In this document: positions 1 to 64,000 of the stretch, piece by piece
How positions within the stretch are numbered: the stretch's first letter is position 1
How the letters are laid out: every line of letters begins with the position of its first letter
IMG/VR virus record: IMGVR_UViG_3300047089_000307
Span: 1-64,000 of that record
Strand: one strand, 5' to 3'
Source of the DNA: a virus
Length of the DNA: 64,000 nt
Translations under genes and position numbers: made by a program
The notes under the pieces: model-generated
What the model saw: only the letters and a program-made list of their open reading frames with translations
Databases searched by the model: none
What the model was told of the DNA's origin: nothing

Positions 1-180
1 GTCCCGCGCTTCTCTCCCCGCTCAAAAATTCCATTTTTTGCGCGCGAGGAGAGGGGGAAATAATTCGAAAAAGTGGTTGAGAGCCGGAGCGTCGCAGATT
101 CAGGTAGTTTTTCCCAGCTCACAGTCAAGTTTAGATCACTTTTCCGTACTTTCTAAGAGTATTCGAAAGTTACATTAATG
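1..180. other. Possible phage genome terminus / cos-proximal non-coding region
   Basis: AT-rich non-coding start with TCTCTCCCC...GGAGAGGGGG inverted motifs; resembles left ends of cos-type actinophages (inference only). Confidence 0.3.
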
Positions 181-190
181 TAGTTCGGAT

Positions 191-436
191 TCAGGATGTG
201 CCCCGGAGGATCGCCATGGCCTCCATCGGGGACCCGGCGACCAGCATCTGCTCGTAGACGCGCTCGCCGTCAGGGCCGGAGACGTCGGGCAGCCGGTGCC
301 AGCCGGCGCCGTCGAGGGCGGGCTGGAAGTGCACGCGGCACCCGGCGTTCACCAGGCGCCAGGAGCAGAAGGCGAACACGCCCAGGCCGTCCTTGGACGC
401 GATGACGTGCCGGTGCGTGAGGTTATGCAGGAGCAT
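191..436 (-). CDS. hypothetical protein
   Basis: GC3-rich 3' part of ORF 191..673, ATG at 436. Confidence 0.4.
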   Translation of the reverse strand: MLLHNLTHRHVIASKDGLGVFAFCSWRLVNAGCRVHFQPALDGAGWHRLPDVSGPDGERVYEQMLVAGSPMEAMAILRGTS

Positions 437-563
437 CAGGGCGTGCCTTCCGGGTATCTTGCGGTCTTGGCTGACCGAGGGTAGCCTGCTGAGATGAGCG
501 AGGGGAAAACCAGGGCCGTCTTCTGCCAGTCCTGCGAGTGCGCTGAGGAGGAGCTGAGGGCCA

Positions 564-1121
564 GTGCCTGCGAGCGAGGCTAAGCAGCAGCAGTACATTT
601 CCGTGGCCGGAATGCTATCGGAGCTCGCGCAGGCCGGCGAGGCGGGAATGGCGACGGGGGAGCTGTCGCGCAAGTTCGCCTACCGCGACTCCTATGGCGG
701 TGAGCTTCAGCGCCTGCTCGCGGAGGCGAACACGCTGCTGGCCACCCAGGCGCGCATGGGCAACATCACCAGGTCCGCGACCATGGAGCCCTCCGCGTAC
801 TACCACAACACCCCGAACCGCCGGTGGTTCATCACCGTCGCGGGCCGTGAGTACCTCGCCGCGGGCGGGCGGATGGAGATCGCCCGGCGTGCCCGCGCGG
901 AAGCCAGCCGTGCCCGCGAGGAGAAGCGGCTGCGCCGGGAGCAGGCCCGTGAGGAAGGCACGGCACTGCTGGGAGCAGCTGCCGGGAGCATGATCCTGCG
1001 CGACGCGGTGATCTGCCAGCTGCGAGCGCAGGGCGACCTTACCCTTGAAGACATCGGGAGCCTGACCGGGCTGACCCGGGAGCGCGTCCGGCAGATCGCC
1101 CGGGACGGGGGAGTGACGTGA
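564..1121 (+). CDS. DNA-binding protein with C-terminal sigma70 region-4-like HTH
   Basis: LTLEDIGSLTGLTRERVRQI motif. Confidence 0.75.
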   Translation: MPASEAKQQQYISVAGMLSELAQAGEAGMATGELSRKFAYRDSYGGELQRLLAEANTLLATQARMGNITRSATMEPSAYYHNTPNRRWFITVAGREYLAAGGRMEIARRARAEASRAREEKRLRREQAREEGTALLGAAAGSMILRDAVICQLRAQGDLTLEDIGSLTGLTRERVRQIARDGGVT

Positions 1122-1202
1122 TCACCATCGCGGGGCCGCTGGCCGGCCTTCAGCTCATCATGGCCGCGGGCATGGCCGGCCTGCTGCTGGCCGTCATCAT
1201 CG

Positions 1203-1252
1203 GGGCGGTCAGCGAGTGGCGCGGAAGGGCGGTCAGCGAGTGGCGCGGAAGG
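1203..1252 (+). repeat. 24-bp tandem duplication
   Basis: GGGCGGTCAGCGAGTGGCGCGGAA x2. Confidence 0.9.
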
Positions 1253-1470
1253 CAGGGCCGGTGAGGTCGCTGCTGAGGGACGCGTGGCTCCCGCTCGCCG
1301 TGGCGCTGCTGCTGGCCGTCGCCTGGCTTGTCCTCACGTAATGGTTTGCAGTATCACGCAGTCTTCGGTACTGTTCCTTTACTAAGGCCCGGGAAGCGCC
1401 CGCGCGGGGCGTGACAGCGGCCCCTTCCCGGGCCTTCTCCCATTCCCGGTACCCGGCAAGAAGGAACGTC

Positions 1471-2226
1471 ATGACTGCACTGCACCAGGTCATCGCCATT
1501 GAGCGCGGCGTCGCGGACGACACGGACAAGCACGTCGCCGACATCAGGCGCGTGCTGGCGGTCGGCGGCGAGAACGACCCGCTGACCGGCATCTCCCGGA
1601 CGTATGAGTCCGCGCGGGAGAACGGCGATGAGCTGCCCGCGCAGGCCCGCCGGGTCCAGTTCACCGTCACGGAGCTGCTGGAGCGCGCCCAGGCGCACAT
1701 GACGCGGCTGTTCGACCTCAAGCTCACGCGCGAGTGGGGCAACTGCTCGGCCCGCGGCGACATCGTCCTGCCGGACGGTACGGTCCTGGTCCGGGACGTC
1801 CCGGCCGGTTACATGCTGTTCCTGGAGGCCCAGCTGAAGGAGCTGATCAAGCTCATCGAGCAGCTGCCGCAGCTGAACCCCGCCCTGGACTGGGACGATG
1901 AGGACCCGGCGCTGCCCGCGGGCGTGTGGAAGGCCGCGCCGAAGCGCACGGTCCGGACGATCAAGGTCCCGCAGGTCCAGGTCCTGTACGCGGCGACGGA
2001 CCACCACCCGGCGCAGGTCCGCCAGTATGACACCGACATCATCGAGGGCTACTGGACTGAGGTGAGGTTCAGCGGCCAGCTGCCCGCCCGGGAAATCCAG
2101 GCGATGCGCGCTCGCGCCACTGCGGTGCTGCACGCGGTGAAGTACGCCCGTGAGCAGGCGAACACCCTGACGGTGGACGACCGGAAGGCCGGCGAGGACA
2201 TCCTCGGGTACGTCTTCGGTGGCTGA
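1471..2226 (+). CDS. conserved actinophage hypothetical protein
   Basis: AAGGA RBS, ATG 1471, MTALHQVIAIERG N-terminus, strong codon bias. Confidence 0.8.
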   Translation: MTALHQVIAIERGVADDTDKHVADIRRVLAVGGENDPLTGISRTYESARENGDELPAQARRVQFTVTELLERAQAHMTRLFDLKLTREWGNCSARGDIVLPDGTVLVRDVPAGYMLFLEAQLKELIKLIEQLPQLNPALDWDDEDPALPAGVWKAAPKRTVRTIKVPQVQVLYAATDHHPAQVRQYDTDIIEGYWTEVRFSGQLPAREIQAMRARATAVLHAVKYAREQANTLTVDDRKAGEDILGYVFGG

Positions 2227-2228
2227 TA

Positions 2229-2603
2229 GTGCGGAATGACTGCCCGGACCGGGATCGCTGCTCCCGCCTGGGCGGGACCTGCCAGTGCGCTGACGAGGAA
2301 TCCCGGAAGGCCCGTGAGGCTTATGCCTGCCCGCAGTGCGGCCCGGACCCGCGCGGCATGCTCGCGCACGGTGAGGCGCACCATGCGGGGCCGCCGGGCA
2401 ACGACGGCGTGTACTACGAGCGGCTGCGCGAAGGCGCGGTCGCTCGCACGGTTTCAGTGCGCGATGATGCTGCCCTGGTTGACGTCGACAGTGACGGGTT
2501 CGTGCTCGGCGTGGAGGTGCTGGACGGCGGTGACTGGCGGGACGCGCTCGCGAACCTTGCCAGGGCCGGCCGGCTGGCGGTCCCCCGGAAGGGCGGTGCC
2601 TGA
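2229..2603 (+). CDS. hypothetical protein with DUF2283-like C-terminus
   Basis: VDVDSDGFVLGVEVLD motif. Confidence 0.6.
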   Translation: MRNDCPDRDRCSRLGGTCQCADEESRKAREAYACPQCGPDPRGMLAHGEAHHAGPPGNDGVYYERLREGAVARTVSVRDDAALVDVDSDGFVLGVEVLDGGDWRDALANLARAGRLAVPRKGGA

Positions 2604-2869
2604 TGGCCGGCTCTTACCAGCACATGGTGAACCGTAACGGCCGGCTGCTCGGCAACGAGTCGTTCACGGGCATGATCGAGAACCTCGGCGACGCTTACGA
2701 GGCGGCGCAGGAGTGCTACGGGATGATCTGGTACCTGGCTGACGTGATCGCGGGGGAGACGCTCGGCCGGGAGACCGCCCGCGGCGACCGGATCGCGATC
2801 ATCGAGGAGGCCCGGCAGCACTACCGGGACGGGCTGAGGCTCGGCGGGGTAAGCGGGCAGCGGTCATGA
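2603..2869 (+). CDS. hypothetical protein
   Basis: TGATG coupling, codon bias. Confidence 0.7.
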   Translation: MAGSYQHMVNRNGRLLGNESFTGMIENLGDAYEAAQECYGMIWYLADVIAGETLGRETARGDRIAIIEEARQHYRDGLRLGGVSGQRS

Positions 2870-3072
2870 GCATGACGGACGGCTTCATTGATCGTGAGTC
2901 AGAGGCCATCGCCCGGTGCACGCGCGCCATTGACGGCCTGATTGGCGGGGAGGCCAAGGGGCGCGTCCTGCGTTACCTGAACGACCGGTACGGCTGGGCA
3001 CTTCCCCTCGGGGAGCGCGGAGTCACCCACACCGCGGACTGCGAGCCGGAGAAGGGGGATGCCCTGGCATGA
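2866..3072 (+). CDS. hypothetical protein
   Basis: ATGA overlap. Confidence 0.6.
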   Translation: MSMTDGFIDRESEAIARCTRAIDGLIGGEAKGRVLRYLNDRYGWALPLGERGVTHTADCEPEKGDALA

Positions 3073-3452
3073 TGCGCGCGTGCCGGCGTGAGTGGTACTT
3101 GCGCAGGCACGCGGCCGGCCGGGTGGCCAGGGAGTCACGCCTCTTGCGGGCATTCTGCGATTACTGCACTACCCGCAGGAGGTTCGTGCTGTACCGGGAC
3201 GGCGGCGCGGACGCGCAGTCCTGCTACCGGCACGTGCTGGCCATGATGGAGGACTCGCTCGCCGGCCTGGAGGTCGTGGCGGAGGCTCCCGGGCAAATCG
3301 AGTTGCGGGACCTCCGGAAGTCTCGTACAGTATTAATTGCCTCAAGGGGATCGGGCAGGCGGCCCTTCGCACTAGGAGGGCCGCCCTCCCCCCCGGAGGC
3401 ACCAAGAGTCTCAGGCAGTCTGAAAAAGGACTTGGCACCGGCCAGGTCATGA
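3069..3452 (+). CDS. hypothetical protein
   Basis: ATGA overlap; 3' part less coding-like. Confidence 0.45.
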   Translation: MMRACRREWYLRRHAAGRVARESRLLRAFCDYCTTRRRFVLYRDGGADAQSCYRHVLAMMEDSLAGLEVVAEAPGQIELRDLRKSRTVLIASRGSGRRPFALGGPPSPPEAPRVSGSLKKDLAPARS

Positions 3453-3460
3453 GCTACGGT
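3432..3460 (+). promoter_or_regulatory. sigma70-type promoter for leader peptide / tRNA operon
   Basis: TTGGCA-N17-TACGGT, then 6 nt to ATG 3467 (leaderless). Confidence 0.6.
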
Positions 3461-3466
3461 AGGGAC

Positions 3467-3571
3467 ATGAGCACGACCCGGATCATCGCGAAGCAGGACG
3501 GCACTTACGCCGCCCCGCAGATGCGTGATGCCTGGAATCACTCCTTCCTAGCGAGGACGCGTCCCAGGTAG
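3467..3571 (+). CDS. putative leaderless leader peptide (34 aa)
   Basis: MSTTRIIAKQDGTYAAPQMRDAWNHSFLARTRPR* between promoter and terminator. Confidence 0.5.
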   Translation: MSTTRIIAKQDGTYAAPQMRDAWNHSFLARTRPR

Positions 3572-3592
3572 GGCCGGAAGTCAATGACGACT

Positions 3593-3631
3593 GAGGCCCC
3601 GGGGGACATCCCAAGGGGCCTTTCTCATTTT
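3593..3631 (+). terminator. intrinsic terminator / attenuator before tRNA operon
   Basis: GAGGCCCC...GGGGCCTT stem followed by T-rich tract. Confidence 0.65.
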
Positions 3632-3647
3632 CAACTTCATAACGCAA

Positions 3648-3720
3648 GGGCTGCTGGTGTAATGGCGTAGCACAAGAGCTTCCAAACCTCTTGGTCCGGG
3701 TTCGATCCCTGGGTGGCCTG
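3648..3720 (+). tRNA. tRNA-Trp(CCA)
   Basis: cloverleaf, loop TTCCAAA. Confidence 0.85.
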
Positions 3721-3845
3721 CTGGTTCCCACGCTGCACGACCGGGCTGGACGGAACCGTAACTTGATACCTCAACAGTGATGAGCAAATGCTCAGGGATC
3801 GCGGGAGGGCCTTGTGTCCGTTCGACCGGGTCTGCCTGGGCAGAT

Positions 3846-3919
3846 GGGACCTTAGCTCAGCCAGGGAGAGCACCTGCGTGGCACGCAGGGGGTCGCGGGT
3901 TCAATTCCCGCAGGTTCCA
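3846..3919 (+). tRNA. tRNA-Ala(GGC)
   Basis: CCTGC-GTGGCAC-GCAGG, G3:U70. Confidence 0.9.
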
Positions 3920-3923
3920 CTTC

Positions 3924-3995
3924 GGGCCGGTAGCTTAACGGTAGAGCGATTGCCTTGCAAGCAATTAGGCCAGGGTTCGAATCCCTGTTGGTCCA
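3924..3995 (+). tRNA. tRNA-Ala(TGC)
   Basis: ATTGC-CTTGCAA-GCAAT, G3:U70. Confidence 0.9.
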
Positions 3996-3996
3996 C

Positions 3997-4072
3997 GGCC
4001 GCGGTAGCGAGTTCGACTCTCGTCGCATCCACGCACGGGTGCGTACCTCAACGGATAGAGGACGGCACTTAT
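3997..4072 (+). ncRNA. circularly permuted tRNA-like module (T arm, closed acceptor stem, D arm)
   Basis: T arm 4007-4023; CGCATCC 4024-4030 pairs with GGGTGCG 4037-4043; D arm CCTC/GAGG. Confidence 0.75.
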
Positions 4073-4146
4073 CTAGGTATGGCGCAGTTTGGTAGCGCGC
4101 CGGGTTCGGGACTCGGAGGCCGCAGGTTCAAATCCTGCTATCTAGA
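4073..4146 (+). tRNA. tRNA-Pro(CGG)
   Basis: loop TTCGGGA. Confidence 0.9.
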
Positions 4147-4152
4147 CTTTTT

Positions 4153-4227
4153 CGGGTTGTAGCTTAGCTTGGTGAAAGCGCGCGGCTGGGGGCCGCGAGA
4201 GCGCAGGTTCGAATCCTGCCTGCCCGA
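4153..4227 (+). tRNA. tRNA-Pro(GGG)
   Basis: CGCGG-CTGGGGG-CCGCG. Confidence 0.9.
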
Positions 4228-4229
4228 CG

Positions 4230-4384
4230 AGGGAAGCAGGAAGGTGGGCTTAGAAGCAGCCATCCTTTAAAGAGCGCGGTCATGCTGCCTTTTGTCTGAG
4301 GGCGCCAGCGGTAAGAGCTGGCACGCTAGCGGGCGGAAGGGTAAACGGGGAATCGCCCTGGCGTAACAGCACACCTGTTTTCCT
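4230..4384 (+). ncRNA. ncRNA mimicking the 23S rRNA uL11-binding GTPase-associated centre (H43-H44), with insertion
   Basis: GGCTTAGAAGCAGCCATCCTTTAAAGA...GCGTAACAGC closed by an 11-bp helix 4230-4240/4374-4384. Confidence 0.75.
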
Positions 4385-4401
4385 GGAGCACCGGGAAGTT
4401 A

Positions 4402-4474
4402 CGGATACGAGGGAGACGGATAACCCGCCTGGTCTGGGGCCAGGAAAAACTCAGTTCGACCCTGAGGTATCCGA
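4402..4474 (+). tRNA. tRNA-Pro(TGG), C33
   Basis: CCTGG-TCTGGGG-CCAGG; acceptor CGGATAC/GTATCCG. Confidence 0.8.
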
Positions 4475-4549
4475 CTGAAGCGGTCCCCCGTCAGGGGGTT
4501 AAAAACGGGCGTGGCCGAGTGGCGCCGCTGTGAAAAGAACGCCCGCCAT

Positions 4550-4621
4550 GTGCCTTTGGCGTAAGGGGAAACGCGCCTGGTTGAAGCCCAGGGGTTCGCG
4601 GTTCGATTCCGTGGGGGTGCA
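4550..4621 (+). tRNA. tRNA-Phe(GAA)
   Basis: CCTGG-TTGAAGC-CCAGG. Confidence 0.85.
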
Positions 4622-4622
4622 C

Positions 4623-4693
4623 GGGGTAGTTGGTTAACGGTAAACCAAGAGCCTTCCAAGCTTTGACTGCGGGTTCGAATCCCGTCTGCCCTT
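4623..4693 (+). tRNA. tRNA-Gly(TCC)
   Basis: loop CTTCCAA. Confidence 0.9.
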
Positions 4694-4777
4694 CGGTAAA
4701 CGCTCGCAGTCAGGATAGGCGCGGTTCTTCGGGATTGCGTAATGGCCTGGCCCACTGGGAGCCAAGCGAGTGTTTAT

Positions 4778-4846
4778 GCCGCAGCGCACGGCCTGCGACT
4801 CCCCCTTCGTACGGGGGACGGCCCGGTTCGACCCCGGGTTGCGGCT
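4778..4846 (+). tRNA. tRNA-Thr(CGT), atypical D arm
   Basis: CCCCC-TTCGTAC-GGGGG; acceptor GCCGCAG/TTGCGGC. Confidence 0.7.
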
Positions 4847-4997
4847 CTGCTCGTAAGGTCACCACGCGACTGTCACAGGGAGCGCGGCCCTGAGGGGAAG
4901 CACGGCCGCTGCGAACCCGGGACTTGTTAAGCCATCCACATCACGGTCGTTAGCCGGCTGCCTCCGGGCGTGGCTCTTACACTGGCAAGTCCCATCT

Positions 4998-5068
4998 GCG
5001 CTGCAAGCATTGTGGTGATGCAGAGGACTCTTAATCCTCGGAGCGGGGTTCGATCCCCTGGTGGCGCA
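4998..5068 (+). tRNA. tRNA-Lys(CTT)
   Basis: GAGGA-CTCTTAA-TCCTC. Confidence 0.9.
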
Positions 5069-5069
5069 C

Positions 5070-5142
5070 GCGCGGCTAGTCCAATGGCAGAGGCGCCGGA
5101 CTCAAGATCCGGGCGATCCGGGTTCGAGTCCCGGGCTGCGCA
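5070..5142 (+). tRNA. tRNA-Leu(CAA), short variable arm
   Basis: CCGGA-CTCAAGA-TCCGG. Confidence 0.9.
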
Positions 5143-5146
5143 CCGT

Positions 5147-5217
5147 TTCCCTCTCGTTCAATGGCAGGACGCCTGACTCTGAATCAGGCAATTGAGGTTC
5201 GAGTCCTCGGAGGGAAG
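5147..5217 (+). tRNA. tRNA-Gln(CTG)
   Basis: CCTGA-CTCTGAA-TCAGG. Confidence 0.9.
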
Positions 5218-5222
5218 CTCAT

Positions 5223-5299
5223 GTCCGGGTAGGCAACTGGCAGACCACTCGCCTTGAGGTGGCGTGATGCTGTGGGTTCGAATCCCATCCTGGATACCA
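5223..5299 (+). tRNA. tRNA-Leu(GAG), short variable arm
   Basis: loop TTGAGGT, encoded CCA. Confidence 0.85.
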
Positions 5300-5300
5300 A

Positions 5301-5371
5301 TGCCCTCTCGTTTAACGGCAGGACGCCGGGCTTTGGCCCCGGTAGTCGAGGTTCGAATCCCCGGGGGGCAG
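5301..5371 (+). tRNA. tRNA-Gln(TTG)
   Basis: CCGGG-CTTTGGC-CCCGG. Confidence 0.9.
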
Positions 5372-5375
5372 CAGT

Positions 5376-5449
5376 GCCGCTTTAGCTCAGATGGCTAGAG
5401 CAGCCGCCTTGTAAGCGGCAGGTCGCCGGTTCGAGGCCGGCAAGCGGCT
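5376..5449 (+). tRNA. tRNA-Thr(TGT)
   Basis: loop CTTGTAA. Confidence 0.9.
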
Positions 5450-5453
5450 CCGC

Positions 5454-5526
5454 GCCTGACTAGCTCTAGCGGTAGAGCGTCGCCATGGTAAGGCGAAGGT
5501 CATCGGTTCGAATCCGATGTCAGGCT
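5454..5526 (+). tRNA. tRNA-Thr(GGT)
   Basis: TCGCC-ATGGTAA-GGCGA. Confidence 0.9.
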
Positions 5527-5530
5527 CTTT

Positions 5531-5605
5531 GCAGACGTGGCGCAACGGTAGCGTATTACCTTGCCAAGGTAATGGTTGCGGGTTCGAGTCCCGTCGTCTG
5601 CTCCA
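5531..5605 (+). tRNA. tRNA-Gly(GCC)
   Basis: loop TTGCCAA, encoded CCA. Confidence 0.9.
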
Positions 5606-5606
5606 C

Positions 5607-5691
5607 GCGCGGGTGGTTGGAATTGGCAGACACGCACGGCTCAGACCCGTGTGGCCGCAAGGTCGTGAGGGTTCGAGTCCCTCTTCGCGCA
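5607..5691 (+). tRNA. tRNA-Leu(CAG)
   Basis: loop CTCAGAC, long variable arm. Confidence 0.9.
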
Positions 5692-5747
5692 CTAGGTGAC
5701 CCGGTAAACGTGGCGCTGCCGCGGCAACCGCAATCCGGGCACTCCCT

Positions 5748-5833
5748 GGAAGGCTCGCATAGCTGGCTTATTGCGCTGCCCTGCTAAGGCAGTTCGGATA
5801 ATACCGACGCGGGTTCGAATCCCGCGCCTTCCT
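5748..5833 (+). tRNA. tRNA-Ser(GCT)
   Basis: loop CTGCTAA, long variable arm. Confidence 0.9.
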
Positions 5834-5891
5834 CTGGATTCGCGTGAGGTACCGAAATGGCGCAAGCCTGTGAAGCGTGAGTCCTTCAAAT

Positions 5892-5975
5892 GGAAGATGA
5901 ACCTGGCAGGAGTCAGGGACCGGCCGGAAACCGGTTCGGCGCGCGAGCGCTGGGATTCGAGTTCTCCGTCTTCCG
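5892..5975 (+). tRNA. tRNA-Ser(GGA), C33
   Basis: ACCGG-CCGGAAA-CCGGT, long variable arm. Confidence 0.8.
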
Positions 5976-6113
5976 CGGAGGTAGGCCGGGAAACCCTGAC
6001 AGCGGGGAGGTTGCCTGCCTGCTGCCTTGAACTCCTGGGGAGCGCGACGTACGGCTAACCCCGAATCCCGCCAGGGCACAGGACAAGGGCAACATTTCCT
6101 GTGCCCGATCCCC

Positions 6114-6195
6114 GGAAGGTACGCAGCCGGCGCTGCAACTCGCCTCGAAAGCGAGGGCGGGGTAACACCTGGGGGCTCGACACCTCTACCTTCCT
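6114..6195 (+). tRNA. tRNA-Ser(CGA)
   Basis: CTCGC-CTCGAAA-GCGAG. Confidence 0.8.
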
Positions 6196-6200
6196 CTTAC

Positions 6201-6273
6201 GGGCTCCTCGTCTAATCGGTGAGGACGCGTGTCTGATAAGCACGTAATCGGGGTTCAATTCCCTGGGGGCCTA
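6201..6273 (+). tRNA. tRNA-Ile(GAT)
   Basis: loop CTGATAA. Confidence 0.9.
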
Positions 6274-6274
6274 C

Positions 6275-6346
6275 TGGAGCGTCGTTCAATGGTAAGGACG
6301 CGCCTCTTATACGGACGTGACTCGGGTTCGATTCCCGGCGCTCCTA
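6275..6346 (+). tRNA. tRNA-Ile(TAT)
   Basis: loop CTTATAC; U1-U72 mismatch. Confidence 0.75.
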
Positions 6347-6347
6347 C

Positions 6348-6420
6348 TGGGATATAGCTTAGACGGAAGAGCGGCGGATTCATAACCCGTCAGGCCCGGG
6401 TTCGATCCCCGGTATCCCGA
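6348..6420 (+). tRNA. tRNA-Met/Ile2(CAT)
   Basis: loop TTCATAA. Confidence 0.85.
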
Positions 6421-6424
6421 CTAT

Positions 6425-6495
6425 GCCTCTTTAGCATAAGGCAGTGCAGCGGGCCTTTACCCCGCGTTGTCAGGGTTCAAGTCCCTGGGGAGGTA
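6425..6495 (+). tRNA. tRNA-Lys(TTT), C33
   Basis: GCGGG-CCTTTAC-CCCGC. Confidence 0.8.
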
Positions 6496-6496
6496 C

Positions 6497-6570
6497 TGCG
6501 CGCAGGTGTACCGGATGGTCACGCCGGCCTTCTAAGCCGAGAGGACGGGGTTCGACTCCCCGGCGCGCGA
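6497..6570 (+). tRNA. tRNA-Arg(TCT)
   Basis: loop CTTCTAA. Confidence 0.85.
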
Positions 6571-6575
6571 CTCAT

Positions 6576-6648
6576 GCTCGTGTGGACAAGCGGTGAAGTC
6601 ACCTGCCTCTCAAGCAGGAGATCCCGGGTTCAAATCCCGGTACGAGCA
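6576..6648 (+). tRNA. tRNA-Glu(CTC)
   Basis: CCTGC-CTCTCAA-GCAGG. Confidence 0.9.
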
Positions 6649-6652
6649 CGTT

Positions 6653-6745
6653 TCCAGGGAAGCGCACAGTCCGGACTGTGCTAGCGGTTCTGGCCGATCA
6701 GGAACGTATGCCGGGCGGTTCGATTCCGTCGCCGCGTTCCCTGGA
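6653..6745 (+). ncRNA. tRNA-like RNA with long closing stem and T arm but no canonical anticodon arm
   Basis: TCCAGGGAA/TTCCCTGGA closure, two hairpins, GGCGG-TTCGATT-CCGTC. Confidence 0.55.
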
Positions 6746-6752
6746 TTCATGA

Positions 6753-6823
6753 CGTCCTGTCGATCATGGGTAGGTCCCGGTCCTTTCAAGGCCGAGAACA
6801 GGGTTCGAGTCCCTGTAGGACGA
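6753..6823 (+). tRNA. tRNA-Glu(TTC)
   Basis: loop CTTTCAA. Confidence 0.85.
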
Positions 6824-6824
6824 C

Positions 6825-6902
6825 CGCGGAGTAGGGGAGCTCGGTGTCCCCGCTGGGCTCATAACCCAGAGATCGCGGGTTCAAATCCCGCCTCCGCTAC
6901 CA
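6825..6902 (+). tRNA. initiator tRNA-fMet(CAT)
   Basis: C1 mismatch, GGG/CCC anticodon stem, encoded CCA. Confidence 0.9.
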
Positions 6903-6903
6903 A

Positions 6904-6974
6904 TCTCCTATCGTTTAATGGGAGGACGAGCGGCCGTTAACCGCTTAATTCTGGTTCGAGTCCAGGTGGGAGAG
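6904..6974 (+). tRNA. tRNA-Asn(GTT), C33
   Basis: AGCGG-CCGTTAA-CCGCT. Confidence 0.85.
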
Positions 6975-7047
6975 CGGAAGCAGGAAGGGAGTACGCCTTC
7001 GCCAGGGAAGGTCTGGCACGAGAGAAGAGCCGTCCTGCTTCACCAAT

Positions 7048-7122
7048 GGGGCTATAACTCAGCCTGGTTAGAGTGCCACCTTGTCACGGTGGAAGCCGCC
7101 GGTTCAAATCCGGTTAGTCCCG
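7048..7122 (+). tRNA. tRNA-Asp(GTC)
   Basis: loop TTGTCAC. Confidence 0.9.
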
Positions 7123-7123
7123 C

Positions 7124-7198
7124 GCAGCCATGGTGAAATGGATATCATGACAGGCTACGAACCTGTCGGTCTGGGTTCGACTCCCGGTGGCTGTACCA
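7124..7198 (+). tRNA. tRNA-Arg(ACG)
   Basis: loop CTACGAA, encoded CCA. Confidence 0.9.
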
Positions 7199-7244
7199 GC
7201 GCTAACTCCGGATGGCGCTATAGAAAACGTTCCGGGGCGAGCAA

Positions 7245-7316
7245 GCCCACTTAGCTCAGAGGCAGAGCGGCTGTCCTACAAACAGCGGGCCGGGATTTCG
7301 AAATTCTCAGTGGGTA
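7245..7316 (+). tRNA. tRNA-Val(TAC), C33
   Basis: GCTGT-CCTACAA-ACAGC. Confidence 0.85.
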
Positions 7317-7336
7317 CTGCGCCGGAAGGCGCTCAT

Positions 7337-7421
7337 GGCGGCGGAAGCAGGATGGCATTATGCGTCAGGTTGTGACCCTGTGTCCGCAAGGATTCGCGGG
7401 TTCAAATCCCGTTCGTCGCCC
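7337..7421 (+). tRNA. tRNA-His(GTG) with extra variable-arm hairpin
   Basis: loop TTGTGAC, G-1, TCC-GCAA-GGA variable arm. Confidence 0.8.
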
Positions 7422-7540
7422 GTAAGCCGGGGTTGAGGGCATCCTCGTGACGGCAAGCCGGACTCAGGCAGGCTCCCGGCCCCGCAAATCGCGTTCAGCC
7501 GTGACCTGCCGGGTTCAATGGCCGCGGAAACCCTCTTTAC

Positions 7541-7622
7541 TGACGAGTATGCAAGTGGTTCAAAGCATCCGGCCTGTAAATCCGGCGCCTCGGCTTCGTG
7601 GGTTCGAATCCCTCCTCGTCAA
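7541..7622 (+). tRNA. tRNA-Tyr(GTA)
   Basis: loop CTGTAAA, long variable arm. Confidence 0.9.
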
Positions 7623-7626
7623 CCGT

Positions 7627-7711
7627 GCCCCTACCCTGGATTGGTCTCCGGCGCTTGACGGCGTGCACGCTGCCGACGCTAGTGAGTATCCGTTCGAATC
7701 GGACAGGGGCT
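7627..7711 (+). tRNA. atypical tRNA-like gene (possibly Val CAC)
   Basis: acceptor GCCCCT/AGGGGC and T arm are clear; anticodon arm ambiguous (CGGCG-TGCACGC-TGCCG). Confidence 0.45.
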
Positions 7712-7719
7712 CGATACTT

Positions 7720-7788
7720 ATCCTTGGCAGCGGACCTGCTGCCCTCCCTCCGAAGGAGAGTTACCCGGTTCGACTCCGGGCAGGGATA
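7720..7788 (+). tRNA. tRNA-Arg(CCG), atypical D arm
   Basis: CTCC-CTCCGAA-GGAG. Confidence 0.75.
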
Positions 7789-7836
7789 CGAGGGGCCTCC
7801 CCGGGGCGCTGATGACAAAGAAGTACCGGGGATCAT

Positions 7837-7909
7837 GTCGCGTTACTCTCCGGTGAGGGGGCCTGGCTGCAACCCAGGCTGACGTCCGGTTCGACCCCGG
7901 AACGCGACT
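7837..7909 (+). tRNA. tRNA-Cys(GCA)
   Basis: CCTGG-CTGCAAC-CCAGG, U73. Confidence 0.85.
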
Positions 7910-7913
7910 CTGC

Positions 7914-7985
7914 GCCCCCGCCGGCGGATTCGGTCCAGGGTTTCCTAAACCCGGGTGCCTGGTTCGACTCCAGGCGGCGGCACCA
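7914..7985 (+). tRNA. tRNA-Arg(CCT)
   Basis: loop TTCCTAA, encoded CCA. Confidence 0.75.
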
Positions 7986-7987
7986 GT

Positions 7988-8016
7988 TTGCTCATCACTG
8001 CTGAGTCTGTTATAGT
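7988..8016 (+). promoter_or_regulatory. sigma70-type promoter
   Basis: TTGCTC-N17-TATAGT, then 6 nt to ATG 8023. Confidence 0.65.
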
Positions 8017-8022
8017 ATTCCC

Positions 8023-8538
8023 ATGGAAGGCTGGGAGCCTGCGAGGCTAGGCGGATTCCGGCGTTCGACCGCGGGTAGCTCAGAATGGAAGAGCGCTGCG
8101 CAGATTACGCAGAGGCCGGTGTCTCGAAAGCATCACCGCGGACTATGGCGAGCAGCCTGGGCTGAGAAGCTCGGGTTGCCCGGTTGTCCCTATGTCGTGA
8201 GGTGGCGGCTGGAGACCCCGGCAGGCTCTGTCCGGGTGCACCATTGGCTGAGGCCGGATGATGACCGGGCCTTCCATGATCATCCCTGGTGGTTCCTCAC
8301 CCTGGTCCTGCGCGGCGGCTACGCCGACCGGACCCCTGCGGGGGAGGACTACCTGTCCGCGGGGTCCGTGCGGTTCCGGCACGCCCGCTACCAGCACACC
8401 GTGATTCCGGGCCCGCAGGGTGCGTGGACGTTCCTGGTCACCGGCCGGCCAGCCCGCGCCTGGGGCTTCTGGAGGGACGGGAAGTTCCGCAAGGCCAATA
8501 AGTGGTTCGCCGCGTTCGGGCACCACCCGTGCTCTTGA
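8023..8538 (+). CDS. cupin-like phage protein (start uncertain)
   Basis: RVHHW...DDRAFHDHPWWFLTLVLRGGY metal-binding cupin motif. Confidence 0.7.
   Translation: MEGWEPARLGGFRRSTAGSSEWKSAAQITQRPVSRKHHRGLWRAAWAEKLGLPGCPYVVRWRLETPAGSVRVHHWLRPDDDRAFHDHPWWFLTLVLRGGYADRTPAGEDYLSAGSVRFRHARYQHTVIPGPQGAWTFLVTGRPARAWGFWRDGKFRKANKWFAAFGHHPCS
8069..8142 (+). tRNA. atypical tRNA-like gene, anticodon GAT (A33), nested in ORF 8023..8538
   Basis: CCGCGG acceptor, GCTC/GAGC D arm, CTGCG-CAGATTA-CGCAG. Confidence 0.55.
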
Positions 8539-8687
8539 AGTATGGTACAGTATCTACGAGCGTAGCCTCAGCTTCCTGATCGCTCCCGGCCGTGTTGCCG
8601 GGAATCAGCCTCGTCGTCGTCATATCGCTCCAGCTTCAGCCTCCTTGATCCGTGTGTCCTCAGGCCGCGGGCCTGCGTACCGGAAGT

Positions 8688-8762
8688 GCGGGTTCAATTC
8701 CCGCCGGCTCCTCCCGTGGAGCCGTAGCTCAATTGGCAGAGCGTCGTTACTCAAGAAAACGG
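8688..8762 (+). ncRNA. circularly permuted tRNA-like module (possible CAA anticodon arm)
   Basis: T arm 8688-8704; CGGCTCC/GGAGCCG hairpin; D arm 8727-8742. Confidence 0.75.
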
Positions 8763-8808
8763 GCCGTTCCTGATGGCAGCCAAGCGGAACAGCACTTGCG
8801 TGCTCAAT

Positions 8809-8879
8809 GAGGGTTCGAGTCCCTCCAGCGGTTCACTCGCTGTGGCGTAATCGGAAAACGCAATCGCCTTATAAGCGAT
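8809..8879 (+). ncRNA. circularly permuted tRNA-like module with TAT anticodon arm
   Basis: T arm 8809-8825; CAGCG/CGCTG; D arm GCGT/ACGC; ATCGC-CTTATAA-GCGAT. Confidence 0.7.
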
Positions 8880-8894
8880 CATAAAACGCAAACA

Positions 8895-8935
8895 GGGACC
8901 CCCGGCCAGGGTAGTGCCGGGGGTCCCGCTTTTTT
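8895..8935 (+). terminator. intrinsic terminator ending the RNA operon
   Basis: 12-bp GGGACCCCCGGC/GCCGGGGGTCCC stem plus T6. Confidence 0.9.
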
Positions 8936-9100
8936 AAGGAGGGCACGTCCCCGGTGGCGGATGACGACGAGCACGTTCACTCGTATACGACGACAAGCTG
9001 GGAAGACAACGACACGGTGTACCTGCAATGGACGTGCGCGTGCGGTGACTCGTACACCACGTCCTCGAAGAAGTAGGAGCGATCCCCCAGGTGGCCTGGA

Positions 9101-9117
9101 GTCTTTTACGGTATAGT
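9101..9117 (+). promoter_or_regulatory. recurrent phage promoter motif
   Basis: GTCTTTTACGGTATAGT; related copies at 12247, 12786, 13780, 37442. Confidence 0.6.
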
Positions 9118-9148
9118 AGGCTGTACTACCCGAGGGGAAAGGAACCCC

Positions 9149-9964
9149 ATGCAGATCGTACGTACGGAGACCCCGACCGGCGGCCCGGCGAGGACCCGGC
9201 GCGAGGAGATCGTCGCGCTGCTGCCGCAGGAGTCAGAGGCGGAGCCGGAGGTATACGCCGACTGCTCGGAGTCAGAGGGCTGGCCCTGGAGCAGTAACTC
9301 CGCAGTCTGCACCTGGGATGTCCAGATCGAGGCGATCCGGCAGCTCATCGTCCCGTTCGAGGCCCTGGACAGCCAGGCTGCGGGAGAGCAGGCGGACGGC
9401 GATGCCAGCCACGGCGGCGTGTACGTCTACCCGTTCAGCAACGTCTTCCTGCCGATCGGCAAGGGCGACGACGACGGCGACCTGAACTCTGCCAACTTCG
9501 AGCAGAAGATGCTCCGGGACTTCTACCGCAAGTACTTCGACGGCGGGACGCACCCCGTCCGCGGCGGCACGGAGATCATGGCGGCTATCAAGGCCGGCGA
9601 CGCGCACTACCTGGGTGACGCCCGCGATAAGGGCGAATTCTACGACACTCCTCGCGGTGACCGGCCGGTCCGGTTGCGTGTGGTGTTCACGGACGGCGCG
9701 CTGAGTGATGCGGCCAAGTTCCTGAAGTACCTCGCGCAGGCCACGCTCAGCCCGAAGGGCTACGGCTCACACGGCGAGTGGGACGAGGTCTGGGCGATCT
9801 GCATCCTCGGCGAGGCCGGCGGCGGCGGGAAGGCCGCCTACGACCAGTACGCGGAGATCGCCGGAACGCACCCGTGGGTGCACGCGTACTACTTCGAGAA
9901 CGTCGCGAATCCCGCGGAGATTGCTGAGGACATGGCCGTGGCGGCTATCCCTGCCCTGGCGTAA
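9149..9964 (+). CDS. vWA-domain protein
   Basis: MIDAS-like DCSES, GGT and VVFTDG motifs. Confidence 0.75.
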   Translation: MQIVRTETPTGGPARTRREEIVALLPQESEAEPEVYADCSESEGWPWSSNSAVCTWDVQIEAIRQLIVPFEALDSQAAGEQADGDASHGGVYVYPFSNVFLPIGKGDDDGDLNSANFEQKMLRDFYRKYFDGGTHPVRGGTEIMAAIKAGDAHYLGDARDKGEFYDTPRGDRPVRLRVVFTDGALSDAAKFLKYLAQATLSPKGYGSHGEWDEVWAICILGEAGGGGKAAYDQYAEIAGTHPWVHAYYFENVANPAEIAEDMAVAAIPALA

Positions 9965-9972
9965 TCAAGAAT

Positions 9973-10018
9973 GAGAAGCCCCCGGTTACGTGGCTCGTGC
10001 CGGGGGCTTCACGTTTTT
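9973..10018. terminator. terminator between convergent genes
   Basis: GAAGCCCCCGG/CCGGGGGCTTC stem plus T tract. Confidence 0.75.
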
Positions 10019-10399
10019 CAGCGGGGACTGCACCTTCTTCTTCTTCTTCTTCTTCTTCTTCTGGAACTGGCGCCAGCGCGACCGCGCCCGGTAGCACGGC
10101 CAGATCACCAGTCGGCGAGCCGGGTAGACCAGCAGGCGGTGCAGCCGGCGGCGCGTACGGGACTTCCGCCAGGACCGGTGCCCGATGTGAATGTGCGGCA
10201 CGTGGCCGCGGCCGGCCTGCCAGTCGCCGGACCAGGTGCAGGCGTACGGCACCAGGTACCGTGCGTCGCCGCGCCGGCGGGATACCAGCTCCCGCTCCCG
10301 GATGCAGATCCGCGCGATGGCCAGCCAGGCGCGGGCACGGCTGGGGTACGTGCGCTTGCGCCCGTGCTGGGCGAGCCAGTCACTGCGCCTGCGGCTCAT
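9986..10399 (-). CDS. basic hypothetical protein with poly-Lys
   Basis: ORF track; (CTT)n microsatellite encodes K8. Confidence 0.5.
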   Translation of the reverse strand: MSRRRSDWLAQHGRKRTYPSRARAWLAIARICIRERELVSRRRGDARYLVPYACTWSGDWQAGRGHVPHIHIGHRSWRKSRTRRRLHRLLVYPARRLVIWPCYRARSRWRQFQKKKKKKKKKVQSPLKNVKPPARAT

Positions 10400-10712
10400 G
10401 GCCCCCGTCCGGGGGAGTTACCTCCAGGAACCCGCCAAGCCGGTCGTAGATTCGCAGCAGGTTGCAGCGCGATCCGAACTTGTCATAGAACCAGCGGCAG
10501 TACGCTGCTCCCGCGGCCAGCTGCCCGGCGTATCCCAGGGTCTGGTGGCAGATGATCGCCCCGCCGCCGGCCAGGGCCTCCCGGACCATGCCCTGGACCC
10601 TCCCGGCGCGCAGGTCCATGAGGTTGCCCGCCCGGCCGATGCAAGAGGAGCACTGCTCGCTCAGTAGCCGCGGCTGCCCGGTCCCCGGGTCGAACACGTT
10701 GCGGCCCGTCAT
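10380..10712 (-). CDS. hypothetical Cys-containing phage protein
   Basis: CxxC, CH and C motifs; coupled to methylase. Confidence 0.7.
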   Translation of the reverse strand: MTGRNVFDPGTGQPRLLSEQCSSCIGRAGNLMDLRAGRVQGMVREALAGGGAIICHQTLGYAGQLAAGAAYCRWFYDKFGSRCNLLRIYDRLGGFLEVTPPDGGHEPQAQ

Positions 10713-11437
10713 AGCTGGGCCAGGACCTGGCGGCCGATCTCCTGCGTCATGTACGGCGGGATCGCTTCGGCGACGTCATCGCGGTTGCGCATCCAGTCGA
10801 TGGCCATGGCCTCGCGGACCGGCTCCTTGCGCTCGTGGCCGGAGACGCTGACGTACATGCCCGGCTTCCAGTGCCCGGCCTTCGCCGCCGGAACCGGGTG
10901 ATTCCACAGGCACCACTTGTTGAACGGCGTTGCCGAGTGCTGCTGCCAGGGCGGCGCGGGCGGCTGGGTGAGCGTGATCCCGTTCCCGGCCTCGAACAGG
11001 CGGTGCCGGTAGACGGGCTTGCCGAACATCTGCCCGCACAGCGTGACCGGGTCCTTCAGCCAGGGCCGGGCGGCGGCGACGTTCTCGATGACGTACGGGA
11101 GGCCAGTGCGCTCCAGCAGCTCGCGCCCGGGGCCGATCAGGTCCGGGTAGCCTGTCGCGAGACCTGGCCGGCACCGGCTCATCTGCGAGTAAAACTGGCA
11201 GGGAAAGCTGACGTGAATGAAGCTGAAGTCACGCAGGTCGCGCTGGCTGGCGAGTAGCTCCATGATGTTCCCGGCACCAAGCCAGTGGCCGCCCGATAGC
11301 TCGTAATCGCGGGCGTGCCGGGGGTTCAGGTCGGTTCCCCATACTTCAAATCCGGCGTCGATGTATCCCCGGGTAGCCCCGCCGGCTCCGCAGCACCCGT
11401 CAAGCATCACGGGACGTGGATGGGTTTGCCGGCTCAT
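10709..11437 (-). CDS. DNA cytosine-5 methyltransferase (short phage type)
   Basis: LDGCCGAGG, FPCQ and IENV motifs. Confidence 0.85.
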   Translation of the reverse strand: MSRQTHPRPVMLDGCCGAGGATRGYIDAGFEVWGTDLNPRHARDYELSGGHWLGAGNIMELLASQRDLRDFSFIHVSFPCQFYSQMSRCRPGLATGYPDLIGPGRELLERTGLPYVIENVAAARPWLKDPVTLCGQMFGKPVYRHRLFEAGNGITLTQPPAPPWQQHSATPFNKWCLWNHPVPAAKAGHWKPGMYVSVSGHERKEPVREAMAIDWMRNRDDVAEAIPPYMTQEIGRQVLAQL

Positions 11438-11527
11438 CCAGCTCTCCAGGCACGGCCGGCAGTACGCGGAGCGGTCCAGCCCGGCCCAGTGGCCGCAGGA
11501 CCAGCAGTACCCGTCAATGGATCATGA

Positions 11528-12169
11528 TTATCCGCCATTTCGCCAAGCTTCAGAGTCGATGACCTGGCGGTCGTTGCCGTAGTTGTCGTAGATCACGCGG
11601 GCCAGCGCGATGACGGCGTCCTCGTAGGTTCCGGCGCCGCCGTCCAGGGCGCAGTCGTGCCAGGGGCAGTCCCCTTCCCCGTCTGGCAGCAGCTTCTCCG
11701 GGCCGAGCTCATACCACCACTGGGTTGCGGTGTTGCGGGCCGCGTCATCTTCGTGCCGCCCGGTCTCCGGGCACACCCGGTGCGGGGTGATCTCCGGCCA
11801 CCCGCGGGTCAGTGCGCCGCTCTCGGTGAGGCGCGTCACGTGATTTGCCGGGTAGCCCGCCTGCTGGCGCCCGCGGAACTTCCAGAACACGGGGTGGCGG
11901 TCGACGTACGTCCACGCGCTGAAGGCGTCCCCGGGACTCGCCTCGTAAGCGCGCACGGCTTCCTCCCAGGGGCCGGCCACGCACAGGCGCCAGTATTCCG
12001 CGTAGTGACCCGGATTCAGGCCGGTCCACGTGTAGTGCAAGACCCGGCCCTGGTCGTCATAGGCGGGGATGCTCCTCTTCCCCCCGGCGGCGTGCCACCG
12101 CGGGTCGCCCTCGTCGTGGCTGAGGCTCACCTCGGGAAGCGAGTACTCCTTGTGCGGGAGGCTGGTCAA
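11528..12169 (-). CDS. hypothetical protein
   Basis: GGAGG RBS plus TTG at 12169, codon bias. Confidence 0.65.
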   Translation of the reverse strand: MTSLPHKEYSLPEVSLSHDEGDPRWHAAGGKRSIPAYDDQGRVLHYTWTGLNPGHYAEYWRLCVAGPWEEAVRAYEASPGDAFSAWTYVDRHPVFWKFRGRQQAGYPANHVTRLTESGALTRGWPEITPHRVCPETGRHEDDAARNTATQWWYELGPEKLLPDGEGDCPWHDCALDGGAGTYEDAVIALARVIYDNYGNDRQVIDSEAWRNGG

Positions 12170-12283
12170 TCGTCCCTCCGGGCAGTCGGCCTGACAGCAT
12201 GCGGGGATTTCCGCACAGTGCCAGGAGTGCGGAAATCCCCACATGTGTCCTTTAGAGTATAACACCCGGGGTACGCTGCCTTC

Positions 12284-12544
12284 ATGGCTCACTTCCGGCC
12301 AGCCCCCCGGTTCACGGCGGGTTACTCCGGCAGCTGCTCCGGCTGCGGTAACGTCCCGGCGCCGCGCCGCGGGGGAACCTGGGCGTACTGCCCCGTTTTC
12401 ATGCGCGCTCACTACGATCCGCCCATGCTCTGCGCCCGGTTCCGTACGCTGAAGGGGTACAGGCGGCACTGGCGGAGGCATCATGAGCGATCCAGCGGTC
12501 TTCGGGTACCTGGGCCAGTCGGTCGAGGACTCGGTCCTGCATGA
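12284..12544 (+). CDS. hypothetical Cys-rich protein
   Basis: downstream of promoter motif 12247. Confidence 0.4.
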   Translation: MAHFRPAPRFTAGYSGSCSGCGNVPAPRRGGTWAYCPVFMRAHYDPPMLCARFRTLKGYRRHWRRHHERSSGLRVPGPVGRGLGPA

Positions 12545-12785
12545 CCTGGCCCGGCTGCCGGAGGACATGCGCGAGGGCGGCGTGGCCAGGATCGCGCTCT
12601 TCTGCGCGCAGCAGCTCGACTCGGCCGCGGTGAACGGCCTTGCCCCCCGGGATGCGGCAGCGTACGCGCGGGAGCTGCGGCTGGCGCTGGCCCAGCTGCG
12701 GGAGATGGCGCCTGGTGAGGTGAAGGGCGACACGACGGATGAGGTCCGGGAGCGCCGCGAGCGCCGTCTCGCCGAGGGCGGGTAA
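12483..12785 (+). CDS. probable terminase small subunit
   Basis: ARELRLALAQL...DEVRERRERR pattern typical of actinophage TerS. Confidence 0.65.
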   Translation: MSDPAVFGYLGQSVEDSVLHDLARLPEDMREGGVARIALFCAQQLDSAAVNGLAPRDAAAYARELRLALAQLREMAPGEVKGDTTDEVRERRERRLAEGG

Positions 12786-12808
12786 GTCTTTTAGGGTATA
12801 GTTCAGGT

Positions 12809-12982
12809 ATGGGTTACTGGCAAGTGCGCGCTGAGTCGCAGGCCGGCGCGGTAGTCACGTTCAGCCTGTCCGCGCAGGACAGTGATGCCGCGGAGGAGGC
12901 CGCCCTGGAGCGGGCCCCGTTCGACCCGCACTGGATGTCCGTCGTCCAGCTGCTGCGCCCTCCGGCCGGAAGCGGCGGGTGA
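12809..12982 (+). CDS. small leaderless hypothetical protein (57 aa)
   Basis: 6 nt between TATAGT of motif 12786-12802 and the ATG. Confidence 0.5.
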   Translation: MGYWQVRAESQAGAVVTFSLSAQDSDAAEEAALERAPFDPHWMSVVQLLRPPAGSGG

Positions 12983-13248
12983 GGCTGCCCAGGGAGGCGC
13001 CCTGTAGTGAGTGCGGCGGTACGACGCGGCGTCATTCCGGAGGGTGCAGCCAGGCGCGAAATTCTCATGCCGGGTACGGTCCCGGGCTGACGGGCAAGCC
13101 GGGGACCTGCGGGGCGACGACCCGGAAGGCCGGAAAGCTGACAAGCCACATTGACCATAAGTGCCCGCTGAAGCTGCTGACGGGCGGCAAGCCTCACCCG
13201 GGATCGCACGTCTGCAACATCCCGAGCTGCGAGGTGACCTGGTATTAG
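12979..13248 (+). CDS. Cys/His-rich hypothetical protein
   Basis: CSECGGTTRRH motif. Confidence 0.55.
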   Translation: MRLPREAPCSECGGTTRRHSGGCSQARNSHAGYGPGLTGKPGTCGATTRKAGKLTSHIDHKCPLKLLTGGKPHPGSHVCNIPSCEVTWY

Positions 13249-13260
13249 GAGGATGTCGCA

Positions 13261-13536
13261 ATGGCCACGCCGTGTGATTTCTGCGGGGGGACGACGAGGA
13301 AGCACGCGGGCAACTGCCCGTTCGGGCCGACTGACGCTCCGCGAGCTGATCCTGGCAATAAGCACAAGGGTCATCGCCATGACTACAAGCCGAACGGCAC
13401 GCGTGAGGGACCGGTGACCAGGGAACGGCGCGGCCTGCGCTGGGTGAAGGTCCGGACGACCTATTACTTTGAGCGCTGTGGCGTACCGGACTGCCCGCAG
13501 CCGGACCGGACGGCAACCTCCACCCGTGACGTGTGA
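13261..13536 (+). CDS. Cys/His-rich hypothetical protein
   Basis: AGGAGG RBS; CDFCGGTTRKH resembles upstream gene. Confidence 0.65.
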   Translation: MATPCDFCGGTTRKHAGNCPFGPTDAPRADPGNKHKGHRHDYKPNGTREGPVTRERRGLRWVKVRTTYYFERCGVPDCPQPDRTATSTRDV

Positions 13537-13543
13537 GCTTGCC

Positions 13544-13705
13544 TTACCGGTGCGGCCACCAGGAGCCGAAGACGGAGTGCAGTGCGAGGAACAGCAGGCC
13601 GAGGACGGACAGGCCCTGCCAGGTGAACGGGACATGGCCGCCTGAGCCTGCCCAGTACAGGATGAACGCGACCCCGAAGAGGATCGCGCTGATGATGCCG
13701 AACAT
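13544..13705 (-). CDS. small two-TM membrane protein
   Basis: AGGAGG RBS, hydrophobic helices. Confidence 0.65.
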   Translation of the reverse strand: MFGIISAILFGVAFILYWAGSGGHVPFTWQGLSVLGLLFLALHSVFGSWWPHR

Positions 13706-13840
13706 GCAGGTCACCTCCTTACGGGAGGCTACCCCCGGAAGTCCTTGTTGATGCGGCACGGGGACGGTAGCGTGTAAGAGTCTTTTAGGGTATGGTGATG
13801 TCAGATTTCACGCCCCCTCAGCAAGGAGACTCACGTACCG

Positions 13841-14137
13841 ATGACTTCCCGGATAGTGACGGCGACCACAGTCAGTGACGCCGTCAAGGACATGCTCCGC
13901 CGTCAGATCAGGGCAGGGTGGACGTCCGAGCGCATCGCCTGGGCGATGCAGCAGCTGGGGCACGAGGGCTGGAATGCCCATACCGCCACCAGCTTGACCA
14001 GGCCAGGGACCAGGCCCCTGTCCGTGGACGAGGCGCTTGGCCTGATGGCCGCCCTCAAGAGCCGCAGCAGCATCCTCGCCAAGGAGGCCGGCCGCCTGGA
14101 GGCCATCCTGGTCAAGAAGGAGGAGGCGTCCCAGTGA
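13841..14137 (+). CDS. HTH-like DNA-binding protein
   Basis: GWTSERIA...RPLSVDEA XRE-like pattern. Confidence 0.6.
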   Translation: MTSRIVTATTVSDAVKDMLRRQIRAGWTSERIAWAMQQLGHEGWNAHTATSLTRPGTRPLSVDEALGLMAALKSRSSILAKEAGRLEAILVKKEEASQ

Positions 14138-15006
14138 TCAACCCGGACCCCTTCAGTGTCAAGGCCGTTCAGATTCCCGGTGCCCCCGAGGGGGTGACAA
14201 TGCGGGCGATCATGATGACCCCGGAGATCGCCACCCTGTGGCGGCTTTCCTCGCAGGCCATGCAGCGCACTAAGCGGGAGGTCGTCAGCAACGCCTACGC
14301 CCGCGACATGGCAGAAAAGCGGTGGAAGTTCAACGGCGAGACCATCGTCAAGGACAAGCTCGGCAACCTGGTTCAGGGCCAGCACCGCCTGGAGGGAGTC
14401 GAGAAGAGCGGCCAGGCCGTCCTGCTGCTTCTGGTGGAGGGCGTTGAGCCCGACGTCATGGACACTTTCGACACGGGCCTGCCGAGGTACTACTTCGACA
14501 TGCTCAAGGTGAAGGGCTACAGCAACGTCATGGGCGTGTCGTCAATCACGCGCGCCATGTGGCAATGGGACAGGGGCCGTCTCATGATGGCCATCGCAGG
14601 CGGGGCCGAGCGCCCGTCCCGCACGGAGCTGGACGCCTACCTGGCGGCCCACGATGACGAGATCCGGGCCGCGGCAGCCTACGCCGACCGTCTCCGGCAC
14701 CGCGTGCCGCTGCCCCAGTCGGTGCTGGGCACGGCAACTATCATTCTCAACCGCATCAGCGTGGAAGCCGCGTCGGAGTTCTTCAACAGCCTGGCCTACG
14801 GGGCTGAGCTGGCCGAGACCAATCCCGTCCTGGTACTGCGCAACCAGCTGTACCGCTATCTCAACAGCGGGAAGCTGCCGACCGTCGATGAGCGCCGGGC
14901 GTACCTGTTCGGGGCCTGGAACGACTGGCGCGCGGGCGAGAAGCGCATTCGCATCCAGCCCTGGCGGGGGCAGCTCACGTTCAAGAACTACCCCGTCCCG
15001 AAGTAA
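14134..15006 (+). CDS. ParB-like N-terminal domain protein
   Basis: YARDM..W.FNGETI...GQHRL motif; GGAGG plus GTG 14134. Confidence 0.75.
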   Translation: MINPDPFSVKAVQIPGAPEGVTMRAIMMTPEIATLWRLSSQAMQRTKREVVSNAYARDMAEKRWKFNGETIVKDKLGNLVQGQHRLEGVEKSGQAVLLLLVEGVEPDVMDTFDTGLPRYYFDMLKVKGYSNVMGVSSITRAMWQWDRGRLMMAIAGGAERPSRTELDAYLAAHDDEIRAAAAYADRLRHRVPLPQSVLGTATIILNRISVEAASEFFNSLAYGAELAETNPVLVLRNQLYRYLNSGKLPTVDERRAYLFGAWNDWRAGEKRIRIQPWRGQLTFKNYPVPK

Positions 15007-15019
15007 GGAAGGGAACTAC

Positions 15020-15439
15020 GTGAACAAGATCGTAACTGCCGCCTGCGCCGCGGCACTGGCTGCGGCACTGGCCGCCTGCGGAGGCGGCGGGGGCAGCAGC
15101 TCCGGCGCGGCGCGGTCGGCCGCAGGCAGCATCGCGGCCAACCCGACCGTGAAGGCGGACGAGCAGGCCGCCGCGAAGCTCATCCAGGGCTGCCTCACGG
15201 CGGCGCACATCGCGGACGTGAAGTCCTGCATCCTCGGCAAGGTGTCCAAGGACAAGCGCACGGCCCTTGGCCAGTGCCTCGCCAGGGACGCGGCCGGGGT
15301 GGTCGGCCGCGCTGATGCCAGGGCGAAGTTCGCGCAGGGAGCGCAGGCATGCGTCACCACGGCCCTGGCCGTTCCCGTCCCGGGGGCCTCCGCGAACATC
15401 CCCGGGGTCACGGTGACGCCGGGCCCGAGCGCGTCATGA
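15020..15439 (+). CDS. putative lipoprotein
   Basis: signal peptide with LAAC lipobox. Confidence 0.7.
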   Translation: MNKIVTAACAAALAAALAACGGGGGSSSGAARSAAGSIAANPTVKADEQAAAKLIQGCLTAAHIADVKSCILGKVSKDKRTALGQCLARDAAGVVGRADARAKFAQGAQACVTTALAVPVPGASANIPGVTVTPGPSAS

Positions 15440-15792
15440 GTACCCCTGAGCAGTTCCCGGCGACGGTCGCTGACCGCTCGCCGGGGCTGGCCGGCGCTGC
15501 TGCGTACTCAAGCTCTTACGCCCCCCGCAGGACCTTCCCGGTCAGCACGGAGGATGCCGTGCGCGGGGATGCCAGAAAATGCCCGGTCGCGCAGGCGTGC
15601 CGACAGATGTGGCCCGGGTGCGAGCCGCACATCGAGGGCGACGACCCGCACGTCATCCTCGCAGACGGTATCCGCATCCCCGTCCGGCTGGACCCGCGCC
15701 TCATTGAGGACATCGGCAGGTTTGACCGGGGCGAGGACGGCTGCTTCACGACGGGGTCCCTCGTGATCACCGGAGGGGAGTTCTGGCGATGA
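15436..15792 (+). CDS. hypothetical protein
   Basis: ATGA coupling. Confidence 0.6.
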   Translation: MSTPEQFPATVADRSPGLAGAAAYSSSYAPRRTFPVSTEDAVRGDARKCPVAQACRQMWPGCEPHIEGDDPHVILADGIRIPVRLDPRLIEDIGRFDRGEDGCFTTGSLVITGGEFWR

Positions 15793-16142
15793 GCTCACCG
15801 GAGGCGATCGACGTTACCCGCGAGGATGGCGTCACCCTTACCTGCGCCCGGTGCGGGGTGCAGCGCAGCCTGCCGCGCAACTGGCGGCAGCTCATGCAGG
15901 AGGACCCTCTGACGCCGCCGGACTGGGACGGGGTCCTGCGCTGCCAGGCCAGCCACCTGCCTGAGCCGATGCACGGGTTCGAGGGCGTGGAGAACGAGGA
16001 CGGCCAGTACAAGCGCTGGCGCGGCCGGTGCGCGTGCGGCCACGAGGCACCGTGGACGGCGGATAAGGACGCAGCCTGGGAGGAAATGGCAGCGCACCTC
16101 CTGCCCGCCCTGCTCGCCGCGATGGCCAGGGGGCAGTCATGA
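15789..16142 (+). CDS. hypothetical Zn-binding protein
   Basis: CARC and CACGH motifs. Confidence 0.65.
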   Translation: MSSPEAIDVTREDGVTLTCARCGVQRSLPRNWRQLMQEDPLTPPDWDGVLRCQASHLPEPMHGFEGVENEDGQYKRWRGRCACGHEAPWTADKDAAWEEMAAHLLPALLAAMARGQS

Positions 16143-16218
16143 CCTTTCGCTATCGCTACTTCGTCACCGGGTTCAGCGACTCCCGATCGGGCCTCAGCGG
16201 CCGGATGGAGATGATCCG

Positions 16219-16464
16219 ATGACTACCGCGGAGCTGCTCCGCAAGGCTGCCGCCGCCCTGGACGACGGCTCCAGCCCGCTGGATAACTGGTTCCTGACGG
16301 AGAACGGCGTCACCATTGACCAGGCGCATGCCCTGGCCGGGCAGCTGGCGATCGGCGCCCGGGTCGTGGCGGCGGGCATCGAGAGCCCGAAGTCGGTCCA
16401 GGGTGCCGCCATGCTGCGCACCATGGCCGCGGAAGTGCTCAAGAGCGAGGAAGGGAAGAAGTGA
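16219..16464 (+). CDS. hypothetical protein
   Basis: RBS and codon bias. Confidence 0.65.
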   Translation: MTTAELLRKAAAALDDGSSPLDNWFLTENGVTIDQAHALAGQLAIGARVVAAGIESPKSVQGAAMLRTMAAEVLKSEEGKK

Positions 16465-16691
16465 GCATGGCCAACAGCGGACCGTCGTTCCTGCCGCGCG
16501 AGGACCCCCCCGGCAGCAGCGAAGCCGCGTGGAATGCCTTCAGGGGCCTCATCGCGGTCGCGATCAGGGACTACCCGGCCTACGCCGGCCGGCCCGGCTG
16601 GTCTTACGGCCTGGACCCGCTGGACTTCGAGGACTTCGTCCCGGAGCTGGCGGACTACATCATGGCCGTCGTCACGGGGAGCGCCCGGTGA
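16461..16691 (+). CDS. hypothetical protein
   Basis: GTGA coupling. Confidence 0.6.
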   Translation: MSMANSGPSFLPREDPPGSSEAAWNAFRGLIAVAIRDYPAYAGRPGWSYGLDPLDFEDFVPELADYIMAVVTGSAR

Positions 16692-17791
16692 CCGCGGAGA
16701 ACGGGCTTGATGCCCTCGCCGACCGGAGGCGGGCTGCCAGGGGCCGGAGCATCCCGAAGATCAGCCTCCTGTCCGCCGCGGGCATTGAGTCGGCCGGCTG
16801 GGGCATCGTCATTGCCCACCTGGTGAAGTGGGCCGTCTCGTTCGGGTACTTTGCCACCTGGCAGCTGAAGTACCCGGGGCCGCTGTACGGGAATGGCAAG
16901 CCCTACCTGCTCTGGTACGGCAAGGACTTCTGGGACCGGCTGCCCGTCCACGTCCAGAACGGGCTCCCCGGTGAAGTCGCCGTCTTGTGCGGCCTGGCAA
17001 CTGCGGGAATCCTCATCGCCATGAGCTGCCTGGCCTTCGCCAGGGCAGGTGAGGCGGGCCGCAAGGCAGTGCTCGCGACAGGCGTCCTGGCGGCGCTGGC
17101 CTGCGGCTGCCTGACGGCCCTGGAAATCGCGCGCCTCCTGTCCGGCTGGCACGTGCACTGGTTCCCCGGCGGCGGCCCGGAGCCCGCCTGGTGGATCACG
17201 TGGCGGCACGACATCCGGGACGTCGGCATCACGCTGATCGCGACCATCATCGTGCGGCTGATGTTCGCCAAGCCGAAGTACGGCGTGGACGACAACCCCG
17301 GGCCGGCCGTCTACCTGACCAGGATGCCGCTGGCCATCGGCGCGGCGCTCATCCCCGTCGCCATCGTGGGCGTCATCGCCTGGAAGCTGCCCTGGCTCAC
17401 GCACCATGGCGTGGAGGTCCCGGCCCGGTACGGGGCAGCGGCAGCGGCCTCCAACGAGTGGCTCGCGGCGGGCACCTGGATAGCCAGCGTGATGGGCATC
17501 CTCGGCGGCCTGGTCGCGACCCGGGTCATCCAGCGGGTCGCCGACGACATCCAGTGGTTCTGGGCGGAGCGCTCGGCGGCGAAGCTGCGGGCGCAGGGGT
17601 TCCTGTCCACCGGGCGGGTGATCGGCACGCCAGCTCACCGGCTGCGGGTGCACTGGCTGCTGGATAACAGCCCCGAGCTGCCCGTCCGCAGTCCCTGGCT
17701 CGTGCGGATCATGGTGGCCATCGCGTTCCTGTCCCTGCTGTTCGCGGGAGCCGGGGCGTGGCTCAACCTGGCCGGCCCGGCGGCGCACTGA
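16688..17791 (+). CDS. multi-pass membrane protein
   Basis: several hydrophobic segments; GTG 16688. Confidence 0.7.
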   Translation: MTAENGLDALADRRRAARGRSIPKISLLSAAGIESAGWGIVIAHLVKWAVSFGYFATWQLKYPGPLYGNGKPYLLWYGKDFWDRLPVHVQNGLPGEVAVLCGLATAGILIAMSCLAFARAGEAGRKAVLATGVLAALACGCLTALEIARLLSGWHVHWFPGGGPEPAWWITWRHDIRDVGITLIATIIVRLMFAKPKYGVDDNPGPAVYLTRMPLAIGAALIPVAIVGVIAWKLPWLTHHGVEVPARYGAAAAASNEWLAAGTWIASVMGILGGLVATRVIQRVADDIQWFWAERSAAKLRAQGFLSTGRVIGTPAHRLRVHWLLDNSPELPVRSPWLVRIMVAIAFLSLLFAGAGAWLNLAGPAAH

Positions 17792-17957
17792 TGGGGCCAC
17801 AGGACTGGCGGCTTCTCGCCCGCGTCCTGCGCCTGGGCGGAAGGCGGACCTGGGGGATTAACGAGCCGGGTACCCGTCACCTGGGGTCCATCCTGGAGGC
17901 GATGGCCGGGGAAGCTGAGGCCATCGCCATGGAAGAAGAGGAGGTGCGCTAGCCGGG

Positions 17958-18221
17958 ATGGGCGTTAAGTTCACGCAGACTCCTGTCGCCCCGGGCGACC
18001 GGTACGGGCACCTGGTCATCGAGCGTGAGGTGGCCAGGGGCCCGTACGGGCACGAGACCCGGCGCATGGTCCTGGTCCGCTGCGACTGCGGTGACCTGGT
18101 CGTGAAGGTCCTGAAGGACCTGCGCGCGGGGGTGAGGTCCTGTAGCCCGTCGTGCCCGCAAAGGTATGTTAAAGTCTTACCGACGAGTGCTCCTGTCGTT
18201 GGCCCGCGTTTTTCCGGATGA
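17958..18221 (+). CDS. hypothetical protein resembling homing-endonuclease N-terminal domain
   Basis: GDRYGHLVI...RCDCG. Confidence 0.5.
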   Translation: MGVKFTQTPVAPGDRYGHLVIEREVARGPYGHETRRMVLVRCDCGDLVVKVLKDLRAGVRSCSPSCPQRYVKVLPTSAPVVGPRFSG

Positions 18222-18238
18222 GGGGCGACTCAGGAAAC

Positions 18239-18273
18239 GGCGGCTTCCCGTGCCAGCGGGAGGCCGCCTTTTT
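18239..18273 (+). terminator. intrinsic terminator
   Basis: GGCGGCTTCCCG/CGGGAGGCCGCC plus T5. Confidence 0.8.
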
Positions 18274-18290
18274 AGTTGCCGGGACAGACT

Positions 18291-18363
18291 GGATTAGACT
18301 GGCCCTCAATGCTGCGGCCTGCGGGAGCCAGCCGGGAACTGATTCCTGGAGCCAGCCATCGCC
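18291..18363 (+). promoter_or_regulatory. conserved 73-bp element, copy A (TAGACT -10, uATG, GGAGCCAGCC x2, ATC start)
   Basis: 67/73 identical to 50942-51014. Confidence 0.8.
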
Positions 18364-20103
18364 GCCCAGCTGTTCGCCCGGCCGCTCGTCTACCTTCCGG
18401 ACGGGTCGGTCTACGAGGGTGAGCTGACGGGCAGCCAGCTGCCCCGGCTGTGGACGTCGCCCGAGCGGCACCGGGTCAAGGACCCCGACTGCCGTACGTG
18501 CAGCCAGCGCGGGTACCCCAGGCTCGGCTGCGGGGACTACGCCTCGGCTGAGCTGCTCCAGTGGGCGCCGTCGTGCGGCTATGACCTGGACCTGTGGCAG
18601 CGCTGGTGGCTGACCGAGGCGTGCGGCGTCAAGCCTGACGGCCGCTGGGCAGCCTTCGAGGTCTGCAACATATGCAGCCGCCAGAACGGGAAGAACCAGC
18701 TCCTGGAAGTGCGGGAGCTGGGCGGCCTGTTCCTGTTCGGCGAGCAGATGATCATCCACACGGCGCACGAGTTCAAGGCCGCCGCCGAGCACTTCCGCCG
18801 CGTCCGCGACACCATTACCTCCTATGATGAGCTGAGCAGGCGCGTCAAGCGGGTCATGACCAGCCACGGCGACGAGGCCATCGAGCTGCGGCCGACGCCG
18901 ACCCTCATCTTCGGCCCGGGGGGCGCGCGCGTCCGGAAGTCCGTCACTGCCCGGCTGCGCTTCCTGGCCCGCTCCCGCGGCTCCGGGCGAAGCTTCACGG
19001 CAGACTGCGTAGTGTACGACGAGGCCATGTTCCTGAGCGACGAGCAGGTTGGCGCGTCCATGCCCACCATGCGCGCCGTGCCCAATCCGCAGATGTACTA
19101 CACGGCCTCGGCGGGCATGAAGGACAGCGTCCAGCTCGCCACGGTCCGGCGGCGCGTCATGCGGGGCGACCCCACCGTGATGGGGGCGGAATGGTCGATT
19201 GACCCCCACCTGGACACGTGCCCGCGCGACGAGGTCCACGGCCGCAAGTCCAATCATTACGTCACCTGCGGCAGGCACGATGACCGGGACGACCCGAGGT
19301 CCTGGGCCAAGGCCAACCCGGCGTTCGGCCGGCGCATCTTCTACGATCACGTCCGGCGTGAGTTCGCGGCCATGTCCCCCGCCGCGTTTGACCGGGAGCT
19401 GCTCGGCGTTGGTGACTGGCCCGCGGAAGAGGAAGCCTGGGCGGTCGTCACCGAGGCCGCCTGGGAGGGCTGCGCGATGGATAACCCCGGCGGGGCCACC
19501 CGGCCCGTGGCGTTCGCGGTCGACGTCAACCCGGAGATGACGGTGGCCACCATCGCGGCGGCCTGGGAGCGCCCGGGGCCGCCGGAGCTGGTGGCCGTGC
19601 CGAAGGTCTATGCCACGGACGGCTCCGAGCGCAGGGGGCAGCCGCCGCCCGCCCGGCAGGCCCGGGTCGTGCTGGAGATCCCCCGCGGCTGCTCGCGGGA
19701 GGGCACCAGCTGGGTAGTGCAGCGGCTGGCCGAGCTGAGGAGGCAGTGGCGCCCGGTGGCCGTCTGCATCCCGCGCAACGGCCCGGCCGCCGCGCTGGCC
19801 GACGCCGCCGCGCACGCGGGCATTGACGTCCTGGTCGCCACCTCCGGGGACGAGGCCGCCGCATTCGCGCTGATGGTCACCGGGATCAGGGACAAGAAGG
19901 TCATCCACATGGGACGGCAGAACGCCCCTGCGCTGTGGAGCGCCATCGCCAGCGCGGAAACCCGCGACATCGGCGACGGCGGCCGGGGCTGGTCCCGGCG
20001 CAACAGCGAGGAGGACATCACGCCGGTTACCGCGGCGACCCTCGCCTACTGGGCGCTGAACAAGAAGCGGCGCAGCTACGACATCCGCAGGAGCATCGCA
20101 TGA
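18358..20103 (+). CDS. terL: terminase large subunit (probable non-canonical ATC start)
   Basis: LDLWQ and SRQNGK Walker A lie upstream of the ORF-track start; GSGRSF, VYDEA and KANP motifs; frame open back to TGA 18340. Confidence 0.9.
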   Translation: MAAQLFARPLVYLPDGSVYEGELTGSQLPRLWTSPERHRVKDPDCRTCSQRGYPRLGCGDYASAELLQWAPSCGYDLDLWQRWWLTEACGVKPDGRWAAFEVCNICSRQNGKNQLLEVRELGGLFLFGEQMIIHTAHEFKAAAEHFRRVRDTITSYDELSRRVKRVMTSHGDEAIELRPTPTLIFGPGGARVRKSVTARLRFLARSRGSGRSFTADCVVYDEAMFLSDEQVGASMPTMRAVPNPQMYYTASAGMKDSVQLATVRRRVMRGDPTVMGAEWSIDPHLDTCPRDEVHGRKSNHYVTCGRHDDRDDPRSWAKANPAFGRRIFYDHVRREFAAMSPAAFDRELLGVGDWPAEEEAWAVVTEAAWEGCAMDNPGGATRPVAFAVDVNPEMTVATIAAAWERPGPPELVAVPKVYATDGSERRGQPPPARQARVVLEIPRGCSREGTSWVVQRLAELRRQWRPVAVCIPRNGPAAALADAAAHAGIDVLVATSGDEAAAFALMVTGIRDKKVIHMGRQNAPALWSAIASAETRDIGDGGRGWSRRNSEEDITPVTAATLAYWALNKKRRSYDIRRSIA

Positions 20104-20396
20104 TCTCACGGGTTTCCCTGGACATCATGAGGGCCCGGCGGCTGGCTGCCTGGCATGAGGCGAAGGACCTGGTGGAGAAGGCAGCCCGGGAGGACCGCGC
20201 CTTCCTTACCGCCGCCGAGCAGTCGCAGTGGAGCAGGCTTACCGATGAGATGACGGCCCTGGACGCCCAGATCAGGCAGCGCCTGGAGCTGAGCGCGAAG
20301 TTCGCGGGCGGCCGGCTGGTGGCGGACGAGGCCGGGTCCCGGCACGGCTACGCCCTGCGGGCCAGGTCCCTGACGCTGGAGGAGATGGCGCCGTGA
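20100..20396 (+). CDS. stand-alone homolog of the capsid N-terminal scaffold (delta) domain
   Basis: aligns by eye with residues 1-60 of major capsid 24050. Confidence 0.7.
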   Translation: MISRVSLDIMRARRLAAWHEAKDLVEKAAREDRAFLTAAEQSQWSRLTDEMTALDAQIRQRLELSAKFAGGRLVADEAGSRHGYALRARSLTLEEMAP

Positions 20397-20671
20397 CAGG
20401 GCAGGGCATGCAGTACCCGCACTGTGACCAGCGCATTCTTCACGCGCCAGGTGAGTGCCAGTACTGCGATGCGCACCCGGACTGGCAGGAACTGCGCGCT
20501 TCCTGGCACATTGCGTTTTCCGGTCATGCGCCTGAGCATGGCGAAACGGCGTGCCCGGCCGACCTGGCGGTGCTGTTCGGGGAGCGCGGGAACTATAACT
20601 GGTGGGGCGGTAACCGGCCCTTGCCTGAGTTATCCTGCCGTCATGGCCATTACCGCCCAGATCCCGGTTGA
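20393..20671 (+). CDS. hypothetical protein
   Basis: HCD..ILHAPGEC.YCD motif. Confidence 0.65.
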   Translation: MTGQGMQYPHCDQRILHAPGECQYCDAHPDWQELRASWHIAFSGHAPEHGETACPADLAVLFGERGNYNWWGGNRPLPELSCRHGHYRPDPG

Positions 20672-20867
20672 CGAGATCACTGCCCGCGCCCGCGAGGTGA
20701 AGTTCTCCCGGATCGCGCTCACGCTCATCATGGGATTCTTCTACCTGATCGGGTGGGCGGCGGGGCATGCCTGGCTCGGTGTGGTCATTTGCGCGCTGTC
20801 GGCCCGCCGCGGCTGGCTAGAAGGCCAGGGAATTACCCAGGCCGTGGCAGTGCCGCCGCGAAGATGA
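20643..20867 (+). CDS. small membrane protein
   Basis: hydrophobic segment preceding portal. Confidence 0.6.
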   Translation: MAITAQIPVDEITARAREVKFSRIALTLIMGFFYLIGWAAGHAWLGVVICALSARRGWLEGQGITQAVAVPPRR

Positions 20868-21022
20868 CTTTCAGTATTTAATAGTCGGTTACCGTATTAC
20901 GGTAGCGGCCCTTTTCCGCTGGTGTGTGCTAAATTCCCAGCGGTGGCGTACGCTTGCCGTTAACATACCCGCGGCCATTCTCCGGAGCCGGGACTTCTTG
21001 ACCGGAGGGACCCGGGAACCCT

Positions 21023-22672
21023 GTGGGGCTGCTTGAGCGCATCCAGGCCGATCGCGCTGAGAAGCGCGCGATAACTGGTGTTCCCTGGCGCCCCTGGGAT
21101 AACCCCTTCATCAAGTTCAACCTGGGCGGCCCGGTTCACCCCTCCCGTGCCGCTTACGGCCAGGACCAGGCGCTCGGCCTCCCCGCGCTGTACTCGTGCA
21201 CCCGGCTGCTGGCCGAGTCGCTGGCCAGCCTCCCGCTGAAGCTTTACACGAGTCCTCCCGGGTCGGACGTCACCACGCGCTACACGGGGCCGTCACTCTT
21301 CGACCAGCCGAGCGCGGACACGGACGTCACGCTGTACGACTGGCTGTACCAGATGATGACCGCGCTGCTGCTGCACGGCAACGCGTGGGGCCTTATCTCC
21401 GGGCGCGACGGCTACGGGTACCCCACTGGCATTGAGTGGATTCCCCCCGAGCGGGTGTACGTGCAGGAGGACAGCCAGCAGCCGTGGAACCCGATGCGCA
21501 CCCGCGTGTACGTGGACGGACGGCTGTTCCCTGACTGGCGCAGCGATCTCTTCCACGTCCGGGGCTACGCGCTGGCCGGGCGCACGGAGGGCCTGTCCCC
21601 GCTGCGCGCGTTCGCGCTGACCGTGCTGTCCGGCATTGAGTCCCAGAAGTACGGCGCGGACTGGTACCTGAACGGCGGCTTCCCCTCCGGCGTCTTCCAG
21701 AACCAGGAGCTGGAGGTCAGCCTGGAGGACGCGCGGGAGATCCGCGAGTCGCTGATGGAGGCCATCCACGGGCACAAGCCGCTGGTCGTCGGGCGTGACT
21801 GGGACTACAAGCCCGTGTCGGTACCGCCGTCAGAAGCGCAGTTCCTCGAAGCGACCCAGATGAACGCCACCCAGGTCGCCGCGGTCTACGGGCTGCCCCC
21901 GGACCGGGTGGGCGGCCGGCGCGGCGACTCCCTGACCTACAACACAGTAGAGCAATCTACATTGCAAGTGATTGAGGCGCTGCGGCCGTGGATCGTCCGG
22001 CTGGAGACTGCCTTCTTCCGGCTGCTGCCGCAGAGCCGCTTCTGCCGGTTCAATTCCGACGCGCTGCTGAAGACCGACCTGAAGACGCGCACCGAGATCT
22101 ACGCGCAGCAGCGCGCGATCGGCATGCTCACCGTGGACGAGATCCGCGACATGGAAGACCGCATGCCGTACCCGAACGCCACGGGCGACGAGAAGATCCC
22201 CCAGGACGTCATGGTCGCCATGTCCCGGTCGATCCGCGGCATCCCGAATTCCATGCTGCCGAGCATCACCCTGGAAGTTGACCTGATCGCCGACCGGCTG
22301 ACCAAGCTCCAGGGCGAGGGGCTGACCAAGCCGGAGACCGAGCCGTCCATCCCTAACCCGGAGGACTTCCTGTCCGGCCAGGTCGGCTCCGTCCGCTCGG
22401 CCGCGGGCGCGCCGCCGCTTCCCCACGCGATGCTGGCGCACTTGCAGGCACTGCTGGCCGAGCACGTCGGCCGCGAGGCCGCGGCGCAGATCCTCGATAA
22501 GTCCCTGGCCACCGCGGGAGCCGATCGCAAGCAGCCGGAGTTCATCGGGCCGTGGATTCCGTCCGAGGCTGACCTGGCGAAGGCAGAGGCCGTCCTGAGG
22601 CTCGCCGCGTTCCCCGTCCCGGAGCTTGCCTCCGCGAACGGCGGCAACGGCAACGGGAACGGGAGGCACTGA
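21023..22672 (+). CDS. portal protein, HK97 family
   Basis: LLLHGNAW, GLSP, EAQFLE and VEQ motifs. Confidence 0.95.
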   Translation: MGLLERIQADRAEKRAITGVPWRPWDNPFIKFNLGGPVHPSRAAYGQDQALGLPALYSCTRLLAESLASLPLKLYTSPPGSDVTTRYTGPSLFDQPSADTDVTLYDWLYQMMTALLLHGNAWGLISGRDGYGYPTGIEWIPPERVYVQEDSQQPWNPMRTRVYVDGRLFPDWRSDLFHVRGYALAGRTEGLSPLRAFALTVLSGIESQKYGADWYLNGGFPSGVFQNQELEVSLEDAREIRESLMEAIHGHKPLVVGRDWDYKPVSVPPSEAQFLEATQMNATQVAAVYGLPPDRVGGRRGDSLTYNTVEQSTLQVIEALRPWIVRLETAFFRLLPQSRFCRFNSDALLKTDLKTRTEIYAQQRAIGMLTVDEIRDMEDRMPYPNATGDEKIPQDVMVAMSRSIRGIPNSMLPSITLEVDLIADRLTKLQGEGLTKPETEPSIPNPEDFLSGQVGSVRSAAGAPPLPHAMLAHLQALLAEHVGREAAAQILDKSLATAGADRKQPEFIGPWIPSEADLAKAEAVLRLAAFPVPELASANGGNGNGNGRH

Positions 22673-22892
22673 TGCCCTGCGGCGTCTCGAACCAGGAGAC
22701 CGGTGACCTGCGCGGGTGCCACCCGGCCAGGAAGCATGCGCGCAGCCGGCACAGGGCGCGGTGCGCCACCGGGGACGGCGCCCGCCCCCGGCGGCCGGCG
22801 CCGGAGGCACCCGGGGACGCGACGGCGGTTCCCGGTGACTGGGCAATAACGGGCGGGCTCACGGATGCAGCCCCGGACTAAAGGAAACGCGA

Positions 22893-23918
22893 ATGGATGA
22901 CGAGAGCCGGGCTGCGATGTCGGTGCAGGCCATGAACAACCTCCCCGACAGTGCCTTTGCCTACATCGAGGATGGCGGGAAGAAGGACGCCTCGGGTCGC
23001 ACGACCCCGCGGAGCAAGCGCCACTTCCCCGTGCACGACGCCCCGCACACCCGTAATGCCCTGGCCCGCGCGCCGCAGTCGCCCTTTGGCAAGCAGGCGA
23101 TGGCGAAGATCCTGAGCGCGGCGCGCAGGTTCGGCATCACGGTGCAGGGCAGCCAGCGCTCCGCGTTCGGCGAGGTCCCCCCGGACGGCTTCCCGGAGCG
23201 CCGGTTCACCCGGTTCCCGCTGGAGGTCCGCCAGGCGCACCCGGAGGACCCCAAGCACATCTACGGCTACGCGGCGTGCTTCGGCAAGCTGAGCCGCAAG
23301 CTGGGCGGCTTCGTGGAGCAGGTGTCCTCGCTGGCGTTCAACGAGTCGCGGGCCGATAACTGGCCGGACGTCGTGTGCCGGTTCAACCACAAGGACGACC
23401 TGCTGCTGGGGACGACGTACGCGAACACGCTGGACCTGCGGGTTGACGAGCAGGGCCTGCTGTACGACGTGATCCCGCCGCAGTCGCGCGGCGACATCGT
23501 GGAGTACTGCCAGCGCGGCGACGTCCGGCACAGCTCGTTCGCGTTCCGGGTGTTCCCGGGCGGCGACGAGTGGGGCGTGTCGGAGTTCAACTACCCGATG
23601 CGCACGCTGCTGTCGGTGCAGCTGGTGGACGTGGCCCCCGTGCTCGACCCGGCCTACCCGGACTCGACCGCGGCGGCCCGCGCGCTGAACGGCGCCGTGG
23701 AGTCGCTGAGCAACTGGGTGCAGGCGGACCCGGAGGAGGTCCGGTCCCGGCTGTCGGACGGCCGCGGGATGGAGTTCTTCAAGCGGACCGATAACACCGG
23801 GATGGCGCGGCGCTCGCTGCCGGCCCAGGCAGCGCCGGCCAAGCCAGTCCTGTCCGGCCAGCAGGCAATGCTCGCCCTTCAGGCCAACATGGAAGATCCC
23901 TTCGCAGACGAAGGGTGA
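22893..23918 (+). CDS. prohead protease, HK97 family, with extra N-terminal domain
   Basis: GYAACF, FNH, SSFAF and PAY motifs; N-terminal LPDSAFAY..RHFPVHD..RNALAR domain. Confidence 0.92.
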   Translation: MDDESRAAMSVQAMNNLPDSAFAYIEDGGKKDASGRTTPRSKRHFPVHDAPHTRNALARAPQSPFGKQAMAKILSAARRFGITVQGSQRSAFGEVPPDGFPERRFTRFPLEVRQAHPEDPKHIYGYAACFGKLSRKLGGFVEQVSSLAFNESRADNWPDVVCRFNHKDDLLLGTTYANTLDLRVDEQGLLYDVIPPQSRGDIVEYCQRGDVRHSSFAFRVFPGGDEWGVSEFNYPMRTLLSVQLVDVAPVLDPAYPDSTAAARALNGAVESLSNWVQADPEEVRSRLSDGRGMEFFKRTDNTGMARRSLPAQAAPAKPVLSGQQAMLALQANMEDPFADEG

Positions 23919-24049
23919 TTTCCGTGGCATGCTTAGCAGGAGTAAAAGGGCTAGGCAGACAACAGAATACCGAGAAATACAAAAATGCCGTGGTCGTAGC
24001 TGCTATAGGTACGGACGGAGCCGGCGAGGAATGATTCAAGGAGAATCGA

Positions 24050-25300
24050 ATGGCATCAGAAGTTGCCAAGCGCCTCCGCGACCGCCGGCTCAACGTCTGG
24101 AACGAGGCGCGGGCTATCGCGGAGGCAGCGGCTGAGGAAAACCGGAGCTTTACTCCGGACGAGCAAGGCCGCTGGGACGCCATGCAGGAAGAGATGTCCA
24201 CCCTGGACACCCGGATCAAGGCCGTCCTGGACACCGAGAAGCGGGCGAAGGACGCCGATGACGCCTACAACGCCATCGCCGGCAAGCCCGCGGACCGGCA
24301 GGCTCCCGCGGCCGTCGCCGCGGACACCGAGCTGCGCAAGTGGGCGCGCGGCGAGCCGGGTACCGCCCGGGTGCTGGACCTCCAGCACGACGTGGCCAAC
24401 CGCGGTCCCATCAACTACCGCATCCTGACCACCGCAGGCGTCGGCGGCACGAACGCGTCCTCGATCGTGCCGACTGACTTCTACGACATGCTCATCGCGC
24501 ACCTCATCGAGGTGTCCGGCGTGATGCAGTGCGGTCCCACCGTGCTGAACACCGGAGGCGGCGAGACGCTCCAGGTCCCGAAGACCACCGGTCACTCCAC
24601 CGCGACCTCGGCGGCGCAGGCTGGCACGATCGCGTCCTCGGACCCGGCGTTCAGCATGCAGACGCTGTCCGCCTACAAGTACGGCGTCCTGCTCCAGGTC
24701 GCCCGCGAGCTGATTGACGACACCGCCGTCGACCTGCTGGGGTACCTCGCGATGCAGGCAGGCCGCGCGCTGGGCAACGCGTTCGGCACCGACCTGATCA
24801 ACGGCTCCGGCGCGGGCCAGCCTTACGGCATCGTCAACAACTCCGTGGGCGTCACTGGCGCCACGACCGGCGTCGGCGGCGCTCCCAGCTACGCCAACCT
24901 GGTCGACCTGGAGTACTCGGTCATCGCTCCGTACCGCCAGTCGCGCAGCTGCTACTGGCTGGCCGCCGACAAGACAATCGGCGGGTTCAGGAAGATCACC
25001 GACACCGTGGGCCGTCCCATCTGGGAGCCGTCCGCAGTGCTCGGCTCGCCTGACCTGCTGCTGGGCAAGCCCCTGGTGGCGGACCCGTTCATGCCCGCCC
25101 TGGCAACCAACGCCCTGTCGATCGCCTTCGGCGACTTCAGCCAGTACTTCGTCCGCCTGGTCGGCGGGGTGCGGTTCGAGCGCAGCGACGACTTCGCCTT
25201 CTCCACCGACCTGGTGACCTTCCGCGCGATCCTGCGCGGCGACGGCACCATGGTCGACCGGACCGGCGCGATCAAGATGTTCAAGGGCGCGAGCTCGTAG
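24050..25300 (+). CDS. major capsid protein, HK97 fold
   Basis: coiled-coil delta domain, GRPIW and LLGKP motifs. Confidence 0.95.
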   Translation: MASEVAKRLRDRRLNVWNEARAIAEAAAEENRSFTPDEQGRWDAMQEEMSTLDTRIKAVLDTEKRAKDADDAYNAIAGKPADRQAPAAVAADTELRKWARGEPGTARVLDLQHDVANRGPINYRILTTAGVGGTNASSIVPTDFYDMLIAHLIEVSGVMQCGPTVLNTGGGETLQVPKTTGHSTATSAAQAGTIASSDPAFSMQTLSAYKYGVLLQVARELIDDTAVDLLGYLAMQAGRALGNAFGTDLINGSGAGQPYGIVNNSVGVTGATTGVGGAPSYANLVDLEYSVIAPYRQSRSCYWLAADKTIGGFRKITDTVGRPIWEPSAVLGSPDLLLGKPLVADPFMPALATNALSIAFGDFSQYFVRLVGGVRFERSDDFAFSTDLVTFRAILRGDGTMVDRTGAIKMFKGASS

Positions 25301-25410
25301 TATGGCGCAGTCTCCTCAACCGAGGTACCGATGAGTGACACCCGTTGCCCGGTGCCCGCCCTGCGCGGGCACCGGGCACGGCCCCTCCCGGAGAAGAGGA
25401 AGAGCCAGCC

Positions 25411-25827
25411 GTGATGTGGATCGAGACGGTCATGCACATGTCCGGCACGCGGGCGAACGGGGACAAGTACCCGCCGGGGTTCACGCCGTTCGAGGTGGCG
25501 GACTGGGAGGGCGAGCACCTGATCCGCGGCGGCATGGCCCGTGCGGTCGCCACGCCGGAGTGGGCCGTGCCCAAGCCGCCCGCGCCGCTGCCGGAGAAGC
25601 CCGTGACCGTGCCGGGGCCCGTGATGCAGGAGCCTGATCCTGCGCCGCCGGCGTACCAGCCGGATGATCCTGAGCCGGAGCTAGCCGCCCCCGCGGGACT
25701 GCCGCCGGCGCCCGGCGACCCGAAGCAGGCATGGGTGGATTACGCCGTCACCCAGGGCATGCCAGCCGATGATGCCTCGCGCATGACCAAGGCTGACCTA
25801 CAGTCCCGGTTCGGGCCGAGGCTGTAA
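25411..25827 (+). CDS. hypothetical head-associated protein
   Basis: C-terminal KQAWVDYA...MTKADL motif. Confidence 0.65.
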   Translation: MMWIETVMHMSGTRANGDKYPPGFTPFEVADWEGEHLIRGGMARAVATPEWAVPKPPAPLPEKPVTVPGPVMQEPDPAPPAYQPDDPEPELAAPAGLPPAPGDPKQAWVDYAVTQGMPADDASRMTKADLQSRFGPRL

Positions 25828-25867
25828 CCCCAGGCGTATCCTGAGCAGGAGGAAGGGAGCCAGACTC

Positions 25868-26404
25868 ATGGCAAGCCCAGGAAAGACCCCGACGAGCGGC
25901 CGGCCGTACTCCGGTCCCGCCACCAATTCGGACCCGACGACTGAGCCTGGCCAGTATCCTCCCGGCCCCGACTGGAGCAACGCCATCTTCGGCGGCCAGC
26001 TGCCCGCCGGCACTGGCGCCCCGGGCTCGCCGACGAGCGCGGAGGCACTGGACCCGACGAACGAGAAGGGCCAGACGATCGACGGCCTGACCGGCGTCAC
26101 GCACGAGGAGATCGTCAGCACGGGCGCCCCCGGCACCCAGGGCACCGTCCCGGACGTCGCCGGCAATGACGGCACCGCGATGACCTACACCAAGGCCAGT
26201 GACGGCATCGGCCCGTACGAGCAGGTCACCAGCTCCGACGAGCTGTCCGGCCCGCAGGATTCCACCCAGGCCAACGACGACGGCTACGCTACCGGCGGGC
26301 CGCAGCTCCCGGGCCTGAAGGGCAACGAGCCGCAGGCAGGCAGCGGACGGTACCAGCCCGGCGGCGGCAGCGTCATGCGCGGTGGCCGGGCCATCCGGGG
26401 CTAG
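25868..26404 (+). CDS. Gly/Pro/Thr-rich hypothetical protein
   Basis: RBS and codon bias. Confidence 0.75.
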   Translation: MASPGKTPTSGRPYSGPATNSDPTTEPGQYPPGPDWSNAIFGGQLPAGTGAPGSPTSAEALDPTNEKGQTIDGLTGVTHEEIVSTGAPGTQGTVPDVAGNDGTAMTYTKASDGIGPYEQVTSSDELSGPQDSTQANDDGYATGGPQLPGLKGNEPQAGSGRYQPGGGSVMRGGRAIRG

Positions 26405-26464
26405 CGTGCACGAGAAGCCGAGCCAGGCGTATCGCTACGAGCATTATGATCCCCGGAGGCGGTA

Positions 26465-26791
26465 ATGCAGGACCTGAGCGGGCTGCTGCCTGACCCGATC
26501 AGCGCTTTGGTGCCAACCTCCCAGGAGGGCGGCAACATGCAGGCGTCGAACGAGCAGGCGATGACCGCTCCCGGCTCGGAGCCCGTGGACGTCATGCACC
26601 AGGCCGGTGACTATTTCGGCAACGACCCCACGGTCACGCCGTCCAACGCGGCTGTGATCGAGCCTGCGACGGACGGCAAGCCGCAGGCCAGCGGGCAGGC
26701 TCACGAGTACAGCCCGCCGTCGCCTGCCTGGAAGGCCACCGGCACGCCGAATGTCGTGCGCCAGCCGGTGACGGCCAGGAAGGGCCGGTAA
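26465..26791 (+). CDS. hypothetical protein
   Basis: GGAGG RBS. Confidence 0.7.
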   Translation: MQDLSGLLPDPISALVPTSQEGGNMQASNEQAMTAPGSEPVDVMHQAGDYFGNDPTVTPSNAAVIEPATDGKPQASGQAHEYSPPSPAWKATGTPNVVRQPVTARKGR

Positions 26792-27009
26792 TGCAGAACC
26801 CCGCAGTTAACGGCCCGGTTCCCGAGTCGCCGCATGTCATCACGGCCTCCCCGGTGCAAGGCAACGTCCCGCAGCACGACTGGGACGCGACGAGCGACGC
26901 GACGATGAACGGCTGGAAGTCACTGGAGGCCAACGCCGGGACCGCGGACTTCAGCGGGACCGTGACGGAGGGCTTCCCGGACGGTCCCGGCCGCTGGAAG
27001 CAGACCTAG
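26791..27009 (+). CDS. hypothetical protein
   Basis: TAATG coupling. Confidence 0.7.
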   Translation: MQNPAVNGPVPESPHVITASPVQGNVPQHDWDATSDATMNGWKSLEANAGTADFSGTVTEGFPDGPGRWKQT

Positions 27010-27019
27010 GAGGACGAGA

Positions 27020-27271
27020 ATGCCACAGGCACCCGACCCGATCACCAGCCCCCCGCCCCAGCCCTGGCAGCCCTACGACGCCACCGCTCCCGGCGCCGCC
27101 GAGGACCAGGTCACGGCGACTACCATCTACGATGCCGTGGCGGGAGACTCCGCGGGCGGCCCCTGGCGCAAGATCCAGGAAGCAGGCGCGGCCGGGGCCC
27201 AGGGGGAGGCAGTCGCTGACGCCTGGCCGGGTAACGGCGCGTCTGACGGCAGCGCCTGGAAGCAGGTATAG
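27020..27271 (+). CDS. hypothetical protein
   Basis: AGGAGG RBS. Confidence 0.7.
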   Translation: MPQAPDPITSPPPQPWQPYDATAPGAAEDQVTATTIYDAVAGDSAGGPWRKIQEAGAAGAQGEAVADAWPGNGASDGSAWKQV

Positions 27272-27274
27272 GTC

Positions 27275-27424
27275 ATGAGCGACATCGCACGCGTGTACCC
27301 GAACGGCCAGGAGCCGGCCAAGGGCGGCCAGACCGGCGGCCTGCCGTACCCGAACGGCTCGGAGAAGGCTCACGGCGGCAACGGCGGCCTTAGCCACGAC
27401 TACAAGGATGACCGCACTAAGTAG
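27275..27424 (+). CDS. small hypothetical protein (49 aa)
   Basis: YPNG repeat x2, codon bias. Confidence 0.5.
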   Translation: MSDIARVYPNGQEPAKGGQTGGLPYPNGSEKAHGGNGGLSHDYKDDRTK

Positions 27425-27485
27425 GGTCTCCCTTTTCCAGCGCAGACGGGCTGGTCATGCCCAGCAGGGCCAGCTCGCAGCGTGA

Positions 27486-27662
27486 CTACTTCAGGCGCGC
27501 GGCGAAATCGCGCCACGCCCGTGTGCTGAATGTCAGGACGGTGCCGTCGCCGTGCTGGGTGGTGTCGCGAACGCCGACCTTATCTGCGTCCGTTCCGACG
27601 CTGACGCAGTGCGGGCACTGCCCGTCACAGCGGCTAGCGATACGCCAGTTAGCCGTCATCAT
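27486..27662 (-). CDS. DUF397-family protein
   Basis: WR.AS.C...CV.V...VGVRD....VL.F...AW..F pattern. Confidence 0.8.
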   Translation of the reverse strand: MMTANWRIASRCDGQCPHCVSVGTDADKVGVRDTTQHGDGTVLTFSTRAWRDFAARLK

Positions 27663-27802
27663 TTCCTTCTCCCGTTGTCCCTGAGTTCCCACGGTGGCAC
27701 TTCAGGCTAATACTAAGCTCATGCCGCGAGCGAGTGCCGGCCTTCGCGGATCACCGGCTACGTCTGTTCTAGTATAATAAGGAAGTCTGCTAGAGTCGTC
27801 GC

Positions 27803-28780
27803 ATGAGAATCCTCGTGACCGGTGGGGCCGGGTTCCTCGGGAGCAGCCTCGTCCGCCGCCTGGCCGGGGAAGGTCATGAGGTACGGGTCCTTGACGACCT
27901 GAGCCGCGGTGACCGGGAGCGGCTCCGCGGCGTGCCGTGCACGCTCATTGAAGGCGACGTGCGAAACTCGGCAGACGTCCTGACCGCGATGCACGGCTGC
28001 GACATGGTGGCGCACCTGGCTTACCTCCAGGGCACCCAGACGTTCTACGCCGAGCCGCGCGCTGTCCTCGACGTTGCGCTGCGCGGCATCCTCAACGTGC
28101 TGCGCGGCTGCGAGGTCACCGGCTGCGGGGACCTGCTCCTGGTGTCCTCCTCCGAGGCGTACCAGGTGGCCCCGCAGGTGCCCACCCCGGAGGACATCCC
28201 CCTCGTCGTCCCGGACGTGCTCAATGCCCGGTACAGCTACGGCGGCGGCAAGATCGCCTGCGAGCTGGCCGTGCTGGCCTGGGAGCGGGCAGGGGTACTG
28301 GACCGGGTGGTGATCGCCAGGCCGCACAACGTCTACGGTCCTGACATGGGCCGGGAGCACGTTATCCCGGAGTTCTGCAACCGGATGGACGAGCTGATCC
28401 CGCAGTACCCGAAGGGGGGCGTCATCCCGTTCCCCATCCAGGGCACCGGCCAGGAGACCCGGTCGTTCTGCTACATCGATGACTGCACGGCCCAGCTGAG
28501 CCTGCTCGCCGGCCAGGGCACCCCCGGCGGCGTCTACCACGTGGGCACCATGGACGAGCGCACGGTCGCGGACGTTGCCGTTGCCGTGGGCCGGCGCTAT
28601 GGCCGTGAGGTCAAGGTCATGCCGGGCAAGCTGGCCAAGGGGTCGCCGCCGCGCAGGCTGCCGGACACGGCGAAGATCCGGGCGCTGGGAACCTGGCCGG
28701 AGACCTCGTTCGAGGACGGCCTGGCCGAGACGGCAGCCTGGTACCAGGCGCACAGCCTCCTGCCGCGGCAGGCTTGGTGA
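27803..28780 (+). CDS. NAD-dependent epimerase/dehydratase
   Basis: ILVTGGAGFLGS, YGGGK and NVYGP motifs. Confidence 0.95.
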   Translation: MRILVTGGAGFLGSSLVRRLAGEGHEVRVLDDLSRGDRERLRGVPCTLIEGDVRNSADVLTAMHGCDMVAHLAYLQGTQTFYAEPRAVLDVALRGILNVLRGCEVTGCGDLLLVSSSEAYQVAPQVPTPEDIPLVVPDVLNARYSYGGGKIACELAVLAWERAGVLDRVVIARPHNVYGPDMGREHVIPEFCNRMDELIPQYPKGGVIPFPIQGTGQETRSFCYIDDCTAQLSLLAGQGTPGGVYHVGTMDERTVADVAVAVGRRYGREVKVMPGKLAKGSPPRRLPDTAKIRALGTWPETSFEDGLAETAAWYQAHSLLPRQAW

Positions 28781-29907
28781 CCGGTGACGTCACCGCCTGC
28801 GGCGGCTGCGGGGCGCACGGGCTGCTGAGGCCCTTCTTCGACATGGGGCGCCAGCCGCTTGCCGAGAGCTCCAGGGCAAGTGCCCGGTACCCGCTCGCCC
28901 TCGTGCAGTGCGCGAGCTGCCTGCTCGTCCAGCTCAGCTACATCGCGGACCAGCGGGAGGTCTTCCCGGAGGATCACCCGTACACGACGGGCAACTCCCG
29001 GGTGCTGCGCGAGCACTATGCGAACCTGACCCGGGACCTTGCCGGAAACCTCGCCCTGGGCGACCTGGTCGTTGATATCGGGGCCAATGACGGGACGCTG
29101 CTGGGCAGTTACCCGGGACCACCGCGCCGGGTAGCGATAGAGCCGACGAACCAGGTCAGGAAGTGCGGTCCTGGCATCACGCAGTACCAGGAGTTCTTCA
29201 CCGCTGGCCTGGCGGCGAAGATCCGCGGGGAGCACGGGCCGGCCAGGGTCGTCACGGCGTGCAACGTCCTCGCGCACGTGCCGGATGTCCATGACTTCCT
29301 GGACGGCGTGGTGACCTTGCTGGCTGACGACGGGGAGTTCGTCACCGAGAACCACGACCTGGCGAGCATCACCGAGGGCCTTCAGATCGACACGATCTAC
29401 CATGAGCACCTGCGGTACTACTCGGTGGCCACCCTCGCCGGCCTGCTGGAGCGGCACGGCCTGCGGGTCACCAGCTCGCAGGAGACCCCGATGCACGGCG
29501 GGTCGTTCCGCGTGCGGGCCCGCAAGCAGCGGGGCGGCCTCCAGCACCGGGCCGAGGGCGCCGCTGCGGCGCTGCGCGGGATGCTATGGAAGATCACCGT
29601 CCAGGAGAAGGAGAAGGTGTACGGCATCGGCGCGACCACCCGCGCCACGCCGCTCCTCCACTACGCGGGCGTTCAGAAGTACGTCACGTGCGTCTGCGAG
29701 GTACCCGGCAGCGAGAAGATCGGCCAGCTGATGCCAGGCACGCAGATTCCCGTGGTGGACGAGAAGCGGCTCATCGAGGACCAGCCCGCGTACGCGCTGA
29801 TGCTGTCCTGGCACATCGCCGGCGACATCATGCCGAAGCTGCGCGCGGCCGGCTACCAGGGCAAGTTCATCGTCCCGCTTCCCAGCCCAGGGATCGCCGG
29901 TGCCTAG
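28777..29907 (+). CDS. NDP-sugar C-methyltransferase
   Basis: Zn finger plus DIGANDG, NVLAHV, DTIYHEHL and HGGS motifs. Confidence 0.9.
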   Translation: MTGDVTACGGCGAHGLLRPFFDMGRQPLAESSRASARYPLALVQCASCLLVQLSYIADQREVFPEDHPYTTGNSRVLREHYANLTRDLAGNLALGDLVVDIGANDGTLLGSYPGPPRRVAIEPTNQVRKCGPGITQYQEFFTAGLAAKIRGEHGPARVVTACNVLAHVPDVHDFLDGVVTLLADDGEFVTENHDLASITEGLQIDTIYHEHLRYYSVATLAGLLERHGLRVTSSQETPMHGGSFRVRARKQRGGLQHRAEGAAAALRGMLWKITVQEKEKVYGIGATTRATPLLHYAGVQKYVTCVCEVPGSEKIGQLMPGTQIPVVDEKRLIEDQPAYALMLSWHIAGDIMPKLRAAGYQGKFIVPLPSPGIAGA

Positions 29908-30262
29908 CAGCTTCCGGGACGACCGGGGCTACATCGAGGACCTTGTCGTCTCCCCGATTGACTCCGTGACGCGCATCATCACCAGGGCGGGCGCTGTCCG
30001 CGGGAACCACGTGCACCGGGAGACCGTGCAGTGGACGTACGTGGTCTCCGGGAGGCTCCTCATTGCTATCCGGCTCCAGGACGGGAGCATCCGCGAGCGT
30101 GAGCTTGGCCCGGGGGAGATGGCCCGGGAAGAGGCCGGGGCTCCTCACGCGTGGAAGGCCATCGCCGACTGTACCTGCCTTGTCTTCACCCGTGGCCCGC
30201 GATCAGGGGCCGGGTATGAGAGTGACACGACCAGGCTAGCCGAGGAGGACTGGCTGCTATGA
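29900..30262 (+). CDS. cupin, probable NDP-sugar isomerase/epimerase
   Basis: DDRG and RGNHVH motifs. Confidence 0.8.
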   Translation: MPSSFRDDRGYIEDLVVSPIDSVTRIITRAGAVRGNHVHRETVQWTYVVSGRLLIAIRLQDGSIRERELGPGEMAREEAGAPHAWKAIADCTCLVFTRGPRSGAGYESDTTRLAEEDWLL

Positions 30263-30921
30263 GGGACCTGCTCGTCGTGGTGCCCAGCCGGGGCCGCCCG
30301 CAGAATATCCAGCGGCTGCGAGAGGCCATGGACGTTACCTGCCAGGGGTACACGACGCTCCTCGTTGGCCTGGACGAGGACGACGAGGAAAGCTACCCCC
30401 GGCTGGGGAACGTGCAGTATGCAGTCCGGGCCGGCCTGCGCGGCTTTACCGCCTGGGCGAATGAGCTGGCCGTGCCCGCCGTGGGGGAGTACCGGTACAT
30501 CGGGGCGCTCGGTGATGACTGCGTGCCGGAGACGCCCGGCTGGGACGTGCGGATCATGGAGGCCCTGAACCGCCAGCCCTTCGCGTACGCCAACGACCTG
30601 TACCCGCTGCGCCCGCACGGCTCTCAGGTAACGCACGTCTTCACCAGGAGTGAAGTCGTCCGGGCGCTCGGCTATATCGGCGTCCCGGCTCTTACTCACA
30701 TGTACGTGGACGACGCCTGGGGGGCCTGGGGCGCGGCCTGCGGGATCGAGTACCTCCCCGGCGTGATCATTGAGCACTTGCACCACTCCTCCGGGAAAGC
30801 GCCGGCTGACGAGACGTACCGGCGGGCGGAGGAGACCTCGGCGCAGTGCCAGGCAGCCTTCGCCGAGTACTGCCGCGGAGAGCTGGACGAGGATGTCCGC
30901 AAGATCAAGGCGGTGCTGTGA
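30259..30921 (+). CDS. glycosyltransferase, GT-A/GT2-like
   Basis: VPSRGRP, GDD and HLH motifs. Confidence 0.8.
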   Translation: MRDLLVVVPSRGRPQNIQRLREAMDVTCQGYTTLLVGLDEDDEESYPRLGNVQYAVRAGLRGFTAWANELAVPAVGEYRYIGALGDDCVPETPGWDVRIMEALNRQPFAYANDLYPLRPHGSQVTHVFTRSEVVRALGYIGVPALTHMYVDDAWGAWGAACGIEYLPGVIIEHLHHSSGKAPADETYRRAEETSAQCQAAFAEYCRGELDEDVRKIKAVL

Positions 30922-30928
30922 CGTGAGG

Positions 30929-31390
30929 ATGCACGGCAAGTGCGGGTGGCTGTACCTGGAGAATGCCGATCCAGTGCTCCTGCGGGAGTGGATGTATGAC
31001 GCCAGCAGCTCCACCCTGGAGACCGTCCCTCCGGTGAACGTCGCCAGTGCCGTGCCTTTCCGGCTTTACCCGGCCGCGGCCATTTCCGAGATTCCCCCGC
31101 CTGCGGGCGACCAGCATTTCTGGGGCGTTATCAGGCCGGGGGGCCGGGTGCCGGGCATCCAACGCCATCCAGGAGGGTCAGAGCCCCGGGAGCTAGTTGG
31201 CAGGCTCGTCCGCCAGGTCTGGGTGCAGTGGGCGCGAGAGCAGCCGGACCCGAAGCCGTCCTGGCTACTGCCCTGGGAGGACTTGGACGACGGCCAGCGT
31301 GAGGCGGACATGCGCATCGGAGCGGCCTTGTTCGATGCGGGCTACCGGGCAGGGACGAACGGGGATGACGCGCTGGGAACGGCGCCATGA
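30929..31390 (+). CDS. hypothetical protein
   Basis: C-terminal PSWLLPWEDL...READMRIG motif. Confidence 0.55.
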   Translation: MHGKCGWLYLENADPVLLREWMYDASSSTLETVPPVNVASAVPFRLYPAAAISEIPPPAGDQHFWGVIRPGGRVPGIQRHPGGSEPRELVGRLVRQVWVQWAREQPDPKPSWLLPWEDLDDGQREADMRIGAALFDAGYRAGTNGDDALGTAP

Positions 31391-32025
31391 CGGGCGTGAC
31401 CTGGGACGTCCTGATCTGCTCGATCCCGCACCGGCACGTGACGCTGCTGGAGCTGCTCGCTGACCTTAACCGGCAATGGCAGCCGGGATTCGGCGCGCTG
31501 ATCTACCGGGACAACCTGGAGGACAGCTACGGGGCTAAGACGCAGACCCTGCTGAACAGGTCCCGGACACAGTACGTCTCCTGCATCGATGACGACGACC
31601 TGCTGGCCCCCGATGGCGTGGCGCGGATCATGGCGGCACTCCAGGCGCAGCCGGATTACGTGGGCTTCATGGTGCGCTGGACGACGGACGGCGTTCCGGA
31701 AGTCCCGGTTGAGCACTCGCTCGCGCACTCGAACTGGACTAACCGGCCGGACATCCTGCTCCGGGACATCACCCAGTTCAACCCGATCCGCCGGGAGCTG
31801 GCGCTGCTGGGCACCTGGGAGGGCGGGAATGAGGCTGAGCGCCGCTGGAGCAGCGGGGTGCGGGCCAGCGGCAAGTGCGTGAGCCAGGCATGGCTACCGG
31901 ACCCCCCGGTGTACTACTACCGGTCATCAAGCAAGGACACCTTCAAGATGGAGCGCTTCCCGATGCCGCAGGACCAGATTCCGCTGCTGCCGTCGTATCC
32001 CTGGCTGACGGTGGTCGGATCATGA
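31387..32025 (+). CDS. glycosyltransferase, GT2-like
   Basis: YVSCIDDDD motif. Confidence 0.8.
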   Translation: MTGVTWDVLICSIPHRHVTLLELLADLNRQWQPGFGALIYRDNLEDSYGAKTQTLLNRSRTQYVSCIDDDDLLAPDGVARIMAALQAQPDYVGFMVRWTTDGVPEVPVEHSLAHSNWTNRPDILLRDITQFNPIRRELALLGTWEGGNEAERRWSSGVRASGKCVSQAWLPDPPVYYYRSSSKDTFKMERFPMPQDQIPLLPSYPWLTVVGS

Positions 32026-32747
32026 GGGACCTGCTGGTCGCCGTGCCCAGCCGGGGACGCCCTGCGAGCATCGCCCGGCTTGCGCAGGCGATGAAGGACA
32101 CCTGCACGGCGGACACCGTGCTGGCGGTCGGCCTGGACGACGACGACGAGGGCCAGTACCCGCGGCTGCCCGGCGTGGAGTACGAGGTGCGCTCCGGGCT
32201 GCGCCGGGTCACCGCGTGGACCAATGAGCTGGCCGTCCCCCGGGCCGGGCAGTACCGGGCGGTCGGCTCCCTCGGCGATGACAACGTGCCGCGCACGCCC
32301 GGCTGGGACACGGCCATCCTCAAGGCCCTGGAGAGCACGCCGTTCGCATTCGGCAACGACCTGTACCCGCGGGACCCCGGGTCGATGAGCTGCCACATCT
32401 TCATGCGCAGTGAGGTGGTGCAGGCCCTCGGCTACGCGGGGGCGCCGACGATCTCGCACATGTACGTGGACGTGGGCTGGTTCGCCTGGGGCACTGCCTG
32501 CGGGATCACGTACCTGGACGACGTGGTCATCGAGCACATGCACTACTCCGTGGGCAAGTCCGGCCCGGATGAGGTCTACGCCGCCTCCTACGCGCTGACG
32601 AGCACGGACCTCCAGAACTGGCATGCCTACAGCCGCGGCGGCCAGCTGAACGCCGACATCGCGAAGCTGGGCGGGACGCCGTTCACCCCCGAGTCGCTGT
32701 CCGAGTTCAACCGGAGCATCAACGTGCCGGACCAGTGGCCGGGATGA
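32022..32747 (+). CDS. glycosyltransferase, paralog of 30259..30921
   Basis: MRDLLVAVPSRGRP, near-identical architecture. Confidence 0.8.
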   Translation: MRDLLVAVPSRGRPASIARLAQAMKDTCTADTVLAVGLDDDDEGQYPRLPGVEYEVRSGLRRVTAWTNELAVPRAGQYRAVGSLGDDNVPRTPGWDTAILKALESTPFAFGNDLYPRDPGSMSCHIFMRSEVVQALGYAGAPTISHMYVDVGWFAWGTACGITYLDDVVIEHMHYSVGKSGPDEVYAASYALTSTDLQNWHAYSRGGQLNADIAKLGGTPFTPESLSEFNRSINVPDQWPG

Positions 32748-33373
32748 CCCAGCCCCTGGTATCGGTGGTTACCCCCACGTGGCAGCGGCACGCGATGCTC
32801 ATGGACCGCTGCGTCCCGGCCGTGCAGGCGCAGGACTATGACAGCGTTGAGCACGTCATCGTCAGCGACGGCCCGGACAGCACGCTGGCCATCGTGCTCG
32901 GCATGCTGTGCGGCAAGAACGCCTGGGGCAACGTCGTCTACCGGGAACTGCCGGAGCATCCCGCCGGCGAGCACTGGGGCCATCATGCCCGGCTGGCCGG
33001 CCTGGAGGTGGCCCGCGGGCAGTACGTCACCTACTGCGATGACGATGACGCCCTCCGGCCCCGGCACTGCGCGCTGATGGCCGCGGCCCTGGACGCGGCC
33101 CCGGAGGCGGGCTTTGCCGTGAGCCGCATGACGTGCCACGGCGGCCCGCACGAGTCGGTGACCGGCTGGGGACCGCTGGCCTGCGGCAACGTGGGAACCC
33201 CGATGATCATGCACCGCCGGGAGATCCTGGCGCACGGGACCTGGGGGCCGGCGTCCTTCACCGAGGACTGGGACCTCGTGGAGCGCTGGCTGGACGCGGG
33301 AGTCAGCTACGTGAGCGTGGACGCGGAGACCAGCGATGCCTGGCCCTCCCTGTACAGGCAGGGGCAGCAATGA
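32744..33373 (+). CDS. glycosyltransferase, GT2
   Basis: VSVVTPT, VSDG, YCDDDD and EDW motifs. Confidence 0.88.
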   Translation: MTQPLVSVVTPTWQRHAMLMDRCVPAVQAQDYDSVEHVIVSDGPDSTLAIVLGMLCGKNAWGNVVYRELPEHPAGEHWGHHARLAGLEVARGQYVTYCDDDDALRPRHCALMAAALDAAPEAGFAVSRMTCHGGPHESVTGWGPLACGNVGTPMIMHRREILAHGTWGPASFTEDWDLVERWLDAGVSYVSVDAETSDAWPSLYRQGQQ

Positions 33374-33699
33374 CGGACGGCCATGACCGGGAACGTCATG
33401 CTCCTGCGCCGCAGCAGCGGGTGAGGGACCTGGAGCGCCAGTACGACGTTGCCCGGGAGCACGAGGAGAGGTACCGCAACGCCCTGCTGTGGGTGCGCAC
33501 GGTTGCCGGCATGCACTACCTCGGCGGGGCCTTCGAGCCCGAGCACATGCGCGACCTGGCCAACCTCGCCGCTAACGCGCTGGACGGCACGGACCTGCCA
33601 GACTGCGAGGAAAGCTCGGCCAAGGCCCGGAAGAAGGCCAGCAAGTGGGCGGAGCGGTTCGGGCGGGAGCTGGCTGAACAGGAGCTGGCGGAAGACTGA
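33370..33699 (+). CDS. hypothetical protein
   Basis: ATGA coupling. Confidence 0.6.
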   Translation: MTDGHDRERHAPAPQQRVRDLERQYDVAREHEERYRNALLWVRTVAGMHYLGGAFEPEHMRDLANLAANALDGTDLPDCEESSAKARKKASKWAERFGRELAEQELAED

Positions 33700-33700
33700 C

Positions 33701-34342
33701 ATGGGCATCATGAGCAAGAACGGCCTGGACGTGCGCAGTTACTACCATTGCTTCGCGGCCGGGGCCTGGGCCGACCCGGTACGGGATCACTTCGCCGCGA
33801 TGGGCCGCAGCGGCCTGGACGAGACGGCGATCACGGTTGGCCTCGTTGGACCGCCGCGGGACCGGGACAATGCCCGGCAGCGGATCGGCCTGCTGTGCCG
33901 CAACTGGTGCATTCCCGAGCCGGCGCAGTGGCGCGAGGCAGAGGAAGGATGGGAGCAGGTAACGCTCCAGGCCATCTACGACGACGTCCAGAAGATCCCC
34001 GGTGAGTACGCGGTCCTTTACGCGCACGCCAAGGGCGCCTACGGCGACACGGACACGAACCACGCCTGGCGCCGGTCGATGACCCGTCACGTCGTGCGCG
34101 GCTGGGAGGACTGCGTGACGCTCCTCGGCAGCCATGACATGGTCGGATGCCACTACGTCTCCAACGACCATTACCCGCAGGACCCGCCGTTCTTCGGAGG
34201 GAACTTCTGGTGGGCCCGGGCATCGTACCTGCGCCGGCTGCCCCCGCCGGAGAACGAGAACCGCTGGACCGCGGAGATCTGGGCGACGCAGGCGAACCCC
34301 CTGGTCCATGACTTGCGGCCAGGATGGCCTGACTACCAGTGA
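33701..34342 (+). CDS. glycosyltransferase-like protein
   Basis: LYAHAKG...WR..M...GNFWWA motif. Confidence 0.65.
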   Translation: MGIMSKNGLDVRSYYHCFAAGAWADPVRDHFAAMGRSGLDETAITVGLVGPPRDRDNARQRIGLLCRNWCIPEPAQWREAEEGWEQVTLQAIYDDVQKIPGEYAVLYAHAKGAYGDTDTNHAWRRSMTRHVVRGWEDCVTLLGSHDMVGCHYVSNDHYPQDPPFFGGNFWWARASYLRRLPPPENENRWTAEIWATQANPLVHDLRPGWPDYQ

Positions 34343-34343
34343 G

Positions 34344-35069
34344 GTGATCCCCGTCAAAGCTTTCATCATCTTCCGTGACCGGGTGACGTACGGTCGCCAG
34401 TGCCTTGCGGCGTTCCAGGCCGCGGGCCTTGAAACGACGATCGTTGACCACGGCAGTACCTGGCCGGGGGCAGTGGACTGGCTCAGGGAGCTGAAGAAGT
34501 CGGGCGTCCCGGTGGTTGACGAAGGCGGCGGCAACCCGCGGGACCTATGGCAGCGGGACTGGTTCCGCAGGGCGTGCGCCCGGGAGAAGTACGTCGTGAA
34601 TGACCCGGACGTCATACCGTCGCAGGAATGCCCGCCCGACTGGCCGCAGTACCTGTCGGAAGTCCTCGACAGGCACCCGAACTACCACAAGATCGGCCTC
34701 GGGCTGCGCATCGACCGCATCCCGGAGCACTACACGCAGCGCGATAACGTCATCGGCTGGGAAGCGCACTTCTGGGATCACGAGGTAGAGCACGGCGTGT
34801 ATCACGCGGACGTCGACACTACGCTGGCCGTGCACATCCCGATGATGGACATGGGCTGCCATTCCTTCAGCGCGATGCGCACGGGCTTCCCGTACGTTGC
34901 CGACCACGTGGCCTGGTACGAGGACTACCGGAACCTGAGCGAGGAGCTGGCGTACTACCACAGCCACGCGGAGGAGGGGATCTCCTGCTGGACGCCGCGG
35001 AAGGAAGCTCCGTGGGATGCCGGGGGAGCGATCCTGCCGGGGCGCGGCATGGCTACCGGGACTGACTGA
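34344..35069 (+). CDS. glycosyltransferase, GT2-like
   Basis: IVDHGSTW, DPDV and ADVDTT motifs. Confidence 0.75.
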   Translation: MIPVKAFIIFRDRVTYGRQCLAAFQAAGLETTIVDHGSTWPGAVDWLRELKKSGVPVVDEGGGNPRDLWQRDWFRRACAREKYVVNDPDVIPSQECPPDWPQYLSEVLDRHPNYHKIGLGLRIDRIPEHYTQRDNVIGWEAHFWDHEVEHGVYHADVDTTLAVHIPMMDMGCHSFSAMRTGFPYVADHVAWYEDYRNLSEELAYYHSHAEEGISCWTPRKEAPWDAGGAILPGRGMATGTD

Positions 35070-35206
35070 GCTGCTGTCTCATGGAGTATCCTCACCGGCA
35101 TGAGTGACTGGGCTGGCAAGCCGAGCATGCGAAGCAAGGCCCGGCTGGTCATGGCCGCGGATGGCGCGAGCATCGAGGCGGCGATGGCCGCGCCCGGGGC
35201 GGGAAA

Positions 35207-35419
35207 GTGAAGTCCCGCGTCACGCTGGAGCCGTCTGAGCTCAGTGAGGACGGACGGGTCATCGAAGCCTGGATCAGCGTCGAGCGCCTCGGTGACTGCG
35301 ACGATGACGCTACGGACCGGGACCTGTTCCTGTCCCCGGAGGAGATGCAGTTCCTGTACCAGGGGATGAGGCGCTACTACGAGGACGGCGTGTGGACGAC
35401 CGGGACGGTGGAGTGGTGA
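35207..35419 (+). CDS. hypothetical protein
   Basis: codon bias. Confidence 0.55.
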   Translation: MKSRVTLEPSELSEDGRVIEAWISVERLGDCDDDATDRDLFLSPEEMQFLYQGMRRYYEDGVWTTGTVEW

Positions 35420-35877
35420 GCGCCAAGTGGGACGAGCGGTACCTGAACCTGGCCACGCTGGTGTCGTACTGGAGCAAGGACCGCAGTACGAAGGTCGGCT
35501 GCGTGATCGTGGGCGAGGCCGGCCAGGTGCTCTCCACCGGGTACAACGGCTTCCCGCGCGGCATTGGCGACGATGTAGCGCAACGGCACGCTCGCCCGGC
35601 CAAGTACCTGTGGACCGAGCACGCTGAGCGGAATGCCGTCTATAACGCGGCCCGGACGGGCACGTCCCTGCTCGGGTCGTCGCTGTACCTGCCGTGGTTC
35701 CCCTGCGCGGACTGCGCCAGGGCCATCATCCAGTCGGGGATAGCCGTCCTCGTGGTTGTCGAGGTCAAGCGCGGCGACGCCCAGTGGGATGAGAGCATCG
35801 CGGTCAGCAAGGAGATGCTCGCGGAGGCCGGAGTCATTGTCCGCTGGCACGAGCCGGGGGTGAGCGCGAGCGCGTGA
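35416..35877 (+). CDS. dCMP deaminase
   Basis: GYNG, HAERNA and PCADCA motifs. Confidence 0.92.
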   Translation: MSAKWDERYLNLATLVSYWSKDRSTKVGCVIVGEAGQVLSTGYNGFPRGIGDDVAQRHARPAKYLWTEHAERNAVYNAARTGTSLLGSSLYLPWFPCADCARAIIQSGIAVLVVVEVKRGDAQWDESIAVSKEMLAEAGVIVRWHEPGVSASA

Positions 35878-36041
35878 GCGAGATCTTCTTCCTGCTCGTG
35901 TGCCGGGAGTGCGGTAACCCGGGAAAGCCCTTGATCATGCCCTTCGGCTCGGCGGCCGACCGGGGGAAGTGGGCCTCGGAGCACACGAGGGCCACCGGGC
36001 ATGACCGCTGGTGGGTGCAGGACGAGGTGCGGGAATCATGA
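35874..36041 (+). CDS. small hypothetical protein
   Basis: GTGA coupling; CREC and H..TGH motifs. Confidence 0.5.
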   Translation: MSEIFFLLVCRECGNPGKPLIMPFGSAADRGKWASEHTRATGHDRWWVQDEVRES

Positions 36042-36430
36042 GCGGCTGCCAGCGGGAGGAGAGGCCAGTGCATGAGGTCAAGGTCACCGGCAACATCATG
36101 GCGGACGGCGTCGATATCTGGGTGACGATGAAGTTCGAGGGATCGCCGCGTCGTATCCTGCACTTCCGGGAGGGCCTTCCGGACTGGGACGAGGCGGACG
36201 GGACCGCGCAGCCCCCGACGATGACGCTGCCTGATGACGCGGGCCGGGCGCTGCTGGAGCAGCTGCTACGGCATTACGCCGGGTCGCAGGACCTGCACAC
36301 GGTCCGCGCTGACCTGGTGCACGAGCGCAAGCGCGTTGACAATCTCATCAGCGCGCTCACGCAGGCGCTGGCCGTGACCATTCAGCAGCGTATTACAGTG
36401 TCTTCTCGTGAGGATCTTCGCAGGCCATGA
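36038..36430 (+). CDS. hypothetical protein
   Basis: ATGA coupling. Confidence 0.6.
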   Translation: MSGCQREERPVHEVKVTGNIMADGVDIWVTMKFEGSPRRILHFREGLPDWDEADGTAQPPTMTLPDDAGRALLEQLLRHYAGSQDLHTVRADLVHERKRVDNLISALTQALAVTIQQRITVSSREDLRRP

Positions 36431-37481
36431 TGGTGGGTCAGGCTGCATGTACTACCGGATCAAGGTCCCCCTGGAGGAGCTGGCCCGGCACGGTCATGAG
36501 GTGACCTTCCGCTCCGGCGGGAATGAGGAGGGTAACCGGCCCATCACCCTGGCGGAGATGGCCGAGCATGACGTGGTGATCGGGCAGCGGTTCAATCACT
36601 ACGCGGGCATGGGCACCTGGCGCCGCGCCCGCGGGCCGTCCAGCCGGCTGGTCTACGAGATTGATGACGACGTCTTCTCCGTGACCCCGGTCAACTGGCA
36701 GGCGTACCACGTCTACAGCCAGCCGGAGGTCCGCGAGGCTGTCATGCACCAGGCCCAGGTATCGGACCTGGTGACCGTGACCACGGAGCACCTGGCCGCG
36801 GTGATGCGCGAGCACACCGGCAACGGCAACGTCCTGGCGCTGCCGAACTGCGTCCCCGGCTGGGTGCTGGACATGGAGCGCAGGCCCCGGCAGCGCCCGG
36901 CGATCGGCTGGGCGGGCGGCGCCAGCCACGGCAGCGACGTCGGGCTGCTCGTCAGCCCCGTGCGCCGGTTCCTGAAGCGGTTCCCCGGCTGGGACTTCCA
37001 GCTTGGCGGCACGGACTTCCGGGAGACCTTCGCCCGGGAGGGGTCGCCGCGCGGGAGGCTGCTGCACGCCCGGTGGGTGCCGGTCTGCGAGGACGCGCGG
37101 GGCTATTACGAGACCGCGGACTTCGACATCGGCCTGGCCCCGCTGGCGGGAACCCCGTTTGACCTGTCGAAGTCCTGCGTCAAGGTACTGGAGTACGCGG
37201 CCCGGGGCATTCCCTCGATCGCCAGTGACTGCGAGGTTTACCGGTCGTTCATCCGCCATGGCGAGAACGGCTTCCTGGTGAAGAGGGACCATGAGTGGCT
37301 GAAGTACGCATCCGAGCTGGCCAGCGACGGGGGCCTGCGGCTGGCGATGGGCCAGGCAGCGCGGGACACGGCGCGGGAGTGGACGATCGAGGCGAATTAC
37401 CACCTATGGGAGCAGGCGTACCGGAGCCTGTTTAAGGTCAAGTCTCTTAGCGTATTATGGCCTTCGTGCGCGAGCCAGTAG
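36408..37481 (+). CDS. glycosyltransferase, GT-B/GT4-like
   Basis: YYRI, EIDDD, DIGLAPL..F..KS.VK.LEY and HGENG motifs. Confidence 0.88.
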   Translation: MRIFAGHDGGSGCMYYRIKVPLEELARHGHEVTFRSGGNEEGNRPITLAEMAEHDVVIGQRFNHYAGMGTWRRARGPSSRLVYEIDDDVFSVTPVNWQAYHVYSQPEVREAVMHQAQVSDLVTVTTEHLAAVMREHTGNGNVLALPNCVPGWVLDMERRPRQRPAIGWAGGASHGSDVGLLVSPVRRFLKRFPGWDFQLGGTDFRETFAREGSPRGRLLHARWVPVCEDARGYYETADFDIGLAPLAGTPFDLSKSCVKVLEYAARGIPSIASDCEVYRSFIRHGENGFLVKRDHEWLKYASELASDGGLRLAMGQAARDTAREWTIEANYHLWEQAYRSLFKVKSLSVLWPSCASQ

Positions 37482-39241
37482 CCAGGCAGTACCGTTACCG
37501 GGCCTATCCCGATGAGGAGCAGGCTGACCTCCTGGACTTCTACGCAGCGGGCGCCCGCGCGTTCTGGAATAAGAACGTCGCGTGGCTGCGCGCCATGGAG
37601 GGAAGTGAGGGGCATGACGACCTTGGCGCTGGCCGCCAGCTGAGCGAGGCTTACGCTTACCTCGCCAGCGTGCCCGGCATCGCTGAGGCCCTGAAGAGCA
37701 GGAAGCATCCGGAGCATGAGCGCTGGACGGCCTTCCTGCGAAAGGCAGAAAGGCCGCGCCAGCCCGGCTGGCATGCGTGGACGCGGCATTACGGGGGTGC
37801 CAGGCTCCGCGGGCAGCTGAGCGGGAACTTCTCTGCCGCCGTGCACGCTGCGCGGGAGAGCGGGATGACGTTCTGGCACGGGGGCGAGCAGCACCCGGTC
37901 TCGGCGGTCCCGTCGAAGGTCCTGCACGGGGCGTGCGGGAGCAAGGGCCAGCTCAAGGCCGCCGTGGACGCTGTCATGAAGAAGCGCGCCGCTGGCAAGC
38001 GCGCAGAGCTGCCCCGCTGGCGTGCCCGGCATGAGAGCCAGAACCTGCGCTGGCAAGTCCAGGATGGTCCCCGGAACGCGACCCGGGAGTCCCTGGTGAC
38101 GGTAACGGGCACGCGGCACGCCACCGTGCCGCTGGTAACGACGCGCGGGCACGAGGGTAATAAGAGCCTGCGCATCCGCTATCATCGCGAGCTCCCCGCG
38201 GACGCCTCAGTGTCCTTCATGCAGGTGACCTGGAATCCGGGGACCGGCTGCTACTTCGTGACGCTCACGCTGACGACCGCGCAGTACGAGGTTCCGGCCA
38301 CGACGGGCATGGCCGGCATCGACCGGGGCATCGTAAAGGCTGCTGTCACTTCGGACGGGGAGTACTACGATTCTCCGGGACTGAACCAGGGGCGCCGTCG
38401 CCGCGAGCTCCTGCTCCAGCAGTCCCTTGACTGGAAGCGCCGCGTGCTGCCGTGCAAGGGCCGGTGCGCGCACGAGCCAGGGCAGTGCTGGCGCACGTCA
38501 CTACGGTATGCACGGGTCGTGACGGCCCGGCAGCGGCTCCTGGACGCCCAGGAGGACCTCATCGATGACGGGGCGCACAAATTCTCCCGGGCTATCGCCC
38601 GCCGGTACGCGGTCGTCGTGCTTGAGGACCTGGCGAACCTGATGACGGCGTCCACGGCGAAGGGCACGGTAGCCGCCCCCGGCGTGAGCGTGCGCGCCGC
38701 CGCCGGACGCAACCGGGAGGTACGCGCGGCTAACTGGGGGCGCATTGAGCAGTACCTGGGGTATAAGGCAGGGCAGCTCCTCGGCGTCCCGGCGCCGTAT
38801 ACGTCGCGGACATGCCCGCGATGCGGGTATGTTAGCGTCATGAACCGGCCCTCCCAGGCGGAGTTCCGGTGCGGGTCCTGCGGACTCAGCGGCAACGCTG
38901 ACGTGATCGCGGCCGGCAATATCGTTAATGCAGGGAAAACCGCCCGCGCGCTGCGGGATAACGGGCAGGGATCGTCCTCCGGGATTAACCGGGGGCCTGG
39001 CGCTAGCCGGGAGCCTGCCAACACTCACAACTTTACAGTGGCCCCGGGCGAGCGCTGCGGTAGTGCGCCCGATCCCGGTCAGCGCTCGCAGGCAGGTGAG
39101 CAGCCAGGAATCGTTACCGAGCTCGACGGAACGGTGATCCCGGAGACGTGGGGCATCCCCGGTGCTCGCATCCGCGGGGGAAACCGCAGGTCACGACGGG
39201 CGAAAAAGCCGAGCGGTGGCAACACTGCCGGAGCCGGGTGA
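37457..39241 (+). CDS. cas12: TnpB-derived CRISPR-associated Cas12-like nuclease (compact type V effector); start may be GTG 37466
   Basis: YRYRAYP HTH, RuvC-I GIDRG, RuvC-II VLEDL, CPRC/CGSC Zn ribbon, RuvC-III ADVIAAGNI; abuts CRISPR array. Confidence 0.9.
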   Translation: MAFVREPVARQYRYRAYPDEEQADLLDFYAAGARAFWNKNVAWLRAMEGSEGHDDLGAGRQLSEAYAYLASVPGIAEALKSRKHPEHERWTAFLRKAERPRQPGWHAWTRHYGGARLRGQLSGNFSAAVHAARESGMTFWHGGEQHPVSAVPSKVLHGACGSKGQLKAAVDAVMKKRAAGKRAELPRWRARHESQNLRWQVQDGPRNATRESLVTVTGTRHATVPLVTTRGHEGNKSLRIRYHRELPADASVSFMQVTWNPGTGCYFVTLTLTTAQYEVPATTGMAGIDRGIVKAAVTSDGEYYDSPGLNQGRRRRELLLQQSLDWKRRVLPCKGRCAHEPGQCWRTSLRYARVVTARQRLLDAQEDLIDDGAHKFSRAIARRYAVVVLEDLANLMTASTAKGTVAAPGVSVRAAAGRNREVRAANWGRIEQYLGYKAGQLLGVPAPYTSRTCPRCGYVSVMNRPSQAEFRCGSCGLSGNADVIAAGNIVNAGKTARALRDNGQGSSSGINRGPGASREPANTHNFTVAPGERCGSAPDPGQRSQAGEQPGIVTELDGTVIPETWGIPGARIRGGNRRSRRAKKPSGGNTAGAG

Positions 39242-40039
39242 GTGAGGCGACACGCTCTTGCCGTGCAGCTGGTCAATCTGGCCCTGGTGGCAACACTGCC
39301 GGAGCCGGGTGAGTGAGGCGACTGGGCACCGGGCGAGGCGTTCTGCCCGGCGTTGCCGGTGGCAACACTGCCGGAGCCGGGTGAGTGAGGCGACTGGGCA
39401 CCGGGCGAGGCGTTCTGCCCGGCGTTGCCGGTGGCAACACTGCCGGAGCCGGGTGAGTGAGGCGACAGGTGGTGGGACGGGCTGCCCGGGTTGGTCAGCA
39501 TGGTGGCAACACTGCCGGAGCCGGGTGAGTGAGGCGACCAGCCCGCGCCGTCGCTCCGGAGAACCTTGTATTCGGTGGCAACACTGCCGGAGCCGGGTGA
39601 GTGAGGCGACAAGCAGCAGACGCCGCCGGTGAGCGTGTCCTCGGGCCGTGGCAACACTGCCGGAGCCGGGTGAGTGAGGCGACTCGGTGCGCCTGCGGCT
39701 ACGGGTGGCCGGCTTGATCGGTGGCAACACTGCCGGAGCCGGGTGAGTGAGGCGACGGCTTCCAGGCGTCGGCGAGCCGGACCACCTCGCGCGTGGCAAC
39801 ACTGCCGGAGCCGGGTGAGTGAGGCGACCGCGACTGCTGCAATGCGCTAGACAAGGCAGGTGGCAACACTGCCGGAGCCGGGTGAGTGAGGCGACAGTGC
39901 AGCGCTGATGTCAGCCTGCGCCCGCGACTTGGTGGCAACACTGCCGGAGCCGGGTGAGTGAGGCGACATCAGGACCGGCCTTACCGGTCGACGCCTCCCG
40001 GCGGTGGCAACACTGCCGGAGCCGGGTGAGTGAGGCGAC
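39216..40039 (+). CRISPR. CRISPR array: 12 identical 36-nt repeats, 11 spacers (31-37 nt)
   Basis: GTGGCAACACTGCCGGAGCCGGGTGAGTGAGGCGAC at 39216, 39287, 39359, 39431, 39503, 39575, 39648, 39721, 39793, 39860, 39932, 40004. Confidence 0.98.
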
Positions 40040-40040
40040 T

Positions 40041-40065
40041 GCTGCGGTATCCTGGCCACCGCAGC
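40041..40065 (+). terminator. hairpin directly after last repeat
   Basis: GCTGCGGT/ACCGCAGC 8-bp stem, no T tract. Confidence 0.45.
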
Positions 40066-40080
40066 CGGGAGGAGCACGTG

Positions 40081-40290
40081 ATGACGCAGGTACCGCAGAC
40101 GGAGTCCCGCGGCGGCGACAAGCCGGACTGGGGCAAGGCCGTCGCCGGCGAGCCGCTGCCGCAGCTGGGCGAGGAGTACCCGGAGCCGGACAGCGGGCAG
40201 GCCCCGTTGCAGGACGGCCAGCCCTTGCGGCCAGAGGACAACCGGGGCGTTACGGAGCCTCCCGGCGGCAATGACCCGGAGTCGCAGTAG
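40081..40290 (+). CDS. acidic hypothetical protein
   Basis: GGAGG RBS. Confidence 0.6.
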   Translation: MTQVPQTESRGGDKPDWGKAVAGEPLPQLGEEYPEPDSGQAPLQDGQPLRPEDNRGVTEPPGGNDPESQ

Positions 40291-40496
40291 TGGCGCACGG
40301 CGGCTTTCACGGCCAGGTGGGCCAGGGCGGCACCGGTCCGGACGAGGCGGTACCCGAGTGCCCGGTCTGCCACGCCTGCGGCGGCGGGGGCCACGGCGGC
40401 TTCTGCCCGAACCGGGACCAGCCTGACCCGGCGCGCTGGACGACCTTGCCGCCGGCCGGGTTCACCGCGGCGCCACCGCATGAAGGGAAGCCATGA
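40290..40496 (+). CDS. small Cys-rich hypothetical protein
   Basis: CPVCHAC motif. Confidence 0.5.
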   Translation: MAHGGFHGQVGQGGTGPDEAVPECPVCHACGGGGHGGFCPNRDQPDPARWTTLPPAGFTAAPPHEGKP

Positions 40497-40544
40497 GCGA
40501 CGAGACGGCAGCGACCGCACGCGAGCACCAGGAGGGGGCACCCA

Positions 40545-41108
40545 GTGAGTGACGCAGGCGAGCTGAGGTCCCTGATCGCGGACGTGATGAGGCTGGACCG
40601 CGAGTGGATGCGCAAGGCGACCGGGCGCGATGACCCGCGCAGCACCCCGTGGATGCCGTTCCCGCTGTTCGACTTCATCGCGCTGGTGGCCGAGGCGCTG
40701 CCGGAGTCGGCGGGAGACGCCCTCCTGGAGGTCGGCTGCGGCATCGGCACCCGGATGCGGGTCGCGCACGATCTCTACGGCCTGGACTGCCACGGCATCG
40801 ACCGTGTCCCCGAGTACGTCGCCCAGGCGACGGAGCTGCTCCCGGAGGGCATGCCCGGGGTCACCGCCGAGGTAGCGGACGCACTCGGCTGGGACGGGTA
40901 CGGCAAGTACGACCTCCTCTGGTTCAACCGGCCCTTCGCCGACCGCGTCCTCCAGCGCCAGCTTGAGGCGCAGGTCTGGAGCGACATGAAGCCCGGGGCC
41001 GTGGTGATCTGGGCCAACCTGGAGACGCCGCCGCCGCCTGCCTGGTGGCCGGTCCTGACGGAGACGAGCGTGCCCCGGGGCATCGTGCAGAAGCCGGTGG
41101 CGCCATGA
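40545..41108 (+). CDS. class I SAM-dependent methyltransferase
   Basis: LLEVGCGIG, GID and ADA motifs. Confidence 0.85.
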   Translation: MSDAGELRSLIADVMRLDREWMRKATGRDDPRSTPWMPFPLFDFIALVAEALPESAGDALLEVGCGIGTRMRVAHDLYGLDCHGIDRVPEYVAQATELLPEGMPGVTAEVADALGWDGYGKYDLLWFNRPFADRVLQRQLEAQVWSDMKPGAVVIWANLETPPPPAWWPVLTETSVPRGIVQKPVAP

Positions 41109-41404
41109 CCATGCCGCATCCCGGCGCCCGGCAGCTCGTTGACACCGGGAACCAGCTGCTCAGCAAGGCCCCCGTCACGCTGGACACCGGGTCGGTCGAG
41201 ACCCCCGAGGCGATACTCGGCGTGGTCACCTTCCGGACGGCCTCGGTCACGTTGACCGCCTTCCTGACGGCCGCGGAGCTGAAGGAGTGGTCCGGGCTGC
41301 TGGACGGCCTGGCGGACCAGCTGAGCGGCACCGGCCTGGTCAAGGCGTCCCCGCAGGACCTGAGCCTGCTCACTGCGCTGGCGCGCAAGAGGAAGCAGCC
41401 GTAA
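41105..41404 (+). CDS. hypothetical protein
   Basis: ATGA coupling. Confidence 0.65.
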   Translation: MTMPHPGARQLVDTGNQLLSKAPVTLDTGSVETPEAILGVVTFRTASVTLTAFLTAAELKEWSGLLDGLADQLSGTGLVKASPQDLSLLTALARKRKQP

Positions 41405-41582
41405 GGCCCGGGTCCTCCCGCTGGACTGGGAGCTGCGGGCTGCGGCGGGCTCGTGCGGAAAGCGGGGCTGTGACCTGCCCAGGACCAGCGGTAGCAGGCT
41501 AGACTAGCCCCAGCCGAGGTCTGAGGCTGCCCTGAAGCAGAGCCGGAAGCCGGGATGATCATCCTGGCTGGAGGCTCTCCGG

Positions 41583-41903
41583 GTGAATGTCCCCCTCCTG
41601 AAGGTCCCGTACGAGGACTGGCACTGCCCGAACTGCGGCATTGCCGAGCGCACGGCCGCACTGCCTCCGGGAGCGTCCCGGTTCCATGCCTGCCCCCGCC
41701 TGCACAATCTCACCGCGCCCCTGGTCCGCGCCGGGACGCGGTGCTCGGTCGTGGCCGAGGAGCGACAGGATTACGTCGGCCGTGAGGTCGTCCGCTACGG
41801 CGATGACGGCAAGGCGTACATGGCCGTGCGCACGGTTCGCGAGGACGGTGACGACCTGGTGGTTAACGCCCCGGTCGCGCAGGGCCGCATGGGGGACTGG
41901 TGA
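41583..41903 (+). CDS. Zn-ribbon hypothetical protein
   Basis: WHCPNC...FHAC motif. Confidence 0.7.
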   Translation: MNVPLLKVPYEDWHCPNCGIAERTAALPPGASRFHACPRLHNLTAPLVRAGTRCSVVAEERQDYVGREVVRYGDDGKAYMAVRTVREDGDDLVVNAPVAQGRMGDW

Positions 41904-42073
41904 GCCGCGAGGACGCTCCCCTGGACGGGGAGCAGCAGCCGGGAGAGGTTCCGGACGGCACGGTGCAGTTCCCCGTTCCGCAGGACATCCCCGCGTACAC
42001 CGTGCAGGCGGGCCTGGCCACCGCGCACGGTGCCTCCCCTGATTTCCAGGGCAACGGGGAAGAGGAATAAGGC

Positions 42074-42589
42074 ATGGCCTGGACCGCATCCGCCATCTTC
42101 CAGCAGGCGATGCTCAACCCCATCGCCGGGCGCAGCTGGACTACTGCCGCGCCGACGACGTACTCCTCGCTGTCGGCCGACACGATCAACGTCTCCCTGT
42201 TCGGCACGCTGACCCCGGACAAGACTGCCGCCGTGGGCAGCACCGGGTACAACACGGGCGTCTGGGTCACCGGCTCCGAGATCACTGACGCGACCAACTG
42301 GGTGGCGGGCGGCCGGGCGCTGGGCTCCAAGGCGTTCGCGATCGACACCGGGTCGTCCTCGATCTGCTTCACCGCGGCGAACCTGGCCGGCGGCGGCACG
42401 GTCACGCTGACGGCATTCTTCGGCTGCTTCGTCTACGATTTCACGATCACGGCAGGCACGGTCGCCAAGCAGGGCCTCTGCTACAACTACTTCGGCGGCT
42501 CCCAGACGGTGACGGGCGGCACGTTCACCATCCTCTGGGCGACCCCGGTCGGCGCGGCCGTCACCGCCGTCTTCAACATCTCGGTGTAG
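42074..42589 (+). CDS. putative virion structural protein
   Basis: Thr/Gly-rich beta protein, FGG..T.GTFTI.W motif. Confidence 0.65.
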   Translation: MAWTASAIFQQAMLNPIAGRSWTTAAPTTYSSLSADTINVSLFGTLTPDKTAAVGSTGYNTGVWVTGSEITDATNWVAGGRALGSKAFAIDTGSSSICFTAANLAGGGTVTLTAFFGCFVYDFTITAGTVAKQGLCYNYFGGSQTVTGGTFTILWATPVGAAVTAVFNISV

Positions 42590-43161
42590 CCGGCGTGAGC
42601 ACGGTCCAGGTAGCTGAGCAGGCGGCGGGCACTCGCCACGTCGTCCTTCAGCAACCCGACCGCCCGGTTGCAGTTCACGCACAGCAGGCCGCGTACGCAC
42701 TTCCCGCAGGAGTCGGCACCTGGACAGCAAGCGTGATCGTGGTCGACGGCGAGCTTGTCTCTCCGGGGGCCGGGATTAAGGCAGATTGCGCATACCCCGT
42801 CCTGGGAGGCGAGCATTGCGTCGTAGGCGTCACGGGTCAGGCGATAGTGCGCCATGAGCCACCAGCTACGCTGCCGCGCCTGGCCGTCCGGCGTCTGGTT
42901 GTACTCCTGGCTGTAGCAGCGCACGCACTGGCCTGTCTTGTACGAGGCGCGTTTTCCGCATGCGCACCTGACCCACTCGTACTCAGGCCGTGGACTGCTG
43001 CGCGGGCGCATTTCTATCTCCGAGCGCAGCAGCGAATTACGGATAACTGCCCGGTTCACTCCCAGTTGCTCTGCGAGCTGCTTGAGCGTGAGCCGGTCAT
43101 CAACGTAAAGCTTGGCGATATCCGCGTCTTGCTCCGTAGAGAACTTTCGTTTGCGTCCCAT
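42487..43161 (-). CDS. endonuclease VII-type HNH nuclease with N-terminal HTH
   Basis: QDGVCAIC..LAVDHDH..VRGLLC..CN motif. Confidence 0.9.
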   Translation of the reverse strand: MGRKRKFSTEQDADIAKLYVDDRLTLKQLAEQLGVNRAVIRNSLLRSEIEMRPRSSPRPEYEWVRCACGKRASYKTGQCVRCYSQEYNQTPDGQARQRSWWLMAHYRLTRDAYDAMLASQDGVCAICLNPGPRRDKLAVDHDHACCPGADSCGKCVRGLLCVNCNRAVGLLKDDVASARRLLSYLDRAHAGYTEMLKTAVTAAPTGVAQRMVNVPPVTVWEPPK

Positions 43162-43180
43162 GACGCAATGATATCAGGAG

Positions 43181-43771
43181 TTGAGTAAAGTTTCCGGATA
43201 TACCATGACTCAGCTGGAATTGCTTTACAATCTTCCGGCTGCGGTCACCAAGAACACCTACACCACGCAGGCGCCGATCTCGGCCATCGCGTCCACCTCG
43301 GTTCCCCGCGCCCTGATCCCGGCCGGCTACTTCAACGTGGTCGGCAAGTCCCTGCGGGTCAAGGCAGGCGGCACGATCACGTCGGTGGCGGGCACGGCCA
43401 CGTTCGTCTGGGCCTCGGGCCTGGACGCCACGGCAGGCACGATCGCCGGCACGGGCGGCGCGACCCTGTTCACGTCGCCGACGTACACTCCGGCGATCAC
43501 CACGATCTTCCCGTGGGACCTGGACATGGACCTCACCTGCCAGGCAGTCGGCAGCCTGGGTACCACGATCCAGTGCAACGGCTACCTGCGCGTGGCTGTC
43601 GTCGCCACGTCGGTGTTCTCCGCGGCCGGGCAGACGATGGCTTTCACCAACAACCTGACCGGCGTCAATAACGAGATCAGCCTGTTCCTGGAGCTGTTCG
43701 GCACCTGGAGCGTCTCCAACGCCGCCAATAGCACGACCCTCCAGGTCCTGAAGGTCTACGGCGAGAACTGA
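43181..43771 (+). CDS. putative virion structural protein (start uncertain)
   Basis: beta-rich, codon bias. Confidence 0.7.
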   Translation: MSKVSGYTMTQLELLYNLPAAVTKNTYTTQAPISAIASTSVPRALIPAGYFNVVGKSLRVKAGGTITSVAGTATFVWASGLDATAGTIAGTGGATLFTSPTYTPAITTIFPWDLDMDLTCQAVGSLGTTIQCNGYLRVAVVATSVFSAAGQTMAFTNNLTGVNNEISLFLELFGTWSVSNAANSTTLQVLKVYGEN

Positions 43772-43827
43772 TCGGAGTGTAATTACGCGGACACATAGCG
43801 TGACCTGACCAGGAGGGAGGGCCGCGG

Positions 43828-46800
43828 GTGACCGCCACCTTTGACTCGGTCGGCCCGAGCTCCAGCGGCTTTACCTCCGCGGCGACGCCGTACTCGTGGT
43901 CCCATACGCTGGGCGCCGGCGCGACGCTGCTCATCGTGGGGCTGTCGTGCGGCACTGACGGCAACACGCTGACCGTCACCGCGGGCGGCGTGCCGATGAC
44001 CACTACCGCCGGGTCGACCGCCTGGAAGCGGCACACGAACGACGGCACCGCCGGGTTCGGGCAGATTTACGTGCTGCCCGCGCCGCCGACCGGCACGATC
44101 ACGATCGCGGTCTCGGGGGCGACGACCGGCGACCGGGTCAGCGGCGGATCGCTGGCGTTCGCGAGCACCCCCCTGGACTCCACGGCTTACGGCATCCCGG
44201 TTTCTGCCGCAGGGCAGTCCGCCTCCGCCACGGTGAACGTCACGACGACGGCGTCCTCCAGCCTGGTCGCCGCGTTCATGGCCTCCGGGCAGGGCGCCGG
44301 GGCCGTGAGCGGCACGTCTGCCAGCCGGTTCGTGGCCAACGGGGACACTAACTCCGGGGCCGGCAACGATGCCGGGCAGACCGCGCCGGGCACGGGCGGC
44401 AGCGTCGCCATGACGCGGGCGCTCACCTCTGACTTCTGGGCGATATTCGGCATCGAGGTGATGGCCGGGGCCGCTCCGCCAGGCGCCCCGCCAGCGCAGC
44501 CCGGCAGCCGGACGTGGCGCCGCAGCTTCCGCCGCAGTCAGTCCAGCGTCATCCAGGTCAGCCAGGATGTCGTGGCCACCGCCGGGCTGGCCACTGCCAC
44601 CGGGGCCGCGCCGGACGTGGCGTTTGCGACGACGACGCAGCCGGCGCCGGCGCAGCAGCTGGGCGGCGGGACGTGGAAGCGGCACTGGCGCAACCCGATG
44701 GTGCCGTGGTACCGCTTCCAGGAGCTGCCGTACATCACTGGCCTGGCGGGCGGGGGGCGCGGCTACTTCACCGACCAGTTCGGAAATCCCCGGCTGGTGT
44801 GGGGCGACGCCGTCTGGGCGCTGTGCGGCAACGCGGGCCGGTGGAACAGCGGCAACTGGCGGGCTGACTACGACACCTTCACCAGCAACCGCGCCGCGCA
44901 GGGCTTCACTGCCTTGTACGGCAAGCCGATGGGGACGCTCCAGTCCTCTAACATCGACAATAACGGCGGGACGTTCGACTCGCTGTTCCCCTTCCAGGGC
45001 GCGGCGCCGACTACGGGAACCGCCGGGGCCAACCCCAGCACCGGCCTGACCGAGGCGTACTGGCAGCGAATCGATTACTTCCTGGCCGTGTGCAAGGCCA
45101 AGGGCATCACGTTCTTCATGAACGCGGTGGGCTACGCCTCGGACTTCGTAGCAGGCGGTTCCGGGCCGCTGGCCAGCAAGAGCGCCGCGGAGTTCCAGGC
45201 GTACGGCGTCGCGCTCGGCAACCGGTACAAGAACCAGCCGAACATCGTCTGGATGGTCGCGGACGACTATTTCGGCGGATCTGACGACGCGCTGCTGGAC
45301 GGGTTCCTCACCGGGCTGCGCTCATCCGGGGACGCGCACGTCATCTCGATCGAGAACATGCCGGAGTCCACGAGCCGTAACACGCTGGACGCGTCTCCCT
45401 CGGTGGCGGCATGGGGCACCGCGAACGCCCAGTTCGACTTCACTTACTCCTATAACCAGGAGTACTACGGGGTCGAGCAGGCGTACAAGGAAGGCAGCCC
45501 TGTCCCGGTCATCCAGGGGGACGGGTACTTCTACCAGGGCAGCAACGCCTACGCGGGCGGCTCGGGGGCGTTCGCGTACGACCAGGCGTTCCGGCAGGCT
45601 GCCTGGTGGTCCCTGGCCGCCGGCGCCCGCGGCAAGGTCCACGGGTCGGAGTCCATCTGGCAGTACCAGTCCACTGCGCTGGCCAACTCGGCGACGGACT
45701 GGTTCTACGCGAACAACGCCCTGGTCATTCGCACGGTGGTCGAGGGCCTGACGGGGTGGCAGAACCTCTTCCCGGACCTCAGCAGCCAGCTGGTCACCGC
45801 AGGCCGGGGCACCAGGGCCAGCGCGTTCGCCTCCGGCGGCGGCGGCGGGCAGTACGAGGTGGCGTTCACCAGCAGCTACGTGGCCGCGTCGGCCACCCCG
45901 GATTACTCGCTGGCTTTGCTGTACCTGCCGCGGGCCACGACCATCACCGTCAATACCGCGCTGCTGGGACCGGGCTTCACCGCTAACTGGGTGGACCCGG
46001 TCAGCGGGGCGATGTCATCAGCAGGCACCGGGCCGGCGTTCAATTCCACGGCCAAGGGCAGCAACAGCCAGGGCGACCCGGACTGGGCGCTGGTGCTCCA
46101 GGGGCCGCCGGTCACGCCGTCCAGCGTGGTGCCCCCGCAGCCCGGCTCTGTCAGCTGGCGCAGGCAGTTCCGCAGGGTGCAGCAGCTCATGGCCAGCCCG
46201 GCGACCGGGGCCAGTCCTGACCTCCAGGTAACTGCCCAGCTGGCAACGGGCACGGGGTCCGCCCTTGCCCCCGGCGCCGGCCTTACCCCCCCGGTATCGT
46301 CCGGTGCCGGATCGGCAGGCGCCCCCGGCATCGGCCTGGCCGGCGGCTCCGCGGCCGGCAGCGGCGTGGCCCAGCCGCCGGGCGTGCAGCTGGCAACGGG
46401 CCTGGCCACGGGCGCCGGGTCAGCCGGGGCACCGGGCATCGGGCTGGCGGGGGGATCGGCTGCCAGTTCCGGCGTGGCCCAGTCGCCGGGCGTGCAGCTG
46501 GCAACAGGGCTGGCGACGGGCACAGGCTCCGCCCCGGGACCTGGCGCCGGCCTGGCCGCGGCGCTCGCGCCCGGCAGCGGCGCCGCGGGAGCGCCGGGCG
46601 TGCAGCTGACCCCCGGTGCGGCCTCCGGCACGGGCAGCAGCCAGCCCCCGCAGCCGCAGTTCGTGATGAGCGCCGGCCTCAGCCAGGGCACCGGGACGGC
46701 GCTCGCGCCCGGCATCGGCCTGACGGGCGGGCCGGCTGCCGGCAGCGGCGTGGCCCAGTCGCCGGGTGACGAGCTTACCCCGGGCCTTGCCGGGAGCTCT

Positions 46801-47406
46801 GCCGCAGCGGGCGCGGCCGGGACGGGCCTGACCCCGGGCCTGGCCAGCGGCACGGGCACGGCCTTCGGCCCCGGGACCTCAGTCGGCGGGAACCTTCAGG
46901 TCAGCGCGGGCCTGGCAGCGGGCACGGGCACGGCCCTGGCGCCGGGCACTGGCCTGGCAGGCGGCTCCGCGGGCGGCAGCGGCGCTGCGGCATCCCCTGG
47001 CGTGCAGCTGACGCCGGCCCTGGCCGGCGGTACGGGCAGCGGGCAGGGAGCCTCTTCTGCCTCGGCCGCCGGCGCCGCGACCGCCACCGGGACGGGCGCT
47101 GCCCAGCCTCCGGCAGGCGGCAATGCAACGGGCGCCGGCCTCGCGACCGGGGCCGGGGCGGCGCAGGCCGGCGCCAGGGCGCTAACCCCGGCCCCGGCCG
47201 TTGCCCTGGCGGCAGCGCAGCCGCCGTCCCTGTCAGTTACCGCTACCGCCCAGGCGGCCCTGGCGCCGGGCCAGGCGCTGAACGCCACTGCGCAGGGACA
47301 GGCCGCGGTCATCAAGGGCTACAGCACGGGCACGGCAGTCACGCAGCCATCGCAGGGATCAGCGGGCGTGAGCGCGACCGCGACGTCTCAGGGCGGGGTT
47401 ACGTAA
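43828..47406 (+). CDS. large virion-associated protein with glycoside-hydrolase-like (DUF4038-type) core and Gly/Ala-rich tail
   Basis: GDAVW, RAAQGF, RYKNQPNIVW..DD, WWS..AGA and W.DP.SG..DWALVL motifs. Confidence 0.75.
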   Translation: MTATFDSVGPSSSGFTSAATPYSWSHTLGAGATLLIVGLSCGTDGNTLTVTAGGVPMTTTAGSTAWKRHTNDGTAGFGQIYVLPAPPTGTITIAVSGATTGDRVSGGSLAFASTPLDSTAYGIPVSAAGQSASATVNVTTTASSSLVAAFMASGQGAGAVSGTSASRFVANGDTNSGAGNDAGQTAPGTGGSVAMTRALTSDFWAIFGIEVMAGAAPPGAPPAQPGSRTWRRSFRRSQSSVIQVSQDVVATAGLATATGAAPDVAFATTTQPAPAQQLGGGTWKRHWRNPMVPWYRFQELPYITGLAGGGRGYFTDQFGNPRLVWGDAVWALCGNAGRWNSGNWRADYDTFTSNRAAQGFTALYGKPMGTLQSSNIDNNGGTFDSLFPFQGAAPTTGTAGANPSTGLTEAYWQRIDYFLAVCKAKGITFFMNAVGYASDFVAGGSGPLASKSAAEFQAYGVALGNRYKNQPNIVWMVADDYFGGSDDALLDGFLTGLRSSGDAHVISIENMPESTSRNTLDASPSVAAWGTANAQFDFTYSYNQEYYGVEQAYKEGSPVPVIQGDGYFYQGSNAYAGGSGAFAYDQAFRQAAWWSLAAGARGKVHGSESIWQYQSTALANSATDWFYANNALVIRTVVEGLTGWQNLFPDLSSQLVTAGRGTRASAFASGGGGGQYEVAFTSSYVAASATPDYSLALLYLPRATTITVNTALLGPGFTANWVDPVSGAMSSAGTGPAFNSTAKGSNSQGDPDWALVLQGPPVTPSSVVPPQPGSVSWRRQFRRVQQLMASPATGASPDLQVTAQLATGTGSALAPGAGLTPPVSSGAGSAGAPGIGLAGGSAAGSGVAQPPGVQLATGLATGAGSAGAPGIGLAGGSAASSGVAQSPGVQLATGLATGTGSAPGPGAGLAAALAPGSGAAGAPGVQLTPGAASGTGSSQPPQPQFVMSAGLSQGTGTALAPGIGLTGGPAAGSGVAQSPGDELTPGLAGSSAAAGAAGTGLTPGLASGTGTAFGPGTSVGGNLQVSAGLAAGTGTALAPGTGLAGGSAGGSGAAASPGVQLTPALAGGTGSGQGASSASAAGAATATGTGAAQPPAGGNATGAGLATGAGAAQAGARALTPAPAVALAAAQPPSLSVTATAQAALAPGQALNATAQGQAAVIKGYSTGTAVTQPSQGSAGVSATATSQGGVT

Positions 47407-47598
47407 ATGAGTGCCATCTGCAAGAAGACATCCTCGGGCGTGGACGGCCGGAGTTTTCATGTTGACCACGATCACGTCACAGGCGCAGTGCGCGGGCTGC
47501 TATGTCAGACTTGCAATGTCGGACTTGGAGCACTGCATGATGACGTGAACTTGCTGCGCGCTGCTCTCGCTTACCTGGAAGGGAGCGTGATGTCATGA
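47407..47598 (+). CDS. endonuclease VII-like fragment
   Basis: HVDHDH.TG.VRGLLC..CN, N-terminus truncated. Confidence 0.65.
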
Positions 47599-48534
47599 CC
47601 GCCACGGTCTTCTTTTGACTCCGTTAACGAGATCGCGCTGCTCAGCAACACGTTCCTGAACAGCTCGCAGGCCGCGGCCGACCCCACGGCCGTCAGCTGC
47701 ACCGTCTCGGACCCGTCCGGGACCTCGGTCACGCACACGTTCGGCGGCGCGTCCCCCGCGGATATCGTCAAGGTAGCCACGGGCAAGTACACGCTGTCGG
47801 TGGCGTGCGCGCCGGCCATCGCGGGCGTGGACGGGCTGTGGCAGTTCGAGTGGGCCGGCACCGGGGCGGTCAGCGACGTCCAGCCGGGAACCTGGCGGGT
47901 GCTGCCGGCCAGCGTCGCCACCTGGTACATCGGGCTGGAGGAGTTCAAGGACCGGCTGGGCATCGCCGACGATAGCGATGACTCCCAGGCGCAGATCGCC
48001 ATCCAGACTGTCTGCGGGTGGGTCAACCAGTGGACCGGCCAGCACTTCAACCGGATCACCGAGGCACGCACGTTCGTGCCGCACGACATCTGCAAGGTCA
48101 ACATCGACCCGCTGGTGTCGGTCACCACGTTCCTGGTCGACCGCGACGGCAACGGCGTCTTCGGCGAGACCTGGACGCTGAACACCGACTACCAGCTGCG
48201 CATCGGGCCGGATTCCTACAACCTGAACGCGACCGGCATCCTGCGGCCGTACCGGCAGGCCGTCACCGTGCAGTCCGGTAAGCTCTTCCCGTTCATCTAC
48301 CCGTTCTCCCACCAGGACCGGGTGCAGGTCACCGGTACCTGGGGCTGGTTCGCGGTCCCCGCGGAGGTTGCCCAGGCGACGTTCATCCTCGCCGCGGACC
48401 TGTTCAAGATGAAGGATGCCCCGTTCGGCGTGGCGGGCGTCAGCGACTACGGCATTACCCGCATTCAGGCCAATCCCTGGCTCATCGAGCTGCTGCGGCC
48501 GTACAAGAACACAAAGCGGGCGGTCGGCGTATGA
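47595..48534 (+). CDS. head-to-tail adaptor, with +1 frameshift at TTT-TGA-C 47613-47619
   Basis: VTGTWGW.AVPAEV.QAT motif; MTATVFF joins DSVNEIALL in the +1 frame. Confidence 0.8.
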
Positions 48535-48793
48535 TTCCCTCCTTCAAGGACGCGACTGCCGTACTCCGTCAGACCCTAACGGGGAAGGAAGAGCACGGTC
48601 ATGCTCATGAGGCGCCAACGTGGCTGCGCGTGCAGTTGCCGCGCTTGCGCGAATGGAGGCTGCTCGATGTGCCTTAACGGGCCCGCGCACTGACATGAGG
48701 CCGCCCGCAAGCTCGCGCCCTGTCCTGACGACGGCGAACTGCCCCGCGCTCGTGCCCGTGACGAACGTCAGGGCGGGCGGGAGGAGGTAAGCC

Positions 48794-49459
48794 GTGGCCA
48801 GGGCGCCGAAGGTCAAGAAGAAGTCCGCTGCCCAGGCTGCCGCGGGGAAGAAATTCGCGGCCGGCGGCCGGGCGGCCATGGCGTCCAAGCGCGCCGCTTA
48901 CGCCAAGAGCCACCATGGCGCGAAGCTGCCCCCGTCCAAGGCGCAGACGCAGGCGTCGATGAAGTGGGCGTCGGCCGGCCGCGCGGCCCAGGCGGCTAAG
49001 AAGCAGGGCAAGAAGCCGCCTGCCAAGGCAGCGGCCACCGCGCCGCCCGGCACCCGGCCTTCGCTGCCCGGCTGGTCGATGGGCTGCAACGACGCCGGGC
49101 CGACGTGCGCCTCGGCGGCCGTGGCCAACCACCTGCTCGCGAGCACGGGCCTGGAGATGACCGAGCAGGAGATAGCGCTGCTGCACATGCTGGCAGGCGG
49201 CGACGACGGCGCGGACATCCCGTCCGTGCTGGAGGTCCTGCTCGCGCGGCCCGCGCTGGTAGCCGGGGCCCGCGGCGGCCTCGCGCGGTTCTTCCAGGCT
49301 GACGAGCAGGTCATCGTCCCGGGCCTGGTCGTCGTGACCGACCTCGGGCACGCCCGGCACGCGGTGCTGTCCCACCCCGGCGGCATGGTGAGCTGGGGTG
49401 GCATCCGGCCCTGGGAGGGCAGCCCCCTGGAGGCGTGGGCGATCGAGTGGGCCGCCTGA
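48794..49459 (+). CDS. hypothetical protein, basic N-terminus and peptidase-like C-terminus
   Basis: K/A-rich region, then ND...C..AA..N and HAV...VSWG motifs. Confidence 0.6.
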   Translation: MARAPKVKKKSAAQAAAGKKFAAGGRAAMASKRAAYAKSHHGAKLPPSKAQTQASMKWASAGRAAQAAKKQGKKPPAKAAATAPPGTRPSLPGWSMGCNDAGPTCASAAVANHLLASTGLEMTEQEIALLHMLAGGDDGADIPSVLEVLLARPALVAGARGGLARFFQADEQVIVPGLVVVTDLGHARHAVLSHPGGMVSWGGIRPWEGSPLEAWAIEWAA

Positions 49460-49533
49460 ATGCATAATGAAGCGCGTTTATCGCCCGATAAAGACAGCAG
49501 GCTTTGCATCCGGGGCGGTATACGCTGTGCGCC

Positions 49534-49692
49534 ATGGCTGATGAGCCTCCCCGGGAAGACCCGATAACCGCCCTCCAGGTGAGCGCGGTGCAGCAGCATG
49601 AGATGTTCCTCGCCTGGCAGGTGGCGGGCTTCGATGCCGCCCAGGCCCTGGAGCTGCTGAAGGCCGTGATCATGGCCATGATCCTGAAGTAG
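49534..49692 (+). CDS. small hypothetical protein
   Basis: HEMF.A...AGF...QAL motif. Confidence 0.6.
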   Translation: MADEPPREDPITALQVSAVQQHEMFLAWQVAGFDAAQALELLKAVIMAMILK

Positions 49693-49705
49693 GCCATGGC
49701 ATACT

Positions 49706-50155
49706 TTGCCCATGGCAGACCTCCCTCCCGACGCGGCGGCCGAGCTGCGCCTCCTGCGCGCGGAGGTGAGCGCGCTGCGCCCGCACGTGGCAGCGGCAGC
49801 GGCCGAGGTAGCGGCGCTGCGCGTGCACGTGGCAGCAGCGGCCGTGCCCCCGGCCGTCATGCGGCACGGCTGGCTGAGGCACGTGGTCAAGGACCTGGAG
49901 ACGGACCCGCACGTCCAGTACAAGGTCCACCTGTACGGTGCGATTTACTGGCTGGTGAACATCCCGGCCGTCGTCCTGCTTTACCTTTTCGCCCCGGGGC
50001 TGTGGCTGAAGCTGGGCATCTTCATCACGCTGCTCTACTCGATATACGCCAATTTTGCCACCGACTACGGAGGAATGTCCGCGGCGATGGCGTCCTTCGG
50101 GCAGTCCCCGCTGCCGGAGTTGCCTGTTCAAGAGCATGTCGACGCGCCTGACTAG
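49706..50155 (+). CDS. membrane protein
   Basis: two TM helices. Confidence 0.6.
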   Translation: MPMADLPPDAAAELRLLRAEVSALRPHVAAAAAEVAALRVHVAAAAVPPAVMRHGWLRHVVKDLETDPHVQYKVHLYGAIYWLVNIPAVVLLYLFAPGLWLKLGIFITLLYSIYANFATDYGGMSAAMASFGQSPLPELPVQEHVDAPD

Positions 50156-50177
50156 TAGCTAGCGTACTCTAGATCCT

Positions 50178-50744
50178 ATGCAAAATTTGCTACTGACGTG
50201 GCCGGAAGCGGCGCGGTTTCCGCTCGCGATGCCCGTGGGAAAGCGTGTAGTAGCGGTGGCCGAGTCTGATGTCCGGCGGTTCATGGGCATGACGGAGGCT
50301 GACGGGAGGTGCCTGCGGTTTACCCGCTGGAAGGACCCGAGGACGGCTTACGGGATGTTCGGGCTGAAGTGCCAGGCGACGGTCCTCGCGCACCGGTTCG
50401 CCTACACGGTCTGGCGCGGGCCGATTCCGGCCAGGCTCACGATCGATCACCTGTGCCATAACGAGGCGGCACAGGCGGGCATGTGTGACGGCGGTCCCTG
50501 TGCTCACCGCGCTTGCGTCTGGCCGTGGAGCCTCCACCCGACTACGCTCTCCCTGAATAAGGCGGCCAGCCCGACGCGCAGCAGGGGCGGAGGCGAGAAT
50601 CACCGCAACGCCCGCAAGACGCACTGCGACAACGGCCATGAGTTCACGCCGGAGAATACGTACGAATGGCGGGGACAGCGGCATTGCCGGGCCTGCCGGG
50701 CAACGGACGCCAGGAACTTCCGGGAGAAAGGCAGTCACGCATGA
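50178..50744 (+). CDS. HNH homing endonuclease
   Basis: AHR..Y....GPIP...IDHLC and KTHC.NGHEFTPENT..R.CRAC motifs. Confidence 0.85.
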   Translation: MQNLLLTWPEAARFPLAMPVGKRVVAVAESDVRRFMGMTEADGRCLRFTRWKDPRTAYGMFGLKCQATVLAHRFAYTVWRGPIPARLTIDHLCHNEAAQAGMCDGGPCAHRACVWPWSLHPTTLSLNKAASPTRSRGGGENHRNARKTHCDNGHEFTPENTYEWRGQRHCRACRATDARNFREKGSHA

Positions 50745-50926
50745 GCACGTTCGTGCTGTCCGAGCTGAGTCACGGCGGCGCCTACCGGACGAACTGGCAC
50801 TGCCAGCCGCCGGACCCCGGGGTGCTGTTCCGGGTGACCCGCGAGGAATGGTCCGTCAGCAGGAATGGCCTGGACGTCCGGGACGTCTACGAGATCGAGG
50901 TCCTGGACGGGGAGGTCCGGGCCTGA
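50741..50926 (+). CDS. hypothetical protein
   Basis: ATGA coupling. Confidence 0.5.
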   Translation: MSTFVLSELSHGGAYRTNWHCQPPDPGVLFRVTREEWSVSRNGLDVRDVYEIEVLDGEVRA

Positions 50927-50941
50927 CTTCGCGGTGATACG

Positions 50942-51014
50942 GGATTAGACTGACCCCTGATGCTGCGGCCTCCGGGAGCCAGCCGGGAACTGATCCCTGG
51001 AGCCAGCCATCGCC
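50942..51014 (+). promoter_or_regulatory. conserved 73-bp element, copy B
   Basis: 67/73 identical to 18291-18363. Confidence 0.8.
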
Positions 51015-51434
51015 GACCTCGCCGCCATCCGCACCGCGCTGGCGAACCGGATCACCGCCGGGACCGGCCTGCGGACGCTGCCCGAGGCGCGAGACCAGGT
51101 CAGCCCCCCGGTTGCCGTCATCCTGCCCGCCCCGGGGGTGATCCAGTACGGGAACACCGTGGACGGGGCGTTCACCGTCAACCTCGTCGTGCTGCTGCTC
51201 ATCAGCGACGCCGCGCCGACTGAGAAGGTCCAGCGGGCCCTGGACGCCTACCTCGGGATCGGCGCGCACGACGCCGTCCCGTCCAGCATCGCCGGGGCCA
51301 TCCAGGACGACCCGACGCTCGGCGGCACCGTGCACTTCGCGCTGGCCGTCTCCGCGAGCGGGTACGGCCGCGTCGACTACGCCGCGGTCACCTACTTCGG
51401 CGCCCGGGTAGCCGTGCAGGCGGGAGCTATCTGA
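51009..51434 (+). CDS. tail terminator-like protein (probable ATC start)
   Basis: (M)ADLAAIRTALANRI...AI..DPTLGG.V motif. Confidence 0.75.
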   Translation: MADLAAIRTALANRITAGTGLRTLPEARDQVSPPVAVILPAPGVIQYGNTVDGAFTVNLVVLLLISDAAPTEKVQRALDAYLGIGAHDAVPSSIAGAIQDDPTLGGTVHFALAVSASGYGRVDYAAVTYFGARVAVQAGAI

Positions 51435-51763
51435 TGAGCCAGTCCTGGCAATTCCAGCCGGGGACTGACACCTTCGGCAACCGGTACCTTCCGCTGACGA
51501 CCGGCCAGGTCTTCACGGGCCAGGCACGCCCGGCGGCCGACGCCTTCCCTGCGCAGCTGACCCCCGGCGAGTACGTCATTCCCGCCGGCGCTCTCCAGCA
51601 CGCTTACAGCCGGCTGGGGTGGACGGCGACCACGACCACGGCGCAGGCGGCCTGGGCGATCCGGTACATCGCGGATGCCTACGGGAACCGGGACGAGGTC
51701 ATGTCCGCGCGGGGCGTCACCTGGCGCGTGAGGCCGCTGACCCTGGAGGAGATGCTCGCGTAA
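51434..51763 (+). CDS. hypothetical protein with tape-measure-like motifs
   Basis: LTPGEYVIPA and QAAWAIRYI..YG motifs. Confidence 0.55.
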   Translation: MSQSWQFQPGTDTFGNRYLPLTTGQVFTGQARPAADAFPAQLTPGEYVIPAGALQHAYSRLGWTATTTTAQAAWAIRYIADAYGNRDEVMSARGVTWRVRPLTLEEMLA

Positions 51764-51857
51764 GACAATACTCGGAACGTTCACGACTTTCGCAAAGAGT
51801 AAAAATGTACCTGCAACGGAAAGCGCGGGATGCCCGCGTGAAGGAGGTGCTTTTAAA

Positions 51858-52934
51858 ATGAGAGTTCTTATTGTGCATCCGGGGCCCGATTTTCTCCGTC
51901 GCTGACGTCTACCGCGGTTGGGCTGATGGCCTTCGAGAGATGGGCTGTGACGTCGCCATGTTCAATACGAACGATCGATTATCCGGCTCTATTTTTATTC
52001 CCGTGCGCTGATCGACACGGAGCAGAAGGACGAGACCGGCCACCCGATCGTCCGGCAGGCGATGACGCAGCTGGAGGCGGTGCGCGCCAGCATGCAGGGC
52101 CTCTCCCATGCGTGCCTGTCTTACTGGCCCGACGTGATCTTGTTCGTCAGCGGGTTCTTCGTCACCGCGGACATCTTTCACCTGCTGCGACTGCGCCGGT
52201 TTAAGATCGTGCTGCTCATGACGGAATCGCCGTACCAGGACAACGAGCAGCTAGAGCGGGCGCCATTCGCGGACATCAACCTGCTGAACGACCCCACGAA
52301 CATCAGCGCGTACTCCGAGCTCGGCCCGGCTCACTACGTCCCGCACGCCTACCGGCCGGAGCTGCACCACCCGCGGAAGGGCCCGCTGAACCCGGACCTG
52401 GCGGCGGACCTGACGTTCATCGGCACCGCGTTCAAGTCCCGGGTGGAGTTCTTCGAGGCCATGGCCGCCCACCCGTCGTTTGCCGGGACCGACTTCCTGC
52501 TCGGCGGCTCGTACTGGACCGAGGAGACGGACGAGGGCTCGGTGCTGCGCAAGTACCTGTCCCAGGCATGCCAGTGCGTGGACAACACCGAGACGGCCGA
52601 GCTGTACCGGCACGCGAGCTGCGGCATCAACCTGTATCGCCGGGAGTCCGAGGACGACCACCAGGGCGAGGGCTGGGCAATGGGCCCGCGCGAGGTGGAG
52701 CTGGCGGCATCCGGGCTGTTCTTCCTGCGCGACCCGCGGCCGGAGACCGACGAGGTGCTGCCCATGCTGCCGTCCTTTTCCTCCCCGGGGGACGCCGCTG
52801 AGAAGCTGCGCTGGTGGCTGTCCAGGCCAGAATTGAGGAGCAAGGCCGCGCGGGAGGCCCGGCTGGCGGTCGCAGACCGGACTTTCGCAAGCAACGCCAA
52901 AAAGCTGCTCGGCTGGATTGGGGAGCTGCCGTGA
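51858..52934 (+). CDS. glycosyltransferase (GT-B, CgeB-like); 5' part frameshifted
   Basis: MRVLIVHPGPDF N-terminus interrupted at ~51891 and ~51980; DLTFIG, INL.R and R..E.AASG motifs. Confidence 0.75.
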
Positions 52935-53206
52935 GCGACCCTGGCGATGAGTGGACGATGATCTGCCCGCCCGGCTGGATGGACGAGGCGCTGGAGCTGG
53001 CCGCCACCCTCCCGGAGAACGTGCGCGAGGTCGCGGAGTCTGTGCTGGCCCTGGGCAAGTTCCTGCTGATCAACGACACGCAGGTCGCGCGGGTACTATC
53101 AGAGCCGATCCGGTTCGAGTTCAGCTATGAGCCGTTGCCGCGCTGGGGCATGCAGCCGCTCGTCACGCCGCCGCCGCTGAGCCCGGTCCTGCTCAGCGGC
53201 ACCTGA
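52931..53206 (+). CDS. hypothetical protein
   Basis: GTGA coupling. Confidence 0.55.
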   Translation: MSDPGDEWTMICPPGWMDEALELAATLPENVREVAESVLALGKFLLINDTQVARVLSEPIRFEFSYEPLPRWGMQPLVTPPPLSPVLLSGT

Positions 53207-53220
53207 GGAAGAGGCTTGCC

Positions 53221-53505
53221 ATGGGATATGACGGGAAGTACGGCAAGATCGCCACGGAGCACGGCAGCATCCCCGGCGATGAGCCGGTCATCGTCTTCCG
53301 CGCCCGTGACGCGCTGGCGTGCCCGCTGCTCAGCGCGTACTACGACCTGTGCGAGAAGAAGGGCAGTCCTGAGTTCCACCTCGCCCTGATCGAGCAGGCG
53401 TACAAGACTTTCGCCGACTGGCAGGAAGCGCACCCGGATCAGGTCCGCACGCCGGATAGCGCCGCGCACCGTGAGCGGCTGGAGGCAGGAAGAAGCGGCT
53501 CGTGA
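53221..53505 (+). CDS. hypothetical protein
   Basis: DEPV.VFRARD.LA motif. Confidence 0.7.
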   Translation: MGYDGKYGKIATEHGSIPGDEPVIVFRARDALACPLLSAYYDLCEKKGSPEFHLALIEQAYKTFADWQEAHPDQVRTPDSAAHRERLEAGRSGS

Positions 53506-53607
53506 AGCTGGACGCCGGGCTGTGCCTGATCACCGCCTGCCTGAGCGCCGGAGTGCTCATCCTGGTCCTTGCGCTGTACGGCTGACGTCAAAGGAAAGGA
53601 ACCTCCC

Positions 53608-54561
53608 ATGGACCTCAAGCTCGGCCGCCGCCCCGCTGACCCGTCCCGCCCGCGCATCCGGCTGGCCCGGTCGCTGACCGGCGTCGTCCCGGCGCATCCC
53701 GCTGCCGCGGACTACCTGGCCCGGCTGAGCGGCTGGCAGATGCTCGGCAACGACACGTACGGGGATTGCGTGAGCGTGACCGCGGCTAACCTGCGGCGCC
53801 TCACCACAGCCGTCCTGTCCACTGAGTACTACTGGACGCTGCCTCAGGTGGAGGCTTTTTATACGACGCAGAACCCGGGCTTCCCGCGGCAAGACGACGG
53901 GATGGATATCCAGACTGCCCTCGGCGACCTGGTCAGGTCGGGCGGCCCGGATGGGGTGAAGGCGCTCGGCTTCGCCTCGGTGGACCACACCAGCCCGGAT
54001 GAGGTCAAGGCGGCCATCGCGATCTTCGGCGCGGTCTGGACGGGCATCGTCGTGCAGGACGCGCAGATGAGCCAGTTCGACGCCCGCCAGCCCTGGGACT
54101 ACGTCTCCGGCTCCCCCGACGCGGGGGGCCACTCCGTGCTCGTCGGCGGCTACGGCGCCGGCGGTACCGGTCAGCTCGGCGGGGATGAGAAGCTCATCAC
54201 CTGGGCGCAGGAGACGTCGTTCACCGACCGGTACTGGAGCCGTGAGGTGGAAGAGTGCTGGGTGGTCATCTGGCCTGAGCACCTGGGCAGCAAGGCGTTC
54301 CAGGAAGGCGTGGACCTGGCCCAGTTCGCCGCGGACTACACGGCGCTGACCGGCAAGCCGTTCCCGGTCCCCGTTCCCCCGCCGCCAGCCCCGGTGCCTG
54401 CTCCCCCGCCAGTTCCCGTGCCCGTGCCGCCCGCGCCTTCCGACGCAGCGGACCAGCAGCTGTGGGGGGCCACGTGGGCCTGGGCAGGCGAGCGCCACGC
54501 GGGCGGGAACAAGAAGGCCGCGCAGGCCGTGACTGCGTGGGCGCGGGCGAAAGGGCTGTGA
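53608..54561 (+). CDS. papain-like cysteine peptidase, endolysin candidate
   Basis: GND.YGDC, GGH.V..GY and ITW motifs; Pro-rich linker plus short C-terminal domain. Confidence 0.7.
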   Translation: MDLKLGRRPADPSRPRIRLARSLTGVVPAHPAAADYLARLSGWQMLGNDTYGDCVSVTAANLRRLTTAVLSTEYYWTLPQVEAFYTTQNPGFPRQDDGMDIQTALGDLVRSGGPDGVKALGFASVDHTSPDEVKAAIAIFGAVWTGIVVQDAQMSQFDARQPWDYVSGSPDAGGHSVLVGGYGAGGTGQLGGDEKLITWAQETSFTDRYWSREVEECWVVIWPEHLGSKAFQEGVDLAQFAADYTALTGKPFPVPVPPPPAPVPAPPPVPVPVPPAPSDAADQQLWGATWAWAGERHAGGNKKAAQAVTAWARAKGL

Positions 54562-54572
54562 GCAGGTAAAAC

Positions 54573-56033
54573 TCAGAATTTTACCGGGTAGAGCGCGGCT
54601 ATGAGAGAAGCCATGTCCTGCCGGTAGGACTGGAATGGCGTGATCGTCGCCTGGCCGGTGTCCTCGTCGTACTCATAAGCGCCGGACATGAAGATCACCG
54701 GGCTGGGCATGACCTCGCCGCCGTAGGACGGGTCGGTGACGACCACCTGGTAGACCAGCCCGGCCTGGTCGCTGCCGAGGTCAGCCGGGGTCCCCGCAGT
54801 GTTCATCACCTGGCCCGGCCCCACGGTGAACGGCTGGGCGAAGCTGGCCCGGACGTAGCGGGTGAGGATGTTCTGGCCGATCGCCGCTGCTGCTGACGCC
54901 TTCAGCACCCCGGCCGAGCTGATGTCCAGGTAGTACTCCATGGGCCCGTGCCTGGCCACGGAGTTGCCGTTCACCACGTGAGAGATCGCGAACGTGGCGG
55001 GAACGGCCTTCTTGGTCGCGGTGGCCGCGATGTCCGCGGTGGCCTGGTAGCGCAGGAACAGCACGTTGATGTCGGCGGCAATGGTGCGCGCAATGGGCGT
55101 GCTGGAGACCAGGAGGCGGTCCGGCGCCTGCGTCGGGTTCCCGTTGAGGTCCTGCTTGAACGGGAACACCCTCAGCTTCCACGGCCCGGCCGGCGGCGCG
55201 GAGGCGGTTCCCGGCGAGACCATCCACAGCAGGCCGCCCCCGGTGATGAGCAGGTTCAGGTGCGCGGTGACCGTTTCCGACGCGCTGTCCTGCTGCTGGC
55301 CCAGGAAGATGCCGGCCGGCTTGCCGATGCCCGGGTTCGCCCAGCGCATTCCGCGGAAGATGGCCTGGTTCACCGCGTCGTCAGCGTTCCAGGTCGTGTA
55401 GAGCGCGGCGAAGTCGCTGCCGTACGTCCCGGCCCCGTGCGCGGTGACCGTCCAGCCGTCCCCGGTCGCCGCGGGCTCGTTCAGCTTGCCCTCCCAGACG
55501 CAGGACGCGCCGCGCCAGACCTGGATGACGCGCCCGGGGTTCAGCGCGTCCGTGCGCAGTTCCGGGGGCGTGCGCAGCAGCAGGCTCAGGTTCTCCGGGC
55601 CGCCGGGGCAGGTGTAGCTGCGGGTCATGTTCGTCACGTGCCCGATGGCGCCGAGCCAGCGCGGGCTCTTCGGCGCCGGGACTGACTGCGCATTGTCGGT
55701 GCTCACCGGGGCGGCCAGCGGGGACGGGGTGAAGAAGACGTACCAGTTCTGCGTCCCGGTGACCGGCAGCGTGCCGACCACCGTGAAGACCGTGGGCTCC
55801 TTGAGGCTCCCGCTGGCGTACAGCCGGAACTTATCCCCGGTGAACGCCGGCGCCACGGGGGTGAGCGTGCTGTTCGTGGGCGCGATGAAGAAGTCATACC
55901 CGCCGAATGCGCCGTACTGCGCCTGCGCCTGGCCGCCCGGGGCCTTGCCCCCGCCGGACAAGATGACGGACCAGAACTGCCCCGGCGGCTCAAAAGTGAC
56001 AGCCTGGCTGTAGTTAACCTGCTCAAGTGCCAC
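54573..56033 (-). CDS. minor tail protein
   Basis: in tail operon; VWEGKL.EP motif. Confidence 0.75.
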   Translation of the reverse strand: MALEQVNYSQAVTFEPPGQFWSVILSGGGKAPGGQAQAQYGAFGGYDFFIAPTNSTLTPVAPAFTGDKFRLYASGSLKEPTVFTVVGTLPVTGTQNWYVFFTPSPLAAPVSTDNAQSVPAPKSPRWLGAIGHVTNMTRSYTCPGGPENLSLLLRTPPELRTDALNPGRVIQVWRGASCVWEGKLNEPAATGDGWTVTAHGAGTYGSDFAALYTTWNADDAVNQAIFRGMRWANPGIGKPAGIFLGQQQDSASETVTAHLNLLITGGGLLWMVSPGTASAPPAGPWKLRVFPFKQDLNGNPTQAPDRLLVSSTPIARTIAADINVLFLRYQATADIAATATKKAVPATFAISHVVNGNSVARHGPMEYYLDISSAGVLKASAAAAIGQNILTRYVRASFAQPFTVGPGQVMNTAGTPADLGSDQAGLVYQVVVTDPSYGGEVMPSPVIFMSGAYEYDEDTGQATITPFQSYRQDMASLIAALYPVKF

Positions 56034-56068
56034 TCATCATCACCTCTCCGGCGTTGCCCATCGCGTGC

Positions 56069-56323
56069 TCACGGGATATCGCTGGCGGCTACCGCAGCCC
56101 GCACGAGGCAGTCCTTCGCCTCCACGAGCTTGTGCAGCCCGCGCGTCAGCTCCGGGTCGTCGGCGCTGATCATGCCGAGCAGGGCCTGCGCCAGGGTCGC
56201 GACGGCCAGGGACACGTCGCGCGGCGGCCCGGCCGGCAGCTGCCCGTAGTCGAACCACCGGGTGACGTCCTGCACCGCGCGGTGGCGGCCCGTGGCGTCA
56301 ACGGCGTGCGGGATGCCCATCAC
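56069..56323 (-). CDS. hypothetical protein
   Basis: F.Y..LP...E...GL.KL.EAKDC.VRA motif. Confidence 0.7.
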   Translation of the reverse strand: MMGIPHAVDATGRHRAVQDVTRWFDYGQLPAGPPRDVSLAVATLAQALLGMISADDPELTRGLHKLVEAKDCLVRAAVAASDIP

Positions 56324-56613
56324 TGCGCGCCTATAACCTGGGTGGAGCTATTCACGAATGAGTACGGCAGAACGTAAGCGCCGCCGGGGGCCAGGCCGTG
56401 GTAGATGTTGCCGAGGGCATTCAGGTCCGCGGCCATCGACCGCATCAGCGCCAGGTCCCCGGTGGTAACGCCGATGCCGGTCATGTCGCCGTCAGACTGG
56501 GCGGACAGCCAGGCGTAGAAGTTCTGCGCGCTGATGACGGAATCCCGTACGGCTACCGCCCGCTGGGTGGCGGCGCTGGCGATCAGCCCGGGATTGGCGA
56601 TGGCGGTGAACAT
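56320..56613 (-). CDS. hypothetical protein
   Basis: RBS and codon bias. Confidence 0.65.
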   Translation of the reverse strand: MFTAIANPGLIASAATQRAVAVRDSVISAQNFYAWLSAQSDGDMTGIGVTTGDLALMRSMAADLNALGNIYHGLAPGGAYVLPYSFVNSSTQVIGAQ

Positions 56614-56626
56614 GAGGCTCCCCTGG

Positions 56627-58426
56627 TCAGTTGTCGAGTGCGAGGAAGAAGTCGAGGACCAGGACGCCGGAGGTCGTGGCGCCGTTGATCACCTGGACGG
56701 TGCCGGCTGAGGCGATCCGGAAGAAGATGCCCGAGCTGGCGCCCGTGGCCGTGTGGAAGCCAGCCGCATGGTCCTGGGTGGAGGCGGGCCGGTACCCGGC
56801 GGGCAGGGTGAACGCGGTGGACGGGAACCCGCCGGTAACCCCGGACGGGTCGAGTACCCCCAGGACCCAGACGGCACTGAACGGCATGCGCTTGTACTGA
56901 ATGGTGGTGCTGGCCCAGTTGTTGGACAGTCCCGGCGTGTGCCAGGTCTCCACGTTGGCCGGGCTGGACCCCGGCTGGAAGGCGGTGACGTCCCCGGTGA
57001 ACCCGGCGGCGAAGTCATTGCCGGCGTCGTCAGTGGCCGCCGCGGGCATCATCCCGGCCAGGGCCACGCCGGGCGTGACGTAGGTGATGGTGACGGTGCC
57101 GTCGCCGCCGTCGCCGCCGTGCACCTGCGCTGCCCCGGTGTGCCCGATGACGGTCAGCACGGGCGCGCCCGCCTGCCCGGCGCCGGCGAAGGACCCGTAA
57201 TAGTCGGTGTCGAAGGCCGGGACGGTGCCCAGGACCAGCGCCTTGGCCGTCCCGGCCTTCAGCGGGCCGGCCAGCGTGTCGCTGACGTCCTGGACGTGGG
57301 CGGCGCTCATCGGGACGGGGTACGTCTGCCCGGCGCTCACCCCGGTCACGCCGTCGAAGCTGGCGGGCATCGCGGTGGCGGCGCTGTAGCCCAGCTGCAC
57401 GGTCAGCCCGGTGCTGTTCCAGGACGTCAGGTTGGTCATCGTCAGCCGGACGGTGTCGACGGTCACTGCCGCCAGGTCCGCGGCCACCGATGACGGCAGG
57501 ATCATCAGTGACGTCATGGTGCCCAGGAAGTCCCCGCCGCCGGATTGCTGGCCGCCCTGGAACATCGTGTTGCCGATGGCGGCGTACCGGTTATCCGCGT
57601 TCCCGCCGAGGGCGTCGCTGCCGTAGTAGGTGCCGGAGAACGTAGGGCTGTAGGTGAAGACGACCTGCCCCGCCGCGGTAGCCGCGCCCACCCCGCCGCC
57701 GCCCGCGCCGGGGGTGCCGCCGTCTGTGCCGGTAGCGGCGGAGTTGCCGCCCGCGCCGCCGGCCACGCCGCCGCCAGGGCCTGCGCCGCCGCCGGCCGCG
57801 CCGGTCCCGCTGACGGACTTCGCGCCTGAGCCGCCGGCGTTGCCGGAGCCGCCGGAGCCGCCGCCGCCGCAGCCGCCCGTTGACTGGGTGCCGTCCCCGC
57901 CGCCGCTGCCGCCGGAGTGCGCGATCGTCTGCGCGGCGTTCAGGGCAGCGTGCGCGCCGCCGTTCAGCCCGTCCGATCCGCCGCCGGCGCCCGCGTAGAC
58001 GCCCGGCCCCCCGGTGATCCCGTTGACGTCGAAGTAGCTGGGATTGCCGTCGTCCCCGAAGCCCTGGTTATTGATGGAGCCGTCACCGCCGTCACCGACG
58101 ACGTAGGCGTAAACGGTGCCCGGGACCACCGGGTAAGACGGTTCCTGGGAGTAGGCCCCGCCGCCGCCCCCGCCGCCGCCGTGCGTGGAGTTGCCGCCGC
58201 CCGCGCCGCCGCCCGCCCCCCAGGCTTCGATCTTCGCCGACGTGACCCCGGCCGGGCAGGTCCAGGAGTACTTGCCCGCCGTGGACTGGGTGACGACGGT
58301 CGCCGTGGGCGTGTACGCGGTGACCGGCTCGCCCTGGCTGGCTACCAGCGCAGCCAGCCGGGCCTCGGTGAGCTGCGCCTTGGCTGTCGTCTTCGGCAGC
58401 AGTTGCGGGTCGTTCGGGCCGGCCAT
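56627..58426 (-). CDS. Gly-rich minor tail / fibre protein
   Basis: WTCPAGVT..E.WGAGG glycine-rich domain; C-terminal FTLPAGYRP. Confidence 0.85.
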   Translation of the reverse strand: MAGPNDPQLLPKTTAKAQLTEARLAALVASQGEPVTAYTPTATVVTQSTAGKYSWTCPAGVTSAKIEAWGAGGGAGGGNSTHGGGGGGGGAYSQEPSYPVVPGTVYAYVVGDGGDGSINNQGFGDDGNPSYFDVNGITGGPGVYAGAGGGSDGLNGGAHAALNAAQTIAHSGGSGGGDGTQSTGGCGGGGSGGSGNAGGSGAKSVSGTGAAGGGAGPGGGVAGGAGGNSAATGTDGGTPGAGGGGVGAATAAGQVVFTYSPTFSGTYYGSDALGGNADNRYAAIGNTMFQGGQQSGGGDFLGTMTSLMILPSSVAADLAAVTVDTVRLTMTNLTSWNSTGLTVQLGYSAATAMPASFDGVTGVSAGQTYPVPMSAAHVQDVSDTLAGPLKAGTAKALVLGTVPAFDTDYYGSFAGAGQAGAPVLTVIGHTGAAQVHGGDGGDGTVTITYVTPGVALAGMMPAAATDDAGNDFAAGFTGDVTAFQPGSSPANVETWHTPGLSNNWASTTIQYKRMPFSAVWVLGVLDPSGVTGGFPSTAFTLPAGYRPASTQDHAAGFHTATGASSGIFFRIASAGTVQVINGATTSGVLVLDFFLALDN

Positions 58427-58502
58427 CAGGCGTCACCGCGCTCGATGACGCAGTGCCTGCCATGACCCCAGAGGACTGGTAGGCTCCGTGAGATAGACAT
58501 TT

Positions 58503-61500
58503 TCACACAAGCCTCTCCAAGAACCACCTGTTGAGGAAGGAGACGGCGAGGTCCGGGGCGCCGTCAACCGTGTAGGCCAGGAACAGGTTGTCGCCCGGCT
58601 GGATGTAGAAAGGCGACCCGGAGACCAGTACGTTGTCCAGCACGCTGACCGCCTGGGAGCGGTCCAGGTCCGAGCCGAGGACGAGGCCCAGGTCCCGCTC
58701 GATGGTCGGCTCGTCAATGTAGAAGTTGGCGTAGTCAGTGCCGGGCGGGACGTTGATGATCACCGTGCTGCCCTGGGCGTCCAGGAACAGCACGTCCAGG
58801 AACTGGTCATTGTTGTCGGTGTCAGTGATCGAGACGGTGAAGAAGCCCGAGGTGTTGGACGGGTCCAGTCCCTTGACCGGCAGCGTCAGCTCGCCCATGA
58901 CCACGATGCCGTTGACGATGTCGGTGGACGGGGTGAAGGTCCGCGACACCGACAGCGGGAAGTTATGGCCGCCCAGGTACTCGAACTGGTTGACGGTCAC
59001 CGTGACCGTCCGCGCCGAGGACGGGCTGTCCCAGGCATAAGCCACTAGCACGACGGTGTACGTGCCGTTGAACAGCGCGTTAACGCCGGAGACCAGCGAT
59101 GGCACGGTGTACTGGGTGCCGGAGGGCGGGTCTGCGGTGTTGCTGACCGGCACGCACGGGTTCAGCTCCGGCGGGGAATCGGCGCCGGGCCGGTGCGCGA
59201 CCAGCGTCCGGAACTGGGCCAGCGGCGGGGACCAGGTCAAGACGATGTTGCCGTTGCCGCCCTGGCCGCCTGCCTGGGCGGTGCCCGTCGTGACCGCTCC
59301 GCCGCCGCCGCCTCCAGGCGGGGAGGCGCCGTCGCCGACGTCCACGGCTGCCGTGCCGCCATTGGCTCCCTTGCCTCCCCCGGCCACTGCTGCCGCGCCC
59401 GTGCCGCCGGAGGCGCCCGCAGTGCCGGCATTGCCGACTGAGGCGCTGCCGCCGGAGCCGCCGCCGCCGCCGCCGTTCGTGCCGCCGAGGCCGCCGGCGC
59501 CGCCGTTGCTGTGCGTCGTGTTGGCGCTGCCGGTACCGCCCGTGCCGCCGGTCGCGGTGTTCAGCGCCACCGACTGGCCGCCGTGCGCGGTGACCACCGT
59601 GACGGTGGTCGCCGCGGAGCCGAAGGTCGTGCTGGCACCGCTGACCGGCGTGCCGGCGTTGACGGTGTAGGTGAGCCTGACCTGGCCGGCGCCTCCGGCG
59701 GCCCCGGGGTTATTGCCCAGGTTGGTGTACCCGCCGCCCCCTCCGCCGCCCGGGGCTGCCCCTGCGGCCGGGAAGCCGGGGTTGCTGGCGCCCGCGCCGC
59801 CCGCGCCGCCGCCCGTGACGGCCACGGCCCCGGCGCCGCCCGTGTTGCCGGCCCCGTTGCTGCCCGTGTTGCCGGCCGCTGCCGTGCCGCCGCCGCCGCC
59901 TCCGCCGCCGCCGCCGTACGAGGGTGACGTGCCGCCCGTGCCGCCGTTGTGGTGCGTGGTGTTCGCGCTGCCGGAGCCGCCCGCGCCGCCGGAGGAGGTT
60001 CCGGCCGGGCTGGCGGGCTTGCCCGGGTGCGCGAGCACCGTCACGGAGTCACCGGGGAAGGTGGTGGACGTGCCGCCGGCGCCGGGCGTCACGCCTGCCT
60101 GCCCGCCGAGGCCGACCTTGAAGCTGTAGGTCTTGCCCGGGGTGACGGCCAGCGCAGGCTCGGCCGCGTACTCGCCGCCGCCGGCCCCGCCGCCGCCGGT
60201 CGTGCCCGCGCCGCCGCCCGCCCAGCACTCGGCCAGGATCGCGGTGACGTTGGCGGGGCACGTCCAGCTGCCACTCCCCGGGGAGGTGAAGGTGAGGACC
60301 TGCTGGCTGGCGCCGGTCGTGCCTGCCGTGCCGCAGGAGTACGGGACGGGCGTCCCCTCAGTCACCGTCAGGGCCGGCTCGGCCGCGTACTCGCCGCCGC
60401 CGCCGCCGCCGCCCTGCCCGGACGTCGAGCGCGACCCGCCCGCGCCGCCCGCGCCGATGCACTCCGCCTTGACGGACGTCACGCCGGGCGGCGGCCACCA
60501 CACGCCGGAGCCGGACAGCTCAAGGGACAGCGGGTCGGCCTGCGGAAGCTGGAACTGGCAGGAGACGGGGGTCCGCGCGGTGCCCGGCACGCCCATCACG
60601 TTGTAGACGACGCCGCGCTGGGAGGCGGGGGCGGCCAGGGACGGCGGGTTGGCGACCACGTCGTCAAGCCAGGCGTTCATCCGGACGAAGGCCGTCTTGC
60701 CCTGGCCTGCCCAGTTGGACAGCGTCAGTGAGTACGAGGCGACGGATGCGTAGTTGAAGCTGGCGTTGCCTTGCGGGACCGGCGCGGTGACGCGGGTCCA
60801 TTTCGGCACGAGCGCCTTGCTGTTGTACGGCAGGCCATTGAATGTCCGGTGGAAGGTCAGCTTGTGGCCGCCGTTATCGGTCAGCGTCCAGCGGAAGGTC
60901 ACGTTGGACTTGAATCCCGAGTGGGGCTTGCCGAACAGCGGGACGTAGTATGCCTGGCCGAACCATACCGACAGCACCGGCAGGCCGGTGATATTCAGGG
61001 ACAGGCCGCTCTTGGAGTAGGTCACCGGGACGTAATTCGCGTTCGGCGGGGTGTACCGGGCGGAGTGCGGGCCGACCACGAACTGGGTGGTCTGCGTCCA
61101 GCCGGTGCCGGACACGGTGCCGAACGCGTCCAGCGTCACCGGGGCCGGCGGCGCGGCGATGCCGTTGAGGATCGGGCTGGAGAAGGCCACGTCCGTCAGC
61201 TGGTCCGGTGCGCTGCGGCCGTAGGGCAGCGCCTGGAAGGTCAGCGTGATGACGGCCATCGGCAACGGCTGGTTCGGCAGGAAGCCGTAGGAGAACACGG
61301 TGGGCAGCGCGCGGAAGCAGTCGAAGACCTGGGTCAGGCCCGTGGAGGAGGGCGTCCAGGTCAGCGTCCAGGAAGGCTGGTCCACCGCCTGGATCAGGTA
61401 CTCCTTGGCAGCCGACAGCGTTGCCTGGTCCGGTGCGGTGATCCTGACCGGCAGCGTGATCGTGCGGTTGGACGCCCGGGTGCCGAACGGCCGCTCGCCG

Positions 61501-61721
61501 TCCAGCAGCAGGGTCTGCACCTGGCTGACGGTCGGCTGCGGGGCGCCCAGGTCCCAGGTCATCCCCGGGCTCGCGGCGGAGCCCGGGGACGACGGGGCGA
61601 ACAGCCGGAAAACGGCCCCGGTGCCGGCCGCGTTCACCAGGGCGGGAATGTCCGACTGCACGCCGGATGCCCCGCCGAGGACCTCGATCAGGTCCGCGAT
61701 GATGAGCGAGTCGCTAGCCAC
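58503..61721 (-). CDS. minor tail protein (distal-tail-like N-terminus, Gly-rich domains)
   Basis: follows tape measure; NRTITLPV motif; Gly-rich repeats. Confidence 0.85.
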   Translation of the reverse strand: MASDSLIIADLIEVLGGASGVQSDIPALVNAAGTGAVFRLFAPSSPGSAASPGMTWDLGAPQPTVSQVQTLLLDGERPFGTRASNRTITLPVRITAPDQATLSAAKEYLIQAVDQPSWTLTWTPSSTGLTQVFDCFRALPTVFSYGFLPNQPLPMAVITLTFQALPYGRSAPDQLTDVAFSSPILNGIAAPPAPVTLDAFGTVSGTGWTQTTQFVVGPHSARYTPPNANYVPVTYSKSGLSLNITGLPVLSVWFGQAYYVPLFGKPHSGFKSNVTFRWTLTDNGGHKLTFHRTFNGLPYNSKALVPKWTRVTAPVPQGNASFNYASVASYSLTLSNWAGQGKTAFVRMNAWLDDVVANPPSLAAPASQRGVVYNVMGVPGTARTPVSCQFQLPQADPLSLELSGSGVWWPPPGVTSVKAECIGAGGAGGSRSTSGQGGGGGGGEYAAEPALTVTEGTPVPYSCGTAGTTGASQQVLTFTSPGSGSWTCPANVTAILAECWAGGGAGTTGGGGAGGGEYAAEPALAVTPGKTYSFKVGLGGQAGVTPGAGGTSTTFPGDSVTVLAHPGKPASPAGTSSGGAGGSGSANTTHHNGGTGGTSPSYGGGGGGGGGGTAAAGNTGSNGAGNTGGAGAVAVTGGGAGGAGASNPGFPAAGAAPGGGGGGGYTNLGNNPGAAGGAGQVRLTYTVNAGTPVSGASTTFGSAATTVTVVTAHGGQSVALNTATGGTGGTGSANTTHSNGGAGGLGGTNGGGGGGSGGSASVGNAGTAGASGGTGAAAVAGGGKGANGGTAAVDVGDGASPPGGGGGGAVTTGTAQAGGQGGNGNIVLTWSPPLAQFRTLVAHRPGADSPPELNPCVPVSNTADPPSGTQYTVPSLVSGVNALFNGTYTVVLVAYAWDSPSSARTVTVTVNQFEYLGGHNFPLSVSRTFTPSTDIVNGIVVMGELTLPVKGLDPSNTSGFFTVSITDTDNNDQFLDVLFLDAQGSTVIINVPPGTDYANFYIDEPTIERDLGLVLGSDLDRSQAVSVLDNVLVSGSPFYIQPGDNLFLAYTVDGAPDLAVSFLNRWFLERLV

Positions 61722-64000
61722 CGTAGTACCCCCTGCCGGCGCCGCGGGCTGCGGCCACGCCGATCCCGTGCGCGAACTGCTGGCCCTGCGCCCCGGTGAC
61801 CCGGGTGTTCTCCTGGACCGCGTGGATCATCTGCCGCAGCAGCATGTTGGTCTCGTGCAGGGAGCCGGGGCCCTGCGCCGGGCTGACCATCTCCGCCTTG
61901 CCCGAGGTGTTGACGCCCACGCCCCACGGGGGCAGGATGCCGCCCTTGTCATAGGTTGAGCCGACCAGGCCGCCGGAACGGTAGCCGTGCCCGTGCCCGA
62001 TCACGCCCGCCATCGCCGCCCCGCCGTAGCGCGCGGAAGCGTAGTGGATAGCTGCGTATATTTGTGCCATCGGATTTTCTGATACCGTGCCTCCGCCAAA
62101 ATTCACCAGCGGCGGGGTGTTAACATAGGGCCCTGCGTAAGCATGGAAGGTCCCAGGTATGAGTTGGAGGAGCCCAACGGACGGATGACCCGCCTGAGCG
62201 TTACTGTCCGTGAGGTTCACGGCGTTCAAATTTCCGCCAGATTCTGTTTGAATCTGAGAAAGCCAGTTGGAAACCAGGGACAGCGGCAGGCCCATCGAGC
62301 TCAGGACGGCGGAGATGTCGGCGGCGTAGTTGCCGGAGCCGGGCCCGAGGAACACCCCGCCGCCGGCCGCTGCCGCTGCTGCCGCTGCGGCCTGGGTGGC
62401 CTTGATGGCCGCGTTCGCGAAGGCCACGGCCGAGTTCTGGCCGAACAGCGCCTCGGAGTTGCTGAACCCGGTGATGCCCTTGGTCACCTGGGTGTCCACG
62501 AAGCCGGCCAGGCCGCCGGCCGCGTACCTGCGCGCGGTGACGCCGCCGAGCCACGGCGACTGGGTGGGCGTGGCGGTGAACCCGGGGATACGGCCGCGCA
62601 GGTGGTCGACCAGGCCGGCGCTCACCATGTTCGCCGGCACGACGAGCTCGCCCTTGCTCAGGAACGCCGCCACGTCATCCGCGGTGGGCGTTGACCCCCG
62701 GTTGATGAACAGCCCCTTGGCCGGGGTGAGCACGTGCCCGCCGCCAGGCCCCGAGGCGCCGCTGATCCGGCCGGTCGTGGTGTTCAGCGTCCGGGTGGCG
62801 ACGCCGGTCCCGCTGATGGTGATGTTGCCCTTGCCCTGCATCTGGAGCACGATGTCGATCGCCTTGCTCAGCGGGATGTGCAGGATCTTGGAAATCATCG
62901 CGGCGATTTCCCCGGTCGTGTCGTGGGCGGCGCGGCCGGCGTTGATGATGGACTGGACCAGCGCGTCCTGCTGCGGCTTGGCCTTGGCGGCGTCGCCGCC
63001 GGACTGGGCGAGGGCGGTGCCGTAATCGGTGGCTGCCTTCTGCACGCCGTCATAGGCCAGGATCGCGTTATTAATGTCGCCGATCAGCTCGTTGGCGAGG
63101 AACTGGCCCTGGGACTGCATCGCCCCGGTCAGCAGCGCCTCCTGCGTGGTCGCCTCGTCGGTGATCTTCTTCAGGTCCTTGGTGGCCGAGCCGGTGTTCT
63201 GGAGCCACTTGTTCAGTTCCTTGAACGCCGCCGGGCCGGTGTACCCGGCCGTCCGGGCGATCTTGGTCAGCTTGTCCAGCAGGGCCTGGTCGCCCTTGGC
63301 GTGCGCGAGCAGCGGGGTAATCGACTTCTTGACGCTCACGGTGAGCGCGTCGTTCTGGTTAGCGGCTGCGCCCAGCCACTTGGTCAGCTCCTTGAGGGAG
63401 ACCGGGCCGGTGTAGTTGGCTTCCTGCGCCAGCGCGACCAGCTGGGCGGTGGCCTCGGTGGACCCGCTGGCGTACCGCAGCAGCGGCGCGATGGCGTCCT
63501 TGACGGCCTGGCTGAACGCGGCGGTGCCGCCGATCGCGGTGCGCAGGGAGCCGAGCATCCGGTCGGTGTTGGTGACCTGCTGGGTGAACGCCTGGTTGAG
63601 GTCCAGGCTGGCCTGGGACAGCCCGTCCATCGAGGCGCCGGTCAGCGTGCCGGTTAGCGTCAGCTGGCCCAGCTTGTTCTTCAGCGTCTCGCCGCTGCCG
63701 CCGGCCTTGGCGAAATTCGCGTTCAGGTTGACGATGCCCAGCGCCACCGTGTCGAACGTCCCCTGGGTGCTGGTGACGTCGCCGATGAAGGTGTTCCATG
63801 CCTGGTTCAGCTTCTGGGTGGCCTGGTACTGGTCGGTCTCGGTGCGGCCCAGGACCTCCAGGTTGTTCTCCAGCGATCCGGTGACCCCCGTCATGGCCCG
63901 GATCGCGTTGATCGTCCCGTCGATCTCCGCGGTGTCGATGGCCCACGCCTGGCCCTGGTCCTTGGTGACCTGCGCGGTGGTGATGCCGGCGGCGTTCAGG
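61714..64000 (-). CDS. tape measure protein, C-terminal part with lytic transglycosylase domain (starts beyond window)
   Basis: ESGGN.NAVN..DSNA..GHPS.GLLQ.I..TF motif; Ala-rich helical region. Confidence 0.9.
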   Translation of the reverse strand, partial: LNAAGITTAQVTKDQGQAWAIDTAEIDGTINAIRAMTGVTGSLENNLEVLGRTETDQYQATQKLNQAWNTFIGDVTSTQGTFDTVALGIVNLNANFAKAGGSGETLKNKLGQLTLTGTLTGASMDGLSQASLDLNQAFTQQVTNTDRMLGSLRTAIGGTAAFSQAVKDAIAPLLRYASGSTEATAQLVALAQEANYTGPVSLKELTKWLGAAANQNDALTVSVKKSITPLLAHAKGDQALLDKLTKIARTAGYTGPAAFKELNKWLQNTGSATKDLKKITDEATTQEALLTGAMQSQGQFLANELIGDINNAILAYDGVQKAATDYGTALAQSGGDAAKAKPQQDALVQSIINAGRAAHDTTGEIAAMISKILHIPLSKAIDIVLQMQGKGNITISGTGVATRTLNTTTGRISGASGPGGGHVLTPAKGLFINRGSTPTADDVAAFLSKGELVVPANMVSAGLVDHLRGRIPGFTATPTQSPWLGGVTARRYAAGGLAGFVDTQVTKGITGFSNSEALFGQNSAVAFANAAIKATQAAAAAAAAAGGGVFLGPGSGNYAADISAVLSSMGLPLSLVSNWLSQIQTESGGNLNAVNLTDSNAQAGHPSVGLLQLIPGTFHAYAGPYVNTPPLVNFGGGTVSENPMAQIYAAIHYASARYGGAAMAGVIGHGHGYRSGGLVGSTYDKGGILPPWGVGVNTSGKAEMVSPAQGPGSLHETNMLLRQMIHAVQENTRVTGAQGQQFAHGIGVAAARGAGRGYYGG

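Follow-up and report, generated by a model that had tools for sequence, protein, structure and literature searches.

A phage TnpB-type nuclease gene with an omega-RNA-like scaffold and a type I-G CRISPR leader homologue inside its reading frame, running into the first repeat of an array

We identified on one strand of a 64,000-nucleotide stretch of viral DNA (the window; positions 1 to 64,000 of the 158-kb IMG/VR record IMGVR_UViG_3300047089_000307) a nuclease gene, an RNA scaffold, a CRISPR leader homologue and a CRISPR array that overlap or abut one another (Table 1). The encoded protein has the core of the TnpBs of IS605/IS607 elements and their full set of three RuvC residues (D in GIDRG, E in LEDL and D in NADV) but differs from them in carrying REC-side insertions. 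When compared with solved structures, a profile of the nuclease family matched RdCas12n (9J09) best, at 148 bits, a narrow lead over the TnpB structures (122-129 bits overall; 122 bits for ISDra2 TnpB), and LaTranC matched more weakly (75 bits). The 594-residue sequence on its own scored 37 bits against Cas12n, a distant relationship, and the best Foldseek matches of the effector were TnpB and Cas12f. Megablast against phages returned zero matches and tblastn against plasmids found distant TnpBs only. A search for promoter-like or terminator-like sites between the gene and the array found none. This agrees with the first-pass annotation, which had seen no intergenic space for a separate tracrRNA or leader; the stop codon of the gene indeed falls inside repeat 1.

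Table 1. Features of the nuclease-array locus, in coordinates of the window
Feature	Position	Strand	Remarks
TnpB-derived, Cas12n-like nuclease ORF, 594 aa	37457..39241	+	TGA stop at 39239-41, inside repeat 1
Omega-RNA-like scaffold (candidate tracrRNA), inside ORF	38936..39029	+	Covariation, covariance model
Scaffold helix A	38940-47 with 38953-60	+	RNAalifold, pair counts
Scaffold helix B	38964-69 with 39014-19	+	RNAalifold, pair counts
Helix B inner stems	38975-77/39010-12; 38999-39001/39006-08	+	RNAalifold, pair counts
7-nt anti-repeat CACTCAC	39022..39028	+	Pairs with GTGAGTG, present in all repeats at nt -14 to -8 (for repeat 1, 39238-44)
Full-length homologue of Actinomycetota type I-G CRISPR leader, 167 nt	39048..39214	+	In-frame within ORF, abuts repeat 1
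Leader motif M1	39082-97	+	
Conserved peptide island, (T)VIPETWGIPG codons	39107..39157	+	Between M1 and M2; alignment A1
Leader motif M2 (GCTCGCA)	39164-70	+	
Leader motif M3 (CAGGTCA)	39187-93	+	
Leader motif M4 (GCCGAGC)	39208-14	+	
CRISPR array, 12 identical 37-nt repeats, spacers of ~35 nt	39215..40039	+	Repeat 1 at 39215-51

An omega- or tracr-like scaffold within the 3' end of the gene had been proposed from the window alone, with a GGCAGG/CCTGCC stem and a GGCGCTAGCC hairpin among its elements, and comparison with related loci bears this out. RNAalifold and pair counts over 7 loci gave 88.9% paired cells versus 69% in shuffles, with 17 pairs changed on both sides and a scaffold pairing equalled by 0/500 shuffles; the stem and the hairpin both lie in helices with covariation among the relatives. 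All of the motifs first named are present (CCTGCC at 39014-19, the GGCGCTAGCC hairpin at 38999-39008, CACTCAC at 39022-39028 and CGGTAGTGCGCC at 39058-69), the only correction being to GGCAGG, which lies at 38964-69, one base from the 38963 first given. The scaffold has an MFE z-score of -2.15 and is present once in the 158-kb record. A covariance model built from it (R1) matched chromosomal tnpB genes at their 3' ends (E values of 1e-6 to 1e-4) and also found a relative that had been left out of model building (L111); it had zero matches in type I-G loci. An Rfam search gave no match at E up to 1. Judged by covariation and by these model matches, the element is a homologue, with both sequence and structure in common, of the omega-RNA (reRNA) 5' domain of actinobacterial TnpBs, which likewise overlaps the tnpB 3' end in IS605/IS607 elements. 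Unlike in the chromosomal relatives, the omega-RNA 3' domain and transposon end (..GGAGGAYGTCAAC) are absent and a leader and multi-spacer array stand in their place. The phage element, a single-copy locus, differs in this from a TnpB-omega-RNA transposon, in which a complete omega-RNA with a single guide ends at the transposon right end, in an IS context (tnpA or terminal hairpins).

The scaffold ends in a short anti-repeat, and this anti-repeat and the repeat change together among 9 related loci with different repeats, which display at least five distinct pair types. The diagonal score was 143, whereas permutations averaged 107.5 +/- 8.1 (p about 3.5e-5), for element boundaries set by eye after the RNAalifold result and a set of 9 loci of which some are related. 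Two of the covarying loci (L111 and L112) were examined after the hypothesis was formed. None of the claims draws on a further locus, L078, which comes from an unpublished genome. The pairing is only 5-8 bp long among the loci, and the anti-repeat lies ~185 nt from repeat 1. Support for the anti-repeat comes from the comparison across loci; scans of the single sequence gave chance level. Cofolding of the tail with the repeat, a check suggested along with the original proposal, produced in the window alone (RNAduplex and an ungapped-helix scan) helices no better than those of shuffled sequence or of the DNA around it: the best tail-repeat helix scored 24 versus 23.4 +/- 3.3 in shuffles, and 66% of the neighbouring 280-nt segments equalled the tail's best helix score. 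Two anti-repeat segments had been proposed. CACTCAC stands, and the second, CGGTAGTGCGCC, did not covary with the repeat (permutation p = 0.39) and is rejected as a chance match inside the leader homologue. The repeat can also fold on itself (CACU...AGUG), in competition with the anti-repeat.

The scaffold is missing from two family members (L070 and L071), which gave no R1 match in their available DNA, and one of them (L071) retains a 7-repeat array, so the scaffold is not universally required. Losing the scaffold while keeping gene and leader, and in L071 also the array, is what one would expect if the scaffold were a decaying remnant of an ancestral omega-RNA, in a system whose nuclease used crRNA with the 37-nt repeat alone, like Cas12m and Cas12r. 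The size of the protein (594 aa) is also that of crRNA-only effectors, and the Cas12r of Thermus phages does not need a tracrRNA (bioRxiv 10.64898/2026.04.20.719267). A remnant, however, would not preserve compensatory changes in its stems or switch a 7-nt element alongside the repeat at least five times, and the synonymous sites in the scaffold are constrained. We consider this explanation unlikely.

Between the scaffold and the array, the reading frame contains the homologue of a type I-G (formerly I-U) leader. A scan with the leader pattern gave 58 matches; arrays directly follow 44 of them and cas2 precedes 31. One match (L029) belongs to a complete type I-G locus and two (L016 and L035) were discarded as chance. 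The homology extends 30 nt past the scanned pattern (alignment A3), and an HMM built from three independently sampled I-G leaders, which were located through Cas4g/Cas1g and independently of the pattern, had the leader segment as its sole match in the window (E = 8e-4). As in type I-G leaders, M1, M2-N16-M3 and M4 lie at a fixed distance from repeat 1, and the order and spacing of the motifs are shared together with the leader-repeat junction (GAGCC at the leader end, followed by G). The resemblance to type I-G loci is to the leader only: cas3g-cas8g-cas7g-csb2-cas4/1-cas2 precede the leader there, whereas the phage segment is translated, has no cas2 upstream and carries IPETWG codons in place of a CTTGACAAGTCCATAG stretch. 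A 'fossil' of the cas2 3' end within the homology was ruled out, the alignment beginning ~12 nt past the cas2 stop. The idea that the leader motifs belong to TnpB omega-RNAs was rejected, as 8 chromosomal tnpB loci contained none of them, and viral contigs scanned with a 17-nt motif yielded chance matches only (L007-L010). Going by its alignment and HMM match, the leader is a capture from a type I-G CRISPR locus and not a product of omega-RNA splitting; the array, too, was probably captured from a type I-G locus instead of arising from a split omega-RNA. The first-pass annotation was therefore right to place a leader inside the ORF. Its evolutionary reading, an intermediate in which the omega-RNA has been split into in-gene tracrRNA and crRNA, survives for the in-gene scaffold and one anti-repeat and gives way to I-G capture for the leader and, probably, the array.

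Two spacers have matches: spacer 4 matches perfectly within the terminase gene of another virus, with a 5'-TTC flank, and spacer 11 matches a metagenome contig, with a CTTC flank. Wobble-masked scans of spacers 1, 5 and 11 against viral contigs returned nothing. The 5'-TTC flank is compatible with the supply of spacers by host type I-G machinery. Neither cas1 nor cas2 is present in the 158-kb record, though, with the record at only about 75% completeness, they could sit in the missing part. A search for leader-proximal spacer gain or array polymorphism found none, the assembled contigs of 4 DNA runs only breaking off or collapsing at the array. In a related locus (L069), the repeats degenerate with distance from the gene. 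An array of this kind might mainly serve the host type I-G Cascade, as a phage mini-array that makes use of effectors of the host, and leave the nuclease to use at most the first unit in cis, omega-RNA-like. The I-G type of the leader would suit this role, as would the repeat and spacer lengths, which match those of type I-G arrays, and a 5'-TTC flank, which suits type I systems too. But the phage repeats have diverged from type I-G repeats and are without their 3' handle (..CTCCATTGCGGC) and strong central stem, they covary with the in-gene anti-repeat, and the array is tightly coupled to the gene in every member of this phage-borne nuclease family. Service to Cascade as the main function is, on balance, improbable.

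We also doubt that the 167-nt leader-like segment works at the RNA level, whether within a long tracrRNA or as a processing signal, rather than as a DNA signal for spacer integration. The segment shares a transcript with the anti-repeat and repeat 1, which flank it, and contains an inverted repeat (GCTCG/CGAGC); both features are compatible with an RNA function. Yet RNAalifold across 40 leaders found no consensus structure, the inverted repeat, formed by M2 and M4, lacks compensatory changes, and type I-G loci without TnpB conserve these motifs too.

Constraint at the nucleotide level is also visible in the codons of the tail. Weak codon bias had been noted in this region and was confirmed (GC3 of 0.71 in the tail versus 0.84 in the body; GC2 of 0.68 versus 0.53). 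AlphaFold2 predicts the tail to be mostly disordered, with pLDDT <50 at residues 506-550 and 568-594; residues 551-560 (pLDDT ~85) are its sole confidently folded part. Where relatives share an amino acid, codon identity is 0.64-0.65 for the tail and 0.49 for the body. The rare codons GCT, AGG, TCA, GCA and GGT are kept among proteins that are just 35-40% identical, and their nucleotides are retained despite changes of amino acid (AGG to TGG, TCA to CCA). Protein-level constraint as the sole explanation of the tail, which would then be a working C-terminal domain whose G+C-rich DNA forms hairpins by chance, is highly improbable and already contradicted: the frame does stay open for ~100 codons in all relatives and the IPxxWG island is predicted to fold with confidence, but rare codons persist through amino acid changes, identical nucleotides occur in non-coding type I-G leaders, the RNA covaries and most of the tail is disordered.

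From the arrangement of the locus and its relatives, we infer that it is probably a phage-borne, adaptation-less, type V-like module in which a TnpB-type nuclease is joined to a captured I-G leader and array, the layers overlapping on one strand. A single RNA would carry the gene and the array, and the nuclease would bind the scaffold portion of its own message, like TnpB and Cas12n. The CACUCAC of the scaffold would then pair with the GUGAGUG of the repeat, in cis with repeat 1 or in trans with the others, to yield a two-part guide made of a tracr-like scaffold and a crRNA. As DNA, the leader would let the Cas4/1-Cas2 of a host type I-G system insert spacers beside the gene, and these spacers would be directed against rival phages. 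We propose more tentatively, as a history with somewhat less than an even chance of being correct, that a type V system arose here by capture: TnpB would have kept the 5' half of the omega-RNA, an I-G leader and array would have replaced the 3' half, the 7-nt anti-repeat would have been retuned to match the acquired repeats, and host Cas4/1-Cas2 would feed the spacers.

Parts of the proposed module have counterparts in known systems. Cas12n (type V-N, formerly V-U4/C2c9; RdCas12n 9J09, AcCas12n), whose tracrRNA is encoded in the DNA of an unstructured C-terminal tail (PMC12216341; bioRxiv 10.64898/2026.03.27.714800), also has a small TnpB-like effector beside an array without cas1/cas2/cas4, as holds here for a record ~75% complete, and the phage protein matches it in a disordered tail (pLDDT <50 after residue 505) that carries a covarying candidate scaffold and anti-repeat. 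It differs from the phage system in its PAM (5'-AAN, versus a TTC flank seen at only two sites); furthermore, the phage family's anti-repeat is only 7 nt, and the tail of the phage ORF also holds a type I-G leader and enters repeat 1. TranC (LaTranC, 9JFO/9JFQ) is similar in that a nuclease of the TnpB lineage is accompanied by a CRISPR array as well as by a scaffold derived from omega-RNA; a crRNA and a tracr-like RNA there share the function of the omega-RNA (Jin et al., Cell 2025, as cited in PMC13565253). In addition to the weaker match of LaTranC to the phage family, the accessible literature text on TranC does not report a class 1 leader inside the ORF. The Cas12r modules of Thermus Lalka phages (bioRxiv 10.64898/2026.04.20.719267) likewise consist of a phage nuclease and an array without cas1 or cas2, with spacers against rival mobile elements and a proposed role for host adaptation. 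In contrast to those modules, the donor or helper of the phage locus would be Actinomycetota type I-G, from leader homology and not from repeat likeness, and its ORF contains the scaffold, the leader and the first repeat. A tracrRNA in the ORF tail is already known from Cas12n (PMC12216341), as is, to the extent reported in the citing text, RNA splitting from TranC (cited in PMC13565253). New here are a type I-G leader that is read in frame, and an ORF on which scaffold, leader and first repeat are all superposed.

The locus provides evidence, at the level of sequence, for two steps in the origin of Cas12 systems that tend to be known from models alone: the 5' domain of the omega-RNA is kept within the gene as a tracr-like RNA, and a leader with its array is acquired ready-made from a type I-G (class 1) locus. 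Such a natural hybrid illustrates one route to assembling a new CRISPR system and predicts a phage weapon that depends on the adaptation machinery of its host. If the capture reading is true, some type V arrays derive from class 1 arrays and not from duplication of the omega-RNA end, and a cross-type partnership of adaptation and interference, shared by phage and host, would still be operating. The comparison also defined conserved type I-G leader motifs for Actinomycetota and revealed a compact effector with a simple TTC-type flank. Furthermore, family members with the scaffold (the window) and without it (L071) offer a natural comparison for when a tracrRNA becomes dispensable.

The gene of the TnpB/Cas12n-like nuclease P0001 runs into a CRISPR array, with its TGA stop codon inside the first repeat and no promoter-like or terminator-like site found between gene and array. 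The RuvC residues of the protein are present, within GIDRG, LEDL and NADV, and its family is rare, with about 15 proteins at E < 1e-30 in a search of 1.8 billion cluster representatives. Among solved structures, the family profile best matched RdCas12n (9J09, 148 bits), followed by an AI-designed nuclease (129 bits), ISDra2 TnpB (122 bits) and LaTranC (75 bits). Family neighborhoods are phage-like where visible (Phage_gp49_66, DNA polymerase A, Prim-Pol), and we found neither Cas1 nor Cas2 in the 158,651-bp IMG/VR virus record whose first 64 kb form the window. P0001 also carries an N-terminal insertion of ~70 aa (residues 50-118, low pLDDT) that no relative has.

Features of the nuclease gene and CRISPR array (window coordinates)
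Feature	Position	Strand	Details
P0001 nuclease ORF	37457-39241	+	594 aa; guided_TnpB NCBIfam, 109.5 bits; Pfam Cas12f1-like_TNB match
N-terminal insertion	37607-37810		
Scaffold modeled in R1	38936-39029		
Four scaffold helices	38940-39019		
CACTCAC element	39022-39028		Partner GTGAGTG in repeat 1
Type I-G leader match	39048-39213		
Second proposed anti-repeat	39058-39069		Chance match
Leader motif M1	39082-39097		
(L/V)IPxxWG peptide	39107-39157		Residues 551-567
Leader motif M2	39164-39170		GCTCGCA
CRISPR array	39215-40039	+	12 identical 37-nt repeats; spacers ~35 nt
TGA stop codon	39239-39241		
Spacers 2 and 3	39323-39357, 39395-39429		Identical
Spacer 4	39467-39501		
Regions of spacers 7 and 11	39694-39721, 39967-40003		Near-matches in a soil contig

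The 3' end of the ORF appears constrained as nucleotide sequence. AlphaFold2 predicts the encoded tail to be disordered (pLDDT < 50 at residues 506-550 and 568-594), with an island at residues 551-560 (VIPETWG, pLDDT ~85) as its sole confident part. The weak codon bias ascribed to the tail by the first-pass annotation was borne out (GC3 0.71 vs. 0.84; GC2 0.68 vs. 0.53). Relatives with only 35-40% protein identity have long identical nucleotide runs in common there, including codons rare for a genome of ~69% G+C (GCT-CGC, AGG-TCA, CAT-GCA-GGT), and bases are kept despite amino acid change (AGG to TGG, TCA to CCA). At sites encoding the same amino acid, codon identity was 0.49 in the body of the gene and 0.65 and 0.64 in the two tail halves. 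All family members keep the reading frame open across scaffold and leader and conserve the IPxxWG peptide; this may point to a role for the protein sequence, or translation may shield the read-through transcript. The conserved (L/V)IPxxWG codons lie between leader motifs M1 and M2; the equivalent stretch of type I-G leaders is CTTGACAAGTCCATAG.

Searches with a pattern of conserved bases (TCGCAKGCAGGT, 50-80 nt, GCTCGCA, 16 nt, CAGGYCA) recovered 32 metagenome and 26 genome loci, from Actinomycetota in every named case. At least two CRISPR repeats followed 10-40 nt downstream in 44 of the 58 (six had downstream DNA too short to judge and two were chance matches), the Cas2 C-terminus lay immediately upstream in 31, and the leader region was non-coding in most. 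One locus (L029) has a complete type I-G set (Cas3g, Cas8g1/Csx17, Cas7g, Csb2, Cas4g/Cas1g and Cas2), then the leader sequence and an array. The alignment of nine phage-family and 31 type I-G sequences (A3) is collinear, beginning ~12 nt past the cas2 stop and reaching the leader-repeat junction (between GAGCC and G); ~30 nt of this stretch precede the search pattern. As a guard against circularity, 401 Actinomycetes genomes were also sampled for type I-G loci by way of Cas4g/Cas1g; in each of the three loci whose flank contained an array, the motifs recurred at matching distances. An HMM of these three leaders alone gave a single match in the 64-kb window (E = 8e-4), upholding the proposal of a leader inside the ORF, and matched the equivalent position in relatives L005 (1e-9), L071 (6e-6), L073 (2e-5), L006 (5e-5) and L072 (7e-4). 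RNAalifold revealed no shared structure in the leader segment, its inverted repeat (GCTCG/CGAGC) had no compensatory change, and the motifs were missing from all eight chromosomal tnpB loci inspected. The simplest reading is that the segment would act as a DNA-level leader. Repeats of the relative L069 decay with increasing distance from the gene, a pattern that would follow from the leader end being the gene-proximal one. Type I-G leaders of Actinomycetota (L011-L068, L075, L077, L079) have one fixed plan in common (GCGCTCGCATGCAGGTCAG, often CTTGACAAsTCCAyAG, GCTCGCA-N16-CAGGTCA, AAAtTytGCGAGCC, repeat), which had no description in the literature searched. This common leader stands before either of two repeat classes, ending in ..CTCCATTGCGGC and ..GGGCATAGAAAC.

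Upstream of the leader, RNAalifold of the seven family loci with a proximal tail predicted four helices plus one long-range helix joining CACTCAC to GTGAGTG of repeat 1. The four take in the GGCAGG/CCTGCC stem and GGCGCTAGCC hairpin that the first-pass annotation had likened to TnpB omega-RNA. Although the structure derives from the very alignment used for the counts, 88.9% of cells were paired (69.1% in shuffles), 17 pairs had changed on both sides (vs. 7.6) and the covariation score was 0.515 (vs. 0.161), with none of 500 shuffles as good on any measure; shifting the 3' partners by 1-3 columns lowered pairing to 34-42% of cells. Folded on its own, the window sequence forms these helices as well (z = -2.15). 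R1, a covariance model for which only the scaffold was used, gave full-length matches at chromosomal tnpB 3' ends (L093, 1e-6; L110, 2e-5; L096, 3e-5; plus eight at E < 0.1), where omega-RNAs of IS200/IS605 TnpB start, and matched L111, a relative outside its building set (E = 9e-5), with no convincing match on type I-G loci. We read the scaffold as omega-RNA-derived, in keeping with the resemblance suggested for these hairpins.

Two anti-repeats had been proposed, and tail-repeat complementarity taken alone was not above chance: shuffled tails gave 23.4 ± 3.3 and the best helix of the actual tail 24, a score equaled or beaten by 66% of the other 280-nt segments nearby, and RNAduplex with shuffled repeats agreed. 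Across loci, the 7-10 nt after a conserved GCGAAC vary in step with the repeat: CACTCAC with GTGAGTG in the window, GATCATC with GATGATC in L006, CTCGC with GCGAG in L069 and L073, (G)CCATC with GATGG(C) in L005, L072 and L112, CATCAC with GTGATG in L111, and ACTCAG with CTGAGT in L001. The repeat partner is always ~8-14 nt from the 3' end of the repeat. With element boundaries set by eye and some loci mutually related, own-repeat scores summed to 143 vs. 107.5 ± 8.1 when repeats were permuted among loci (p ~3.5e-5; first seven loci alone, p = 0.006). CACTCAC stands as a candidate anti-repeat. The second segment lies in the distal leader part, matches the type I-G consensus GGTGGTGA and does not covary with the repeat (p = 0.39).

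Every quoted motif was present, one coordinate being off by one base; because chance explains one of the two anti-repeat segments, the observation is only partly confirmed. Its interpretation as in-gene scaffold plus crRNA is partly supported, and we infer the proposed mechanism of the module from comparative sequence evidence. Not everything fits, the open frame and conserved peptide included. The anti-repeat is ~185 nt from repeat 1. Further, the scaffold is wholly absent in L070 (4354-4572) and L071 (4273-4489), where the RuvC-III helix runs directly into the leader homologue and R1 found no match in the DNA examined; L071, found on seven contigs, is scaffold-less yet has a 7-repeat array.

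The principle is known, since the DNA for the unstructured Cas12n tail doubles as the source of its tracrRNA (PMC12216341), TranC are intermediates with omega-RNA function split (Jin et al., 2025, as cited in PMC13565253) and adaptation by host type I-E was proposed from repeat likeness for Cas12r of Thermus phages (bioRxiv 10.64898/2026.04.20.719267). What is new, on our reading of these loci, is a whole type I-G leader predicted to be translated in frame; the complete superposition of ORF, putative scaffold, leader and first repeat; a family on actinophages with natural scaffold-minus members; and the putative capture of an array end from a class 1 locus, for which leader homology is direct evidence. 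The repeats themselves could be omega-derived rather than type I-G-derived, since the 37-nt repeat of the window (GGTGGCAAC, hairpin, GAGGCGAC) resembles in length and layout the last ~39 nt of actinobacterial TnpB omega-RNA (GTTGGAATCC, GC hairpin, GGAGGAYGTCAAC; L093-L110). Downstream of the gene in L111 (485 aa; 1988-2130) there is no regular array but a single repeat-like unit, which ends in GGCGAC, and a pair of GCGTAGCGAC copies ~25 nt apart; this could be an array that has degenerated or is just forming.

A perfect protospacer (35/35) for spacer 4, flanked by 5'-TTC, lies in the gene for the terminase large subunit (Pfam Terminase_3) on another IMG/VR contig (L113:11179-11213). The spacer also aligns at 31/36 with terL of Streptomyces phages, for example TP1604; its own phage has no second copy. 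These matches suggest targeting between phages and a Streptomyces-like host range. The flank in a soil-run contig matching spacer 11 is CTTC. A 5' flank rich in T is in keeping with TnpB/Cas12 enzymes and also with type I-G adaptation (TTN). That soil contig (151 nt; run X17, low depth) carries near-matches to two spacers, spacer 11 and, only 27 nt away, the 3' portion of spacer 7, and has no repeats; its source may be a target genome that was hit twice within a small region. Duplication of the repeat-spacer unit of spacers 2 and 3 points to recombination rather than acquisition.

What the first reader, a model, noticed from the sequence alone, without database searches (positions are those of the whole stretch)
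39252..40003. Spacers are codon-phase-locked and mostly antisense: predicts a TTN-type PAM and phage targets
Seen: in the 10 unique spacers, positions 3, 6, 9... are G/C in about 103 of 117 cases (hand count), so spacer 5' ends sit at a fixed codon phase. Reverse complements read as plausible protein: S1 QGQIDQLHGKSV, S2 GNAGQNASPGAQ, S4 MLTNPGSPSHHL, S5 EYKVLRSDGAGW, S8 REVVRLADAWKP, S10 KSRAQADISAAL. S4 resembles the TNP...H.LK motif of terminase large subunits, and a following Lys codon would give TT at -3/-2. Inference: a 5'-TTN PAM (AAN is the alternative), + strand transcription, and targeting of other actinophages' packaging and tail genes. I saw no self-match in this window.
Basis: inference. 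Interest (0 to 1): 0.72.

Follow-up and report, generated by a model that had tools for sequence, protein, structure and literature searches.

The report
Phage CRISPR spacers locked to codon phase
A large high-GC phage carries a small Cas12-type CRISPR system whose spacers all begin at the same codon phase; the likeliest cause is a TT-type recognition motif next to each target, and one spacer exactly matches a rival phage's terminase gene beside TTC.

Summary
There are 12 identical 36-nt repeats (39216-40039) and 11 spacers, 10 of them unique. Spacer positions 3, 6, 9... are G/C in 103 of 117 cases, against 57% and 66% in the other two phases.

The window is the first 64 kb of a 158.6-kb phage record. 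The array follows directly on a 594-aa TnpB/Cas12-like gene (37457-39241), whose reading frame ends inside repeat 1.

Spacer 4 has a 36/36 protospacer in an IMG/VR actinophage contig. It lies antisense in the large terminase gene and has 5'-TTC before it.

Simulation shows that TT (or any A/T pair) at -3/-2 puts wobble bases at spacer positions 3, 6, 9 on either strand. It also favours antisense hits about 62:38. The phase holds only when counted from the 5' end, which fits + strand crRNA and a 5' PAM.

Limits: there is only one protospacer, and no match was found for the other spacers in the searches run. The tail-gene targets are unverified. The effector belongs to a rare, phage-linked clade. 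Its best defence-profile match is V-U4/Cas12n, which uses AAN, but the margin is narrow.

Verdict: a real system, and a new variant of a known kind.

The parts
37457..39241 (+). Effector gene, 594 aa: a TnpB-derived Cas12-like protein. Its stop codon (TGA) lies inside repeat 1.
   Evidence: Family matches: Pfam Cas12f1-like_TNB 5.5e-14; NCBIfam guided_TnpB 109.5 bits against a cut-off of 100; PADLOC Cas12u4 122.9 bits over residues 5-516. Catalytic residues: RuvC D289, E390 and D482 and two CxxC pairs are conserved. Fold: AF2 mean pLDDT 76.7, with the tail disordered at 507-549 and 568-594 apart from a confident stretch at about 550-560; Foldseek best hits are TnpB 8h1j, AsCas12f and Cas12m2. 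The database gene call P0001 (458 aa) is N-terminally truncated.
39000..39215 (+). 3' end of the effector ORF, carrying motifs conserved at the nucleotide level. Candidate omegaRNA/tracrRNA-like scaffold that runs straight into repeat 1 (inferred).
   Evidence: GCTCGCA occurs at 39084 and 39164, in two different reading frames and 80 nt apart. The same pair with the same 80-nt spacing is found in L007, L008 and L012 (77 nt in L010). Background is 0.09 per kb. Each copy is followed by CAGGTSA in most of these loci. Amino-acid conservation is poor here and pLDDT is below 50 over most of it.
39216..40039 (+). CRISPR array: 12 identical 36-nt repeats and 11 spacers.
   Evidence: On the + strand the repeat folds with its two ends paired (-12.8 kcal/mol). 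The 36-nt repeat of homolog locus L007 forms the same hairpin with compensatory changes. No Rfam match.
39252..39286 (+). Spacer 1 (35 nt): in phase, antisense.
   Evidence: No hit in IMG/VR or JGI metagenome contigs.
39323..39430 (+). Spacers 2 and 3 (identical 36-nt duplicates at 39323-39358 and 39395-39430) with the repeat between them.
   Evidence: in phase, strand ambiguous. No IMG/VR hit. Only noise-level similarity to tape-measure genes.
39467..39502 (+). Spacer 4 (36 nt): perfect protospacer in an actinophage large terminase gene, antisense, with 5'-TTC before it.
   Evidence: L003 11179-11214 is a 36/36 match. The gene L003:10356-11693(-) is Terminase_3, 1.3e-10. There is also a 31/36 match to TerL of the Streptomyces phage TP1604 group.
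39539..39574 (+). Spacer 5 (36 nt): in phase, antisense.
   Evidence: No IMG/VR hit.
39611..39720 (+). Spacers 6 and 7 (37 nt each, at 39611-39647 and 39684-39720): in phase from the 5' end only.
   Evidence: S7 has no IMG/VR hit. S6 was not given its own pattern scan.
39757..39792 (+). Spacer 8 (36 nt): in phase, antisense.
   Evidence: No IMG/VR hit.
39829..39859 (+). Spacer 9 (31 nt): in phase from the 5' end, sense orientation.
   Evidence: Not given its own pattern scan.
39896..39931 (+). Spacer 10 (36 nt): in phase, antisense.
   Evidence: No IMG/VR hit.
39968..40003 (+). Spacer 11 (36 nt): the one spacer that is not in phase.
   Evidence: P(class 3) = 0.13. This is compatible with the roughly 30% of TTN sites expected to fall out of phase or in non-coding DNA. 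Not given its own pattern scan.
40040..40080 (+). Post-array segment: a GC-rich hairpin, then GGAGGAG and the start of the next + strand gene. The array therefore sits inside a + strand gene string.
   Evidence: fold -16.1 kcal/mol, not better than shuffles.

Best explanation
This is a phage-borne, minimal type V CRISPR system: one TnpB-derived Cas12-like effector followed by its array. It is transcribed on the + strand, so each crRNA is a repeat-derived 5' handle followed by a spacer.

The spacers were taken from coding DNA of competing high-GC actinophages, next to a 5' PAM with T at -3 and -2 (TTN, observed as TTC).

The phase lock follows from codon usage. Target genomes have about 87-89% G/C at third codon positions. 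TT therefore occurs almost only as the first two bases of TTC/TTG codons, or, on the opposite strand, opposite AAG/AAC codons. In both cases the wobble bases fall on spacer positions 3, 6, 9... The lock is thus a by-product of PAM selection in GC3-rich targets. The antisense excess arises because Lys/Asn codons outnumber Phe/Leu(TTG) codons.

Inferred, not shown: the effector keeps a canonical D-E-D RuvC triad, so it probably cuts TTN-flanked DNA of rival phages (for example their terminase gene) during co-infection. Spacer uptake must rely on machinery outside the 158 kb seen, because no Cas1 or Cas2 is present there. A scaffold RNA embedded in the 3' end of the effector ORF probably assists the crRNA.
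For: Array and phase lock. The count is 103/117, 9 of 10 spacers are in phase, and Monte Carlo gives 321/200,000.

Phage context: terminase, portal, protease and major head genes lie in the window. The record is one 158,651-bp virus contig.

Effector. RuvC D289/E390/D482 are conserved.

Direct protospacer: S4 matches L003 36/36, antisense in a Terminase_3 gene. The 5' flank is ...CCTTC and the sense strand reads HHL-K.

Simulation on 114 confident genes of this phage: TTN sites put wobble at p3 in 67% of cases (TTS 73%), against 33% with no PAM. 63% of the in-phase TTN sites are antisense. TT at -4/-3 or -2/-1 gives 15-18%.

Spacer-only log-likelihood against no PAM, in nats: TTS 7.1, TTN 6.5, ATN 5.7, AAN 4.4, TNN 3.1, NTN 2.0.

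In the target TerL, 42 of 70 TTN sites are in phase, 34 antisense and 8 sense.

5' anchoring: the four spacers of 31, 35, 37 and 37 nt give 40/45 G/C at p3 counted from the 5' end, but a flat 62-72% counted from the 3' end.

The repeat ends in GAC, so the array itself lacks the PAM.

A second family member, L007, has a 36-nt repeat and a 39-nt spacer with 12/13 G/C at p3.

No Cas1 or Cas2 in the record.
Against: Only one of the 10 unique spacers has a protospacer, so the PAM logo has n = 1. Six others (S1, S2, S5, S7, S8, S10) found nothing in IMG/VR, and S1 also found nothing in JGI metagenome contigs. S6, S9 and S11 were covered only by whole-array BLAST against INPHARED and PLSDB, which gave only noise for all spacers but S4.

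Spacer statistics alone cannot separate TTN from ATN or TAN, where the likelihood ratio is only about 2-4.

The best defence-profile match for the effector is V-U4/Cas12n, by a narrow margin. That family recognises 5'-AAN (PMC12216341).

The 31/36 homologous site in Streptomyces phage TP1604 is preceded by AAC.

The observed 9/10 in phase is somewhat above the simulated 67-73%. By my arithmetic P is about 0.09-0.15, which is not a conflict.

Nuclease activity, crRNA ends, any tracrRNA and the source of spacers are all untested. The record is estimated at 75% complete, so Cas1 and Cas2 could lie in the unseen part.
Confidence: 0.75

Rival explanations
1. Same system, but the PAM is A-rich (5'-AAN), as in the best-matching named family, Cas12n/V-U4. 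AAN gives the same codon phase lock.
For: PADLOC Cas12u4 is the best profile, and RdCas12n is the best PDB sequence hit at 1.2e-8. AAN puts wobble at p3 in 67% of sites, the same as TTN. The TP1604-type homolog of the S4 target has AAC at -3..-1.
Against: The only perfect protospacer is preceded by TTC. Its other flank read on the opposite strand is GAT, so neither orientation gives AAN. AAN predicts mostly sense spacers (63%), but the spacers are mostly antisense; the likelihood ratio is about 8:1 for TTN. The TP1604 site has 5 mismatches and an extra codon, so it is not the target.
Confidence: 0.06
2. The PAM is looser than TT at -3/-2, for example a single required T (TNN, NTN, YTN or NTC), or any A/T pair (WWN).
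For: n = 1 flank. ATN and WWN score within about 1 nat of TTN on spacer statistics.
Against: Single-T motifs give only 41-52% in phase and score 3.4-5.4 nats below TTN. The observed lock is 9/10. TTC fits TTN-type motifs best.
Confidence: 0.13
3. The periodicity is a chance or compositional effect with no link to a PAM. A variant is that the array is read from the minus strand with a motif on the other side of the protospacer.
For: Only 10 spacers. All sequence here is GC-rich.
Against: Chance is about 4e-4 to 2e-3. The signal is anchored at the 5' end and is lost from the 3' end in the spacers that are not 36 nt. The effector is TnpB/Cas12-type, whose guides lie 3' of the scaffold and whose PAM/TAM is 5' (established knowledge). 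Homolog loci keep the same order of gene, motifs, repeat and guide on one strand.
Confidence: 0.04

Closest known systems
Cas12n / type V-N (formerly V-U4), e.g. RdCas12n, AcCas12n
   Same: A compact TnpB-like effector found in Actinobacteria-associated DNA. It gives the best PADLOC profile (Cas12u4) and the best PDB sequence hit (9J09). Both have a disordered C-terminal tail, and Cas12n has a guide-RNA scaffold overlapping the 3' end of its ORF (PMC12216341). Here the tail is disordered and nucleotide-conserved motifs lie in the ORF 3' end.
   Different: Cas12n recognises 5'-AAN; here the one protospacer has 5'-TTC and the spacer strand bias fits TTN. Sequence similarity is weak: phmmer aligns only residues 344-495, and the Cas12u4 score is barely above a Cas12f profile. 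This system is phage-borne, and the ORF ends inside repeat 1.
Cas12m / type V-M (formerly V-U1), e.g. Mycolicibacterium mucogenicum Cas12m2
   Same: Similar size (596 aa), an actinobacterial setting, a single crRNA and a 5'-TTN PAM (PMC10442227). Foldseek TM is about 0.43.
   Different: Cas12m2 has a non-canonical His-Asp-Asp RuvC site and silences by binding. This protein keeps Asp-Glu-Asp. Sequence similarity is marginal (PDB 23vw, E 4.6e-4, C-terminal part only).
Phage-encoded compact type V systems (CasPhi/Cas12j, CasLambda/Cas12l, Cas12p 'hacker')
   Same: A single small Cas12 plus a short array on a phage genome, no Cas1 or Cas2, and a spacer aimed at another phage. All appear among the Foldseek hits.
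   Different: Those effectors are structurally more remote (lower-ranked, TM 0.22-0.37). This one is closer to TnpB and Cas12f, and comes from a high-GC actinophage-like genome with no cultured relative (MCP below 30% identity except over partial matches).
TnpB with omegaRNA (IS200/IS605, IS607) and transposon-CRISPR intermediates (TranC)
   Same: It passes the NCBIfam guided_TnpB cut-off, and its best structural match is ISDra2 TnpB. Conserved RNA-like motifs overlap the ORF 3' end and lead directly into the guide region. Homolog L009 has no array.
   Different: There is no transposase or IS context. There are 12 repeats with diverse foreign spacers instead of one fixed guide. The protein carries extra REC-side and Cys-rich insertions compared with 400-aa Streptomyces TnpBs.

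Membership tests
Type V CRISPR-Cas (Cas12 effector plus array) | Single effector with a split RuvC domain (Asp, Glu, Asp) and a zinc-ribbon TNB insert | tested here: met
   D289 and E390 are invariant; D482 and the four Cys are invariant among close homologs and >= 90% conserved across 22 sequences. Pfam Cas12f1-like_TNB. TnpB/Cas12 fold.
Type V CRISPR-Cas (Cas12 effector plus array) | An adjacent repeat-spacer array with foreign-derived spacers | tested here: met
   12 identical repeats and 10 distinct spacers. S4 is 36/36 to another phage's terminase gene.
Type V CRISPR-Cas (Cas12 effector plus array) | A 5' PAM on the non-target strand, with the guide 3' of the repeat handle | tested here: inconclusive
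   One protospacer with 5'-TTC, phase anchored at the spacer 5' end and likelihood ranking. There is no functional assay and no RNA data.
Cas12n / V-U4 (V-N) | Membership by sequence profile | tested here: inconclusive
   PADLOC Cas12u4 gives 122.9 bits over residues 5-516, but a Cas12f profile gives 113.4. phmmer to RdCas12n gives 1.2e-8 over 150 residues only. No curated cut-off is available.
Cas12n / V-U4 (V-N) | A-rich 5'-AAN PAM | tested here: not met
   The flank of the perfect protospacer is TTC. Spacer strand bias favours TTN over AAN about 8:1. This rests on n = 1.
Cas12n / V-U4 (V-N) | tracrRNA overlapping the ORF 3' end, and a disordered C-terminal tail | tested here: inconclusive
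   The tail has pLDDT below 50 over 507-549 and 568-594. Paired GCTCGCA/CAGGTSA motifs lie at fixed spacing in five loci. No clear anti-repeat was found and there is no RNA evidence.
Cas12m / V-M | Non-canonical HDD RuvC site (binding without cleavage) | tested here: not met
   The canonical D-E-D triad is conserved. The Cas12m2 description comes from PMC10442227.
Cas12m / V-M | 5'-TTN PAM with a single crRNA | tested here: inconclusive
   The TTC flank and a self-folding repeat hairpin fit. Independence from a tracrRNA is not shown.
Cas12f (V-F) | Curated family model | tested here: not met
   NCBIfam CRISPR_Cas12f2 gives 47.6 bits against a cut-off of 450, and C2c8 gives 35 against 350.
TnpB (OMEGA) superfamily | Curated subfamily model | tested here: met
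   NCBIfam NF040570 guided_TnpB gives 109.5 bits against a cut-off of 100.
TnpB (OMEGA) superfamily | IS element context (TnpA, element ends, one fixed guide) | tested here: not met
   The neighbours are glycosyltransferase and small phage genes. A 12-repeat array stands in place of a single guide.

The most novel reading that the evidence does not exclude
The effector and its roughly 15 known relatives form an unclassified type V lineage that is so far seen mostly on phage-like contigs. In this reading it sits at the TnpB-to-Cas12 transition. An omegaRNA-like scaffold is embedded in the ORF 3' end and runs straight into the first repeat. Some members have arrays and at least one has none. The PAM is T-rich, unlike the A-rich PAM of the best-matching named family (V-U4/Cas12n). 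A by-product is a general method: in GC3-rich systems the offset and A/T nature of a PAM can be read from spacers alone, through codon phase.
Probability: 0.4. Interest if true: 0.7.

Novelty: new variant of a known kind. Interest (0 to 1): 0.55.

Why it matters
It shows that a PAM's position (-3/-2), its A/T character and the crRNA strand can be inferred from as few as ten spacers when the targets have high GC3. One database protospacer confirmed the inference. I found no paper describing this in two literature searches, so I cannot say whether it has been published.

Biologically, it adds a compact Cas12-like effector (core about 500 aa, intact RuvC) from an uncultured 158-kb actinophage. 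The effector appears to be used against rival actinophages. Its clade has about 15 cluster representatives among 1.84 billion and none in 185,579 reference prokaryote genomes.

Such an enzyme, native to high-GC hosts, could be of practical interest for editing actinomycetes. The locus architecture bears on how TnpB guide RNAs became CRISPR arrays.

Tried and rejected
Searches that found nothing:
- Wobble-degenerate patterns for S1, S2, S5, S7, S8 and S10 in IMG/VR: 0 hits each.
- S1 in JGI metagenome contigs: 0.
- The exact repeat in IMG/VR and in metagenome contigs: 0.
- BLASTN of the whole array against INPHARED phages and PLSDB plasmids at E <= 10: only noise apart from the 31/36 terminase hit. 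The S2 similarity to tape-measure genes is not significant.
- The rest of the target contig carries no other protospacer.
- The L007 spacer has no phage hit.
- Effector relatives in 185,579 reference genomes: only two remote haloarchaeal TnpBs.

Analyses that did not resolve the question:
- RNAduplex search for an anti-repeat. Energies near the locus (-39 to -42 kcal/mol) sit within the top 1-5% of the genome background, so they do not discriminate. A 7+3-bp complement at 39017-39028 and a shifted counterpart in L002 are noted but could be chance.
- RNAalifold on the ORF 3' ends gave only a weak consensus.
- The L002 repeat-like pair (74-nt spacing) has no phase signal by my hand count and was not counted as an array.
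- The idea that the 72-nt units are a protein-coding tandem repeat is rejected. The repeats are 100% identical while the spacers are unrelated, unit lengths of 67, 71 and 73 nt break the reading frame, and one spacer is foreign DNA.

Full report
**What is there.**
Reading 39000-40300 and searching for repeats shows 12 exact copies of a 36-nt repeat (GTGGCAAC...GGCGAC). They start at 39216, 39287... 40004. The 11 spacers are 31-37 nt long, and S2 and S3 are identical, so 10 are unique. The finding's coordinates (39252-40003) run from the first base of spacer 1 to the last base of spacer 11.

**The observation.**
The other two phases give 69/121 and 78/118.

A codon-usage likelihood trained on this genome's own genes assigns 9 of 10 unique spacers to the frame class whose wobble bases fall on positions 3, 6, 9 (P > 0.8 each). 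S11 is the exception. The chance of this at 1/3 per spacer is about 4e-4 (my arithmetic). Ten random coding 36-mers from the same genome reach 103 G/C in 321 of 200,000 trials.

Orientation is clearly antisense for S1, S4, S5, S8 and S10, and probably antisense for S7. It is ambiguous for S2 and S6, and sense for S9.

**Context.**
The window is the first 64 kb of a single 158,651-bp virus record with 68.8% GC. CheckV estimates it as 75% complete. It encodes a large terminase (18709-20103), portal, protease and major head protein. A block of sugar-modifying genes follows.

Next comes a 594-aa ORF (37457-39241), whose stop codon lies inside repeat 1. The major head protein is below 30% identical to any deposited phage over near-full length. 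No Cas1 or Cas2 is found in the record. There is no second array and no self-targeting spacer.

**The effector.**
- Pfam finds Cas12f1-like_TNB, and NCBIfam's guided_TnpB model passes its cut-off.
- PADLOC's best profile is Cas12u4 at 122.9 bits over residues 5-516, just ahead of a Cas12f profile at 113.4.
- The best PDB sequence match, 9J09, is RdCas12n.
- RuvC D289, E390 and D482 and the two CxxC pairs are conserved.
- The AlphaFold model has mean pLDDT 76.7, with the C-terminal tail largely disordered from residue 507.
- By Foldseek it is closest to ISDra2 TnpB, AsCas12f and Cas12m2, with TM 0.4-0.6 and no single subtype standing out.

The family is rare. There are 15 cluster representatives at E <= 1e-30 among 1.84 billion. 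None is found in 185,579 reference prokaryote genomes. Several lie next to phage genes.

**The protospacer.**
I searched IMG/VR with a pattern of spacer 4 in which every third base was N. It found one contig. The match is in fact 36/36. It lies antisense in a 445-aa Terminase_3 gene.

That gene's closest cultured relatives are the terminases of Thermobifida phage P1312 (47%) and Streptomyces phages (41-46%). It is unrelated to this phage's own terminase.

The 5' flank is ...GGACCTTC. The sense strand reads ...MLTNPGSPSHHL-K-V, so a Lys AAG codon supplies T at -3 and -2.

By chance, an AAN codon would follow in about 5-8% of cases.

There an extra Leu codon puts AAC before the site. With five mismatches, that is a homolog and not the target.

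**Why a TT PAM locks the phase.**
GC3 in this phage is 88.6%. I simulated PAM motifs over 114 confident genes.
- TTN sites put wobble bases at p3, p6... in 67% of cases (TTS 73%), against 33% with no PAM.
- TT moved by one base (TTNN or NTT) gives 15-18%.
- AAN, ATN and TAN give 63-67%.
- Among in-phase TTN sites 63% are antisense; for AAN it is 37%.

I combined these frequencies with the per-spacer frame likelihoods. The log-likelihood gain over no PAM, in nats, is TTS 7.1, TTN 6.5, ATN 5.7, AAN 4.4, TNN 3.1 and NTN 2.0.

So the spacers alone say that an A/T pair sits at -3/-2, with a mild preference for TT. The protospacer then says TT. The antisense excess needs no separate explanation.

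**Strand.**
The four spacers that are not 36 nt keep the periodicity only when counted from their 5' end (40/45 at p3). Counted from the 3' end the signal is flat. The fixed end is therefore next to the upstream repeat. This matches Cas12/TnpB geometry (scaffold 5' of the guide, PAM 5' of the protospacer) with + strand transcription.

The effector, the array and the following genes are all on the + strand. The repeat hairpin is more stable on the + strand. The 36-nt repeat of homolog locus L007 forms the same hairpin with compensatory changes.

**Family architecture (seen in passing).**
In five homolog contigs the assembly stops 3-54 nt after the effector gene. This is what short-read assemblers do at repeats. 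L007 shows a full 36-nt repeat, a 39-nt spacer with 12/13 G/C at p3, and the first bases of a second repeat.

The last 160 nt or so of the ORFs carry GCTCGCA twice. The two copies are in different reading frames and exactly 80 nt apart in four loci (77 nt in a fifth), and most are followed by CAGGTSA. The protein here is poorly conserved and predicted disordered over most of this stretch.

I read this as an RNA scaffold embedded in the ORF, as described for Cas12n and TnpB (PMC12216341). It is an inference: no convincing anti-repeat or consensus fold was obtained, and Rfam has nothing.

**Comparison with known systems.**
- It works like other phage-borne compact type V systems.
- By profile it is nearest to V-U4/Cas12n, but the defining AAN PAM is not met on the one flank available.
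- It shares size and a TTN PAM with Cas12m2. That enzyme has an HDD RuvC site and only binds DNA (PMC10442227), whereas this protein keeps D-E-D.
- It fails the curated Cas12f and C2c8 models.

I therefore file it as a new variant of a known kind.

**Limits.**
There is one protospacer only. Six other spacers found nothing in IMG/VR, and S1 also found nothing in JGI metagenome contigs. S6, S9 and S11 were covered only by whole-array BLAST against INPHARED and PLSDB, which gave only noise for all spacers but S4. Prophages in actinobacterial genomes could not be searched. 'Tail gene' targets are unverified. Cleavage, crRNA processing, a tracrRNA and the route of spacer uptake are inferred and not shown.

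Earlier first-reader notes in this scan on the same stretch describe a phage-encoded TnpB-like nuclease running into its array. My results agree with them. They were not used as evidence.

Noticed in passing
window 39084-39194; L007 2103-2212; L008 1745-1854; L010 2641-2747; L012 7412-7498: The heptamer GCTCGCA occurs twice near the 3' end of the effector ORF. The two copies are in different reading frames and exactly 80 nt apart in four loci (77 nt in L010), and most are followed by CAGGTSA. This looks like an RNA scaffold embedded in the coding sequence.
   Followed up: partly
L007, L008, L010, L011, L012 (contig ends): Five contigs carrying effector homologs end 3-54 nt after the gene. This suggests assembly breaks at downstream repeat arrays. 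L007 shows one full repeat, a spacer and the start of a second repeat.
   Followed up: partly
L009 1920-2080: An effector homolog next to a K1-lyase-like tailspike fragment has no array. It has three copies of GCGTAGCGAC downstream, sharing the GCGAC ending of the repeats. It may be a single-guide (TnpB-like) member of the family.
   Followed up: no
window 37457-37864: The public gene call for the effector (P0001, 458 aa) starts 136 codons too late. The N-terminal 136 residues align with homologs, match the Cas12u4 profile from residue 5, and are modelled with pLDDT above 90 for residues 10-45.
   Followed up: yes
window 27803-37481: A block of sugar-modification genes sits between the head genes and the CRISPR locus: NAD-dependent epimerase, C-methyltransferase, cupin, GT2 and GT1 glycosyltransferases. 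A deoxycytidylate-deaminase-like gene lies at 35392-35877, with a sub-threshold match to an anti-phage dCTP deaminase. This could mean virion glycosylation or nucleotide modification.
   Followed up: no
window 43828-47406: A 1192-aa protein with an apiosidase-like glycoside hydrolase domain and a collagen-binding-type domain. It is a candidate depolymerase or host-envelope enzyme.
   Followed up: no
window 39323-39430: Spacers 2 and 3 are identical, so one repeat-spacer unit has been duplicated. This points to recombination within the array rather than two separate acquisitions.
   Followed up: no
contig of P0003 (no DNA available), gene 6989-8731: The 580-aa homolog sits among small phage-type genes (Phage_gp49_66). 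It is followed by a 586-nt gene-free gap, which is room for about eight 72-nt repeat-spacer units.
   Followed up: no
window 39017-39028 against repeat positions 24-34; L002 about 2586-2596: A short complement to the 3' half of the repeat (7 + 3 bp) lies about 190 nt upstream of repeat 1. L002 has a shifted counterpart that is complementary to its own different repeat-like sequence. This could be an anti-repeat, but matches of this length are expected by chance.
   Followed up: partly
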